Shown here: in pieces, positions 1-64,000 of the stretch | Numbering within the stretch: position 1 is the first letter of the stretch | Layout: the number at the start of each line of letters is the position of its first letter | Assembly: GCF_013315695.1 (NCBI RefSeq) | Contig: NZ_CP054353.1 | Length of the DNA stretch: 64,000 nucleotides | Strand: one strand, 5' to 3' | From: Escherichia coli | Lineage (GTDB): Bacteria; Pseudomonadota; Gammaproteobacteria; Enterobacterales; Enterobacteriaceae | Notes under the pieces: generated by a model | Told to the model about the DNA's origin: nothing | Databases searched by the model: none | The model's input: only the letters and a program-made list of their open reading frames with translations | Translations under genes and position numbers: made by a program

Positions 1-130
1 TAAAGTTGAGATAGTCAATATCTCGCAGGATGGTCCTGCCGGAAACGCCAGTCTGTTGCGCCAGCTCGCCAGGCGTGCGTGGCTGTTGCTCCAGCAGATC
101 GACAATCTTTAACTGGCGTTCGTTTAGCAT
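1..130 (-). CDS. frvR: frv operon transcriptional regulator FrvR, N-terminal 43 codons only (gene continues beyond the window start)
   Basis: Reverse complement of 1..130 translates MLNERQLKIVDLLEQQPRTPGELAQQTGVSGRTILRDIDYLNF, a DeoR-type HTH N-terminus; start codon at 128..130 overlaps the frvX stop by 1 nt; K-12 synteny. Confidence 0.7.
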   Translation of the reverse strand, partial: MLNERQLKIVDLLEQQPRTPGELAQQTGVSGRTILRDIDYLNF

Positions 131-1206
131 TAATCCACCTGACGGAACTGGCTAAACGCGTTGACTTTCTCCGCGGTTAAGGTGGTCAGAAAATCCCTTA
201 TCAACGTGAGCAGAGCATCGTAATCGGCTTTTGAAATCATACCGCTATTGGCGTGCAGATAACGCGTTGGCAGACACAGCGCGACAACTGGACGCCCGCC
301 GCCCATCACGTTGTAGCGCCCGCCATCCGTCGCTCCGGTTTTCATGGTGCAAAATTGCAGTGGTAAATCGTTATGTACGGCACAGTTTTTTAACGCTGCT
401 ACCAGTTTCTGGTTGGGGAAGTAGCGCTTGTCAAACAACATCAGCCCCGGCCCCTGGCCCAGTTTCAGCGGGTATTTTATGTTATCAATGCCCGGAACAT
501 CGCCCGCGACAGCGGTATCCAACACGATCACGACGTCCGGTTTAATGTGTTCCGCCGAGGTTTGTGCCCCGCGTAGCCCAACTTCTTCTTCCACGCTGCC
601 GACGCCATACAGCGTAATTTCGGGGTTATTTACTGTCTGTAGGAGCTCAGCCATCATCGCGCAGCCGATGCGGTTATCCAGCGCCTTGCCGACCACTTTA
701 TCTTCGCCCCAGCAGGCAAAATTGGCTTCCGGGCTAATAAAATCGCCAATTTCCACGCCGCGCTTTTCCACCTCTTCGCGACTGTTCGCGCCAATATCAA
801 TGAACATCTCATCAAATGACAGCGGTTGTTGCTTTTGCTTTTCCGTTAACGCATGAGGCGCGACGGAACCAATCACACCAGGGATTTTATATCCCTTGTG
901 TGTGCGTATGGTTACCCGGTGGTTGAGCATCGACTGATTCCACCAGCTGCCAATGGTGGTAAAGCGCAGAAAACCGCTCTCGTCGATATGGGTGACCATA
1001 AAGCCGACTTCATCCATATGCCCGACAACGGCAACTTTTGGACCTTTATTTCCCTTACGGGCAACAAAGCTGCCCAGACCATCAAAGGTGATCTCATTCA
1101 CGCAAGGTTCCAGCGTGTTTATCAGAATGTCACGAACTTCCTGTTCATCGCCGCTGACGGCGCTGGCTTCGCACAACTGTTGCAGTAACTCAATGTTCAT
1201 GGGCAA
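130..1206 (-). CDS. frvX: M42-family aminopeptidase / cellulase-like protein FrvX
   Basis: 358-aa ORF in track (MPMNIELLQQLCEASAVSGDEQ...); the annotated start may be the Met two codons in (1200); sits in the frv operon. Confidence 0.88.
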   Translation of the reverse strand: MPMNIELLQQLCEASAVSGDEQEVRDILINTLEPCVNEITFDGLGSFVARKGNKGPKVAVVGHMDEVGFMVTHIDESGFLRFTTIGSWWNQSMLNHRVTIRTHKGYKIPGVIGSVAPHALTEKQKQQPLSFDEMFIDIGANSREEVEKRGVEIGDFISPEANFACWGEDKVVGKALDNRIGCAMMAELLQTVNNPEITLYGVGSVEEEVGLRGAQTSAEHIKPDVVIVLDTAVAGDVPGIDNIKYPLKLGQGPGLMLFDKRYFPNQKLVAALKNCAVHNDLPLQFCTMKTGATDGGRYNVMGGGRPVVALCLPTRYLHANSGMISKADYDALLTLIRDFLTTLTAEKVNAFSQFRQVD

Positions 1207-2647
1207 GCTCCTGTTGCGCGGCTTTCGCTTTGCGGCGTAACCATAATCCTTTCAGGACGATAATGAATGAAATGTTCAGCGCGAGGCCAATCGCCAGCAC
1301 CAGGTAAAACGAACCTACCGGCGACATCAGGCCGATCAGCGGGTCAAAGATACCCAAACCAGGTGCCAGTCGTTTGATTCCAAAAGCGATCACCAGCACG
1401 CCGGTAATGCCGCCCGCCAGCGTATTGGCGGTGATCATTGGCAGTGGTGCCGCCAGAGCGTAAGGAATAGCCGGTTCGGTCGCGACCGTGGCACCGACCA
1501 CAATGGCGCTACTGGCGGCTTCTTTTTCCTGTTGAGTAAACAGCTTGGGCGCAATGAACGTCGCAAGACCCGCCGCGACAGGCGGCATCAGCGCGACAAC
1601 GCCGACGATGGCGTACCAGTCGTAAATGTGTTTTTCCAGCAGAGAGAAGCAGAAGAACCAGGCGGTTTTGTTGATGGGGCCGCCCATATCGAATGCCAGC
1701 ATCGCACCAACCAGAAACGCCGCCGCAAACTTCATTGACGGAGGAATGGTGTTCAGGAAGTGCAGCAACCCGCCCATGAGGTCGGACATCACCGGTCCGA
1801 TAACGTAGTAAGACAGTACGCCGAAAACCAGCAGAGTGACGAACGGGATCAGCATGGAACCGAGCAGCGGTTGTAATGCTTTGCCAAGGCGCACTTTACG
1901 GAACCAGAAGACGAAATAGCCAATCGCCAGCCCCAGCACCACCGCGCCGAGGAAGCCCGCGCCAGACTGGGTGCCGAGCAGGGCTTTGTCATTCGCCAGA
2001 TAGCAAACCAGAAACGCCGGAGCGAAAGCCGGTTTATCGGCAATCGACGAGGCAATATAAGCGCCCATGATGGGGATCATAAAGGTGAAGCCGAGATAAC
2101 CGATGGATTCCACCACCCAGGTAAACGACGGCGCGCCTTTCGACATATCGGTATACGGCAAACCGAACTGCACCAGCATGTTGGCAAGCGCCACCAGGAT
2201 ACCGCCACCGATGACAAACGGCAGCGCCGCAGAAACACCCGCCATCAGATGGCTCATTACGCTGCCACTTTGCACTTCCTGTTTGCCGAGCTTCACGCCG
2301 CTATCTGCGGCAAAAAGCTGCGAATTTGTCGGTAATTCACTGAAAATCTGGTCGATATTTTTCAGCGCCTGGGAGATGGCAATCTCATAAACCTTTTTCC
2401 CGGCAAATCGCGCGCGATCATCACCGCTCAGGCCACGCCCGGTAGCGAGAATCACGTAATCGGCAGCGGCAATCTCTTCGCTGGATAAGCGGTTTTCGAT
2501 GCCGCTTGATCCTTGAGTTTCAACTTTAATGGTATGACCGAGAGAACGGGCTTTCTGTTCCAGGGCTTCCGCCACCATGTAGGTGTGAGCGATCCCGGCG
2601 GGGCAGTTGGTGATCGCGACAATACGTAAGGATGACTCCATCGCCAC
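1190..2647 (-). CDS. frvB: PTS fructose-like EIIBC component FrvB
   Basis: 485-aa ORF; N-terminal IIB motif ITNCPAGIAHTYM and a IIC core containing AFDMGGPINK; alternative start at 2641. Confidence 0.9.
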   Translation of the reverse strand: MAMESSLRIVAITNCPAGIAHTYMVAEALEQKARSLGHTIKVETQGSSGIENRLSSEEIAAADYVILATGRGLSGDDRARFAGKKVYEIAISQALKNIDQIFSELPTNSQLFAADSGVKLGKQEVQSGSVMSHLMAGVSAALPFVIGGGILVALANMLVQFGLPYTDMSKGAPSFTWVVESIGYLGFTFMIPIMGAYIASSIADKPAFAPAFLVCYLANDKALLGTQSGAGFLGAVVLGLAIGYFVFWFRKVRLGKALQPLLGSMLIPFVTLLVFGVLSYYVIGPVMSDLMGGLLHFLNTIPPSMKFAAAFLVGAMLAFDMGGPINKTAWFFCFSLLEKHIYDWYAIVGVVALMPPVAAGLATFIAPKLFTQQEKEAASSAIVVGATVATEPAIPYALAAPLPMITANTLAGGITGVLVIAFGIKRLAPGLGIFDPLIGLMSPVGSFYLVLAIGLALNISFIIVLKGLWLRRKAKAAQQELAHEH

Positions 2648-2651
2648 TTCC

Positions 2652-3098
2652 TTATGAGCTGAGGGTTTGATTTAACAAAGCAAGTACCTGGTCGGCGTCG
2701 CCCTGTCGCAGTTGGTTGATAAAATCCTGGTGGATAATTTTGCGACACAGCGTGCCGATGATTTTGACCTGATCCTCTTCGCCACTTTGCGGCACGCCGA
2801 GGCAGATCCAGCAATTGACGTCTTCGCCGTCGCTGGCTTTCCAGTCAATGGCCTGCGCTTTGCGGGCGAATAACACGAACGGTTGTTTAACGCAGGCGCT
2901 TTTACCGTGCGGCACGGCGACACCGGAACCAAATCCCGTGGAGTGCATTTTTTCGCGCAGCAGCAGGGTTTGCAGGAACTGGTGTGAGTCGGTGATAAAA
3001 CCGTTTTGTAACGCCATTGTCGCCAACTGCTTCAGAACGGAATAAGCGCCATTGCCCTGAATATTCAGGTCAATACAGCTTGCAGTAAGTGCTGCCAT
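2652..3098 (-). CDS. frvA: PTS fructose-like EIIA component FrvA
   Basis: ORF 2652..3227 trimmed to the internal Met (MAALTASCIDLNIQ...) to give 148 aa; operon position. Confidence 0.85.
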   Translation of the reverse strand: MAALTASCIDLNIQGNGAYSVLKQLATMALQNGFITDSHQFLQTLLLREKMHSTGFGSGVAVPHGKSACVKQPFVLFARKAQAIDWKASDGEDVNCWICLGVPQSGEEDQVKIIGTLCRKIIHQDFINQLRQGDADQVLALLNQTLSS

Positions 3099-3574
3099 TA
3101 TTGGATTCCATGAAAAAATATTATAGTTAATTGTAACGGCGGGGCGGTTTTGTGATGAGCGCGGATATGTCGTGAAGTCGTGACAATATAAGGCAGAGTG
3201 AAGGATAAATTTTGCGGTGTAAGGCACATATTGATGGGTAAAATAAATGCAGTGAATAAAAAATCATTATTTAATGATGTTGTGAATGTTTAACTGCCGC
3301 ACATGTTTTGCAGCAAGGTTATTTATATTTGTGGCTTATGAGTCAGCGTGAATTATATCTAATATTTTTTACGATATTTGGTTAAAAACGGCACTATTGT
3401 TATATTCCTCACGTTCCAGGAAATCAGCGGATTTACTCATATTATGCAGCGGGATACTATCCATCGGCCTGCTGAAGTTGGATTAAAAATTCGAAAGTGC
3501 ACACCTTATATTTCTCTATATACGTATTCCTTTTGGAAAGCGTAGGGTCTCTTTTATTTCAGGGAACGTAAATA

Positions 3575-4969
3575 ATGAAAAAATCGACATTATCTTTAGC
3601 CATCGGTTTATTATTGGCATGTAGTACCGGAATGGCAAAAACACAGCATTTAACGCTGGAACAACGCATGGCATTGCTGGAAGAACGCCTGGAAGCGGCA
3701 GAAATGCGGGCAGCAAAAGCAGAGAGCCAGGTTAAACAGCTGCAGACACAACAAGCCGCTGAGATCCGCGAAATTAAGGCTGCCCAGGGCAATACGCCGG
3801 TAAATGGACAGGCAACGGCGGAATCTGCAAAGAAAAATTCCACCTCACCTAATCTTTTGCTCTCAGGTTATGGCGATTTAAAAATCTACGGCGACGTAGA
3901 ATTTAATATGGATGCGGAAAGTAATCATGGCCTGCTGGCAATGACCAACGCTGATGTGAATAGCGATCCCACTAATGAACAGTGGAATCTCAATGGTCGT
4001 ATTTTGTTAGGTTTTGATGGTATGCGAAAACTGGATAATGGCTATTTCGCCGGGTTCTCCGCACAACCGCTGGGGGATATGCACGGTTCAGTAAATATCG
4101 ATGATGCGGTTTTCTTCTTTGGCAAAGAAAACGACTGGAAGGTCAAAGTAGGCCGTTTTGAAGCCTACGATATGTTCCCGCTGAATCAGGATACCTTTGT
4201 TGAACATTCCGGTAATACTGCGAACGATCTTTATGACGATGGCAGCGGTTATATCTATATGATGAAAGAGGGCCGCGGGCGCTCTAACGCTGGCGGTAAT
4301 TTCCTCGTCAGCAAACAACTTGATAACTGGTATTTTGAATTAAACACGTTACTTGAAGACGGAACATCTTTATATAATGACGGTAATTATCATGGACGCG
4401 ATATGGAGCAGCAGAAAAATGTTGCTTATCTGCGTCCGGTAATTGCCTGGTCGCCGACAGAAGAATTCACCGTTTCCGCAGCGATGGAAGCGAACGTGGT
4501 AAATAATGCTTATGGTTATACCGATAGCAAGGGTAATTTTGTCGATCAGTCCGATCGTACCGGCTATGGTATGAGCATGACCTGGAATGGCCTGAAAACG
4601 GATCCGGAAAATGGCGTCGTGGTTAATCTTAATACCGCCTATTTAGATGCTAATAATGAGAAAGATTTCACTGCCGGGATTAACGCGCTGTGGAAACGTT
4701 TCGAGCTGGGTTATATCTACGCGCACAATAAGATTGATGAATTCAGCGGTGTAGTTTGTGATAACGACTGCTGGATTGATGATGAAGGGACGTACACCAT
4801 TCACACCATTCATGCGTCTTATCAGTTCGCTAATGTGATGGATATGGAGAACTTTAATATTTACCTCGGGACGTATTACTCCATTCTGGATAGCGACGGT
4901 GATAAAAAACACGGTGATGATACTGATGACCGTTACGGCGCACGCGTTCGCTTTAAATACTTCTTCTGA
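3575..4969 (+). CDS. Putative carbohydrate-selective outer-membrane porin (ScrY/OprB/LamB-like) with N-terminal coiled-coil extension; absent from the K-12 frvA-rhaM junction
   Basis: 464-aa ORF; signal peptide MKKSTLSLAIGLLLACSTGMA; heptad-like segment LEQRMALLEERLEAAEMRAAKAESQVKQLQ; Gly/Tyr/Asn/Asp-rich body typical of beta-barrels; C-terminus RFKYFF ends in aromatic Phe; locally AT-rich. Confidence 0.5.
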   Translation: MKKSTLSLAIGLLLACSTGMAKTQHLTLEQRMALLEERLEAAEMRAAKAESQVKQLQTQQAAEIREIKAAQGNTPVNGQATAESAKKNSTSPNLLLSGYGDLKIYGDVEFNMDAESNHGLLAMTNADVNSDPTNEQWNLNGRILLGFDGMRKLDNGYFAGFSAQPLGDMHGSVNIDDAVFFFGKENDWKVKVGRFEAYDMFPLNQDTFVEHSGNTANDLYDDGSGYIYMMKEGRGRSNAGGNFLVSKQLDNWYFELNTLLEDGTSLYNDGNYHGRDMEQQKNVAYLRPVIAWSPTEEFTVSAAMEANVVNNAYGYTDSKGNFVDQSDRTGYGMSMTWNGLKTDPENGVVVNLNTAYLDANNEKDFTAGINALWKRFELGYIYAHNKIDEFSGVVCDNDCWIDDEGTYTIHTIHASYQFANVMDMENFNIYLGTYYSILDSDGDKKHGDDTDDRYGARVRFKYFF

Positions 4970-5009
4970 TGAAGGCGCGGTGCTGGATATTTTCCGGCAC
5001 CGCAACTCA

Positions 5010-5324
5010 TTAAGGCAGGTAAAACACTTCTTGCAGCTCGCTACTGACTGGGCTGTTATCCGGGTTAGCTGGCATAACGTCGGTCATATATTTCCACCAA
5101 CGTTGGCAAACATCAGTACTGGCTACCGCATTCCACCGTTCTTCAGATTCAATCTCTACCGTGGCAAACAGCAGATTACGCGCTTTGTCGAGGTAAATGG
5201 CGTAGTTATGTGCACCGTGAGATTTCAACACTGCTTCCAGTTCCGGCCAGATTGGATTATGCCGACGCTGATACTCTTCGTGGGCGTCGGGGTTAACCTG
5301 CATGACAAAGGCTTTGCGGATCAT
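5010..5324 (-). CDS. rhaM: L-rhamnose mutarotase
   Basis: 104-aa [37 protein letters not shown]...; immediately downstream of rhaD. Confidence 0.92.
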
Positions 5325-5333
5325 GTTTGCTCC

Positions 5334-6158
5334 TTACAGCGCCAGCGCACTGGCGAGTGGTGTAACACCGAAACGCTGGCCGAGCGCTATCAGCTCTTCA
5401 CGACTGATGGTCTGTTTCATGCCGCCCATCGAATAAACCTTCACTAATACTTGTGCTGATTTTTCTGCGGTGTCGATTAAACCGAATGTTTCATCCAGTG
5501 TCGGACCGCTGCCGAAGACGCCGTGGAAGGGCCACAACACCAGCGAATGTTTTTGCATTTCCTGTGCGGTCGCCTGGCCGATTTCGTCCGTGCCGGGCAC
5601 CATCCACGGCAAAATGCCGACGCCATCCGGGAACACTACCAGACACTCGGTGCTGCCTTCCCAAAGCTGGCGAGTGAAGAGCGCGGTGTCGTTTTCCAGT
5701 ACGTAGGTAAGGGCGATCAGGTTGGTGGCGTGGCAGTGCATGATCACCCGATCTTTACCGTTGGTAGCTTTAATGCGCTCGCAGTGGGAGAGAAAGTGAG
5801 CCGGAAGTTCAGAAGTTGGAACGGCTTCGTTGGTTAGCCCCCAGAGAATATGGTAGCCCGCGCCGTCGCTGTCGACTTTTACGATGCCTAAGTTAGCCGC
5901 AGGATCAAGCTGGACGTTACGAAAGAATTTGCCGGAGCCGGTGACAATAAACGGTGTATTTGCCAGTAAAGGCATGGGCTGGCTGAGCGGGATATAGCGC
6001 GGTTGTGCATGAAAGTTGTCGTGATACGGTGCGATATCGGCGTCATCCAGGCGCAGCGTCAGGTTACCACCATTGCGCTCGTCCCAGCCTTTCAGCCAGG
6101 CGTCGGTGGTGGCTTTGATCATTCCCTGGACAAACCAGGACTGGGTAATGTTTTGCAT
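5334..6158 (-). CDS. rhaD: Rhamnulose-1-phosphate aldolase
   Basis: ORF 5334..6248 trimmed to internal Met ([37 protein letters not shown]) for 274 aa; class II aldolase; rha operon. Confidence 0.93.
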
Positions 6159-6240
6159 GTTCTGTGTTCCTGTAAATTCGGTGTTGTCGGATGCACGACC
6201 CGTAGGCCGGATAAGGCGCTCGCGCCGCATCCGGCAGTGT

Positions 6241-9253
<3,013 letters not shown>

Positions 9254-10090
9254 ATGACCGTATTACATAGTGTGGATTTTTTTCCGTCTGGTAACGCGTC
9301 CGTGGCGATAGAACCCCGGCTCCCGCAGGCGGATTTTCCTGAACATCATCATGATTTTCATGAAATTGTGATTGTCGAACATGGCACGGGTATTCATGTG
9401 TTTAATGGGCAGCCCTATACCATCACCGGTGGGACGGTCTGTTTTGTGCGCGACCATGATCGGCATCTGTATGAACATACCGATAATCTGTGTCTGACCA
9501 ATGTGCTGTATCGCTCGCCGGATCGATTTCAGTTTCTCGCCGGGCTGAATCAGTTGCTGCCACAAGAGCAGGATGGGCAGTATCCGTCTCACTGGCGCGT
9601 TAACCACAGCGTGTTGCAGCAGGTGCGACAGCTGGTTGCACAGATGGAACAGCAGGAAGAGGAAAATGATTTACCCTCGACCGCCAGTCGCGAGATCTTA
9701 TTTATGCAATTACTGCTCTTGCTGCGTAAAAGCAGTTTGCAGGAGAACCTGGAAAACAGCGCGTCACGTCTCAACTTGCTTCTGGCCTGGCTGGAGGACC
9801 ATTTTGCCGATGAGGTGAATTGGGATGCCGTGGCGGATCAATTTTCTCTTTCGCTGCGTACGCTACATCGGCAGCTTAAGCAGCAAACGGGACTGACGCC
9901 TCAACGTTACCTGAACCGCCTGCGACTGATGAAAGCCCGACATCTGCTACGCCACAGCGAGGCCAGCGTTACTGACATCGCCTATCGCTGCGGATTTAGC
10001 GACAGTAACCACTTTTCGACGCTTTTTCGCCGAGAGTTTAACTGGTCACCGCGTGATATTCGCCAGGGACGGGATGGCTTTCTGCAATAA
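9254..10090 (+). CDS. rhaS: AraC-family transcriptional activator RhaS
   Basis: 278-aa ORF; N-terminal cupin-like domain and C-terminal AraC HTH ([34 protein letters not shown]). Confidence 0.94.
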
Positions 10091-10163
10091 CGCGAATCTT
10101 CTCAACGTATTTGTACGCCATATTGCGAATAATCAACTTCGTTCTCTGGCCGAGGTAGCCACG

Positions 10164-11012
10164 GTGGCGCATCAGTTAAAACTTCTCAAAGATGATTTTT
10201 TTGCCAGCGACCAGCAGGCAGTCGCTGTGGCTGACCGTTATCCGCAAGATGTCTTTGCTGAACATACACATGATTTTTGTGAGCTGGTAATTGTCTGGCG
10301 CGGTAATGGTCTGCATGTACTCAACGATCGCCCTTATCGCATTACCCGTGGCGATCTCTTTTACATTCATGCTGACGATAAACACTCCTACGCTTCCGTT
10401 AACGATCTGGTTTTGCAGAATATTATTTATTGCCCGGAGCGGCTGAAGCTGAATCTTGACTGGCAGGGGGCGATTCCGGGATTTAGCGCCAGCGCAGGGC
10501 AACCACACTGGCGCTTAGGTAGCATGGGGATGGCACAGACGCGGCAGATTATCGGTCAGCTTGAGCATGAAAGTAGTCAGCATGTGCCGTTTGCTAACGA
10601 AATGGCAGAGTTGCTGTTCGGGCAGTTGGTGATGTCGCTGAATCGCCATCGTTACACCAGTGATTCGTTGCCGCCAACATCCAGCGAAACGTTGCTGGAT
10701 AAGCTGATTACCCGGCTGGCGGCCAGCCTGAAAAGTCCCTTTGCGCTGGATGAATTTTGTGATGAGGCATCGTGCAGCGAGCGCGTTTTGCGTCAGCAAT
10801 TTCGCCAGCAGACTGGAATGACCATCAATCAATATCTGCGGCAGGTCAGAGTGTGTCATGCGCAATATCTTCTCCAGCATAGCCGCCTGTTAATCAGTGA
10901 TATTTCAACCGAATGTGGCTTTGAAGATAGTAACTATTTTTCGGTGGTGTTTACCCGGGAAACCGGGATGACGCCCAGCCAGTGGCGTCATCTCAATTCG
11001 CAGAAAGATTAA
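10164..11012 (+). CDS. rhaR: AraC-family transcriptional activator RhaR
   Basis: ORF 10053..11012 in track; start placed at the internal Val codon ([13 protein letters not shown]) for a 282-aa product; the longer ORF overlaps the rhaS 3' end. Confidence 0.88.
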
Positions 11013-12043
11013 TTCGCCATGCCCATGCCGACGATGTTGGCGGCAACAATAATCACCACACAACCGAGGCTCAACACCGTTACCGGACGGCGTCCTGCAT
11101 TGTTCCACTCTTTCAGCACCAGCCCGACGATACCGCCGCACAATACATAGAAGCTCATATGCAGCATCCAGCTGATGTAGTCATACTGCGCCGGAATACG
11201 CGCGTGGCCCCAGGCATAGAAAAAGAATTGCAGATACCACATCAACCCGCCCAGTGCTGAGAGTAACACGTTGTGAATGATCAGCGGTTTTGCCAGCGAG
11301 AAGTCGGCTTTTAGCGACAAATCCTTCACTTTTGCCAGACGAATGAAGCAGAAACCGAGGTTGATGATCGCGCCGCCTCCCATGATGACAACATAGCTTG
11401 GCAGAGCGACATACAGTGGATCGACGCCCAGTGCGGCAGCGGCTTCATGCATCGGTTTTGCGGCGTTCATCGCAAAGGACATCCCGGCAGAGAAAATGCC
11501 GCACATCACCGCCAGCACCAGCCCTTTTTTCAGGTTGAACTCTTCGGCTTTAATGCCCATCTTGCGCTCTTTCAACTGCCCGGCGCGAGTCACAATCCCT
11601 ACGCCAATCAGCGCCACCAGAACGCCGAGCAACGTCATGCGTCCGCCTTCGGTATTAATCAGAACATCGAAATTGCCGTTGATAATTGGCGTCATCAGCG
11701 TACCGACAATCAACGTAATGCCAATGGCGATGCCAATTCCCATCGACATGCCGAGATAACGCATGGTCAGGCCGTAGTTGATATTACCGATCCCCCACAT
11801 AGCGCCGAACAGAAAAACAGGCAGCAGCGTAGAGAGACTAAACGAGCTGTAATACGCCCAGAAATTCGGCAGTAACAGGGCGCTGATGGCCCACGGCAGA
11901 ATAATCCACGAAACAATCCCACCAACTGACCACATGGTTTCCCATGACCATTTTTTTACTTTTTTGAACGGAGCGTAAAAACAGGCTGCACTGGCCGCGC
12001 CGATCAAATGCCAAAATATCCCCATCGTAATCGCGTTACTCAT
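11009..12043 (-). CDS. rhaT: L-rhamnose-proton symporter
   Basis: 344-aa polytopic membrane [41 protein letters not shown]. Confidence 0.93.
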
Positions 12044-12234
12044 CTTCTTATCCTCATCATTTTTCGTCGCGTCACATCTCCGACGAGATGAGTGTAAAAA
12101 TCGTGCTGTCGATTAACCTTTCGCCTGTTGCCGCCGCTGCCGATTTACTGGCAATCACGGCATTAAGTGGGTGATTTGCTTCACATCTTGGGCATTTTCC
12201 TGCAAAACCATACCCTTACGAAAAGTACGGCATT

Positions 12235-12255
12235 GATAATCATTTTCAATATCAT
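12235..12255 (+). promoter_or_regulatory. Fur-box-like AT-rich site in the sodA promoter
   Basis: gataatcattttcaatatcat resembles the Fur consensus; about 75 bp upstream of sodA. Confidence 0.45.
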
Positions 12256-12327
12256 TTAATTAACTATAATGAACCAACTGCTTACGCGGCATTAACAATC
12301 GGCCGCCCGACAATACTGGAGATGAAT

Positions 12328-12948
12328 ATGAGCTATACCCTGCCATCCCTGCCGTATGCTTACGATGCCCTGGAACCGCACTTCGATAAGCAGACCATGG
12401 AAATCCACCACACCAAACACCATCAGACCTACGTCAACAACGCCAACGCGGCGCTGGAAAGCCTGCCAGAATTCGCTAACCTGCCGGTTGAAGAGCTGAT
12501 CACCAAACTGGACCAGCTGCCAGCAGACAAGAAAACCGTACTGCGCAACAACGCTGGCGGTCACGCTAACCACAGCCTGTTCTGGAAAGGTCTGAAAAAA
12601 GGCACCACCCTGCAGGGTGACCTGAAAGCGGCTATCGAACGTGACTTCGGCTCCGTTGATAACTTCAAAGCAGAATTTGAGAAAGCGGCAGCTTCCCGCT
12701 TTGGTTCCGGCTGGGCATGGCTGGTGCTGAAAGGCGATAAACTGGCGGTGGTTTCTACTGCTAACCAGGACTCCCCGCTGATGGGTGAAGCTATTTCTGG
12801 CGCTTCCGGCTTCCCGATTGTGGGCCTGGATGTGTGGGAACATGCTTACTACCTGAAATTCCAGAACCGCCGTCCGGACTACATCAAAGAGTTCTGGAAC
12901 GTGGTGAACTGGGACGAAGCAGCGGCACGTTTCGCGGCGAAAAAATAA
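12328..12948 (+). CDS. sodA: Manganese superoxide dismutase
   Basis: ORF 12322..12948; start at [36 protein letters not shown] for 206 aa. Confidence 0.95.
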
Positions 12949-13004
12949 TCATTTGCCGCCTGCTGCAATGAGGCGTTTACGTCGCATATCAGCTTAAAAA
13001 ATGA

Positions 13005-13031
13005 ACCATCGCCAACGGCGGTGGTTTTTTT
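13005..13031 (+). terminator. Rho-independent terminator downstream of sodA
   Basis: Inverted repeat accatcgcc / ggcggtggt followed by a T7 run. Confidence 0.65.
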
Positions 13032-13068
13032 GTGATCAATTTCAAAATAAAAACAATGATCCGATAAA

Positions 13069-13088
13069 AATAAAACAGTGTTTCAATT
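13069..13088 (+). promoter_or_regulatory. KdgR-operator-like palindrome upstream of kdgT
   Basis: aataaaacagtgtttcaatt matches the KdgR half-sites (AAAACA ... TGTTT) as remembered. Confidence 0.5.
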
Positions 13089-13207
13089 GATGTGGTTTTG
13101 ATCACTTTTATTGATCAAATGAATGTCTATCTTCGTTTCCATCAACACTGATGCTCCGTTGAGGAATGACGCATCAGCCCTTAAAAATATGCCGACAGGT
13201 GATGGAA

Positions 13208-14109
13208 ATGCAGATAAAACGCTCGATTGAGAAAATCCCGGGGGGGATGATGCTCGTCCCGCTATTCCTTGGCGCACTGTGCCACACCTTCTCGCCGGAG
13301 GCGGGGAAATATTTTGGATCATTCACCAACGGGATGATTACCGGTACGGTGCCCATTCTGGCGGTGTGGTTTTTTTGCATGGGGGCGTCAATAAAATTAA
13401 GCGCGACGGGAACGGTATTGCGTAAATCCGGTACGCTGGTGGTAACAAAAATTGCCGTCGCGTGGGTGGTTGCGGCAATTGCCTCGCGCATTATTCCGGA
13501 ACATGGTGTTGAAGTTGGATTCTTTGCCGGACTTTCAACGCTGGCGCATTTGTGTTGATGTCATTGGAGTCCGGGCCGCTCATGACGATGATTATTCTGG
13601 GCACTGCCGGGATTGCCTCGTTTGAACCGCATGTTTTCGTCGGCGCAGTATTACCGTTCCTGGTGGGCTTTGCCCTTGGGAACCTTGACCCTGAATTACG
13701 AGAATTTTTCAGCAAAGCGGTGCAGACGCTGATTCCATTCTTTGCCTTCGCGCTGGGCAATACCATTGATTTGACTGTAATTGCCCAGACAGGTTTGCTG
13801 GGGATCCTGTTGGGTGTGGCAGTAATTATCGTGACCGGTATTCCGTTGATTATCGCCGATAAATTGATTGGCGGTGGCGATGGCACTGCCGGAATTGCCG
13901 CTTCCAGTTCCGCAGGGGCCGCGGTAGCGACACCTGTGCTGATTGCAGAAATGGTGCCTGCGTTTAAACCGATGGCTCCGGCAGCAACTTCGCTGGTCGC
14001 GACGGCGGTCATTGTGACTTCGATTCTGGTGCCAATTCTTACCTCTATCTGGTCACGTAAAGTCAAAGCCAGAGCGGCGAAAATCGAAATTTTAGGTACG
14101 GTGAAATAA
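13208..14109 (+). pseudogene. kdgT: 2-keto-3-deoxygluconate permease gene kdgT, disrupted by an internal deletion with frameshift
   Basis: Track splits it into 13166..13558 and 13552..14109 in different frames; first part begins [13 protein letters not shown], second resumes at [12 protein letters not shown]; the span encodes about 300 codons against 327 aa for K-12 KdgT as I remember it. Confidence 0.7.
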
Positions 14110-14257
14110 ACCTGCTTCCTTAATCCCCACAGCCGGATGAACTAACGTTCGTCCGGTTTGCTATTGAGCTCCTGCCTGGATACATACCGCGAAAACAGCA
14201 CGCCTGACATAAAATAAATATGGTCTAATGGGGAAATTTCTCGTGGAGAGGGAACAG

Positions 14258-14932
14258 ATGCGATATCCGGTTGATGTATACACAGGCAAGATTCAGGCTT
14301 ATCCCGAAGGCAAACCCAGCGCAATTGCCAAAATCCAGGTTGATGGTGAGTTGATGCTGACGGAGCTGGGGCTGGAAGGTGACGAGCAGGCGGAGAAAAT
14401 GGTTCACGGCGGGCCAGACAGAGCGCTGTGTCATTATCCTCGTGAGCACTATCTCTACTGGGCGCGGGAATTTCCGGAACAGGCGGAGTTGTTTGTTGCG
14501 CCTGCGTTTGGTGAAAATCTCTCAACCGACGGTCTGACGGAAAGTAATGTTTATATGGGCGATATTTTCCGCTGGGGAGAGGCATTAATTCAGGTCAGCC
14601 AGCCGCGCTCGCCTTGCTATAAACTCAATTACCATTTTGATATCAGCGACATAGCGCAGTTGATGCAAAACACGGGTAAAGTGGGGTGGTTGTATAGCGT
14701 AATTGCACCAGGGTTGGTATCTGCTGATGCGCCACTGGAGTTGGTTTCCCGTGTCAGTGATGTGACCGTGCAGGAGGCTGCCGCCATCGCATGGCATATG
14801 CCGTTTGATGACGATCAGTATCACCGTTTACTCTCCGCCGCCGGGTTATCGAAAAGCTGGACGCGGACGATGCAAAAGCGCCGACTGAGCGGCAAGATCG
14901 AAGATTTTTCCCGCCGGTTGTGGGGAAAATAA
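14258..14932 (+). CDS. yiiM: MOSC-domain protein YiiM
   Basis: ORF 14228..14932; start at MRYPVDVYTGKIQAYPEGKP for 224 aa. Confidence 0.88.
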   Translation: MRYPVDVYTGKIQAYPEGKPSAIAKIQVDGELMLTELGLEGDEQAEKMVHGGPDRALCHYPREHYLYWAREFPEQAELFVAPAFGENLSTDGLTESNVYMGDIFRWGEALIQVSQPRSPCYKLNYHFDISDIAQLMQNTGKVGWLYSVIAPGLVSADAPLELVSRVSDVTVQEAAAIAWHMPFDDDQYHRLLSAAGLSKSWTRTMQKRRLSGKIEDFSRRLWGK

Positions 14933-14942
14933 CCCCCGGAGT

Positions 14943-15026
14943 GTAGGCCTGATAAGACGCTATCGGCGTCGCATCAGGCATCCTGCTCAAATGCCGGATG
15001 CGGCGTAAACGCCTTATCCTGCCTAC
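14943..15026. repeat. BIME: two inverted REP palindromic units
   Basis: gtaggcctgataagacgc...gcatcaggc and gccggatgcggcgtaaacgccttatcctgcctac between yiiM and cpxA. Confidence 0.7.
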
Positions 15027-15036
15027 AATGCGGAGT

Positions 15037-16410
15037 TTAACTCCGCTTATACAGCGGCAACCAAATCACCAGCCGTAAACCGCCCAGCGGGCTGTCTTCC
15101 GCCTTCACCCAACCACGGTGCTGCTGAATGGCGGTTTCAACAATCGCCAGCCCCAAACCTGTACCGCCAGATTCACGATCGCGCGCTTCATCGGTACGAT
15201 AGAACGGGCGGAAAATCTGTTCGCGATCTTCCGGGCTAACGCCAGGACCATCGTCATCCACCGTAATGGTGATACCGTCTTTATCTACCGCGAAGCCTAC
15301 TTCAATCTTCGTATGGGAATAACGCAGGGCATTACGAACAATGTTTTCCAGCGCACTTTCCAGGGCGTTCGGGTTGCCGTACAGCGGCCACGGCCCAGGC
15401 GGGAAGTTAACTGTCAACGACTTGCCCATTTGCTCGGCTTCGAACGCCGCGTTATCCAGCACTTCACTCCACAACTGATTGGCTTTGATGGTCTCGCTAA
15501 CCAGCGCGTTTTTCTGCTGATTACGTGACATCACCAACAGGTCGTTAATCATGCTGTCCAGACGTTGCGCTTCGGTTTCAATACGCTCCAGTTCCTTGCT
15601 TTCACCGCTACGACGGCGCAGTAACGCCGTACCCAGTTGTAGACGCGTCAGCGGGGTGCGCAGCTCGTGAGAGATATCAGAAAGCAGACGCTGCTGAGAG
15701 GTCATCATGCGCTCCAGCGCGGTGACCATCTGGTTAAAACTGGCACCAGCGGCAAGGAATTCCTGTGGCCCCGCTTCCAGTTCCGGGTGCTGGCGTAAGT
15801 TTCCCTGGGCAACTTCATCGGCAGCGTTTTTCAGCTTACGCGCCGGTTTTGCCAGACTCCAGGCCAACCACAACAGCAGCGGCGTACTGACCAACATGGT
15901 GACAATCAGCAGTAATAGCGGGCGGTCAAACAGTAAGTTAATGAAATCGGATTGAGAACTGCTGGCCGGACGAATCAGATAAAGTTGGTAATTATCTTCG
16001 CCATCACGCACGGAGAACGGACCGACCAGTTCCACGCGGCCATACTTTTTCTTCTGCGGATGATCGGCGTTATCGGCCTGACCAATAAAGTTACGAATGA
16101 TCTGCATTTCGCTGCGTTCAGCGCCGATCACGCGGCCTTCGGTGGTCACCAATAACAAACGCTGTCCTGGCGGTGCCCACTTATCAATCGCCCGGAACAG
16201 ACGCCGCCACCACATTAAATCATTGGGCGGATCGTTCGCCAGCTCCGCTTCGACATGCTGCTCAATCATCAGACCCTGACGCTGTTCGCTATCCAGAAGC
16301 TCGGTCATCTGGCGTGAATCGAGCTTGGGTAACATCAAAACCAACATCAACACCAGCGCCAGCGTCAGCCAGAAGATGGCGAAGATGCGCGCGGTTAAGC
16401 TGCCTATCAT
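15037..16410 (-). CDS. cpxA: Envelope-stress sensor histidine kinase CpxA
   Basis: 457-aa ORF; two TM segments, HAMP and HisKA (SHELRTPLTRL) / HATPase_c domains. Confidence 0.95.
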   Translation of the reverse strand: MIGSLTARIFAIFWLTLALVLMLVLMLPKLDSRQMTELLDSEQRQGLMIEQHVEAELANDPPNDLMWWRRLFRAIDKWAPPGQRLLLVTTEGRVIGAERSEMQIIRNFIGQADNADHPQKKKYGRVELVGPFSVRDGEDNYQLYLIRPASSSQSDFINLLFDRPLLLLIVTMLVSTPLLLWLAWSLAKPARKLKNAADEVAQGNLRQHPELEAGPQEFLAAGASFNQMVTALERMMTSQQRLLSDISHELRTPLTRLQLGTALLRRRSGESKELERIETEAQRLDSMINDLLVMSRNQQKNALVSETIKANQLWSEVLDNAAFEAEQMGKSLTVNFPPGPWPLYGNPNALESALENIVRNALRYSHTKIEVGFAVDKDGITITVDDDGPGVSPEDREQIFRPFYRTDEARDRESGGTGLGLAIVETAIQQHRGWVKAEDSPLGGLRLVIWLPLYKRS

Positions 16411-17105
16411 GAAGCAGAAACCATCAGATAGCCGCGACCACGCAAGGTTTTAAACCACGGGTGACCATCTTTACGATCCGGCAGTTTACGACGCAGGTTG
16501 GAAATGTGCATATCAATAGCGCGGTCGAAAGGCGTCAGGCGTTTGCCCAGCACTTCCTGGCTTAAATGCTCACGGGAAACCACCTGACCCAGATGCTGTG
16601 CCAGCAAATAGAGCAGGGTAAACTCAGTGCCGGTTAACTCCAGCGTTTGCCCGTCGAAGCTGGCTTCCTGACGGCCTGGATTCAGCACTAAGGCATCAAC
16701 TTCCAGTGTCGGTGAACCGTTGTCGTTGTTTTGCTGTTGCTCGCTCCAGTGCGAACGGCGCAGGATCGCGCGAATACGTGCCACCAGCTCACGATCATTA
16801 AACGGTTTCGGGAGATAGTCATCTGCGCCCAGCTCAAGGCCGAGAACGCGATCAAGTTCACTGCCGCGCGCCGTCAACATAATGACAGGCGTCTGGTGTG
16901 TCTGGCGAAGTGCTTTTAATGTGTCGATACCATTTTTCTTCGGCATCATTACATCAAGCAAAAGTAAATCAATGCTGTCGTCCAGAAGATCAAGCGCCTG
17001 TTCCCCATCGTGGGCAACAATCACGTTGAAGCCTTCCATCTCGAGCAGCTCCTTTAATAGGGAAGTCAGCTCTCGGTCATCATCAACTAACAGGATTTTA
17101 TTCAT
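16407..17105 (-). CDS. cpxR: Response regulator CpxR (OmpR family)
   Basis: 232-aa ORF MNKILLVDDDRELTSLLKELLEMEGF...; overlaps cpxA by 4 nt. Confidence 0.96.
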   Translation of the reverse strand: MNKILLVDDDRELTSLLKELLEMEGFNVIVAHDGEQALDLLDDSIDLLLLDVMMPKKNGIDTLKALRQTHQTPVIMLTARGSELDRVLGLELGADDYLPKPFNDRELVARIRAILRRSHWSEQQQNNDNGSPTLEVDALVLNPGRQEASFDGQTLELTGTEFTLLYLLAQHLGQVVSREHLSQEVLGKRLTPFDRAIDMHISNLRRKLPDRKDGHPWFKTLRGRGYLMVSAS

Positions 17106-17160
17106 TGTTTAAATACCTCCGAGGCAGAAATTACGTCATCAGACGTCGCTAATCCATGAC

Positions 17161-17175
17161 TTTACGTTGTTTTAC
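17161..17175 (-). promoter_or_regulatory. CpxR box (GTAAA-N5-GTAAA) in the cpxR/cpxP divergent region
   Basis: Reverse complement of tttacgttgttttac is gtaaaacaacgtaaa. Confidence 0.65.
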
Positions 17176-17254
17176 ACCCCCTGACGCATGTTTGCAGCCT
17201 GAATCGTAAACTCTCTATCGTTGAATCGCGACAGAAAGATTTTGGGAGCAAATG

Positions 17255-17755
17255 ATGCGCATAGTTACCGCTGCCGTCATGGCCTCAACGCTGGCAGTCA
17301 GTTCATTAAGCCACGCTGCTGAAGTCGGTTCAGGCGATAACTGGCATCCGGGTGAAGAACTTACGCAGCGCAGTACGCAGAGCCATATGTTCGACGGCAT
17401 AAGTTTAACCGAACATCAGCGTCAGCAGATGCGAGATCTTATGCAACAGGCCCGGCACGAACAGCCTCCTGTTAATGTTAGCGAACTGGAGACAATGCAT
17501 CGCCTTGTCACCGCAGAAAATTTTGATGAAAACGCTGTGCGCGCACAGGCAGAAAAAATGGCGAATGAGCAAATTGCTCGTCAGGTTGAGATGGCAAAAG
17601 TCCGCAACCAAATGTATCGCCTGTTAACGCCGGAGCAGCAAGCGGTTTTAAACGAGAAACATCAACAACGAATGGAGCAGTTGCGCGACGTGACGCAATG
17701 GCAAAAAAGTTCATCGTTGAAGCTATTGAGTAGTAGCAACTCACGTTCCCAGTAG
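17255..17755 (+). CDS. cpxP: Periplasmic envelope-stress adaptor CpxP
   Basis: ORF 17252..17755; start at second Met ([21 protein letters not shown], signal peptide) for 166 aa. Confidence 0.93.
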
Positions 17756-17764
17756 TAAACCCTG

Positions 17765-17822
17765 TTTTCCTTGCCATAGACACCATCCCTGTCTTCCCCC
17801 ACATGATGTGGGGGTTTTTTTT
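17765..17822 (+). ncRNA. cpxQ: CpxQ sRNA region (processed cpxP 3' UTR) ending at the cpxP terminator
   Basis: About 58 nt after the cpxP stop, ending in hairpin cccccacatgatgtggggg plus T8; identified by position and remembered sequence, boundaries approximate. Confidence 0.5.
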
Positions 17823-17903
17823 ATCCTCAATTTGCCTGCTGCTTAATGCATTGCAGATGATTTGCTTCCGTTATACTACCGTCAGTTGATAGCGGGAGTA
17901 TTT

Positions 17904-18806
17904 ATGAATCAATCTTATGGACGGCTGGTCAGTCGGGCGGCGATTGCTGCGACGGCGATGGCTTCGCTGCTATTGCTGATTAAAATTTTTGCATGGTGGT
18001 ATACCGGGTCGGTGAGTATTCTCGCCGCGCTGGTGGATTCGCTGGTGGATATCGGCGCGTCGTTGACGAATTTATTGGTGGTGCGATATTCCCTGCAACC
18101 TGCCGACGATAATCACTCGTTTGGTCACGGTAAAGCTGAGTCCCTCGCGGCGCTGGCGCAAAGTATGTTTATCTCCGGTTCGGCACTATTCCTGTTTTTG
18201 ACAGGTATTCAACATCTGGTATCTCCAACGCCGATGACAGATCCAGGCGTCGGGGTTATCGTGACAATTGTGGCGCTAATTTGTACGATTATCCTTGTCT
18301 CGTTTCAGCGTTGGGTGGTGCGCCGGACGCAAAGCCAGGCGGTGCGGGCTGATATGCTACATTACCAGTCTGATGTTATGATGAACGGCGCAATTCTGCT
18401 GGCGCTGGGGTTGTCCTGGTACGGCTGGCATCGCGCCGATGCTCTGTTTGCATTGGGAATCGGCATCTATATTTTATATAGCGCGTTACGCATGGGATAT
18501 GAGGCGGTACAGTCATTACTGGATCGCGCATTACCTGATGAGGAACGGCAAGAAATTATTGATATCGTGACTTCCTGGCCGGGTGTTAGCGGCGCTCACG
18601 ATCTTCGCACGCGGCAGTCAGGGCCGACCCGCTTTATTCAGATTCATTTGGAAATGGAAGACTCTCTGCCTTTGGTTCAGGCACATATGGTGGCGGATCA
18701 GGTAGAGCAGGCTATTTTACGGCGTTTTCCGGGATCGGATGTGATTATCCATCAGGATCCCTGTTCCGTCGTACCCAGGGAGGGTAAACGGTCTATGCTT
18801 TCATAA
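17904..18806 (+). CDS. fieF: Cation-diffusion-facilitator Fe/Zn efflux transporter FieF
   Basis: ORF 17862..18806; start at [25 protein letters not shown] for 300 aa. Confidence 0.92.
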
Positions 18807-18986
18807 TCAGTATAAAAGAGAGCCAGACCCGCATTTTGTGTATAAAATACCGCCATTTGGCCTGACCTGAATCAATTCAGCAGGAAGTGATTGTTATACT
18901 ATTTGCACATTCGTTGGATCACTTCGATGTGCAAGAAGACTTCCGGCAACAGATTTCATTTTGCATTCCAAAGTTCAGAGGTAGTC

Positions 18987-19949
18987 ATGATTAAGAAAAT
19001 CGGTGTGTTGACAAGCGGCGGTGATGCGCCAGGCATGAACGCCGCAATTCGCGGGGTTGTTCGTTCTGCGCTGACAGAAGGTCTGGAAGTAATGGGCATT
19101 TATGACGGCTATCTGGGTCTGTATGAAGACCGTATGGTACAGCTAGACCGTTACAGCGTTTCTGACATGATCAACCGTGGCGGTACGTTCCTCGGTTCTG
19201 CGCGTTTCCCGGAATTCCGCGACGAGAACATCCGCGCCGTGGCTATCGAAAACCTGAAAAAACGTGGTATCGACGCGCTGGTGGTTATCGGCGGTGACGG
19301 TTCCTACATGGGTGCAATGCGTCTGACCGAAATGGGCTTCCCGTGCATCGGTCTGCCTGGCACTATCGACAACGACATCAAAGGCACTGACTACACTATC
19401 GGTTTCTTCACTGCGCTGAGCACCGTTGTAGAAGCGATCGACCGTCTGCGTGACACCTCTTCTTCTCACCAGCGTATTTCCGTGGTGGAAGTGATGGGTC
19501 GTTATTGTGGCGATCTGACCCTGGCTGCGGCCATTGCCGGTGGCTGTGAATTCGTTGTAGTTCCGGAAGTTGAATTCAGCCGTGAAGACCTGGTAAACGA
19601 AATCAAAGCGGGTATCGCGAAAGGTAAAAAACACGCGATCGTGGCGATTACCGAACATATGTGTGATGTTGACGAACTGGCGCATTTCATCGAGAAAGAA
19701 ACCGGTCGTGAAACCCGCGCAACTGTGCTGGGCCACATCCAGCGCGGTGGTTCTCCGGTGCCTTACGACCGTATTCTGGCTTCCCGTATGGGCGCTTACG
19801 CTATCGATCTGCTGCTGGCAGGCTACGGCGGTCGTTGCGTAGGTATCCAGAACGAACAGCTGGTTCACCACGACATCATCGACGCTATCGAAAACATGAA
19901 GCGTCCGTTCAAAGGCGACTGGCTGGACTGCGCGAAAAAACTGTATTAA
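18987..19949 (+). CDS. pfkA: 6-phosphofructokinase I
   Basis: ORF 18891..19949; start at [25 protein letters not shown] for 320 aa. Confidence 0.96.
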
Positions 19950-20005
19950 TGATTTCGGAAAAAGGCAGATTCCTTTAGCCTGAAACCGATGACAGAAGCA
20001 AAAAT

Positions 20006-20105
20006 GCCTGATGCGCTTCGCTTATCAGGCCTACATGAATTCTGCAATTTATTGAATTTGCAAACTTTTGTAGGCCGGATAAGGCGTTCGCGCCGCATCC
20101 GGCAT
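20006..20105. repeat. BIME/REP cluster downstream of pfkA
   Basis: gcctgatgcgcttcgcttatcaggcctac and gtaggccggataaggcgttcgcgccgcatccggcat; the track ORF 19989..20186 lies across it. Confidence 0.7.
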
Positions 20106-20268
20106 GGACAAAGCGCACTTTGTCAGCAATATGAGGCGGATTTCTTCCGCCTTTTTAATCCCTCAACATATACCCGCAAGTTATAGCCAATCTTTTTTTA
20201 TTCTTTAATGTTTGGTTAACCTTCTGGCACGCTTTGCTCATCACAACACAACATAAGAGAGTCGGGCG

Positions 20269-21258
20269 ATGAACAAGTGGGGCGTAGGGTTAACATTTTT
20301 GCTGGCGGCAACCAGCGTTATGGCAAAGGATATTCAGCTTCTTAACGTTTCATATGATCCAACGCGCGAATTGTACGAACAGTACAACAAGGCATTCAGC
20401 GCCCACTGGAAACAGCAAACTGGCGATAACGTGGTGATTCGTCAGTCACACGGTGGTTCAGGCAAACAAGCGACGTCGGTAATCAATGGTATTGAAGCTG
20501 ATGTTGTCACTCTGGCTCTGGCCTATGACGTGGACGCAATTGCGGAACGCGGGCGGATTGATAAAGAGTGGATCAAACGTCTGCCGGATAACTCCGCACC
20601 GTACACTTCCACCATTGTTTTCCTGGTGCGTAAGGGCAATCCGAAGCAGATCCATGACTGGAACGATCTGATTAAACCGGGTGTTTCGGTGATCACGCCT
20701 AATCCGAAAAGCTCTGGTGGCGCGCGCTGGAACTACCTGGCTGCCTGGGGCTACGCGCTGCATCACAACAACAACGATCAGGCAAAAGCACAGGATTTTG
20801 TTCGGGCACTGTATAAAAACGTCGAAGTTCTGGATTCTGGCGCGCGCGGCTCCACTAACACTTTTGTCGAGCGCGGAATTGGCGATGTACTGATCGCCTG
20901 GGAAAACGAAGCTCTGCTGGCAGCGAATGAACTGGGGAAAGATAAATTCGAAATCGTCACGCCGAGTGAGTCTATCCTCGCAGAGCCAACCGTGTCGGTG
21001 GTCGATAAAGTGGTCGAGAAAAAAGGCACCAAAGAGGTGGCGGAAGCCTACCTGAAATATCTCTACTCGCCAGAAGGTCAGGAAATTGCCGCGAAAAACT
21101 ACTACCGTCCGCGCGATGCTGAGGTGGCGAAAAAGTACGAAAATGCGTTTCCAAAGCTGAAGTTATTCACCATTGATGAAGAGTTCGGCGGCTGGACGAA
21201 AGCGCAAAAAGAGCATTTTGCTAACGGCGGTACGTTCGATCAGATCAGCAAACGCTGA
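20269..21258 (+). CDS. sbp: Periplasmic sulfate-binding protein
   Basis: 329-aa ORF with signal peptide [19 protein letters not shown]. Confidence 0.94.
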
Positions 21259-21364
21259 TTTCTCCAGGATAATTATCAAACCCGGTGGTTTCTCGCGACC
21301 GGGTTTTTTATTTGTCACGATTTTGCGTTACCCTTGCATCTCTTTGAGGTACAGGGAAAAAAAG

Positions 21365-22120
21365 ATGAAAAAAGCGGGTCTTCTTTTTTTGGTGATGATA
21401 GTTATCGCCGTTGTGGCTGCCGGTATTGGTTACTGGAAATTAACCGGTGAAGAGTCGGATACATTACGTAAGATTGTCCTTGAGGAATGTTTGCCCAATC
21501 AGCAGCAAAATCAAAATCCTTCGCCATGTGCGGAAGTCAAACCCAACGCCGGATACGTGGTTTTAAAAGATCTTAATGGCCCACTGCAATATCTGTTGAT
21601 GCCAACGTATCGTATTAACGGTACTGAAAGTCCTTTGTTGACCGATCCTTCAACGCCGAACTTCTTTTGGTTGGCCTGGCAGGCGCGTGATTTTATGAGC
21701 AAAAAATACGGCCAGCCGGTTCCCGATCGCGCGGTTTCTTTGGCGATCAACTCTCGCACCGGGCGTACGCAAAACCATTTTCATATTCATATTTCTTGTA
21801 TTCGTCCTGATGTGCGCGAACAGCTGGATAACAATCTGGCGAACATCAGTAGCCGCTGGTTGCCACTGCCAGGTGGTTTGCGTGGGCATGAGTACCTGGC
21901 GCGTCGGGTAACGGAAAGCGAACTGGTACAACGCAGCCCATTTATGATGCTTGCAGAAGAAGTGCCTGAGGCGCGGGAACATATGGGAAGCTACGGGCTG
22001 GCAATGGTACGGCAGAGTGATAACTCATTTGTATTGCTGGCGACACAACGAAATCTACTGACGCTGAACCGTGCTTCAGCCGAGGAAATCCAGGATCATC
22101 AGTGTGAGATTTTGCGTTAA
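21365..22120 (+). CDS. cdh: CDP-diacylglycerol pyrophosphatase
   Basis: ORF 21173..22120; start at [26 protein letters not shown] for 251 aa. Confidence 0.92.
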
Positions 22121-22142
22121 GGCGAGGAGTTAAGGAAAGTAA

Positions 22143-22165
22143 GTGCCGGATATGAAATCCGGCAC
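22143..22165. terminator. Hairpin between convergent cdh and tpiA (possible bidirectional terminator)
   Basis: gtgccggatatgaaatccggcac perfect inverted repeat; T-tract weak. Confidence 0.4.
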
Positions 22166-22174
22166 CTGTCAGAC

Positions 22175-22942
22175 TTAAGCCTGTTTAGCCGCTTCTGCAG
22201 CTTTAACGATCACTGCGAAAGCGTCAGCTTTCAGAGAAGCACCGCCAACCAGCGCGCCGTCGATGTCTGGCTGAGCAAACAGTTCTGCAGCGTTAGACGC
22301 GTTTACAGAGCCGCCGTACTGGATGATCACTTGTTCAGCGATGTTAGCGTCAACTTTAGCGATGTGGTCACGGATGAATTTGTGAACAGCCTGTGCCTGA
22401 GCCGGAGTTGCAGATTTGCCAGTACCGATTGCCCATACAGGTTCGTAAGCGATAACCGCACCTTCGAATGCCGCAGCCCCCTGAGTTTTCAGTACCGCGT
22501 CGATCTGACGTGCACAAACTTCTTCAGTTTTGCCCGCTTCGTTTTCCGCTTCGGTTTCACCGATGCACAGAACCGGAGTCAGTCCCTGCTCTTTCAGCAC
22601 CGCGAATTTTTTCGCGATCAGTTCGTCAGACTCTTTGTGGTAAGTACGACGTTCAGAGTGGCCGATGATGATGTACTGTGCGCCGATGTCTTTCAGCATA
22701 GCAGCAGAGGTTTCACCGGTGAATGCGCCGGACAGGTTCAGGTCCACGTTTTGCGCACCCAGCATGATGTGGCTGCCTTCAGCTTCGCGCTTCGCCATAT
22801 CGATGTACATTTCCGGTGGTGCGATTGCAACCGCACAGCCAGCAACACCTGCCAGCTCTTTACGCAGGTTAGAAACCAGCTCGTGAACCATGTGGCGGCT
22901 GCCGTTCAGTTTCCAGTTACCCATCACTAAAGGATGTCGCAT
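22175..22942 (-). CDS. tpiA: Triosephosphate isomerase
   Basis: 255-aa [35 protein letters not shown]... Confidence 0.96.
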
Positions 22943-23049
22943 TTTAATTCTCCACGCTTATAAGCGAATAAAGGAAGATGGCCGCCCCGCAGGGCAGCAG
23001 GTCTGTGAAACAGTATAGAGATTCATCGGCACAAAGGCTTTGCTTTTTG

Positions 23050-23649
23050 TCATTTATTCAAACCTTCAAGCGATTCAGATAGCGCCAGCTTAATCGGTTC
23101 AACAGCGAAGGTCAGCCCCTTTTCGCCGTTGTCCGCGACAACATAACGCAGTGCACCTTCTGTCTCGGTGTAATAACGTTTGTTTTTCCCCGCCGTTAGT
23201 AGCGACTGCAGTTTTTTCTGGCTTTGTGTTTTGGTCATTAATGGGGTGAGTGTGCGGATCACCGCTGCCATGTATTCCTGAGCTTTCGCTTTCGCGGCTT
23301 TTTGCTCTGGCCCCTGGATGGGTAGCCAGGTCATTTGAATGCTTTTGATTTTTAAGGTACCGCGCTCCAGCGCTGTAGAAGCATACAAGTTCTCGTTAAT
23401 TTTACTGGCAGCACGAGTGAGATTGGCTTTGTCGGGACTGCTGTCGATGGCACGAAATTCGTTCAGTGGCAGGCTGGGATTCTGGCTGTTAAAGTCTTCT
23501 CGAAACTGGCTGATGGAGAGATCGAAAGTAGGGGCTCCAGCCAGCAGATAAGGCGCGGTCGTTGCCGTATCTGGTGTTTGTGCATGCGCCGTTGTTGTAA
23601 CGGTTAATGCAGAATATAAGAGAAAAAACAGCGTACACCCTGGCTTCAT
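23050..23649 (-). CDS. yiiQ: Periplasmic DUF1454-family protein YiiQ
   Basis: 199-aa ORF with signal peptide MKPGCTLFFLLYSALTVTTTAHA; K-12 synteny. Confidence 0.85.
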   Translation of the reverse strand: MKPGCTLFFLLYSALTVTTTAHAQTPDTATTAPYLLAGAPTFDLSISQFREDFNSQNPSLPLNEFRAIDSSPDKANLTRAASKINENLYASTALERGTLKIKSIQMTWLPIQGPEQKAAKAKAQEYMAAVIRTLTPLMTKTQSQKKLQSLLTAGKNKRYYTETEGALRYVVADNGEKGLTFAVEPIKLALSESLEGLNK

Positions 23650-23749
23650 TGACAGTACCTTTTGTTATGACTGGCTCCGATTAAAACGATATCTGTCGCC
23701 CTTGTCAAAAGGGTAGAATCCTGGAAAAGACAACCATCAAGGAACTTAC

Positions 23750-24190
23750 ATGACCATACAGCAATGGTTATTCTCATTTAAAGGGCGTATTGGACGCCGT
23801 GATTTCTGGATTTGGATAGGCCTGTGGTTCGCAGGCATGCTGGTGCTTTTCTCACTGGCGGGTAAAAATTTACTCGATATTCAGACCGCGGCGTTTTGCC
23901 TTGTGTGCTTGCTTTGGCCAACAGCGGCAGTAACCGTTAAGCGCTTGCATGATCGCGGGCGTTCCGGCGCATGGGCATTTCTGATGATTGTGGCGTGGAT
24001 GCTGCTGGCGGGTAACTGGGCGATTTTACCGGGTGTCTGGCAATGGGCGGTGGGGCGTTTTGTCCCGACATTGATTCTGGTGATGATGCTTATCGATCTT
24101 GGTGCGTTTGTTGGCACACAAGGCGAAAATAAATATGGTAAAGATACCCAGGATGTGAAGTATAAAGCCGACAATAAATCAAGTAATTAA
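23750..24190 (+). CDS. yiiR: DUF805-family inner-membrane protein YiiR
   Basis: 146-aa ORF, hydrophobic (MTIQQWLFSFKGRIGRRDFWIWIGLWFAGM...). Confidence 0.85.
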   Translation: MTIQQWLFSFKGRIGRRDFWIWIGLWFAGMLVLFSLAGKNLLDIQTAAFCLVCLLWPTAAVTVKRLHDRGRSGAWAFLMIVAWMLLAGNWAILPGVWQWAVGRFVPTLILVMMLIDLGAFVGTQGENKYGKDTQDVKYKADNKSSN

Positions 24191-24401
24191 CCTTTAATAT
24201 ATCTCTTACTGCTATTTTTTTCCGGGATTGTTATTTCCACGATGCAAGTGACAATGCCCGGAAAATCCTTCTGAACTCTTCACCTTAAGCAATATCAAAA
24301 AAAATGGTAATCCATAAGATCATTACTTGTTTGTTCTTCCTTTAACGGCGCATTATTCTTAAGTCGTAATCGACAGAGAGGCGAATATACAGAGGTGCCC
24401 T

Positions 24402-40111: not shown

Positions 40112-40137
40112 AAAAAGCGCCGCACGGCGCTTTTTTT
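40112..40137. terminator. Bidirectional rho-independent terminator between rpmE and yiiX
   Basis: aaaaaagcgccgcacggcgcttttttt: GC stem flanked by A and T runs. Confidence 0.7.
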
Positions 40138-40157
40138 GTGCCTGAATTTTGGTCGTA

Positions 40158-40766
40158 TTACCACGAAAACAGCGGCCATTCTTTGGCGACCGTAGTGAGT
40201 TGTGGCGCATCGAAAACGGCTTGGGGTGAAACTACCGTTTCCTCAAGCGGAATATTTTTGCCGTAGCGTTCTTTGAGCTTCGCCTGGACCAGCGGGTTGC
40301 TGAGATCGAACTCTTTCAACTTCTGCTGTTCGCCTACGCGCATTCCCAGCGCATTCTGATAAACCTTCCACACCACTTCCGAACAGTACTGGCGATCGTC
40401 GCTCCACGAGAAGCTGAAATCGTACGGTTTGCCGAGATAACGTTTTGCCGTTTGCGCCAGTTTTTGCTGTTGTTCAACACTCAGTCCGCCTTCAACGCGG
40501 CGAACAACGTATTTGCCCTTTTCACCATGGGCAATCCACTGCTTGAGCGGGGTGTATTTCACCGGGCCGACCGCTTCAAAAACGTAGGGCTTTTTGTTAC
40601 GCATCACCAGCATACCGGTGTGGCTGTAATCGGAATGGGTCGCCAGTTGGATCGCTTTACTTTGCGATGAGCGAGAGATTTGAAAGATGATGTCGCCAGT
40701 TTGCGGCTGCCAGGCAAAGGCAGGCACAGAAACCAGCAGGCTGAGGATCAGTAGCCTGTATTTCAT
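40158..40766 (-). CDS. yiiX: Putative peptidoglycan peptidase / NlpC-P60-like protein YiiX
   Basis: 202-aa ORF with signal peptide MKYRLLILSLLVSVPAFA. Confidence 0.85.
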   Translation of the reverse strand: MKYRLLILSLLVSVPAFAWQPQTGDIIFQISRSSQSKAIQLATHSDYSHTGMLVMRNKKPYVFEAVGPVKYTPLKQWIAHGEKGKYVVRRVEGGLSVEQQQKLAQTAKRYLGKPYDFSFSWSDDRQYCSEVVWKVYQNALGMRVGEQQKLKEFDLSNPLVQAKLKERYGKNIPLEETVVSPQAVFDAPQLTTVAKEWPLFSW

Positions 40767-40825
40767 CGTTAAACGTCCATGTATGAAAAAAGCGGCTGGT
40801 TAACTCCGCGCCGCTCTTTTCCGCT

Positions 40826-41143
40826 TTAGTATTCCCACGTCTCCGGGTTAATCCCCATCTCACGCATGATCTCTTTTGCCGCTTCCGGGATTTCGTCGCT
40901 GCGCTCTTTACGCAGGTCGGCATCATCCGGCAAAGGTTGCCCGGTAAAGGCATGCAGAAACGCTTCGCACAGCAGCTCGCTGTTGGTAGCGTGACGCAGG
41001 TTGTTCACCTGACGACGCGTGCGTTCATCGGTGAGGATTTTTAACACCTTAAGAGGAATGGAAACCGTAATCTTTTTGACTTGTTCACTCTTCTTGCCGT
41101 GCTCAGCGTATGGGCTGATATATTCGCCGCTCCATTCAGCCAT
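40826..41143 (-). CDS. metJ: Methionine repressor MetJ
   Basis: ORF 40826..41281 trimmed to [46 protein letters not shown] for 105 aa. Confidence 0.95.
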
Positions 41144-41331
41144 GAGATACTTAATCCTCTTCGTCAATAAATTGAGACCAGACCACACAGTTAATGTGGG
41201 TACTGACCGTAAACCCGCATAGTTTACCGTACAGGCGCTACCGTGACATCGTGTAATGCACCTGTCGGCGTGATAATGCATATAATTTTAACGGCTATTT
41301 GGGATTTGCTCAATCTATACGCAAAGAAGTT

Positions 41332-41368
41332 TAGATGTCCAGATGTATTGACGTCCATTAACACAATG
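41332..41368. promoter_or_regulatory. Tandem met boxes (MetJ operator) in the metJ/metB divergent region
   Basis: agatgtcc agatgtat tgacgtcc: consecutive 8-bp repeats close to the AGACGTCT consensus. Confidence 0.7.
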
Positions 41369-41419
41369 TTTACTCTGGTGCCTGACATTTCACCGACCAA
41401 GCCCAGGGAACTTCATCAC

Positions 41420-42580
41420 ATGACGCGTAAACAGGCCACCATCGCAGTGCGTAGCGGGTTAAATGACGACGAACAGTATGGTTGCGTTGTCCCTCCCATC
41501 CATCTTTCCAGCACCTATAACTTTATCGGATTTAATGAACCGCGCGCGCATGATTACTCGCGGCGCGGCAACCCAACGCGCGATGTGGTTCAGCGTGCGC
41601 TGGCAGAACTGGAAGGCGGTGCTGGTGCAGTACTTACTAATACCGGCATGTCCGCGATTCACCTGGTAACGACCGTCTTTTTGAAACCTGGCGATCTGCT
41701 GGTTGCGCCGCACGACTGCTACGGCGGTAGCTATCGCCTGTTCGACAGCCTGGCAAAACGCGGTTGCTATCGCGTGTTGTTTGTTGATCAAGGCGATGAA
41801 CAGGCATTACGGGCAGCGCTGGCAGAAAACCCCAAACTGGTACTGGTAGAAAGCCCAAGTAATCCATTGTTACGCGTCGTGGATATTGCGAAAATCTGCC
41901 ATCTGGCAAGGGAAGCCGGGGCGGTGAGCGTGGTGGATAACACCTTCTTAAGCCCGGCATTACAAAATCCGCTGGCATTAGGTGCCGATCTGGTGTTGCA
42001 TTCATGCACGAAATATCTGAACGGTCACTCAGACGTGGTGGCTGGCGTGGTGATTGCTAAAGACCCGGACGTTGTCACTGAACTTGCCTGGTGGGCAAAC
42101 AATATTGGCGTGACGGGCGGCGCGTTTGACAGCTATCTGCTGCTACGTGGTTTGCGAACGCTGGTGCCGCGTATGGAGCTGGCCCAGCGCAACGCGCAGG
42201 CAATTGTGAACTATCTGCAAACCCAGCCGTTGGTGAAAAAACTGTATCACCCGTCGCTGCCGGAAAATCAGGGGCATGAAATTGCCGTGCGCCAACAAAA
42301 AGGCTTTGGCGCAATGTTGAGTTTTGAACTGGATGGCGATGAGCAGACGCTGCGTCGTTTCCTGGGCGGGCTGTCGTTATTTACGCTGGCGGAATCATTA
42401 GGGGGAGTGGAAAGTTTAATCTCTCACGCCGCAACCATGACACATGCAGGCATGGCGCCAGAAGCGCGTGCTGCCGCCGGGATCTCCGAGACGCTGCTGC
42501 GTATCTCCACCGGTATTGAAGATGGCGAAGATTTAATTGCCGACCTGGAAAATGGCTTCCGGGCTGCAAACAAGGGGTAA
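41420..42580 (+). CDS. metB: Cystathionine gamma-synthase
   Basis: ORF 41243..42580 trimmed to MTRKQATIAVRSGLNDDEQYGCVVPPIHLSSTYNF for 386 aa; PLP-dependent. Confidence 0.95.
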   Translation: MTRKQATIAVRSGLNDDEQYGCVVPPIHLSSTYNFIGFNEPRAHDYSRRGNPTRDVVQRALAELEGGAGAVLTNTGMSAIHLVTTVFLKPGDLLVAPHDCYGGSYRLFDSLAKRGCYRVLFVDQGDEQALRAALAENPKLVLVESPSNPLLRVVDIAKICHLAREAGAVSVVDNTFLSPALQNPLALGADLVLHSCTKYLNGHSDVVAGVVIAKDPDVVTELAWWANNIGVTGGAFDSYLLLRGLRTLVPRMELAQRNAQAIVNYLQTQPLVKKLYHPSLPENQGHEIAVRQQKGFGAMLSFELDGDEQTLRRFLGGLSLFTLAESLGGVESLISHAATMTHAGMAPEARAAAGISETLLRISTGIEDGEDLIADLENGFRAANKG

Positions 42581-42582
42581 AA

Positions 42583-45015
42583 ATGAGTGTGATTGCGCAG
42601 GCAGGGGCGAAAGGTCGTCAACTGCATAAATTTGGTGGCAGTAGTCTGGCTGATGTGAAGTGTTATTTGCGTGTCGCGGGCATTATGGCGGAGTACTCTC
42701 AGCCTGACGATATGATGGTGGTTTCCGCCGCCGGTAGCACCACTAACCAGTTGATTAACTGGTTGAAACTAAGCCAGACCGATCGTCTCTCTGCGCATCA
42801 GGTTCAACAAACGCTGCGTCGCTATCAGTGCGATCTGATTAGCGGCCTGTTACCCGCCGAAGAAGCCGATAGCCTTATTAGCGCTTTTATCAGCGATCTG
42901 GAGCGCCTGGCGGCGTTGCTCGACAGCGGTATTAACGACGCGGTGTATGCAGAAGTGGTGGGCCACGGTGAAGTGTGGTCGGCGCGCCTGATGTCTGCGG
43001 TACTTAATCAACAAGGGCTGCCAGCGGCCTGGCTTGATGCCCGCGAGTTTTTACGCGCTGAACGCGCTGCGCAACCGCAGGTTGATGAAGGGCTTTCTTA
43101 CCCGTTGCTGCAACAGCTACTGGTACAACATCCGGGCAAACGTCTGGTGGTGACCGGGTTTATCAGCCGTAACAACGCCGGTGAAACGGTGCTGCTGGGG
43201 CGTAACGGTTCCGACTATTCCGCGACACAAATCGGTGCGCTGGCGGGTGTTTCCCGCGTAACCATTTGGAGCGATGTCGCCGGGGTATACAGTGCCGACC
43301 CGCGTAAAGTGAAAGATGCCTGTCTGCTGCCATTGCTGCGTCTTGATGAAGCCAGTGAACTGGCGCGTCTGGCGGCCCCCGTTCTTCACGCCCGTACTTT
43401 ACAGCCAGTATCCGGTAGTGAAATCGACCTGCAACTGCGCTGTAGCTACACGCCGGATCAAGGTTCCACGCGCATTGAACGCGTGCTGGCCTCAGGTACT
43501 GGCGCGCGTATTGTCACCAGCCACGATGATGTCTGTTTGATTGAGTTTCAGGTGCCCGCCAGTCAGGATTTCAAACTGGCGCATAAAGAGATCGACCAGA
43601 TCCTGAAACGTGCTCAGGTGCGCCCACTGGCGGTTGGCGTACATAACGATCGCCAGTTGCTGCAATTTTGCTACACCTCAGAAGTCGCTGACAGTGCGCT
43701 GAAAATTCTCGACGAAGCGGGATTACCTGGCGAACTGCGCCTGCGTCAGGGGCTGGCGCTGGTGGCGATGGTTGGGGCGGGCGTAACCCGTAACCCGCTG
43801 CATTGCCACCGCTTCTGGCAGCAACTGAAAGGCCAGCCGGTCGAATTTACCTGGCAGTCCGATGACGGCATCAGCCTGGTGGCAGTACTGCGCACCGGGC
43901 CGACCGAAAGCCTGATTCAGGGTCTGCATCAGTCCGTCTTTCGCGCGGAAAAACGCATCGGCCTGGTATTGTTCGGCAAGGGCAATATCGGTTCCCGCTG
44001 GCTGGAACTGTTCGCCCGTGAGCAGAGCACGCTTTCGGCGCGTACCGGCTTTGAATTTGTGCTGGCAGGCGTGGTGGACAGCCGCCGCAGCCTGTTGAGC
44101 TATGACGGGCTGGACGCCAGCCGCGCGTTAGCCTTCTTCAACGATGAAGCGGTCGAGCAGGATGAAGAGTCGCTGTTCCTGTGGATGCGCGCCCATCCGT
44201 ATGATGATTTAGTGGTGCTGGACGTTACCGCCAGCCAGCAGCTTGCTGATCAGTATCTCGATTTTGCCAGCCACGGTTTCCACGTCATCAGCGCCAACAA
44301 ACTGGCGGGAGCCAGCGACAGCAATAAATATCGCCAGATCCACGACGCCTTCGAAAAAACCGGGCGTCACTGGCTGTACAATGCCACTGTCGGTGCGGGT
44401 TTGCCGATCAACCATACCGTGCGCGATCTGATCGACAGCGGCGATACCATTTTGTCGATCAGTGGGATCTTCTCTGGCACGCTCTCCTGGCTGTTCCTGC
44501 AATTCGACGGTAGCGTGCCGTTTACCGAGCTGGTGGATCAGGCGTGGCAGCAGGGCTTAACCGAGCCTGATCCGCGTGATGACCTTTCCGGCAAAGACGT
44601 GATGCGCAAGCTGGTGATTCTGGCGCGTGAAGCGGGTTACAACATTGAACCGGACCAGGTGCGTGTTGAATCACTGGTGCCAACCCATTGCGAAGGTGGA
44701 AGCATCGACCATTTCTTTGAAAATGGCGATGAACTTAATGAGCAGATGGTACAACGGTTGGAAGCGGCCCGTGAAATGGGGCTGGTGTTGCGCTACGTGG
44801 CGCGTTTCGATGCCAACGGCAAAGCGCGAGTAGGCGTGGAAGCGGTGCGAGAAGACCATCCGCTGGCATCACTACTACCGTGCGATAACGTCTTTGCCAT
44901 CGAAAGCCGCTGGTATCGCGACAACCCGCTGGTGATCCGCGGGCCAGGTGCAGGGCGCGATGTCACCGCCGGGGCGATTCAGTCGGATATTAACCGTCTG
45001 GCGCAGTTGTTGTAA
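42583..45015 (+). CDS. metL: Bifunctional aspartokinase II / homoserine dehydrogenase II
   Basis: 810-aa ORF directly after metB. Confidence 0.96.
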   Translation: MSVIAQAGAKGRQLHKFGGSSLADVKCYLRVAGIMAEYSQPDDMMVVSAAGSTTNQLINWLKLSQTDRLSAHQVQQTLRRYQCDLISGLLPAEEADSLISAFISDLERLAALLDSGINDAVYAEVVGHGEVWSARLMSAVLNQQGLPAAWLDAREFLRAERAAQPQVDEGLSYPLLQQLLVQHPGKRLVVTGFISRNNAGETVLLGRNGSDYSATQIGALAGVSRVTIWSDVAGVYSADPRKVKDACLLPLLRLDEASELARLAAPVLHARTLQPVSGSEIDLQLRCSYTPDQGSTRIERVLASGTGARIVTSHDDVCLIEFQVPASQDFKLAHKEIDQILKRAQVRPLAVGVHNDRQLLQFCYTSEVADSALKILDEAGLPGELRLRQGLALVAMVGAGVTRNPLHCHRFWQQLKGQPVEFTWQSDDGISLVAVLRTGPTESLIQGLHQSVFRAEKRIGLVLFGKGNIGSRWLELFAREQSTLSARTGFEFVLAGVVDSRRSLLSYDGLDASRALAFFNDEAVEQDEESLFLWMRAHPYDDLVVLDVTASQQLADQYLDFASHGFHVISANKLAGASDSNKYRQIHDAFEKTGRHWLYNATVGAGLPINHTVRDLIDSGDTILSISGIFSGTLSWLFLQFDGSVPFTELVDQAWQQGLTEPDPRDDLSGKDVMRKLVILAREAGYNIEPDQVRVESLVPTHCEGGSIDHFFENGDELNEQMVQRLEAAREMGLVLRYVARFDANGKARVGVEAVREDHPLASLLPCDNVFAIESRWYRDNPLVIRGPGAGRDVTAGAIQSDINRLAQLL

Positions 45016-46109
45016 TCCTGAGCCAGAGAAAGCAGTATTTGCGTAACGCGCCCTGCGGAAAGCGGGGTGCTGTGAGTAAATACTGCTTGTTTATGTAGCC
45101 AGTCGATAAAATGTCTGCTGGTTGCGAAAGAGAGCATTACAGCTTTGCTGTTATTTCCGCCCGTTAATGCACATACCATTTTACGATTTTTGCCCTGAAC
45201 CCAGAGTTGCCACTGATTTTTCCACCAGCCGTGATAAGTTTTTCCCTGAAAACGCCAGGGCGTATTATCGGTATAGTCAGCTATTTCCTCTTCAATAAAC
45301 CAAATTTCACCTTGCTGTTGGCGAAACAGTTCTGCCCAGGCCGTAATAATCGCACCTCTTAAAAAACACTCGTGTGAAATTACATGTGTTTTTACTGTAG
45401 GGAATAAAATATTCAGTACTCTAAAATGCCCGTGCGCTGTGATAACCGGACGCAGAATAACACCTTTAGCATTGCGTTTGAGCGCTGCGCTGCCATACTG
45501 AATTTCATCAAACTGACTGCGGCGTAGAAATTGTGCTTCGCGCATATCAACGCGTTGTACAATATTACTCTCGTGTAACTCTGGTTCTGCATTTCCTCTG
45601 TATCGATAATACAGACTTTCTCCAGCCTGATGCTGCGTGTAATTAGTAGAAAGATGAAGAATATTACCGCGAAGAGCATCAAAACTGATTAAAACATACA
45701 GTTTCTGCCCGCCGCTGGCTCCCTGAAATGGCACCAGAAGAGCAACCGTTTCGATTATTTCAGGAGGCGTTATTTCTTTCTGATATTGTTTAGGTGTCCA
45801 GACTTTTTTGCAGTTACGACATTGAATGCGTTGCGACCCCTGTGGATTGTGGCCATAACAAATCGTCTTTGTGCCATAACATACCGGGCAGAAATGACCT
45901 TTCTCAGTTGCAAAAGTAGATAAGTGAACTGACAACCAGTCACGAAATTGCTGTTCGTCAAACAACGGCGGGTAACTTCCACATGCCCGACAGTGCAGTG
46001 CCGGATAACCCAGTCGATAGTCTGGCCAGCTGTAATCTGTCGAAGTTGGCTGCCCTAAATTACGGCAACCAAACGACTTGCAGGCATTAATCGTAAACAG
46101 AGTCGACAT
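44979..46109 (-). CDS. Uncharacterized protein with two N-terminal CxxC...CxxC zinc-ribbon-like motifs; absent from the K-12 metL-metF junction
   Basis: 376-aa ORF; Cys pairs in CKSFGCRNLG ... CRACGS and CPVCYG ... CRNCKK; 3' end overlaps the metL 3' end by 37 bp (convergent); no confident family assignment. Confidence 0.5.
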   Translation of the reverse strand: MSTLFTINACKSFGCRNLGQPTSTDYSWPDYRLGYPALHCRACGSYPPLFDEQQFRDWLSVHLSTFATEKGHFCPVCYGTKTICYGHNPQGSQRIQCRNCKKVWTPKQYQKEITPPEIIETVALLVPFQGASGGQKLYVLISFDALRGNILHLSTNYTQHQAGESLYYRYRGNAEPELHESNIVQRVDMREAQFLRRSQFDEIQYGSAALKRNAKGVILRPVITAHGHFRVLNILFPTVKTHVISHECFLRGAIITAWAELFRQQQGEIWFIEEEIADYTDNTPWRFQGKTYHGWWKNQWQLWVQGKNRKMVCALTGGNNSKAVMLSFATSRHFIDWLHKQAVFTHSTPLSAGRVTQILLSLAQDYNNCARRLISD

Positions 46110-46235
46110 ATATCACCAACGATTTCACAAGGTCGTTGATTTTGTCCGGCAACGCTCCCTTGTGGATGTGATTGCTCTCACATAAATAATTCTTTCAGAA
46201 CGTAATGTAGCAATCCTTTATCTCACTGGAAGGGA

Positions 46236-47795
46236 TTGTTTATGAAAATTAAAATGCTTGCTGCGGGTATCGCATTAACACTGCCGTTTTGGGCTTGCGC
46301 CAAAGATGTCACCATCATTTATACCAACGACCTCCATGCACATGTAGAGCCTTATAAAGTGCCGTGGATTGCTGACGGTAAACGAGATATTGGCGGCTGG
46401 GCAAATATCACTACGCTTGTTAAACAAGAAAAAGCTAAAAACAAAGCGACCTGGTTTTTTGATGCGGGTGACTATTTTACCGGGCCGTATATCAGCAGCC
46501 TGACTAAAGGCAAGGCGATTATCGATATTATGAATACCATGCCATTCGATGCGGTCACTATAGGTAATCATGAATTTGATCACGGCTGGGACAATACGTT
46601 ATTACAGTTGAGTCAGGCAAAATTCCCGATTGTGCAGGGTAATGTTTTTTATCAGAACAGCAGTAAATCATTCTGGGATAAGCCCTATACCATCATTGAA
46701 AAAGACGGCGTGAAAATTGGCGTGATTGGTTTGCACGGTGTATTTGCCTTTAATGATACGGTATCTGCGGCAACGCGAGTGGGTATTGAGGCGCGTGATG
46801 AAATTAAATGGCTACAACGTTATATCGATGAACTCAAAGGCAAGGTTGATTTGACCGTTGCGCTGATTCACGAAGGTGTTCCGGCCCGCCAGTCCAGTAT
46901 GGGGGGCACAGATGTGCGCCGCGCACTGGATAAAGATATTCAGACGGCAAGTCAGGTGAAAGGGCTGGATATTTTGATCACCGGGCATGCACATGTGGGT
47001 ACGCCGGAACCGATTAAAGTCGGCAATACGCTCATCCTCTCCACTGACAGCGGTGGGATTGATGTCGGTAAACTGGTACTGGACTACAAAGAGAAGCCGC
47101 ATGATTTTACGGTGAAAAACTTCGAGCTTAAAACCATTTACGCCGACGAGTGGAAGCCCGATCCGCAAACAAAACAGGTGATCGACGGCTGGAATAAAAA
47201 GCTTGATGAAGTGGTGCAACAAACGGTCGCGCAATCGCCGGTTGAATTAAAACGTGCCTATGGTGAATCGGCTTCCCTCGGGAACCTGGCGGCTGATGCT
47301 TTACTGGTAGCGGCGGGTAAAAACACCCAATTGGCGTTAACCAACTCTGGCGGCATTCGCAATGAGATCCCCGCAGGGGCGATTACGATGGGCGGCGTCA
47401 TCAGTACCTTCCCGTTCCCCAACGAACTGGTGACGATGGAACTCACGGGTAAACAATTACGCAGTTTGATGGAACACGGCGCAAGTTTAAGTAATGGCGT
47501 TTTACAGGTATCGAAAGGCCTGGAAATGAAGTACGACAGCAGCAAACCGGTTGGTCAGCGGGTAATCACACTGACTCTGAATGGCAAACCCATTGAAGAT
47601 GCGACAGTTTATTCTATTGCCACCCAGAGTTTCCTTGCTGATGGTGGAGATGGTTTTACCGCCTTTACCGAAGGGAAAGCGCGTAACACAACGGGCGGTT
47701 ATTACGTTTATCACGCCGTGGTTGATTACTTCAAAGCGGGTAACACCATCACGGATGAACAGATCAACGGTATGCGCGTGAAAGATATCAAGTAA
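46236..47795 (+). CDS. Secreted bifunctional metallophosphatase / 5'-nucleotidase-like protein (UshA/CpdB family)
   Basis: 519-aa ORF; signal peptide [20 protein letters not shown]; calcineurin-like motifs DLHAH, GDYF, GNHEFD, GHAH; C-terminal 5'-nucleotidase-type motif NSGGIR. Confidence 0.7.
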
Positions 47796-48103
47796 AAGTA
47801 CGTATTGAGTTGATTCATTTGTTTGTTACCCGTTGATTTTGCAGATCCAGTATTCGGCCTACGCGAGGGCGCAGGCCGAATCAGATGCCTTAGCATCACC
47901 ATCCGGTGGCAGGACGTTGTTTTTCGAATAAGCCCAGGTGTCGCTGTGTTGTCAGAATATCAGTCAAAACGTGCGAGGTGGATTGCGCTATAGAGAAATC
48001 TTTTATCGCCTCTAATTAAGATGAGTTTTTTTCAACTTCCCTGATTTTTCCTCACCATCATTGGTCATTTTTCGGTTGACGCCCCTCGGCTTTTCCTTCA
48101 TCT

Positions 48104-48150
48104 TTACATCTGGACGTCTAAATGGATAGATGTTCACAACACAACATATA
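48104..48150 (+). promoter_or_regulatory. metF promoter met-box array
   Basis: acatctggacgtctaaatggatagatg contains GACGTCT-type repeats about 50 bp upstream of metF. Confidence 0.6.
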
Positions 48151-48173
48151 ACTACAAGCGATTGATGAGGTAA

Positions 48174-49067
<894 letters not shown>

Positions 49068-49289
49068 ATACTGTGACTTTTGTGAAAATCACACTGCGAT
49101 CACAAATTTTAAACAGAGCACAAAATGCTGCCTGAAATGCGAGTGAGAAAATAAGGTAGTCAGCCTCGTTTTCTCCCTCATTTCTTGAAGGATACGAATC
49201 TAAAACCCTTTTTTATAAAGTATTTGTCCGAAATCGGACATAATCAAAAAAGCTTAATTACGATCAATTTGATCTACATCTCTTTAACC

Positions 49290-51575
<2,286 letters not shown>

Positions 51576-51668
51576 TCTGACCTTCTTCAGCGACTGCCTT
51601 TCAGGCAGTCGCTGAAGTTTCTTTACCGGCGTATAGTGTCCACAGGAAAACTACACACTGGATCTCTC

Positions 51669-52574
51669 ATGTCTGCCGCAGGAAAGAGCAACCCACTGGC
51701 AATCAGTGGCCTGGTTGTGCTCACACTTATCTGGAGTTATAGCTGGATTTTCATGAAGCAAGTCACCAGCTACATCGGTGCCTTCGACTTTACCGCCTTA
51801 CGCTGCATTTTCGGCGCTCTCGTTTTATTCATCGTCCTTTTATTACGTGGTCGCGGAATGCGCCCGACACCGTTTAAATACACCTTAGCCATTGCCCTGT
51901 TACAAACCTGCGGGATGGTCGGCCTGGCGCAGTGGGCGCTGGTCAGCGGAGGAGCGGGGAAGGTGGCAATCCTGAGCTATACCATGCCGTTCTGGGTGGT
52001 GATTTTCGCCGCGTTGTTTCTCGGTGAACGCCTGCGACGTGGGCAATATTTCGCGATTCTGATTGCCGCTTTCGGCTTATTTTTGGTGTTGCAGCCGTGG
52101 CAACTCGATTTCTCTTCGATGAAAAGCGCCATGCTGGCAATCCTCTCCGGTGTGAGTTGGGGGGCGAGCGCGATTGTTGCTAAACGTCTGTATGCCCGCC
52201 ATCCGCGCGTGGATTTATTGTCGCTAACATCCTGGCAGATGCTGTATGCGGCGCTGGTGATGAGCGTGGTCGCTTTACTGGTGCCGCAACGTGAAATTGA
52301 CTGGCAACCCACCGTGTTCTGGGCGCTGGCCTACAGTGCGATTCTGGCGACAGCGCTGGCGTGGAGCTTATGGTTGTTTGTATTGAAAAACTTGCCTGCC
52401 AGTATTGCCAGCTTAAGCACACTGGCCGTTCCCGTTTGCGGCGTACTCTTTTCCTGGTGGCTGCTCGGTGAGAATCCGGGGGCCGTTGAAGGTAGCGGTA
52501 TTGTGCTGATTGTGCTGGCACTGGCGCTGGTGAGCCGTAAGAAAAAAGAAGCCGTCAGTGTAAAAAGGATCTGA
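51669..52574 (+). CDS. yijE: EamA/DMT-family inner-membrane transporter YijE
   Basis: ORF 51636..52574; start at [26 protein letters not shown] for 301 aa. Confidence 0.88.
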
Positions 52575-52600
52575 ATTTTTTCTTCATGTGGGGAGATCGC

Positions 52601-53218
52601 TTATTTAGCAAAATACCGATAGTGCCCCACCATCCGCCAGCTAAACAGTACATCTTCTTCCTGCGCGCCTGCGCCAATGTTATGTATCACCAGCGGCGTA
52701 CCGTCGCGGGCGAAGCCATCTGACACCACCCCAATATGTGCCAGCCCGTTATCTAATCGCCAGGAGACAATATCGCCCGATTGATAGTCACTGGGGTTCT
52801 TGCTGGTGGGGCGTGTTTTATCGTGGCGGGTAAACCAGGTTTCCAGATTAGGCACCCGACGGTGATCGATGTTGCTGTCCGGGCGCTTTAACTGCCATTT
52901 TTGCGGGTACGCAGCAAAATTCTTCGCCATATCTTCGTGCACCAGTTTCTGCAAATCGACCTTCTGGCTGCGCAATGCACGGATCACCACATCGGAACAT
53001 ACGCCGCGTTCTTGCGGGACATCACCGCCAGGATAGGTAAGCTGCACATACGCCGGATCGTAAAATAGCGTGCTGCCGATTTGCTGTCTGGCACCGTCTG
53101 CGATGGCAAGGTTGGTGTTGGCCTGGATCTGTACCACGGTTGGTGGAACGGCGGGAGATTTTAAGGAGTGGCTGGTAAATGCCGTTAGCAGGCTGACCAG
53201 CACCAGTGAAGCTTTCAT
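52601..53218 (-). CDS. yijF: DUF1287-family periplasmic protein YijF
   Basis: 205-aa ORF with signal peptide MKASLVLVSLLTAFTSHS. Confidence 0.85.
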   Translation of the reverse strand: MKASLVLVSLLTAFTSHSLKSPAVPPTVVQIQANTNLAIADGARQQIGSTLFYDPAYVQLTYPGGDVPQERGVCSDVVIRALRSQKVDLQKLVHEDMAKNFAAYPQKWQLKRPDSNIDHRRVPNLETWFTRHDKTRPTSKNPSDYQSGDIVSWRLDNGLAHIGVVSDGFARDGTPLVIHNIGAGAQEEDVLFSWRMVGHYRYFAK

Positions 53219-53365
53219 CTGGTTCGTCCGTGAAAATAAGAGTCACAGATTCGACCTTCCGGGCTAACGATTGTTCTGTAGAGAAAATGTCCAGAAGCGG
53301 ATAAAAAATTCCTGAACAACGTGGGAGTTTCAGACGGGTGATAACGTATAAAAAGTGCTCGAACA

Positions 53366-53471
53366 GTCCCCTCTCCCCTTTGGGGAGAGGGTTAGGGTGA
53401 GGGGAACAGGCCAACTCCGGGGCGAATATTTACCCTCACCCCGACCCTCTCCCTGAAAGGGCGAGGGGGAA
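53366..53471. repeat. GC-rich nested inverted-repeat intergenic element (BoxC/RSA-like enterobacterial repeat)
   Basis: ccctctcccc-ttt-ggggagaggg then gggtgagggg ... ccctcaccccgaccctctccc; the track ORF 53022..53414 lies across it. Confidence 0.55.
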
Positions 53472-53516
53472 AAACATGCCCGCAGTGACGAGTGAGCCAC
53501 TTTGCCTGCACTCTCA

Positions 53517-53541
53517 AACTCCCGGACAAGCCGGGAGTTTG
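53517..53541 (-). terminator. Terminator-like hairpin downstream of gldA
   Basis: aaactcccgg-acaa-gccgggagttt, just 3' of the gldA stop; T-tract weak. Confidence 0.4.
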
Positions 53542-53548
53542 GAGTAGG

Positions 53549-54652
53549 TTATTCCCACTCTTGCAGGAAACGCTGACCATACTGGTCGGCTACCAGCAGT
53601 GCGGCGTAAACCTGATCTGGCGTCGCGCCGCCAGGCATGTTGTGGATGGTTTCACCTTCTGCACATGCCGCTTCTGCCACAATTCGCATTTTCGCCGGGA
53701 CATCTTCTTTAATATCCAGTTGAGCGAGAGTTATTGGCAAACCTACCGCATGGCTAAGCGCAGCTACGGTTTCGATTTCCTCCACCGGCGCGTTTTCCAG
53801 CACCAGCTGCGTCAGCGTACCGAATGCTACTTTTTCACCATGATAATAGTGATGCGCGTCCGGGATAGCGGTCAGGCCGTTATGTACCGCGTGTGCCGCC
53901 GCCAGCCCGCCGCTTTCAAAACCAACACCGCTCAAATAGGTGTTCGCTTCAATCACGCGTTCCAGCGCCGGAGTCACTACATGCTGTTCGGCGGCAAGCA
54001 TCGCTTTTTCGCCTTCTTCCAGCAGAGTGTTGTAGCACAGTTCTGCCAGTGCCAGCGCCGCCTGGGTGCACTTGCCGCCCGCCATGGTGGTCGCGCCGCT
54101 ACGAGAGCAAGCACGCGCTTCAAACCAGGTTGCCAGCGCATCGCCGATACCCGCCGCTAACAGACGTGCAGGTGCGCCAGCGACGATTTTGGTGTCGACA
54201 ATGACCATATTCGGGTTATTTGGCAACATCAGATAGCGGTCAAATTCACCCTCATCGGTGTAGATAACAGACAATGCGCTGCACGGTGCGTCGGTAGAGG
54301 CGATAGTCGGTGCGATCGCTACCGGAACACCCATGAAATGTGCCAGTGCTTTGGCAGTATCGAGAGTTTTTCCGCCACCGATACCGAGAATTGCGCCACA
54401 CTGCGCAGTTTCCGCGATGCCACGCAGACGGTCGATCTCATTTTGCGAACATTCACCGCCAAACGGCGCAATTTCTACTACCAGTCCAGCATCTTTAAAG
54501 CTTTTCTCGACAGTGGATTGAGCAAAACCTAAAACAAATTTGTCACCCACCACTAACCAGCGTTCTGCCAGCGGCTTCAGGTATTCGCCCAGACGATTAA
54601 TCACATCAGCGCCCTGGATGTATTTACCCGGTGATTGAATAATGCGGTCCAT
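53549..54652 (-). CDS. gldA: Glycerol dehydrogenase
   Basis: ORF 53549..54691 trimmed to [29 protein letters not shown] for 367 aa. Confidence 0.95.
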
Positions 54653-54662
54653 AATTGCTCCT

Positions 54663-55325
54663 TTAGAGATGAGTAGTGCCAAATGCGGCATTCCAGTCGT
54701 GTTCGAACTTCTCTATAGCTGACTCTACCGCAGGGGTGTTGAGCATTTGTTGCGCTACATCTAAGGGCAGGGTGATGGATTCACATCCTGCCAGTAAACA
54801 GTCCAGCGCCTGACGCGGCGTTTTAAAGCTGGCTGCCAGCACCATGCTTTCTGGCGCGTGCATTTCCAACAGCGCTTGCAGCTCCTGAACCGTACGAATG
54901 CCGTCACCGCCCTGGGCGTCGACGCGGTTAACATACGGAGCAACATATTTTGCCCCTGCCAGCGCGGCTAATAACCCTTGTGCGGCGCTATATACAGCGG
55001 TGCCAAGTGTAGTAATACCCTCTTTTTTCAGCATTTTAATGGCGGCAAGACCTTCGGAAGTTACCGGGATTTTCACCACAATGCCCGGAATGGCGTCGCG
55101 CAGGCGCTTCGCTTCTTCCACCATACCCTGCGCGTCACGACTCATGGTCTGAGCAAACAAAATACCCTCATCACCAATCGCTTTTTGCAGACGCGGCAGC
55201 ACTTCCCATATGGACTCCTTGCTGGCAGCGATAATGCTCGGGTTAGTTGTCACCCCGGCAATCGGGAATATGCGTGCCAGACGTTCGACTTCTGCGACGT
55301 TAGCGGTGTCCAGATACAGTTCCAT
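54663..55325 (-). CDS. fsaB: Fructose-6-phosphate aldolase 2
   Basis: 220-aa [38 protein letters not shown] (transaldolase-like). Confidence 0.94.
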
Positions 55326-55336
55326 GATGTTTCCTT

Positions 55337-57838
55337 TTACAGTTCCAGTTCATGTTGCAGCAGGCTGGCGATAGCGTCGGCAGAGGCGGCGTTAACCAGC
55401 GCGTTACGGAATTCTTCGTGCATGATGCGACGAGCGAGGCGCGAGAAAATGCGCATGTGCTGATCGCCCGCAGCATGTTTGTTCAGGGTTAACATAATGA
55501 TGAATTGCGCTTCATCATCGCCCCAGCGCACCGGCGCTGCCAGACGCGCCACGCTGATGGTGGATTGCTCAATGTGTTCTGATTTGCTGTGGGGAATGGC
55601 AAAACTAAAGCCCAGACCGGTAGAGAAAACGGCCTCGCGCGCCCACAAGTCGGCTTCCAGTTTACGCGGATAGCGACAGCGGCCCGCCAGCAGCAGGTTA
55701 TCGGTCATGCCTTTGAGCACTTCTTCTTTGCTGCGCCAGTCGCTTTCCAGTGTGATGCACTCGGCGGTGACCAGCGGTGCGTCTTGTTGGGTCATGCGGA
55801 ATTGCGCCAGCAGGTGTTCCACTTCCAGCGAAGTACGGCAGGCCATTGCCTGGTTGAGCAACTTGCGGCACTCACGGCTATCAAGTTGCGCCATCCGCGC
55901 TTTCGCCGCCGGAATTGATGGTGCGCTCATGCTGAGTTCATCCAGCCCTAAGCCGACCAGCAACGGCAGCACGGAACCTTTCGCTCCTAGTTCACCGCAC
56001 AGACCAATCCATTTGCCCTGGCGATGCACCGCCTGCACGGCGTAATCGAGCGCCCGCAGGAATGCCGGATTCAGGCTGTTATAGTGACGAGTAACCTTAG
56101 CGTTATCGCGATCCACTGCCAGCAGATATTGCGTCAGGTCATTACTACCAATACTAAAGAAATCAATCTCTTCACAGCATTGATCGATGATGAACATCAC
56201 CGACGGCACTTCCAGCATGATGCCGAGCTGGATTTTCTCATCAAACGGAATGTGTTCGTTACGCAGTTGCTGTTTTGCTTCCGCCAGTTTTTCTTTCACC
56301 CATAAGATCTCTTCCATTGAGGAGATCATCGGGATCATGATTTTCAGGCTGCCGTGAGCGGAGGCACGGAGAATCGACCGTAGTTGTGTGGTAAATAACG
56401 ACGCGTACTCTTCATAAATACGCACGGCGCGATAACCGAGGAACGGGTTTGCCTCTGCGGGAATGTTCAGATAATCAACGGGTTTGTCACCGCCAATATC
56501 CATAGTGCGCACAATAATGCTGCGTCCGTTGGCGGACTCCAGCGCCTGACAAAAAATGTTGTACAGCTCGCTTTCGCCCGGTGCACTGGTGCGATCCATA
56601 TAGAGCATTTCAGTGCGGAATAAACCAACGCCTTCCGCACCATTGCCGAATGCGGCCTGCGCTTCCACGGAGTGAGCGATGTTAGCGGCAATTTCAATGC
56701 GGATACCGTCAGCGGTACGGGCTTGTTGGGTCAGCCAGACACGCTGTTGCTCACGCAGGGCGTCCTGTACGCGGGCTTCTTGCTGATAATAACGGGCCAC
56801 GGCTTCCCCTGGCTCAACCACAATCGCCCCTGCGTTGCCGTCGATATAAATCGTTTGATGCTGCCACGGAGTAAGGGCATCAATATCCACACCTACCAGC
56901 GTCGGAATGTTGAACGAACGGGCAAGGATCACCGTATGTGAGGTGGTGCCGCCACTTTTCAGTAATAGACCTTTGAGGTGACTTTTATCCAGTTCGAGGA
57001 ACTGGCTGGGGGTCAGTTCATCAGCCATACAAATGGCGGGCTGCGTCAGTTTGCCCGGTGCCGGGAAGCGTTGCTCACCGTAGATTTGCTGGAGTAACTG
57101 GAAGCAGACGTCGCGTACGTCCAGAGCACGTTCTTGCAGGTAGCTGCTGCTGGAACGGGCGAACTCTTCGCAAAAGTGATTCGCACTGGCAACAATCGCT
57201 TCGGCGCAGCTTAATCCGGCGCTGACACCTGCCAGTAAATGTTCGCGCAGGGAAGTATCGCCAGCCAGGGATCGGTGCGCTTCCAGAATCGCGCTGGTAG
57301 CACCGTCGCTATCCAGCAGACGAAACTCTATGTTTTTCAGTACCAGCGTCAGACCGTTTTCCAGTGCGGATTGTTCGGCGTCAACGCCTTTGGCTGCGGG
57401 AAGATTACCCAGCGCATTGAGATCTAAAGAAGAGATCGGCGTCAGAATGCCGCCTGCGCTACCGCTGCACACGGTGCGGGCGCGGATAATTTGCGGATTC
57501 AGATTGGTCAGTGAAACCGGCAGTGGTTCCAGTTCGTCAGATTTAACTTCCGCCAGCGGCGCATCGCAGTGGGGGAATTCATCGCGCAGCCATTGGCTTA
57601 AACGCTGGTGCGCTTCCTGTTCGTCGGCCCCGGAAATCAGTAACTGGCAGTTATCGCCCGCCAGCGTGTCGGTGCCAATCAGCGCAAGGGCGCTTTTGGC
57701 GTTGCCCTTGCGGTCAGTGCGCAGGTTATGCCACTCAATTTGTGATGAAAAAGTATTACACAGCGTTTCAACGTGGCTTGCCGGACGCGCATGGACGCCG
57801 TTAGGTAGCTCACAAATAAATTCCACAATCAGGGCCAT
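55337..57838 (-). CDS. ptsA: Multiphosphoryl transfer protein PtsA (EI/HPr/EIIA-like fusion)
   Basis: 833-aa ORF; N-terminal HPr-like segment followed by an enzyme-I-like PEP-utilising domain. Confidence 0.9.
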
Positions 57839-58146
57839 TGCCTTTCTCCCGGTACGGTTTTCTGTTTACAGGATAAGAGCGCACGGTAACGGCCTGCCAT
57901 GTGACAAATCTGCCAAAAGCTGGACAAATGTAATGTAACCGTCAATTTGCGACGCGTCTCACAAGACGCCGTTTTGCGGCATGCTTCCGGATTATCGCAA
58001 GTTATGAGGCGGATCGCATTTTTGTACTGATATTACAAAAGTCCAGTAAATGGCCTTTTTATCCACTGTTTGCTCCGCCTGCGATTGCCTATTGTTTCTT
58101 CCATCAAAAATATGGACATGGGCTTTCGCAAGCCCGGGAGCAGCTT

Positions 58147-58992
58147 ATGAATGAGTTGGTGCAGATCCTGAAAAATACCCGTCAGCATTTAATGACGGGC
58201 GTTTCACACATGATTCCCTTCGTGGTATCGGGCGGTATTTTGCTGGCGGTTTCCGTCATGTTGTATGGCAAAGGCGCAGTGCCGGATGCCGTAGCCGATC
58301 CGAATCTGAAAAAACTGTTTGATATCGGCGTTGCAGGTTTGACGCTGATGGTGCCTTTCCTCGCCGCTTACATCGGTTATTCCATTGCAGAACGTTCTGC
58401 GCTGGCTCCATGCGCTATCGGTGCTTGGGTTGGTAACAGCTTTGGCGCGGGCTTCTTTGGTGCACTGATCGCCGGGATTATCGGCGGCATTGTGGTGCAT
58501 TACCTGAAGAAAATTCCGGTGCATAAAGTTCTGCGCTCGGTGATGCCAATCTTCATCATTCCTATCGTCGGCACACTGATTACCGCTGGCGTCATGATGT
58601 GGGGGCTGGCGACGCTGATTGGTCGTAAAAATTTCTCCGCAGAAGAGCGCGAAACCGGCAAGGCGGCACTGGTGATGGGCTGTGTTGGCGTTACTGAAGG
58701 GGCGATTCCTTTCGCCGCTGCCGATCCGCTGCGTGTTATTCCTTCCATCATGGTCGGTTCAGTTTGTGGTGCAGTAACTGCGGCGCTGGTCGGTGCGCAG
58801 TGCTATGCAGGCTGGGGTGGTCTGATTGTGCTGCCGGTGGTTGAAGGCAAGCTGGGTTATATCGCAGCAGTGGCTGTCGGAGCAGTGGTGACGGCTGTTT
58901 GTGTGAACGTGCTGAAAAGTCTGGCGCGTAAAAATGGGTCTTCGACTGATGAAAAAGAAGACGACCTGGATTTGGATTTTGAAATTAATTAA
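58147..58992 (+). CDS. frwC: PTS fructose-like EIIC component FrwC, internally deleted allele
   Basis: 281-aa ORF; aligns to the FrvB IIC domain in this window but lacks the central segment that includes the AFDMGGP motif; K-12 FrwC remembered as 359 aa. Confidence 0.75.
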   Translation: MNELVQILKNTRQHLMTGVSHMIPFVVSGGILLAVSVMLYGKGAVPDAVADPNLKKLFDIGVAGLTLMVPFLAAYIGYSIAERSALAPCAIGAWVGNSFGAGFFGALIAGIIGGIVVHYLKKIPVHKVLRSVMPIFIIPIVGTLITAGVMMWGLATLIGRKNFSAEERETGKAALVMGCVGVTEGAIPFAAADPLRVIPSIMVGSVCGAVTAALVGAQCYAGWGGLIVLPVVEGKLGYIAAVAVGAVVTAVCVNVLKSLARKNGSSTDEKEDDLDLDFEIN

Positions 58993-59006
58993 TTGAGGAA
59001 CGAGCC

Positions 59007-59327
59007 ATGACGAAAATTATTGCAGTAACCGCGTGTCCATCTGGTGTTGCCCATACCTATATGGCGGCAGAGGCGCTGGAAAGTGCCGCGAAAGCGAAAG
59101 GCTGGGAAGTGAAAGTAGAAACCCAGGGCTCGATTGGTCTGGAAAATGAACTGACTGCGGAAGACGTGGCGAGCGCCGATATGGTGATTCTGACCAAAGA
59201 TATCGGCATCAAGTTTGAAGAGCGTTTTGCTGGCAAGACCATCGTGCGCGTCAACATCAGCGACGCGGTAAAACGCGCTGATGCCATTATGAGCAAAATT
59301 GAAGCTCACCTGGCACAAACCGCTTAA
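59007..59327 (+). CDS. frwB: PTS fructose-like EIIB component FrwB
   Basis: 106-aa ORF MTKIIAVTACPSGVAHTYMAAEALESAAKAKGWEVKVETQGSIG. Confidence 0.93.
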   Translation: MTKIIAVTACPSGVAHTYMAAEALESAAKAKGWEVKVETQGSIGLENELTAEDVASADMVILTKDIGIKFEERFAGKTIVRVNISDAVKRADAIMSKIEAHLAQTA

Positions 59328-59377
59328 GTTCTTATCCCGCCCGTAAGGGCGGGTTCGCTTTCCCACAGGAGTTCCTC

Positions 59378-61675
59378 ATGACGAATCGTATCTCTCGCCT
59401 CAAAACTGCACTGTTTGCCAATACCCGTGAAATCTCGCTGGAGCGGGCGCTGCTTTATACCGCCAGCCATCGGCAAACCGAAGGCGAACCGGTGATATTG
59501 CGCCGGGCGAAAGCAACAGCGTATATCCTTGAACATGTTGAAATTTCGATTCGTGATGAAGAACTGATTGCCGGTAACCGTACGGTGAAACCGCGCGCCG
59601 GAATTATGTCGCCGGAAATGGACCCTTACTGGCTGCTGAAAGAGCTGGATCAATTCCCGACGCGTCCGCAGGACCGCTTTGCTATCAGCGAAGAAGATAA
59701 ACGTATCTACCGCGAAGAGTTGTTCCCGTACTGGGAAAAACGTTCGATGAAAGATTTCATTAACGGGCAGATGACGGATGAAGTAAAAGCCGCGACCAGC
59801 ACGCAGATTTTCAGCATCAACCAGACGGATAAAGGCCAGGGGCACATTATTATTGATTACCCGCGCCTGCTGAATCACGGGCTGGGTGAGCTGGTAGCGC
59901 AAATGCAGCAACATTGTCAGCAACAGCCGGAGAATCACTTTTATCAGGCCGCGTTGTTACTGCTGGAAGCCTCGCAGAAACACATTTTGCGTTACGCCGA
60001 ACTGGCGGAAACGATGGCGGCAAACTGCACAGATGCCCAGCGTCGCAAAGAGCTGCTGACTATTGCGGAGATCTCCCGCCATAACGCGCAACATAAGCCG
60101 CAGACGTTCTGGCAGGCGTGCCAGTTATTCTGGTACATGAACATCATTCTGCAATACGAATCCAACGCCAGTTCGCTGTCTTTAGGGCGCTTCGACCAGT
60201 ATATGTTGCCGTTCTATCAGGTATCATTAACCCAGGGCGAAGATCCGGCGTTCCTGAAAGAACTGCTCGAATCTTTATGGGTGAAATGCAACGACATCGT
60301 GCTGTTGCGCTCCACCAGTAGCGCGCGTTATTTCGCCGGTTTCCCGACCGGCTATACCGCACTGCTCGGCGGGTTAACTGAGAACGGACGTAGCGCGGTG
60401 AACGTACTTTCGTTCCTCTGTCTCGACGCCTATCAAAGTGTGCAATTACCGCAACCGAACCTGGGGGTGCGCACTAACGCCTTGATCGACACGCCGTTCC
60501 TGATGAAAACCGCCGAAACCATTCGCCTTGGCACCGGTATTCCGCAAATCTTCAACGATGAAGTGGTGGTGCCAGCGTTCCTCAACCGTGGCGTTTCGCT
60601 GGAAGATGCACGCGACTATTCCGTAGTGGGCTGTGTGGAATTATCTATTCCCGGCAGAACCTACGGCTTGCATGACATCGCGATGTTTAATCTGCTGAAA
60701 GTGATGGAAATCTGCCTGCATGAAAATGAAGGCAATGCTGCGCTGACTTATGAAGGTTTACTGGAGCAGATCCGCGCCAAGATCAGCCACTACATCACCC
60801 TGATGGTTGAGGGCAGCAATATTTGCGATATCGGTCACCGTGACTGGGCACCTGTACCGCTGCTCTCATCGTTTATCAGCGATTGTCTGGAAAAAGGCCG
60901 CGATATTACCGATGGCGGTGCGCGTTATAACTTCTCCGGCGTACAGGGGATCGGTATCGCCAACCTGAGCGATTCTCTCCATGCGTTGAAAGGTATGGTT
61001 TTTGAGCAACAGCGTTTAAGTTTTGACGAATTGCTGTCGGTATTAAAAGCCAACTTCGCAACGCCAGAAGGCGAAAAAGTCCGTGCTCGCTTAATTAACC
61101 GCTTCGAGAAATACGGTAACGATATCGACGAGGTGGATAACATCAGCGCCGAACTGTTACGCCACTACTGCAAAGAAGTGGAAAAATACCAGAACCCGCG
61201 CGGCGGCTACTTCACGCCGGGATCGTATACCGTTTCTGCTCACGTCCCGTTGGGATCGGTGGTTGGCGCGACGCCAGACGGTCGTTTTGCCGGGGAACAA
61301 CTGGCAGACGGTGGCTTGTCTCCCATGCTGGGCCAGGACGCACAAGGACCAACGGCGGTACTGAAATCAGTCAGCAAGCTCGATAACACGCTGCTTTCTA
61401 ACGGTACGTTGCTGAACGTGAAATTCACTCCGGCGACCCTGGAAGGTGAAGCGGGATTACGCAAACTGGCTGACTTCTTACGGGCATTTACCCAGCTTAA
61501 GTTACAACACATTCAGTTTAACGTGGTGAACGCCGACACGTTGCGGGAAGCGCAACAGCGCCCACAAGATTATGCCGGGCTGGTGGTGCGCGTTGCCGGA
61601 TACAGCGCCTTCTTTGTCGAACTGTCGAAGGAGATCCAGGATGACATCATCCGCCGGACAGCGCATCAGCTGTAA
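59378..61675 (+). CDS. pflD: Pyruvate-formate-lyase-like glycyl radical enzyme PflD
   Basis: 765-aa ORF; glycyl-radical motif near the C-terminus (VVRVAGYSAFFVEL). Confidence 0.94.
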   Translation: MTNRISRLKTALFANTREISLERALLYTASHRQTEGEPVILRRAKATAYILEHVEISIRDEELIAGNRTVKPRAGIMSPEMDPYWLLKELDQFPTRPQDRFAISEEDKRIYREELFPYWEKRSMKDFINGQMTDEVKAATSTQIFSINQTDKGQGHIIIDYPRLLNHGLGELVAQMQQHCQQQPENHFYQAALLLLEASQKHILRYAELAETMAANCTDAQRRKELLTIAEISRHNAQHKPQTFWQACQLFWYMNIILQYESNASSLSLGRFDQYMLPFYQVSLTQGEDPAFLKELLESLWVKCNDIVLLRSTSSARYFAGFPTGYTALLGGLTENGRSAVNVLSFLCLDAYQSVQLPQPNLGVRTNALIDTPFLMKTAETIRLGTGIPQIFNDEVVVPAFLNRGVSLEDARDYSVVGCVELSIPGRTYGLHDIAMFNLLKVMEICLHENEGNAALTYEGLLEQIRAKISHYITLMVEGSNICDIGHRDWAPVPLLSSFISDCLEKGRDITDGGARYNFSGVQGIGIANLSDSLHALKGMVFEQQRLSFDELLSVLKANFATPEGEKVRARLINRFEKYGNDIDEVDNISAELLRHYCKEVEKYQNPRGGYFTPGSYTVSAHVPLGSVVGATPDGRFAGEQLADGGLSPMLGQDAQGPTAVLKSVSKLDNTLLSNGTLLNVKFTPATLEGEAGLRKLADFLRAFTQLKLQHIQFNVVNADTLREAQQRPQDYAGLVVRVAGYSAFFVELSKEIQDDIIRRTAHQL

Positions 61676-62519
61676 CGTTGTGGAAACGCGCCGCGATGAT
61701 GTGGCGCGCATTTTCAACATTCAGCGTTATTCACTGAATGACGGCGAGGGCATTCGTACGGTGGTCTTTTTTAAAGGCTGTCCGCATCTTTGCCCGTGGT
61801 GTGCTAATCCGGAGTCGATCTCCGGCAAAATCCAGACGGTACGCAGAGAGGCGAAATGTCTGCACTGTGCGAAATGTTTGCGTGATGCGGATGAATGCCC
61901 GTCCGGGGCGTTTGAACGGATTGGTCGCGATATCAGCCTTGACGCGCTGGAACGGGAAGTGATGAAAGATGACATTTTCTTTCGCACGTCCGGCGGCGGC
62001 GTCACGCTTTCTGGCGGCGAAGTGTTAATGCAGGCGGAGTTTGCTACCCGTTTTTTACAGCGGCTTCGGTTGTGGGGTGTGTCATGCGCCATCGAAACTG
62101 CCGGAGACGCGCCGACCAGCAAGTTGTTACCGCTGGCGAAATTGTGCGATGAAGTGTTGTTCGATTTAAAAATTATGGACGCGACTCAGGCGCGGGATGT
62201 GGTGAAGATGAACCTGCCACGCGTGCTGGAGAATCTGCGTTTGCTGATTAGTGAGGGCGTCAACGTGATCCCGCGTTTACCGCTGATCCCTGGTTTCACG
62301 CTCAGCCGGGAGAATATGCAGCAGGCGCTGGACGTGCTGATCCCGCTGAATATCAGGCAGATCCATCTGTTACCGTTTCATCAGTACGGCGAACCGAAAT
62401 ACCGCCTGCTGGGGAAAACATGGTCGATGAAAGAGGTGTCTGCGCCGTCGTCAGCCGATGTGACAACGATGCGCGAAATGGCAGAACGGGCCGGATTTCA
62501 GGTTACCGTGGGAGGTTAA
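61641..62519 (+). CDS. pflC: Glycyl-radical-enzyme activating enzyme PflC (radical SAM)
   Basis: ORF 61572..62519; start at MTSSAGQRISCNVVETRRDD for 292 aa; CPHLCPWCANPE radical-SAM motif; overlaps pflD 3' end. Confidence 0.92.
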   Translation: MTSSAGQRISCNVVETRRDDVARIFNIQRYSLNDGEGIRTVVFFKGCPHLCPWCANPESISGKIQTVRREAKCLHCAKCLRDADECPSGAFERIGRDISLDALEREVMKDDIFFRTSGGGVTLSGGEVLMQAEFATRFLQRLRLWGVSCAIETAGDAPTSKLLPLAKLCDEVLFDLKIMDATQARDVVKMNLPRVLENLRLLISEGVNVIPRLPLIPGFTLSRENMQQALDVLIPLNIRQIHLLPFHQYGEPKYRLLGKTWSMKEVSAPSSADVTTMREMAERAGFQVTVGG

Positions 62520-62520
62520 A

Positions 62521-62862
62521 ATGGCATACCTGGTGGCAGTAACCGCCTGCGTAAGCGGCGTGGCGCATACTTATATGGCGGCGGAACGGCTGGAAAAGTT
62601 GTGCCTGTTAGAGAAGTGGGGCGTCAGCATTGAAACTCAGGGCGCGCTGGGAACGGAGAATCGTTTAGCGGACGAGGATATCCGTCGGGCGGATGTTGCG
62701 CTGTTAATTACGGATATCGAGCTTGCCGGTGCTGAGCGATTTGAACATTGCCGCTATGTGCAATGCAGCATCTACGCTTTCCTGCGTGAGCCGCAGCGGG
62801 TGATGAGCGCGGTGCGCAAAGTGCTTTCTGCGCCGCAGCAAACCCATCTTATTCTGGAGTAG
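62521..62862 (+). CDS. frwD: PTS fructose-like EIIB component FrwD
   Basis: 113-aa ORF MAYLVAVTACVSGVAHTYMAAERLEKL. Confidence 0.92.
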   Translation: MAYLVAVTACVSGVAHTYMAAERLEKLCLLEKWGVSIETQGALGTENRLADEDIRRADVALLITDIELAGAERFEHCRYVQCSIYAFLREPQRVMSAVRKVLSAPQQTHLILE

Positions 62863-63700
62863 TCGGTTTTTCTGTCAGTTGGCTGTGGTACTGCCGACGA
62901 TATTCCGACGGCGAGCGTTCGGTATTTTTACGAAACAGACGGCAGAAGTAGTTGCTGTCGACAAAGCCGCAGGCGTGCGCCACTTCTTTTACCTTCAGGT
63001 CATAGCCTTTCAATAACGTCTTAGCGTGCTCCAGTCGCGTGTGATTCAGGTATTCGTTAAAACCAATGGCCCCCGTTTTTTGAAACAGGTGCGAGAGGTA
63101 ATTTGGCGAAATATAGAATGCCTGTGCGACAGATTCGCGGGTAAGCGCGGAGGCATAGCGTTCGTCGATATAATCGCGAATAGCTTCGAATAGAGCCTGG
63201 CTACGTGAGGCGGTCTGGATTTGGCTGCCGAGCAAATCGCGGCAGTGGCTAAGCAGGCTGGCGACGATAAGCCTTGCCGTTTGCTGCTCCTGCGGCTGCA
63301 TTTGCATTTCATTGAGCGTTTGTAGCAGAAAAGAACCAATGCGCGGGCCGCGTCGGGCGACGTGTTGCTTCGCCAGATTTTGATATTGTTTGCCATCCCA
63401 TTGCACGACGCTGAAGCCGAGTTGCTGTTTGCCAAACAGCACGCTAAAGGTAGTGGCGGGGGCTTGCCATTGTGGAAAATTCCAGCCACCAGCGGCAACG
63501 TACAGCACATCGCCGGGAACTAACGTTGCTCCAGCGCCGGTATCAACAAACTCACCTTCCAGCACAATTTCCAGACGTGGAAAATCGACCTGATACGCAA
63601 GATCGGGCACCGGGCCGTTACTGCTGGCAAAGTAAATCTGGCGCAGGGACAGCGGGCCGTTGATCAGGCGGGAGAGCAGATAGCTGACGTCGTGATACAT
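62849..63700 (-). CDS. yijO: AraC-family transcriptional regulator YijO
   Basis: 283-aa ORF; C-terminal AraC HTH; overlaps frwD 3' end (convergent). Confidence 0.88.
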   Translation of the reverse strand: MYHDVSYLLSRLINGPLSLRQIYFASSNGPVPDLAYQVDFPRLEIVLEGEFVDTGAGATLVPGDVLYVAAGGWNFPQWQAPATTFSVLFGKQQLGFSVVQWDGKQYQNLAKQHVARRGPRIGSFLLQTLNEMQMQPQEQQTARLIVASLLSHCRDLLGSQIQTASRSQALFEAIRDYIDERYASALTRESVAQAFYISPNYLSHLFQKTGAIGFNEYLNHTRLEHAKTLLKGYDLKVKEVAHACGFVDSNYFCRLFRKNTERSPSEYRRQYHSQLTEKPTTPE

Positions 63701-63747
63701 GTTATTCCCTTAGGTATGTAGACGGGAAAACAGTAACTGGCATTATT

Positions 63748-63775
63748 AAAAAAGGCCACCTGAAAAGTGTGGCCT
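63748..63775 (-). terminator. Rho-independent terminator downstream of eptC
   Basis: ggccac-ctgaaaagt-gtggcc inverted repeat followed on the minus strand by T6. Confidence 0.6.
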
Positions 63776-63848
63776 GAGGGGAGTTCGATGTAAACATTGC
63801 GGCAGTATCGCATCCGGCAAATAGCGCCAGACGCGATACAAAGGTCAT

Positions 63849-64000
63849 TTACTGATTACCTACCTGGTCGCCATATGGCAGCGTGTCGTAATCGATCAGC
63901 GCGTTTTTCTTGTACGGGTTACCAATCCAGCGGGTAGTTTCTTTGAACTGCGGATTCACCACTGAACGGGTTGGATCGTAACCGTCGTAAGATAAGCCCG
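63849..64000 (-). CDS. eptC: Phosphoethanolamine transferase EptC (YijP), C-terminal 49 codons only (gene starts beyond the window end)
   Basis: Minus-strand frame reads ...GYDPTRSVVNPQFKETTRWIGNPYKKNALIDYDTLPYGDQVGNQ then stop at 63849..63851; K-12 synteny after yijO. Confidence 0.65.
   Translation of the reverse strand, partial: GLSYDGYDPTRSVVNPQFKETTRWIGNPYKKNALIDYDTLPYGDQVGNQ

Follow-up and report, generated by a model that had tools for sequence, protein, structure and literature searches.

BoxC repeats are said to have been treated by Bergler in 1992, by Bachellier in 1996/1999, and by Hoyne et al. in 2000. The family is identical to PIT (potential intrastrand triplex) and to the TMECO triplex motif of Escherichia coli, with the consensus CCCTCNCCC-N3-6-GGGNGAGGG-N3-GGGNGAGGG, whose three blocks can form a hairpin plus a third strand (Holder et al. 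2015, PMC4666352). Type A units carry TTA in the second loop and type B units CCG or a TCG-like triplet; in K-12, 23 copies of the motif have been catalogued, with inverted pairs at five loci, and every pair combines one type A and one type B unit (PMC4666352). Oligonucleotides of both types adopted an intrastrand purine-motif triplex in vitro, as followed by CD and NMR, in vivo DMS footprinting did not detect the triplex, and sequence variability is raised around TMECO loci (Holder et al., PMC4666352). In the summary of Hoyne & Maher 2002 that is given in PMC4666352, PIT/BoxC is described as having neither promoter nor terminator activity and no effect on polymerase in vivo.

REP sequences, in the form of inverted pairs (BIMEs), share the niche of the inverted BoxC pair, or dyad, described here: both are palindromic, extragenic, and located in the 3' region of a gene, and in other strains a BIME occupies the identical yijF-gldA interval. 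The two are, however, without similarity in sequence, and the BoxC dyad contains no match to the REP pattern. REPs have a RAYT-type transposase partner and protein ligands such as IHF and gyrase; for BoxC we know of no partner transposase or protein ligands comparable to these. ERIC/IRU and other enterobacterial MITE-like repeats are likewise dispersed, intergenic, imperfect palindromes of 100–200 bp that give a long RNA hairpin, but the ERIC/IRU sequence is unrelated and BoxC is built of homopurine/homopyrimidine blocks with triplex potential.

Identification of a Paired BoxC Element between yijF and gldA

The palindrome studied here lies on an E. coli chromosome with the gene order katG-yijE-yijF-gldA-fsaB-ptsA, in a window of 64 kb (the whole stretch of DNA that was analyzed), and the tested stretch is 100% identical to NZ_OZ547117.1. 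The preliminary description, made from the sequence, had placed the repeat between yijF and gldA, a location confirmed by the open reading frames and by the RefSeq annotation of the identical record, with yijF at 52601–53218 (minus strand) and gldA from 53549 (minus strand). Read along the minus strand, the gldA stop codon is followed by an 11-bp hairpin, the dyad, a second hairpin with a T-run, the region upstream of yijF, and yijF itself.

The repeated strings that had been quoted were all located at the coordinates given for them. CCCTCTCCCC-TTT-GGGGAGAGGG at 53369–53391 makes a perfect hairpin with a 10-bp stem, and GGGTGAGGGG at 53395–53404 is matched by its complement CCCTCACCCC and then GACCCTCTCCC at 53434–53455. 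The repeat search also returned an inverted repeat with 39-nt arms (53368–53406 and 53430–53468) that are 82% complementary around a 23-nt center. The 23-mer GGGGAGAGGGTTAGGGTGAGGGG has a single occurrence in the window and was absent from 100 dinucleotide shuffles with up to 3 mismatches permitted; this absence, together with folding beyond that of shuffled sequences (see below), argues that the palindrome is not due to chance.

A regular expression for the published consensus gave exactly two matches in the 64-kb window, at 53369–53403 (plus strand) and 53433–53467 (minus strand), so that two BoxC units lie tail-to-tail in inverted orientation with their 35-nt cores 29 nt apart. The first unit (53369–53404, plus strand) is of type A, with a TTA second loop and a perfectly matched hairpin stem. 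The second (53432–53467, minus strand), inverted relative to type A, is type-B-like, with a TCG second loop; it differs by 1 base from K-12 TMECO #10 and shares its loop with #12 and #20. Between them lies a central spacer (53405–53431), the predicted apical loop region of the long hairpin, which is conserved among the aligned dyads.

The similarity to described BoxC copies extends beyond the cores. In an alignment of 17 units, comprising paired and single K-12 copies, type A and type B units each have a conserved 5' flank of their own, and both halves at yijF-gldA obey this subtype-specific rule. The type A flank, AAAAGTGCTCGAACAGT (53351–53368, plus strand), is common to single and paired K-12 type A copies, whereas the type B flank, which reads …GGCATGTTTTTCCCC on the minus strand (53468–53499), is common to the type B halves at gcvP-ygfF and alx-sstT. 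Conserved sequence is thereby found on either unit outside the 36-nt core, in keeping with an extended unit of ~56 bp. With both halves fitting the published consensus, subtype flanks shared with K-12, and a dispersed family to which they belong, the earlier guess of BoxC proved right, and on the evidence of its sequence the yijF-gldA palindrome is an intact paired BoxC element consisting of a type A and a type B unit in inverted orientation.

The element is larger than first described. Local alignment with the K-12 gcvP-ygfF copy gave homology over 53328–53518 with 162 of 190 positions identical; BLAST homology to this closest paralogue covers 149 bp, and the more sensitive alignment extends it to 190 bp. 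The outer arms added in this way are complementary to each other in both the RNA and the DNA folds. From the span of the homology, the real unit is a dyad with outer arms, an imperfect palindrome of ~190 bp (53328–53518), and not a repeat of 105 bp; of the extent originally proposed (53366–53471), the strings and the position stand and the size was too small.

The length of the paired form invites comparison with RSA, the 150/151-bp enterobacterial repeat, and it is conceivable though unlikely that the dyad is an RSA element or that RSA is the name of the paired form. The 149-bp span of BLAST homology is close to the length of RSA, and the number of RSA copies in K-12 (n = 6) is close to that of BoxC pairs (n = 5); compared by length and count, paired BoxC and RSA are alike in size class and copy number. 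The original K-12 feature table, however, lists RSA (150/151 bp, 6 copies) and BoxC (56 bp, range 51–59 bp, 33 copies) as separate families, and the match in length is lost when the sensitive alignment lengthens the homology to 190 bp. Neither BoxC nor RSA is mentioned in a review of MITEs or in the review by Delihas. The abstract of Bachellier et al. 1999 reportedly describes a new composite element that includes boxC repeats; if so, the ~190-bp long form is probably that composite.

Relationship to Other BoxC Copies and Catalogues

Although K-12 has no BoxC at the yijF-gldA locus, its pairs at gcvP-ygfF, alx-sstT, and fepB-entC have the same inverted A + B layout, spacer, and flanks as the dyad described here. 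The five dyad loci of K-12 are located at 164.5, 624.6, 3046.0, 3239.6, and 3781.1 kb. The gap between cores is 29 nt at gcvP-ygfF and alx-sstT and 28 nt at fepB-entC, and conservation in an alignment of the dyads extends over cores, spacer, and outer flanks alike. The yijF-gldA copy differs in that its type A stem (CCCTCTCCCC / GGGGAGAGGG) is perfect, whereas most K-12 type A copies have one mismatch. BoxC is intergenic at yijF-gldA and at all K-12 loci retrieved.

A count of copies by BLAST, which had been suggested as a check, shows a dispersed repeat and not a unique sequence: of 5426 complete E. coli genomes, 5407 contain related sequence, the median number of places per genome being 16; NZ_OZ547117.1 has 11. 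Nearly all places are chromosomal, only 38 of 76,811 being plasmid-borne.

One half of the element at this locus has been catalogued before. TMECO #514 of E. coli 042 (NC_017626, 4612757–4612792, CCCTCTCCCCTTTGGGGAGAGGGTTAGGGTGAGGGG; Holder et al., Table S8, PMC4666352) is identical to the type A half in the window, and its coordinates are those predicted from the BLAST offset. The strain 042 orthologue is 98.8% identical to the window and has a C-to-T change in its B half which breaks the type B motif, whereas both halves in the window are intact; this change accounts for only one motif having been catalogued at the 042 locus. Both the family and the 042 copy of this locus are therefore already known, the latter as TMECO #514. 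Two changes separate strain 042 and most carriers, which make up the 98.8% class, from the window: an A/G difference in the spacer and the C-to-T change. The window allele with both halves intact is a minority, found in 72 records at at least 99% identity.

Replacement of a REP Pair by the BoxC Dyad

When a 951-bp query covering the locus was used, nearly all genomes matched, most of them at 81% coverage in two pieces. In K-12-like strains, O157, and AVS0223, the shared flanks are exact, the left one ending with …GGGAGTTTCAGA and the right one beginning with TCAAACTCCCGG…, and between them lie ~124 bp of unrelated sequence in the form of an inverted REP pair (BIME). The allele-specific segment in the window is 179 bp long (53335–53513), and its place is taken by the ~124-bp REP pair in the majority of E. 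coli and in other species of Escherichia. A regular expression for the REP core, GCC[GT]GATG…CTTATC[AC]GGCCTAC, had no match at 53200–53600 of the window or in the strain 042 locus. A scan with YijF as query that took a single genome from each species gave five other Escherichia loci, and REPs were present at the yijF-gldA site in every one of them (E. albertii, E. whittamii, Escherichia sp. E1V33, Escherichia sp. MOD1-EC7003, and a divergent "E. coli").

The presence of REPs in all five of these loci indicates that the BIME is ancestral, and since the REP pair lies between the same flanks in K-12, in O157, and in four further species of Escherichia, the dyad is the derived replacement. Identity to the element of at least 95% was found in 626 of 5430 records, and an even sample of the ranking contained orthologous copies in 7 of 60 rows; from these two figures, dyad carriers amount to ~11–12% of complete E. 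coli records. As read from the aligned alleles, the dyad has replaced the ancestral BIME in one minority E. coli lineage that includes strain 042. Canonical REPs occur elsewhere in the window at 6202–6235, 14943–14979, and 20006–20103, the last being an inverted pair, and the strain thus has ordinary BIMEs and is without one only at yijF-gldA.

The variable segment is flanked by hairpins on both sides. The gldA-proximal hairpin (53515–53541, minus strand), directly after the gldA stop codon, has an 11-bp perfect stem, a 5-nt loop, and a short T tract; it is outside the repeat, is conserved in both alleles, and forms an independent fold in the RNA prediction. A second copy near yijF (53300–53330, minus strand), followed by a T-run, is degenerate in the window as well as in K-12; in other species of the genus (E. 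whittamii, E. albertii, and Escherichia sp.) it is intact and reads CTCCCACGTTGTTCGGGAGTTTTTT. The two are related as a direct repeat (53306–53330 and 53516–53540, 76%), and a terminator-like hairpin of ~25 nt stands in direct copies on both sides of the variable segment, be the latter a BIME or a dyad. From this arrangement of the sequence, it looks as if the ancestral gldA terminator had been duplicated around an inserted repeat. The alx-sstT dyad aligns with the window 11 nt further to the left than the gcvP copy does, with CAACGTGGGAGTTTCAGA against CAACGTGCGGCTTCCAGA (14 of 18 positions, 53317–53334), in a stretch that belongs to the flank common to both alleles; this leftward match may be due to chance, or dyads may tend to adjoin similar hairpins.

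The YijF scan also bears on the neighboring gene. Relatives of YijF (DUF1287) with more than 90% identity were confined to Escherichia in the scan of one genome per species, and the next matches, at 40–61%, came from Chryseobacterium/Epilithonimonas, Acidobacteria, Acinetobacter, and Verrucomicrobia, with none in other Enterobacteriaceae, in a search based on query-derived peptide patterns that distant enteric homologues could escape. This taxonomic spread of the sequence suggests that yijF was acquired horizontally by the genus Escherichia.

Origin of the Dyad

At the junctions of the allele-specific segment, the resident sequence and gcvP-ygfF-type ends share identities of 5 bp, TCAGA on the left and TCAAA on the right, and the same pentamers also bound the gcvP-ygfF copy. 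The identities are compatible with microhomology-mediated copying; judged from the bases themselves, they could equally be the terminal bases of the element. We propose that illegitimate or template-switch recombination produced the dyad as a copy of a paralogous, gcvP-ygfF-type dyad. No donor paralogue of more than 89.3% identity was present among the matches listed from ~5,400 genomes, the apparent identity class of "90–95%" consisting of short partial matches, so that the copying event would be old or its donor unsampled.

The gcvP-ygfF dyad, the closest paralogue, itself lies in an indel. Genomes with ygfF and the dyad number 3026 of 5426, and in the remaining genomes (for example, O157 and JA0072) bglA is joined directly to gcvP, with a degenerate REP-like sequence, GCCTGATGCGCTACGCTCATCAGGCCTGG, adjoining the same gcvP terminator. 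The gcvP gene is thus a second locus at which REP-like and BoxC sequences are found as alternative occupants. The earlier suggestion that such elements are sometimes insertion hotspots is consistent with the polymorphism of the yijF-gldA and gcvP loci, and with the raised variability reported by Holder et al. (PMC4666352).

A more far-reaching reading is that BoxC dyads and BIMEs are interchangeable cassettes which compete for hairpin-flanked sites at 3' ends, with the long form of BoxC spreading by a directed process and displacing REP pairs. Spread of this kind would proceed via template switching at stalled forks or through a nuclease or recombinase that recognizes terminator-like hairpins. 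The identical junctions at yijF-gldA and the REP-like remnant at gcvP hint at such exchange, which we nevertheless consider rather improbable.

Insertion of the dyad at yijF-gldA as a MITE actively mobilized by a transposase is also very unlikely. The element has features that such a MITE would have, being ~190 bp long, palindromic, multicopy, intergenic, and polymorphic for presence and absence, and its allele-specific segment is bounded by near-identical pentamers. These pentamers, however, recur at the gcvP-ygfF copy and are therefore not specific to the site, and they look like element termini and not like target-site duplications. Moreover, the dyad replaces a BIME of different length and interrupts no empty site, its copies diverge by at least 11–15%, and the matches listed contained no near-identical paralogue. 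The rarity of plasmid places argues in the same direction, as does the study of Holder et al., in which no association with transposons, phages, or plasmids was found (PMC4666352). The reading as an active MITE is, on balance, weakly supported. To our knowledge, no cognate transposase for BoxC has been described.

Folding and Possible Function of the Dyad

The DNA fold of 53330–53520 has a predicted energy of −39.5 kcal/mol (z = −3.6) and the minus-strand RNA fold of 53330–53560 one of −117.9 kcal/mol (z = −6.7), and in neither case did any of 200 shuffles fold equally well. The RNA folding that had been recommended as a check thus returned one long imperfect hairpin. A consensus fold of five dyads contains 40 pairs, of which only 2 have a compensatory change (covariation term +0.64) in an alignment of sequences that are few and highly conserved; with almost no compensatory substitutions, the alignment holds no evolutionary signal of selection on the fold.

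In duplex DNA, the dyad would be expected to be inert. When it becomes single-stranded during replication or transcription, the predicted folds suggest that it would form a long hairpin or cruciform; alternatively, by analogy, each unit might form a hairpin with a G-rich third strand, as an intrastrand purine-motif triplex. Folding of this kind would make the site prone to rearrangement. The best-supported view of the element is that of a passive, structure-prone intergenic repeat whose main consequence is local genome instability.

An effect on gldA is also conceivable. If gldA transcription passes the first hairpin, the dyad is predicted to become a very stable stem in the 3'-UTR. REPs stabilize mRNA 3' ends, and the stem could, by analogy, take over from the REP pair in blocking 3'-exonucleases. 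Stabilization of the 3' end of gldA mRNA by the dyad is on this analogy a possibility.

The position of the dyad 3' of gldA on the transcribed strand and its very stable GC-rich hairpin would suit an intrinsic (Rho-independent) terminator of gldA, or a bidirectional one, a role that we hold to be highly improbable. No T-run follows the long hairpin, and the scan for terminators gave one weak terminator-like site inside the element (minus strand, 53492–53479, 5-bp stem), against 0.6 expected from shuffles. Other hairpins are found on either side: the separate perfect 11-bp hairpin comes directly after the gldA stop codon, and on the far side of the element is the second hairpin, with its T-run, which other species of Escherichia have in intact form. 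Most strains, furthermore, do without the element at yijF-gldA, and terminator activity of PIT/BoxC was absent from the assays of Hoyne & Maher 2002 in the summary of them in PMC4666352. The reading as the gldA terminator was consequently rejected on anatomy and published assays, in agreement with the initial impression that the palindrome does not resemble a simple terminator.

Least credible of all, to the point of being negligible, is that the dyad encodes a small structured RNA (an sRNA or miRNA-like hairpin) or a small protein, because nothing is annotated at the element in RefSeq, a scan of 53150–53650 found no promoter-like site, and ~88% of strains have no element at yijF-gldA, despite the very stable predicted hairpin, miRNA-precursor models matching in Rfam at E = 0.003–0.005, and open reading frames of 56–130 amino acids that cross the element. 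All 30 Rfam matches are sub-threshold (26–32 bits against gathering thresholds of 72–94), the best being mir-3151 with 31.6 bits against 83, and they were rejected as generic hits to eukaryotic hairpin models that fit any long stem. In Pfam, two of the three crossing reading frames had no match, and the third had a weak one to BfiI_DBD at 17.4 bits, below the 25-bit cutoff (E = 0.004). The 130-amino acid reading frame at 53022–53414 (minus strand), already suspected to be an artefact, is spurious: it has a TTG start inside a BoxC unit, overlaps yijF in another frame, is without a Pfam match, and is unannotated in RefSeq. A protein-coding role was rejected on the Pfam result, this out-of-frame overlap, and the RefSeq annotation.

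With these alternatives weighed, we hold with considerable confidence to the combined account of a BoxC dyad that is a derived replacement of a REP pair, was probably copied from a gcvP-ygfF-type dyad, and would behave as a passive, structure-prone repeat.

Implications

The element adds little new biology, as descriptions of the family go back to the 1990s and it has been biochemically tested and catalogued genome-wide. The new detail is modest and consists of the extent of ~190 bp, the intactness of both halves, the precise replacement of a BIME, and the carrier frequency of ~11–12%. For annotation, the 130-amino acid reading frame should not be called, and the proper label for the element is BoxC pair. 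With its two alleles, BIME or BoxC dyad, the yijF-gldA spacer serves as a marker of a minority lineage of E. coli, and the clean swap of one repeat family for another between identical flanks is a natural experiment on whether such repeats affect expression of the upstream gene.

What the first reader, a model, noticed from the sequence alone, without database searches (positions are those of the whole stretch)
58147..58992. frwC carries an in-frame deletion that removes the conserved EIIC core
FrwC here is 281 aa. Aligned against the FrvB IIC domain in this same window, FrwC matches on both sides but lacks the segment equivalent to FrvB ...LHFLNTIPPSMKFAAAFLVGAMLAFDMGGPINKTAWFF...PPVAAG. The junction falls near residue 154 (about 58600..58620, ...AGVMMWGL|ATLIGRKNF...). 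The loss is about 75 codons (about 78 if K-12 FrwC is 359 aa as I remember) and in frame, so a truncated membrane protein could still be made but would lack a functional permease core. The frw/pfl cluster is already cryptic, and this allele suggests further decay in this lineage.
Basis: partly seen in the sequence, partly recalled or inferred. Interest (0 to 1): 0.45.

Follow-up and report, generated by a model that had tools for sequence, protein, structure and literature searches.

The report
In-frame 234-bp deletion in frwC
One clone of E. coli has lost 78 codons from the middle of the sugar-permease gene frwC through slippage between two 8-base repeats, which almost certainly disables this one transporter; it is a real but ordinary loss-of-function allele.

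Summary
The ORF at 58147..58992 encodes a 281-aa FrwC. The normal gene is 1080 nt, or 359 aa. Exactly 234 bp (78 codons, residues 153-230) are missing, in frame. The window is identical to E. coli MSB1_4I. Its closest complete relative, isolate AF3, is identical over 6.3 kb of flank but has an intact gene. There the deleted block is bounded by two perfect copies of GGGGCTGG exactly 234 bp apart, and the window keeps one copy (58602..58609). This is a single slippage deletion between short direct repeats. It is not an assembly error, because the exact 281-aa protein occurs on about 280 independent contigs. Only 1 of 5426 complete genomes carries it, and the 4 closest complete genomes do not. 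A confident AlphaFold model matches the PtsG and MalT folds. On that model the deletion removes the amphipathic half of the TM5 helix, the first re-entrant hairpin with the invariant D-x-G-G-P-x-N-K motif, and most of TM6. The GVTE motif is kept. Loss of function is inferred, not tested. The "cryptic, decaying cluster" framing is not supported. frwC is nearly universal in E. coli and under strong purifying selection (dN/dS 0.025). Every other gene of the cluster here is full length, and PflD now has an assigned role in anhydro-sugar fermentation. Interest is low.

The parts
58147..58992 (+). frwC deletion allele: 281-aa ORF, equal to the 359-aa FrwC lacking residues 153-230. It has the same start and stop codons as the intact gene.
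   Evidence: 100% identical to NZ_LR898874.1 (MSB1_4I), where PGAP calls it 'PTS EIIC component' WP_021569748.1 and does not flag it as a pseudogene.
58602..58609 (+). Deletion junction: the single retained copy of the 8-bp direct repeat GGGGCTGG.
   Evidence: The intact sister allele (L003, isolate AF3) has exactly two copies, at 3153-3160 and 3387-3394, 234 bp apart. Sequence on both sides of the junction is otherwise identical.
58147..58602 (+). Retained N-terminal part, codons 1-152: the predicted scaffold half, with helices 11-40, 52-98, 102-120 and the first 20 residues of the long helix 133-175 (the TM5 equivalent).
   Evidence: AlphaFold model of intact FrwC, pLDDT 90.6. These residues keep pLDDT of about 90 in the model of the deleted protein.
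58687..58713 (+). Retained GVTEGAIPF motif (residues 181-189 here, 259-267 in intact FrwC). It contains the family-invariant Glu (E262) and Pro (P266) and corresponds to the second re-entrant hairpin (HP2).
   Evidence: Assigned to HP2 by analogy with G295-I-T-E298 of PtsG (PMC11393339).
59007..59327 (+). frwB, PTS IIB subunit, 106 aa, intact. Translation of downstream genes is not disturbed because the deletion is in frame.
   Evidence: NF007783 matched 1-106/106; annotation.
59378..61675 (+). pflD, glycyl-radical enzyme, 765 aa, intact.
   Evidence: NF007437 matched 1-765/765. Function per PMC12441222.
61641..62519 (+). pflC, glycyl-radical activating enzyme, 292 aa, intact.
   Evidence: NF007483 matched 1-292/292.
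62521..62862 (+). frwD, second PTS IIB-like subunit, 113 aa, intact.
   Evidence: NF007747 matched 2-114/114.
55337..57838 (-). ptsA (frwA; annotated ptsP in RefSeq): multidomain EI/HPr/IIA-Fru-like protein, 833 aa, intact, divergently transcribed from frwC.
53549..55325 (-). gldA (53549..54691 as the longest ORF; the profile match starts at residue 14) and fsaB (54663..55325). Both are intact and are the downstream enzymes of the anhydro-sugar pathway.
   Evidence: NF047954 matched 1-365/365 and NF009296 matched 1-219/220.
It is intact (485-aa ORF, profile 1-483/483).

Best explanation
A single spontaneous deletion arose in a recent ancestor of strain MSB1_4I. The cause was slipped-strand mispairing (short-homology, microhomology-mediated deletion) between two perfect 8-bp direct repeats, GGGGCTGG, that lie 234 bp apart inside frwC. 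One repeat copy and the 226 bp between the copies were lost. Because 234 is a multiple of 3, the reading frame, the stop codon and the downstream genes frwB-pflD-pflC-frwD are untouched. A 281-aa membrane protein can still be made. That protein lacks the horizontal amphipathic extension of TM5 that links the scaffold and transport domains. It also lacks the first re-entrant hairpin, HP1, which carries the family-invariant D191-x-G193-G-P-x-N-K198 motif, and 18 of the 24 residues of TM6. In the structurally related glucose permease, HP1 and TM6 form half of the sugar-binding pocket, and the TM5 extension is the hinge of the elevator movement. Removing one membrane-spanning helix (TM6) also leaves the C-terminal third (HP2, TM7, TM8) on the wrong side of the membrane relative to TM5. 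The most likely result is a null allele of the Frw PTS permease, with the rest of the cluster still expressible. The likely phenotype is loss of Frw-dependent uptake and phosphorylation of its substrate, probably 1,5-anhydromannitol or a related anhydro-sugar given the linkage to pflD, fsaB and gldA. The allele has persisted in a sub-clone, so its cost is small in that clone's niche. Shown here: the deletion, its exact ends, the repeats, its single origin and its distribution. Inferred: the slippage mechanism, the structural assignment, the loss of function and the substrate.
For: Deletion and size:
- establish the 234-bp, 78-codon gap.

Single event:
- Isolate AF3 (L003) is identical to the window over 3152 bp to the left and 3179 bp to the right of the gap, with 0 mismatches.
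- AF3 is about 100% identical over 24.5 kb.

Repeats:
- GGGGCTGG occurs exactly twice in the 6.5-kb AF3 locus, at the two deletion ends and 234 bp apart.
- Only one copy remains in the window.
- By my own estimate, a random deletion would show 8 bp or more of junction homology with probability of order 1e-5 to 1e-4.

Real allele:
- The exact protein is on 280 contigs in several archives and is listed in 607 index blocks.
- An ENA metagenome scaffold is identical to the window over 6846 bp.

The long form is ancestral:
- Orthologues in Cronobacter, Yersinia, Hafnia, Serratia and Klebsiella are 358-360 aa.
- The deleted segment holds invariant D191, G193 and K198, and near-invariant P157, G185, G194, P195 and N197.

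Structure:
- The AlphaFold model of intact FrwC has pLDDT 90.6.
- Foldseek matches it to E. coli PtsG IIC (8QSR, TM 0.63), V. cholerae IIC (9LGT, 0.64) and bcMalT (6BVG, 0.65).
- The order of elements is as described for PtsG in PMC11393339: TM5 plus amphipathic helix, then HP1, TM6, HP2, TM7 and TM8. There the binding site is formed by HP1a/b, HP2b, TM6 and the TM7-alpha3 loop.
- The model of the deleted protein has pLDDT below 50 at residues 153-162, and its mean falls to 84.3.

Tolerated loss:
- A Salmonella frwC deletion mutant shows no growth defect in anaerobic LB and no fitness defect in mouse ileum (PMC11974825).

Pathway link:
- PMC12441222.
Against: - No functional data exist for this allele. 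Loss of function is inferred from conservation and from a predicted structure.
- The mapping of FrwC helices onto PtsG elements rests on the order of elements and a TM-score of about 0.63. It is not a residue-level alignment, and sequence searches of the PDB with the protein or its profile find no EIIC.
- The substrate of the Frw PTS was not verified. The primary paper (Ma et al. 2024) could not be read, and the review says only that a PTS performs the first step.
- The scaffold half and the GVTE motif survive, so residual or altered activity cannot be strictly excluded.
- PGAP does not flag the gene as a pseudogene.
Confidence: 0.82

Rival explanations
1. The deletion is adaptive rather than neutral. 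In this reading, loss of the Frw permease was selected in this clone, for example to avoid toxic accumulation of anhydro-sugar phosphates, or to resist a phage, bacteriocin or contact-dependent toxin that uses FrwC as its inner-membrane entry protein. The in-frame nature would preserve pflDC expression.
For: - The allele is on about 280 contigs, against 912 for the exact parental protein, so it has spread appreciably.
- Many other independent in-frame frwC deletions and duplications, and FrwC::PflD fusions, exist in E. coli.
- Other PTS IIC proteins are known entry factors for phage or CDI toxins. This is my own knowledge and was not tested here.
Against: - Only 1 of 5426 complete genomes has the allele.
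- Only 15 of 5405 genomes with a frwC match lack a single match covering at least 80% of the gene.
- dN/dS of 0.025 shows the species as a whole preserves FrwC.
- No control gene was examined, so the number of deletion alleles may simply reflect the hundreds of thousands of E. coli assemblies in the collection.
- A deletion is in frame with probability 1/3 by chance.
- Only in-frame variants appear as near-full-length proteins, which is an ascertainment bias.
Confidence: 0.1
2. The 281-aa protein is still a working, or differently working, membrane protein. It might be a permease with altered specificity, or a scaffold-only subunit that dimerises with and modulates another EIIC.
For: - The reading frame is intact, and the N-terminal scaffold domain and the GVTE motif are retained.
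- It still scores above the NCBIfam cut-offs: 538.9 against 426 bits, and 194.4 against 157.55.
- It is not annotated as a pseudogene.
Against: - It lacks the invariant DxGGPxNK hairpin and most of TM6.
- Removing one membrane span creates a topology conflict for the C-terminal third.
- AlphaFold gives pLDDT below 50 at the junction.
- No family member among 49 diverse homologues lacks this segment.
Confidence: 0.05
3. The gap is an assembly or sequencing artefact in the MSB1_4I genome.
For: Only one complete genome shows it.
Against: - The exact protein is recorded from NCBI, JGI/IMG, ENA and Logan on 280 contigs, with at least four separate GenBank accessions.
- An independent metagenome scaffold is identical to the window over 6.8 kb.
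- The ends coincide with a perfect direct repeat, which is a biological signature.
Confidence: 0.01
4. The short form is ancestral, and other E. coli gained a 234-bp insertion.
For: None.
Against: - Orthologues in other genera are 358-360 aa and contain the segment.
- The segment carries family-invariant residues.
- 5390 of 5426 E. coli genomes have a frwC match covering at least 80% of the 1080-nt gene, so they do not carry this deletion.
Confidence: 0

Closest known systems
E. coli K-12 FrwC (fructose-like PTS permease IIC component 2, 359 aa; NCBIfam NF007787)
   Same: It is the same gene at the same locus (ptsA / frwC-frwB-pflD-pflC-frwD). The retained 281 residues are identical to the sister allele of isolate AF3 and differ from K-12 at one position, I149V.
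   Different: It lacks residues 153-230, so the profile match splits into two stretches.
Glucose-superfamily EIIC permeases with solved structures: E. coli IICB-Glc/PtsG (8QSR), V. cholerae IIC-Glc (9LGT), B. cereus MalT (6BVG)
   Same: The predicted fold of intact FrwC matches them with TM-score 0.63-0.65. The order of elements is the same: scaffold TMs, TM5 plus amphipathic helix, HP1, TM6, HP2 with a G-[IV]-T-E motif, TM7 and TM8. An elevator mechanism is expected by analogy.
   Different: Sequence identity is only 12-16%, with no sequence-level hit. FrwC belongs to the Fru family (TIGR01427) and has separate IIB subunits. The window allele lacks the amphipathic helix, HP1 and TM6, which these permeases need for substrate binding.
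Spontaneous deletions between short direct repeats (replication slippage / RecA-independent short-homology deletion, classically described for lacI in E. coli; cited from my own knowledge)
   Same: A perfect 8-bp repeat lies at both ends in the parent. One copy is retained, with no filler DNA and no other change.
   Different: Nothing unusual was found. No hairpin or palindrome that could bring the repeats together lies in the deleted DNA (fold z-score +0.57).
Other natural frwC length variants in E. coli
   Same: They are also in-frame internal deletions of the same gene. Examples are deletions of residues 114-141, 155-192, 228/230-252/254, 251-289 and 63-100. There are also in-frame insertions or duplications (417-506 aa) and FrwC(1-312)::PflD(476-765) fusions.
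   Different: They have different end points and occur on different strain backgrounds. The 78-codon deletion here is the largest internal one among the variants listed, and it has the highest contig count (280 against 47 or fewer).

Membership tests
PTS fructose-family EIIC (TIGR01427) / FrwC equivalog (NF007787) | Whole-protein score above the curated cut-off | tested here: met
   NF007787 scores 538.9 bits (cut-off 426) and TIGR01427 scores 194.4 bits (cut-off 157.55).
PTS fructose-family EIIC (TIGR01427) / FrwC equivalog (NF007787) | Contiguous, full-length match to the profile, meaning a complete IIC domain | tested here: not met
   The match comes in two stretches, the first covering protein 1-155 and profile 1-155 of 359. 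Intact FrwC matches 1-359 in one stretch.
PTS fructose-family EIIC (TIGR01427) / FrwC equivalog (NF007787) | Conserved hairpin motif (A)FDMGGPxNK, with invariant D191, G193 and K198 | tested here: not met
   The motif lies at residues 190-198 of intact FrwC, inside the deleted block 153-230.
PTS fructose-family EIIC (TIGR01427) / FrwC equivalog (NF007787) | Conserved G-[IV]-T-E-G-A-I-P-F motif with the invariant Glu | tested here: met
   GVTEGAIPF is present at residues 181-189 of the 281-aa protein (window 58687..58713).
PTS fructose-family EIIC (TIGR01427) / FrwC equivalog (NF007787) | Genomic context with cognate IIB and EI/HPr/IIA partners | tested here: met
   ptsA, frwB and frwD flank the gene and are full length.
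PTS fructose-family EIIC (TIGR01427) / FrwC equivalog (NF007787) | PEP-dependent transport and phosphorylation activity | not testable with these tools
   Needs uptake or phosphorylation assays.
Short-direct-repeat (slippage) deletion | Identical short repeat at both deletion end points in the undeleted parent, with one copy left at the junction | tested here: met
   GGGGCTGG lies at L003 3153-3160 and 3387-3394. A single copy lies at window 58602..58609.
Short-direct-repeat (slippage) deletion | No inserted or filler DNA and no accompanying rearrangement | tested here: met
   There are 0 mismatches in 3152 bp plus 3179 bp of flank against AF3.
Short-direct-repeat (slippage) deletion | Independence from RecA, and origin during replication | not testable with these tools
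   Mechanistic genetics would be required.
Decaying or cryptic locus (pseudogenisation) | Frameshift, premature stop or other disruptions in the gene and its neighbours | tested here: not met
   frwC stays in frame, and gldA, fsaB, ptsA, frwB, pflD, pflC and frwD all match their profiles end to end.
Decaying or cryptic locus (pseudogenisation) | Relaxed selective constraint on the gene in the species | tested here: not met
   dN/dS is 0.025 between K-12 and AF3, with 25 synonymous and 2 non-synonymous codon differences. The gene is present in 5405 of 5426 complete genomes.

The most novel reading that the evidence does not exclude
frwC may be a recurrent target of natural inactivation in E. 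coli. The evidence would be the many independent in-frame deletions, duplications and frwC::pflD fusions. On this reading, the 78-codon allele was positively selected in a human-associated clone because losing the Frw permease is an advantage. The advantage could be escape from a phage or toxin that enters through FrwC, or avoidance of toxic anhydro-sugar phosphates. Keeping the frame would preserve expression of the downstream glycyl-radical enzyme genes.
Probability: 0.06. Interest if true: 0.45.

Novelty: new member of a known kind. Interest (0 to 1): 0.15.

Why it matters
The practical value is modest. The allele is a clean, naturally occurring, non-polar knockout of the Frw PTS permease, and near-isogenic intact relatives are available (AF3, MS 21-1). 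That pairing could be used to test whether FrwBCD is the uptake system feeding the recently described PflD/FsaB/GldA anhydro-sugar fermentation pathway. The allele also serves as a lineage marker for a sub-clone. It is a reminder that annotation pipelines pass in-frame internal deletions as normal genes; PGAP calls this one 'PTS EIIC component' and does not flag it as a pseudogene. It does not reveal a new mechanism or system.

Tried and rejected
- **Pfam scan.** PF02378 (PTS_EIIC) hits neither the deleted nor the intact FrwC at E <= 0.01, so Pfam could not be used to define the lost part. NCBIfam was used instead.
- **Sequence search of the PDB.** Searches with the protein and with the family profile found no EIIC. 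Structural mapping therefore relied on AlphaFold plus Foldseek.
- **The repeat finder on the intact gene.** The tool did not list the GGGGCTGG pair. The pair was verified by direct comparison and by pattern search.
- **Hairpin-assisted slippage.** Inverted repeats in the deleted DNA are weak, and the fold is no better than shuffled sequence (z = +0.57). This idea was rejected.
- **Assembly artefact.** Rejected.
- **Insertion in other strains rather than deletion here.** Rejected.
- **Literature on strain MSB1_4I.** Nothing relevant was found.
- **Primary paper.** Ma et al. 2024 (JACS) is not held in the library, so the PTS-substrate link rests on a review and on gene linkage.
- **Sequence type and phylogroup.** The window holds none of the seven standard MLST loci (adk, fumC, gyrB, icd, mdh, purA, recA), by my reading of its gene content, so neither was determined.
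- **Control gene for frwC length variants.** No control was run to judge whether the number of frwC length variants is unusual.

Full report
**1. The observation**

The window holds an ORF at 58147..58992 (+) that encodes 281 aa. The surrounding 1.4 kb is 100% identical to E. coli MSB1_4I (NZ_LR898874.1, human rectal swab, Australia). In that record PGAP annotates the ORF as 'PTS EIIC component', WP_021569748.1, and does not flag it as a pseudogene.

In nearly all other complete E. coli genomes the same stretch spans 1635 bp instead of 1401 bp, and the match is split into two pieces. In a K-12-derived strain, frwC is 1080 nt, or 359 aa. Direct comparison shows one gap of exactly 234 nt, or 78 codons. 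A global protein alignment places it at residues 153-230.

**2. How the deletion arose**

The closest intact allele is in isolate AF3 (NZ_OZ547117.1, blood culture, UK). It shares the same PtsA and PflD protein accessions as MSB1_4I. It is identical to the window over 3152 bp to the left and 3179 bp to the right of the gap, and about 100% identical over 24.5 kb.

In AF3 the octamer GGGGCTGG occurs exactly twice in 6.5 kb, at 3153-3160 and 3387-3394, which is 234 bp apart and exactly at the two deletion ends. The window keeps a single copy at 58602..58609. This is the classic footprint of slipped-strand (short-homology) deletion: one repeat and the intervening DNA are lost and nothing else changes.

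About nine pairs of exact repeats of 8 bp or longer are expected by chance in any 1080-nt sequence, and 17 repeat families were listed. The repeat pair itself is therefore unremarkable. What is informative is that both end points coincide with such a pair.

In K-12 the left copy reads GGGGCTTGG, so the in-register homology there is only 3 bp. Two synonymous changes in this lineage's allele created the perfect repeat, which is also present in MS 21-1 and SMS-3-5. No hairpin or palindrome in the deleted DNA could have assisted the slippage. Being in frame is a 1-in-3 accident of the spacing.

**3. Real allele and its distribution**

Only 1 of 5426 complete genomes carries the junction. Only five complete genomes belong to this lineage, judged by 99.9% or greater identity over window 39500..64000, and the other four (AF3, MS 21-1, OZ546925, OZ546911) have intact frwC.

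The exact 281-aa protein is nevertheless recorded on 280 contigs from NCBI, JGI/IMG, ENA and Logan, with several GenBank accessions, and it is listed in 607 index blocks. One ENA metagenome scaffold is identical to the window over 6846 bp. The exact parental 359-aa protein is on 912 contigs.

The deletion is therefore genuine and heritable, and it marks a sub-clone rather than the whole lineage. The 90%-identity cluster of the deleted protein has a single member, which is consistent with one origin.

**4. What was lost**

I aligned 49 stand-alone Fru-family IIC proteins that are 31-91% identical to FrwC. The alignment has 11 invariant columns and 15 columns that are at least 90% conserved.
- Three invariant columns (D191, G193, K198) fall in the deleted block.
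- Five near-invariant columns (P157, G185, G194, P195, N197) also fall there. All of these except P157 lie in or next to the motif (A)FDMGGPxNK.
- The invariant E262 and P266 of the GVTEGAIPF motif are retained.

An AlphaFold model of intact FrwC is confident (pLDDT 90.6, pTM 0.78). Its helices are 11-40, 52-66/68-98, 102-120, 133-175, 177-190, 195-210, 213-236, 243-258, 261-270, 272-293 and 313-342. Foldseek matches the model to E. coli PtsG IIC (8QSR, TM 0.63), V. cholerae IIC-Glc (9LGT, 0.64) and bcMalT (6BVG, 0.65).

The PtsG structure paper (PMC11393339) describes the following architecture:
- Scaffold helices TM1-5.
- An amphipathic helix that is a horizontal C-terminal extension of TM5 and links the scaffold and transport domains.
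- Then, in order, HP1, TM6, HP2, TM7 and TM8.
- A binding site built from HP1a/b, HP2b, TM6 and the TM7-alpha3 loop, in which E298 of the GITE motif is a principal ligand.

By the order of elements, anchored on the GVTE/GITE motif, FrwC 133-175 corresponds to TM5 plus the amphipathic helix, 177-210 to HP1a/b, 213-236 to TM6 and 243-270 to HP2. The deletion therefore removes the amphipathic linker, all of HP1 and 18 of the 24 residues of TM6. This mapping is an inference from a predicted structure, because sequence searches of the PDB find no EIIC.

Removing one true membrane span leaves HP2, TM7 and TM8 topologically mismatched with TM5. The AlphaFold model of the 281-aa protein keeps a confident N-terminal half, but pLDDT falls below 50 at residues 153-162. 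I conclude, by inference, that the permease is non-functional.

**5. Context**

All other genes of the cluster in the window match their NCBIfam equivalog profiles end to end: gldA, fsaB, ptsA, frwB, pflD, pflC and frwD. Because the deletion is in frame, it should have no polar effect on frwB-pflD-pflC-frwD.

The cluster is no longer simply 'cryptic'. A 2025 review (PMC12441222) summarises Ma et al. 2024 (JACS 146:26187) as follows. YbiW and PflD are glycyl-radical enzymes that cleave 1,5-anhydroglucitol-6-phosphate and 1,5-anhydromannitol-6-phosphate, respectively, to 1-deoxyfructose-6-phosphate. Both pathways begin with PTS phosphorylation of the polyol. I could not read the primary paper. 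Assigning FrwBCD as that PTS is my inference from gene linkage.

Other evidence on the gene's status:
- In Salmonella, frwC is induced in the mouse gut, and a frwC deletion mutant shows no growth defect in anaerobic LB and no fitness defect in the ileum (PMC11974825). Loss can therefore be tolerated.
- Across E. coli, frwC is found in 5405 of 5426 complete genomes, with at least 80% coverage in 5390.
- K-12 and AF3 differ by 25 synonymous and 2 non-synonymous codons, giving dN/dS of 0.025.

The gene is maintained by selection in the species. This allele is an isolated lesion, not part of a general decay.

**6. Verdict**

This is an ordinary short-repeat slippage deletion that produces a probable null allele of a known PTS permease in one sub-clone of E. 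coli. It is a new member of a known kind and of low general interest. Its main use is as a natural, non-polar frwC knockout with near-isogenic intact relatives.

Noted in passing: E. coli carries many other frwC length variants and frwC::pflD fusions. Without a control gene I cannot say whether that number is unusual.

Noticed in passing
Proteins P0008-P0086 (E. coli / Shigella frwC variants); corresponds to window 58147..58992: Many other independent in-frame internal deletions of frwC exist in public E. coli and Shigella assemblies. Examples are deletions of residues 114-141 (331 aa, up to 47 contigs), 155-192 (321 aa), 228/230-252/254 (334 aa), 251-289 (320 aa, including a Shigella boydii record), 63-100 and 76-111. 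No control gene was examined, so it is unknown whether this is more than the background for a 1-kb gene in a very large collection.
   Followed up: partly
Proteins P0056, P0059, P0060, P0061; corresponds to window about 59080..60800: These are FrwC(1-312)::PflD(451 or 476-765) fusion proteins of 598-625 aa. They imply in-frame deletions of about 2 kb that remove the 3' end of frwC, all of frwB and the first 450-475 codons of pflD. P0061 is on 23 contigs, including one of 4.25 Mb.
   Followed up: partly
Proteins P0002, P0003, P0004: These are FrwC variants of 506, 475 and 417 aa in which the full 359-aa FrwC aligns end to end with large internal insertions. They are probably in-frame tandem duplications.
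   Followed up: no
NZ_CP142708.1 (E. coli T28R), hits H40 and H220: Only the first 292 nt of frwC are present. The annotated feature runs straight into an AraC-family regulator, which suggests a large deletion from frwC through to yijO in that strain.
   Followed up: no
window 58147..58992 and L003 2698..3777: Pfam PTS_EIIC (PF02378) does not hit E. coli FrwC, intact or deleted, at E <= 0.01. FrvB in the same window hits at 2.6e-33, and FrwC orthologues about 87% identical carry precomputed PF02378 hits. A Pfam-only annotation would miss this gene.
   Followed up: no
L001 3688..3710 compared with L003 3138..3160 (left end of the deleted block): In K-12 the left repeat reads GGGGCTTGG. Two synonymous differences (GGC TTG in K-12, GGG CTG in this lineage) give this lineage the perfect, in-frame 8-bp repeat. 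In K-12 the best repeat pairing (TGGGGCT) is offset by one base, so the equivalent slippage would delete 235 bp and shift the frame.
   Followed up: partly
window 39500..64000: Apart from four very close relatives, the next-best complete genomes are only 98.6% identical. In those genomes the region matching window 39500..64000 spans about 30-34 kb instead of 24.5 kb and includes an rhsC / RHS core-protein element, which indicates an rhs element inserted there that this lineage lacks.
   Followed up: no

Follow-up and report, generated by a model that had tools for sequence, protein, structure and literature searches.

The frw/pfl locus of Escherichia coli MSB1_4I: a probable anaerobic anhydro-sugar catabolic module with an in-frame deletion in frwC

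In a 64,000-nt stretch of Escherichia coli DNA (from here: the window), genes of a phosphotransferase system (PTS) are interleaved with genes of a glycyl radical enzyme system, next to a damaged frwC. This raises the questions of which reaction the cluster serves and whether the pathway still operates in this strain. The window is a 100% match to the chromosome of E. coli MSB1_4I (NZ_LR898874.1) and has the same gene annotations. The locus consists of the frwCB-pflDC-frwD operon, the divergent ptsA-fsaB-gldA operon and the regulator gene yijO. Its K-12 counterpart, b3945-b3954, was reported first, according to PMC5600444, by Reizer et al. (1995, Microbiology 141:961), and ptsA-fsaB-gldA have been described as a single operon (PMC6643234). 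Little is added here to what is known: descriptions of the cluster go back to 1995, and the function that had long been missing was worked out in 2024; the one unusual trait of this known cluster in MSB1_4I is the absence of 78 codons from frwC. Taken as a whole, the frw/pfl operon, ptsA-fsaB-gldA and yijO very likely constitute an anaerobic module for anhydro-sugar catabolism, whose FrwC step has probably been lost in MSB1_4I. Any functional interpretation had been made to depend on the cluster being transcribed; for K-12 it is, with pflD and frwC found among the differentially expressed transcripts (PMC6643234).

The domain and family assignments of the cluster proteins all exceed the curated cut-offs (Pfam, NCBIfam), which bears out the sequence-only reading that two PTS EIIB genes flank the genes of a glycyl radical enzyme (GRE) and a radical-SAM activase. 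The positions it gave for frwB, pflD, pflC and frwD coincide with the list of open reading frames and with the RefSeq annotation of NZ_LR898874.1. On the forward strand, frwB (59007..59327) and frwD (62521..62862), both with a Pfam PTS_IIB domain, code for EIIB proteins of the fructose type that are identical to those of K-12. FrwB scored 210 bits against NF007783 (cut-off 135) and FrwD 224 bits against NF007747 (cut-off 153), while against TIGR00829 (cut-off 76.85) they reached 137.7 and 85.7 bits, respectively. Both carry a phosphorylatable Cys10 in the motif TACxSGVAHT (TACPSGVAHT in FrwB, TACVSGVAHT in FrwD). The K-12 locus has the same genes, order and overlaps, and its PflD and PflC differ from the MSB1_4I proteins by 5 aa each.

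Of 5,426 complete E. coli genomes, 5,425 carry the cluster block, and in 5,390 of these genomes no less than 80% of the 9-kb query sequence matched in one place. Comparison with intact orthologous clusters, which the earlier reading had proposed as a check, showed the nine-gene block, its gene order and a 35-nt overlap of pflD and pflC also in Edwardsiella, Enterobacter and Salmonella. This recurrence in E. coli and three other genera places the arrangement beyond chance. Against Salmonella, dN/dS was 0.02-0.11 for all genes.

The central enzyme is encoded by pflD (59378..61675, forward strand). PflD belongs to the GRE superfamily, with matches to the PFL-like (PF02901, 702 bits) and Gly_radical (PF01228, 108 bits) domains and a RVAGYS motif that includes the glycyl-radical residue Gly741 (codon at 61598-61600). 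A single cysteine followed by glutamate at position +2 (C-x-E) is diagnostic of GRE eliminases such as glycerol dehydratase and CutC. PflD shows this signature as GCVE at residues 418-421, with Cys419 encoded at 60632-60634, and scored 1347 bits against TIGR01774 (PFL2/glycerol dehydratase GRE eliminases; cut-off 678). The B12-independent glycerol dehydratase (PDB 1r8w; E 3.6e-194) belongs to the same subfamily and has the lone catalytic Cys with Glu at +2. PflD stayed under the cut-offs of every specific equivalog model for CutC, HypD and sulfopropanediol dehydratase. Over the alignment 1-765, 760 of 765 residues are identical to the characterised K-12 PflD and to the protein in PDB 8yjo, an entry named "Probable dehydratase PflD"; together with the same genomic position, this identifies the MSB1_4I protein as the orthologue.

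The substrate had been called not established, a view that is out of date. According to the summary given in PMC12441222 of Ma et al. (JACS 2024, doi 10.1021/jacs.4c07718), PflD converts 1,5-anhydromannitol-6-phosphate (AM6P) to 1-deoxyfructose-6-phosphate, and a crystal structure (8yjo) has been deposited. PflD opens the ring of a phosphorylated cyclic ether, whereas glycerol dehydratase, like the GRE eliminases CutC, HypD and propanediol dehydratase, removes water or an amine. The same summary reports that YbiW forms 1-deoxyfructose-6-phosphate from 1,5-anhydroglucitol-6-phosphate (AG6P), and that both reactions require the glycyl radical and follow phosphorylation by a PTS. YbiW (PflF; PDB 8id7, 8yjn), encoded at the paralogous ybiW-ybiY locus with its own activase YbiY (PflE) next to the aldolase gene fsaA, is likewise a GRE with G-C-x-E and RVAGYS. 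It differs in acting on the other C2 epimer and in gene arrangement: the activase gene precedes the enzyme gene, the two do not overlap, and no PTS genes are interleaved. In the structure search with PflD, YbiW scored 481 bits, far below the match of PflD to its own structure 8yjo.

Two other readings of the function have to be weighed against this assignment. If PflD were a true formate C-acetyltransferase (EC 2.3.1.54) with PflC as its activase, the cluster would couple the uptake of a fructose-like sugar to formate production. RefSeq and NCBIfam NF007437 use that name, as do nearly all homologues, and it fits the Gly_radical domain and the PFL-like fold; the PflB/PflA system has in common with PflD and PflC the fold, a C-terminal domain bearing the glycyl radical and an activase of the radical-SAM type. 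The description as pyruvate-formate-lyase-like holds for the fold, but not beyond it. PflB has the PFL-defining Cys418/Cys419 pair (mature numbering), whereas PflD aligns there with Gly418-Cys419; against the PFL equivalog model TIGR01255, for which the cut-off is 994, PflD reached only 121 bits; PflC, moreover, has an additional Cys-rich insert that PflA lacks. In the PDB search the match to PflB (E 6e-33) was far weaker than that to glycerol dehydratase (4e-194), PflD is not a binding partner of the formate channel FocA (PMC5600444), and a different reaction is attributed to it in the summary of PMC12441222. We regard this reading as effectively refuted and its chance of being right as negligible.

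It is also unlikely, though less far-fetched, that the physiological substrate is another sugar or polyol (fructose, 1,5-anhydroglucitol or some similar deoxy- or anhydro-hexitol) and that the reported activity is a side activity. The PTS components are of the fructose family (TIGR01427, TIGR00829), PtsA was earlier tied to anaerobic fructose catabolism (PMC6643234), and 1,5-anhydromannitol was termed non-physiological in mammals (PMC12441222). However, the review, as far as its summary goes, assigns YbiW to AG6P and PflD to AM6P, and according to it kinetic and growth data exist for 1,5-anhydromannitol and AM6P as best substrate and operon inducer (PMC12441222). The PflD structure has been deposited (8yjo), and the aldolase and propanediol dehydrogenase genes of the divergent operon suit a 1-deoxy-ketose product but would be unneeded for fructose.

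The radical-SAM activase of PflD is encoded by pflC (61641..62519, forward strand; Pfam Radical_SAM and Fer4_12). PflC scored 261 bits against TIGR02494 (cut-off 174) and contains the CX3CX2C motif of GRE-activating radical-SAM enzymes as CPHLCPWC at residues 47-54 (Cys47/51/54), plus an auxiliary cysteine group CLHCAKC...C (Cys73/76/79/86). The gene would be translated from the ATG at 61641, within the end of pflD. With the pflD stop codon TAA at 61673-61675, the two genes overlap by 35 nt (61641-61675), as previously noted. A Shine-Dalgarno sequence AAGGAG (61628..61633, forward strand) lies inside pflD, 7 nt ahead of this ATG, and the arrangement AAGGAG-N7-ATG is invariant across E. coli, Edwardsiella, Enterobacter and Salmonella. 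A longer open reading frame from 61572, offered earlier as an alternative, exists in the window but finds no support, as this ATG occurs in E. coli but in none of the other three genera compared; in Edwardsiella, pflC has no alternative in-frame start ahead of the conserved core. Because the N-terminal 22 residues of PflC are weakly conserved and missing from YbiY, the choice of start draws its support from the comparison between genera. The reported start of frwD just past pflC was also found: the pflC stop codon TAA occupies 62517-62519, frwD opens with an ATG at 62521, and the single base 62520 lies between them. The position of the pflC start and Shine-Dalgarno sequence inside pflD, the 35-nt overlap shared by the four genera and the start of frwD one base past the pflC stop suggest that pflD, pflC and frwD are translationally coupled.

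The PTS EIIC gene frwC (58147..58992, forward strand) codes for 281 aa in MSB1_4I instead of the 359 aa of intact FrwC, as in K-12. It had been described as decayed. The gene is indeed damaged, but the damage is not diffuse: it consists of a single in-frame deletion of 234 bp, covering residues 155-232 (78 codons), between 8-bp repeats GGGGCTGG, of which one copy is left at 58602-58609. Compared with the closest intact relative, this deletion is the sole change. Isolate AF3 (NZ_OZ547117.1) is a relative of MSB1_4I whose frwC is intact. The match to the full-length EIIC models (TIGR01427/NF007787) is split after model position 155 with 78 residues missing, whereas an intact allele matches NF007787 over 1-359 of 359. 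The missing segment is 85% invariant in four genera, conserved like the rest of the protein, and is membrane-embedded, with two or more hydrophobic segments and the motif LAFDMGGPVNK. All other FrwC orthologues examined have exactly 359 aa. A search for a solved FrwC homologue on which the deletion could be mapped found none.

Among the 5,426 complete genomes, a single one has the deletion junction, which, with the short direct repeats at its edges, could point to an assembly artefact. This explanation is refuted by independent assemblies and has practically no probability left: the identical 281-aa protein was found on 280 public contigs and in 607 index blocks (NCBI, JGI, ENA, Logan), and over 11,854 nt the window has an identical counterpart in ERR11027628, an independent run from a second sample. 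We regard the deletion as a recent, lineage-specific lesion. As FrwC lacks residues 155-232, the step of uptake and phosphorylation is probably lost in the MSB1_4I lineage. The pathway might nevertheless be functional and the deletion neutral, either with a working shortened FrwC or with another PTS, e.g. the mannose PTS, supplying the phosphorylated substrate. The deletion is in frame, with no polar effect, frwB-pflD-pflC-frwD are all intact beside it, the allele persists on the 280 contigs, and the shortened FrwC still reaches 539 bits against NF007787, above the whole-protein cut-off of 426. Against this stand the strong conservation and the content of the 78 lost residues, the uniform length of the other orthologues and the lack of the junction in 5,425 of the 5,426 complete genomes, so that we consider a functional pathway doubtful, although it keeps an appreciable minor share of probability. 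That the deletion was selected, by blocking the uptake of an anhydro-sugar with a toxic phosphate or by removing an inner-membrane EIIC used for phage or bacteriocin entry, and is not neutral decay, appears very unlikely to us. The allele is carried without change by a clonal lineage that turns up in hundreds of public assemblies, with the downstream genes intact.

Within the preferred reading, a catabolic route can be proposed. The Frw PTS would take up 1,5-anhydro-D-mannitol and phosphorylate it at C6, with the phosphoryl group passing from PEP via PtsA (HPr-EI-EIIA) and FrwB/FrwD (EIIB, Cys10) to FrwC (EIIC). The PTS step itself is published; gene linkage points to Frw, rather than to another PTS, as the system involved. 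Judging from the enzyme family, PflC would then install the glycyl radical on Gly741 of PflD. The published PflD reaction follows, in which the ring C-O bond of AM6P is cleaved to yield 1-deoxyfructose-6-phosphate; the GCVE motif, common to glycerol dehydratase and choline lyase, suggests Cys419 as the thiyl radical and Glu421 as the base. FsaB is a candidate for cleaving this product into glyceraldehyde-3-phosphate and hydroxyacetone, which GldA might reduce to 1,2-propanediol. These last two steps are suggested by gene linkage, and the authors of the PflD work are said to have placed the FsaB split and the GldA reduction downstream of the PflD product.

The genes ptsA, fsaB and gldA lie on the reverse strand. 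The product of ptsA (frwA; 55337..57838) is a phosphoryl-transfer protein in which HPr, Enzyme I and EIIA(Fru) are fused; in Pfam it matches PTS-HPr at 7-84, PEP-utilisers at 123-653 and PTS_EIIA_2 at 690-829. The gene is followed by fsaB (54663..55325; Pfam TAL_FSA), annotated as fructose-6-phosphate aldolase 2, whose product scored 351 bits against TIGR00875 (cut-off 246), and by gldA (53549..54652; RefSeq, Pfam Fe-ADH), encoding a glycerol/L-1,2-propanediol dehydrogenase with a difference of 1 aa from K-12. The mechanically called reading frame of gldA, the last gene of the operon, extends to 54691.

The radical opening of 1,5-anhydrohexitol-6-phosphates gives gut bacteria access to 1,5-anhydroglucitol and 1,5-anhydromannitol, polyols of dietary and host origin, and the lineage with the frwC deletion offers a natural mutant for asking whether FrwC is the anhydromannitol permease. 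Through automated annotation, the label "formate C-acetyltransferase" persists on PflD in thousands of genomes, though the protein lacks the PFL-defining residue pair.

Several non-coding elements and gene ends complete the locus. The regulatory region that separates the divergent genes ptsA and frwC (57839..58146) contains a CRP-like site TGCGA-N6-TCACA at 57948-57963, detected by pattern scan, and an alignment of five loci (MAFFT) revealed three blocks, 57896-57934, 58029-58062 and 58083-58097, that four genera have kept; a scan of this intergenic region for sigma-70 consensus promoters gave no match. The gene yijO (62849..63700, reverse strand), annotated as an AraC-family regulator (Pfam HTH_18 and HTH_AraC), is convergent with frwD, and their 3' ends share 14 nt, an overlap also kept in Edwardsiella, Enterobacter and Salmonella. 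Within the 50-nt spacer between frwB and pflD, a scan for terminator-like structures found a G+C-rich stem-loop CCCGCCC-GTAA-GGGCGGG (59336..59353, forward strand; fold -18.5 kcal/mol, z-score -2.9) followed by TTCGCTTTCC, and in the other genera a hairpin is present in this spacer as well.

The operon frwCB-pflDC-frwD, with the divergent genes ptsA, fsaB and gldA, constitutes a system that is already known, and nothing in the window is particular to it except an in-frame, lineage-specific deletion within frwC, the permease gene. The region from 55000 to 64000 matches the E. coli MSB1_4I chromosome (NZ_LR898874.1) at 100% identity; that isolate came from a human rectal swab in Australia. On the plus strand, ORF calls and the RefSeq annotation agree on frwB (59007-59327, 106 aa), pflD (59378-61675, 765 aa), pflC (61641-62519, 292 aa) and frwD (62521-62862, 113 aa), placing the four genes where the sequence-only reading had put them. 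Upstream of frwB lies frwC (58147-58992, plus strand). Divergent from it are ptsA (55337-57838), fsaB (54663-55325) and gldA (53549-54652). Upstream of its annotated start at 54652, the gldA frame remains open for another 13 codons and reaches an ATG at 54691, within the end of fsaB; the form of 367 aa in the annotation agrees with K-12. The AraC-family gene yijO (62849-63700, minus strand) is convergent with frwD, and the 3′ ends of the two genes overlap by 14 nt (62849-62862).

Assignments by Pfam and NCBIfam, in which each product of the cluster scored above the curated cut-offs, supported the proposed arrangement of two EIIB genes around a glycyl-radical enzyme and its radical-SAM activase. 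Both FrwB and FrwD belong to the fructose-type EIIB proteins and preserve Cys10 in the motif TACxSGVAHT. PflD consists of PFL-like and Gly_radical domains, and PflC is an activase of the glycyl-radical-enzyme type with the motif CPHLCPWC at residues 47-54 and a further cysteine group at 73-86. PtsA combines HPr, Enzyme I and EIIA(Fru) in one fused protein, FsaB is a fructose-6-phosphate aldolase and GldA an iron-type alcohol dehydrogenase.

Of 5,426 complete E. coli genomes, 5,425 carry the 9-kb block, and 5,390 have at least 80% of the query at one place. Comparison with intact orthologous clusters, as had been proposed, showed that Edwardsiella tarda, Enterobacter roggenkampii and Salmonella enterica keep the order of the nine genes, save that the Edwardsiella locus lacks gldA beside fsaB. 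Each of these genera has a pflD/pflC overlap of 35 nt, a frwD/yijO overlap of 14 nt and a FrwC of 359 aa. Between E. coli and Salmonella, dN/dS ranged from 0.02 to 0.11 for each gene; therefore, all genes are under purifying selection.

The described overlap of pflC with the 3′ end of pflD was confirmed: the pflD stop codon TAA occupies 61673-61675 and the pflC ATG lies at 61641, so the overlap of 35 nt is real. Three other starts were weighed against this one. The longer pflC frame from 61572, which the sequence-only reading had entertained, was rejected: the three other genera have Ser or Leu codons where E. coli has this ATG, and it lacks a Shine-Dalgarno sequence. The GTG codons 14 and 21 of the E. 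coli gene, either of which would abolish the overlap as a start, were rejected too: the other genera do not share them, and in Edwardsiella this stretch contains no start codon. The ATG at 61641, by comparison, is preceded at 7-nt spacing by AAGGAG (61628-61633), an arrangement that does not vary among E. coli, Edwardsiella, Enterobacter and Salmonella, and Edwardsiella pflC offers no other in-frame start codon ahead of the conserved IFNIQRYS core. Because this Shine-Dalgarno/ATG pair is invariant, the alternative starts are not shared and Edwardsiella has no substitute, the overlap is the best-supported gene model from the sequence comparison. The resulting N-terminal extension of PflC (61641-61706) comprises 22 residues, is poorly conserved and is missing in YbiY, the activase of the paralogous YbiW/YbiY pair; its first 11 codons are those overlapping pflD. 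Across codons 12-22, the poorly conserved remainder of this extension, the frame nevertheless stays open, with a 3-nt indel as the sole length change. Downstream, frwD follows directly, with a single base between the pflC stop (62517-62519) and the frwD ATG (62521). The tight pflD/pflC and pflC/frwD junctions suggest translational coupling.

PflD is named "formate C-acetyltransferase" in RefSeq, in NCBIfam model NF007437 and in nearly all homologues, across thousands of genomes. One homologue, the ENA metagenome protein P0001, shares 97% identity with PflD but has 908 aa and an alignment that spans just 69% of the query; its gene call may be fused or mis-assembled. PflD is not a pyruvate formate-lyase. 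In the alignment to PflB, Gly418-Cys419-Val-Glu421 stands at the position of the Cys-Cys pair of PflB, while the glycyl-radical motif RVAGYS with Gly741 is kept. A single Cys combined with Glu is typical of radical eliminases such as glycerol dehydratase and choline lyase. The NCBIfam equivalog model for PFL gave 121 bits against a cut-off of 994, and the PFL2/glycerol-dehydratase subfamily model 1347 bits against a cut-off of 678. Likewise, a PDB search placed PflD far closer to glycerol dehydratase (E 3.6e-194) than to PflB (E 5.8e-33). In the pull-down experiments described in PMC5600444, the formate channel FocA did not bind PflD.

The same 2016 source still called the function unresolved (PMC5600444). 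The sequence-only reading had also held the substrate to be not established; that interpretation is partly correct but out of date on this central point. According to a review (PMC12441222) that summarizes Ma et al. 2024 (doi 10.1021/jacs.4c07718), PTS phosphorylation to the 6-phosphate is the first step when 1,5-anhydroglucitol and 1,5-anhydromannitol are degraded anaerobically, and 1-deoxyfructose-6-phosphate is then formed both by YbiW from 1,5-AG6P and by PflD from 1,5-AM6P, in a reaction that requires the glycyl radical. The PDB entry 8yjo, "Probable dehydratase PflD", aligns to the PflD of the window across all 765 residues; its sequence is that of K-12, and the window protein departs from it at 5 positions. 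Structures of YbiW are available as 8id7 and 8yjn. In the steps that would follow, FsaB would cleave 1-deoxyfructose-6-phosphate into hydroxyacetone and glyceraldehyde-3-phosphate, and the hydroxyacetone would be reduced by GldA to 1,2-propanediol. This proposal draws on the fact that fsaB and gldA are conservedly linked to the cluster, on the parallel position of fsaA next to ybiY-ybiW and on the annotation of GldA as L-1,2-propanediol dehydrogenase; the abstract of Ma et al. reportedly describes both steps. The cluster is transcribed in K-12, where one study lists pflD and frwC among the differentially expressed genes and treats ptsA-fsaB-gldA as one operon (PMC6643234).

The frwC gene, previously described as decayed, does carry a lesion; it is a single in-frame deletion of 234 bp relative to K-12 and to the otherwise identical isolate AF3 (NZ_OZ547117.1), and not progressive decay. 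Compared with AF3 the deletion is the only difference in the gene. Two copies of GGGGCTGG flanked the missing segment, and a single copy is left at 58602-58609. The segment encoded FrwC residues 155-232, which are 85% invariant across the four genera, a conservation equal to that of the rest of the protein, and which contain LAFDMGGPVNKVAYAFMLICV as well as two or more strongly hydrophobic segments. Pfam assigned no family even to the intact protein at E values up to 1, and a PDB sequence search with FrwC gave no match; the deletion was judged by the NCBIfam FrwC model instead because Pfam was blank, and this model matched in two pieces with the break at position 155. Among 5,426 complete genomes, just 1 has the junction. 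An assembly artefact as its source is ruled out, as the identical 281-aa FrwC is present on 280 contigs and an independent run, ERR11027628, shows no difference from the window over 11,854 nt and has the neighbouring genes all full length; the same protein was found in 607 index blocks of public assemblies. From these counts, and from the lack of any other change in the gene, the deletion is a real and recent event confined to one lineage. Its most likely effect is to inactivate the permease. Since it is in frame, expression of the downstream genes should be unaffected.

In the 308-nt ptsA-frwC spacer (57839-58146), a scan for sigma-70 consensus promoters returned none (2 in the whole 6.2 kb versus 5.2 expected by chance), and no FNR consensus matched at up to 2 mismatches. 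Three blocks of the spacer are conserved in the four genera (57896-57934, 58029-58062 and 58083-58097), and a CRP-like site, TGCGA-N6-TCACA at 57948-57963, has the same one-mismatch form in all four. The lack of a sigma-70 consensus suggests activator-dependent promoters. Terminator-like sites were not enriched (10 versus 7.9 expected). The frwB-pflD spacer contains a G+C-rich hairpin at 59336-59353, CCCGCCC-GTAA-GGGCGGG followed by TTCGCTTTCC (−18.5 kcal/mol, z-score −2.9). A hairpin of this type also lies in the corresponding Enterobacter spacer, and Salmonella and Edwardsiella have longer ones of unrelated sequence there; the element may be a partial terminator or stabilise the mRNA. A permissive Rfam scan of 53000-64000 gave nothing in the cluster. 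Downstream of gldA, a long hairpin at 53374-53462 resembled three Rfam microRNA models at sub-threshold level (best E-value 0.037, well short of the gathering scores) and is probably a REP-type or terminator palindrome.
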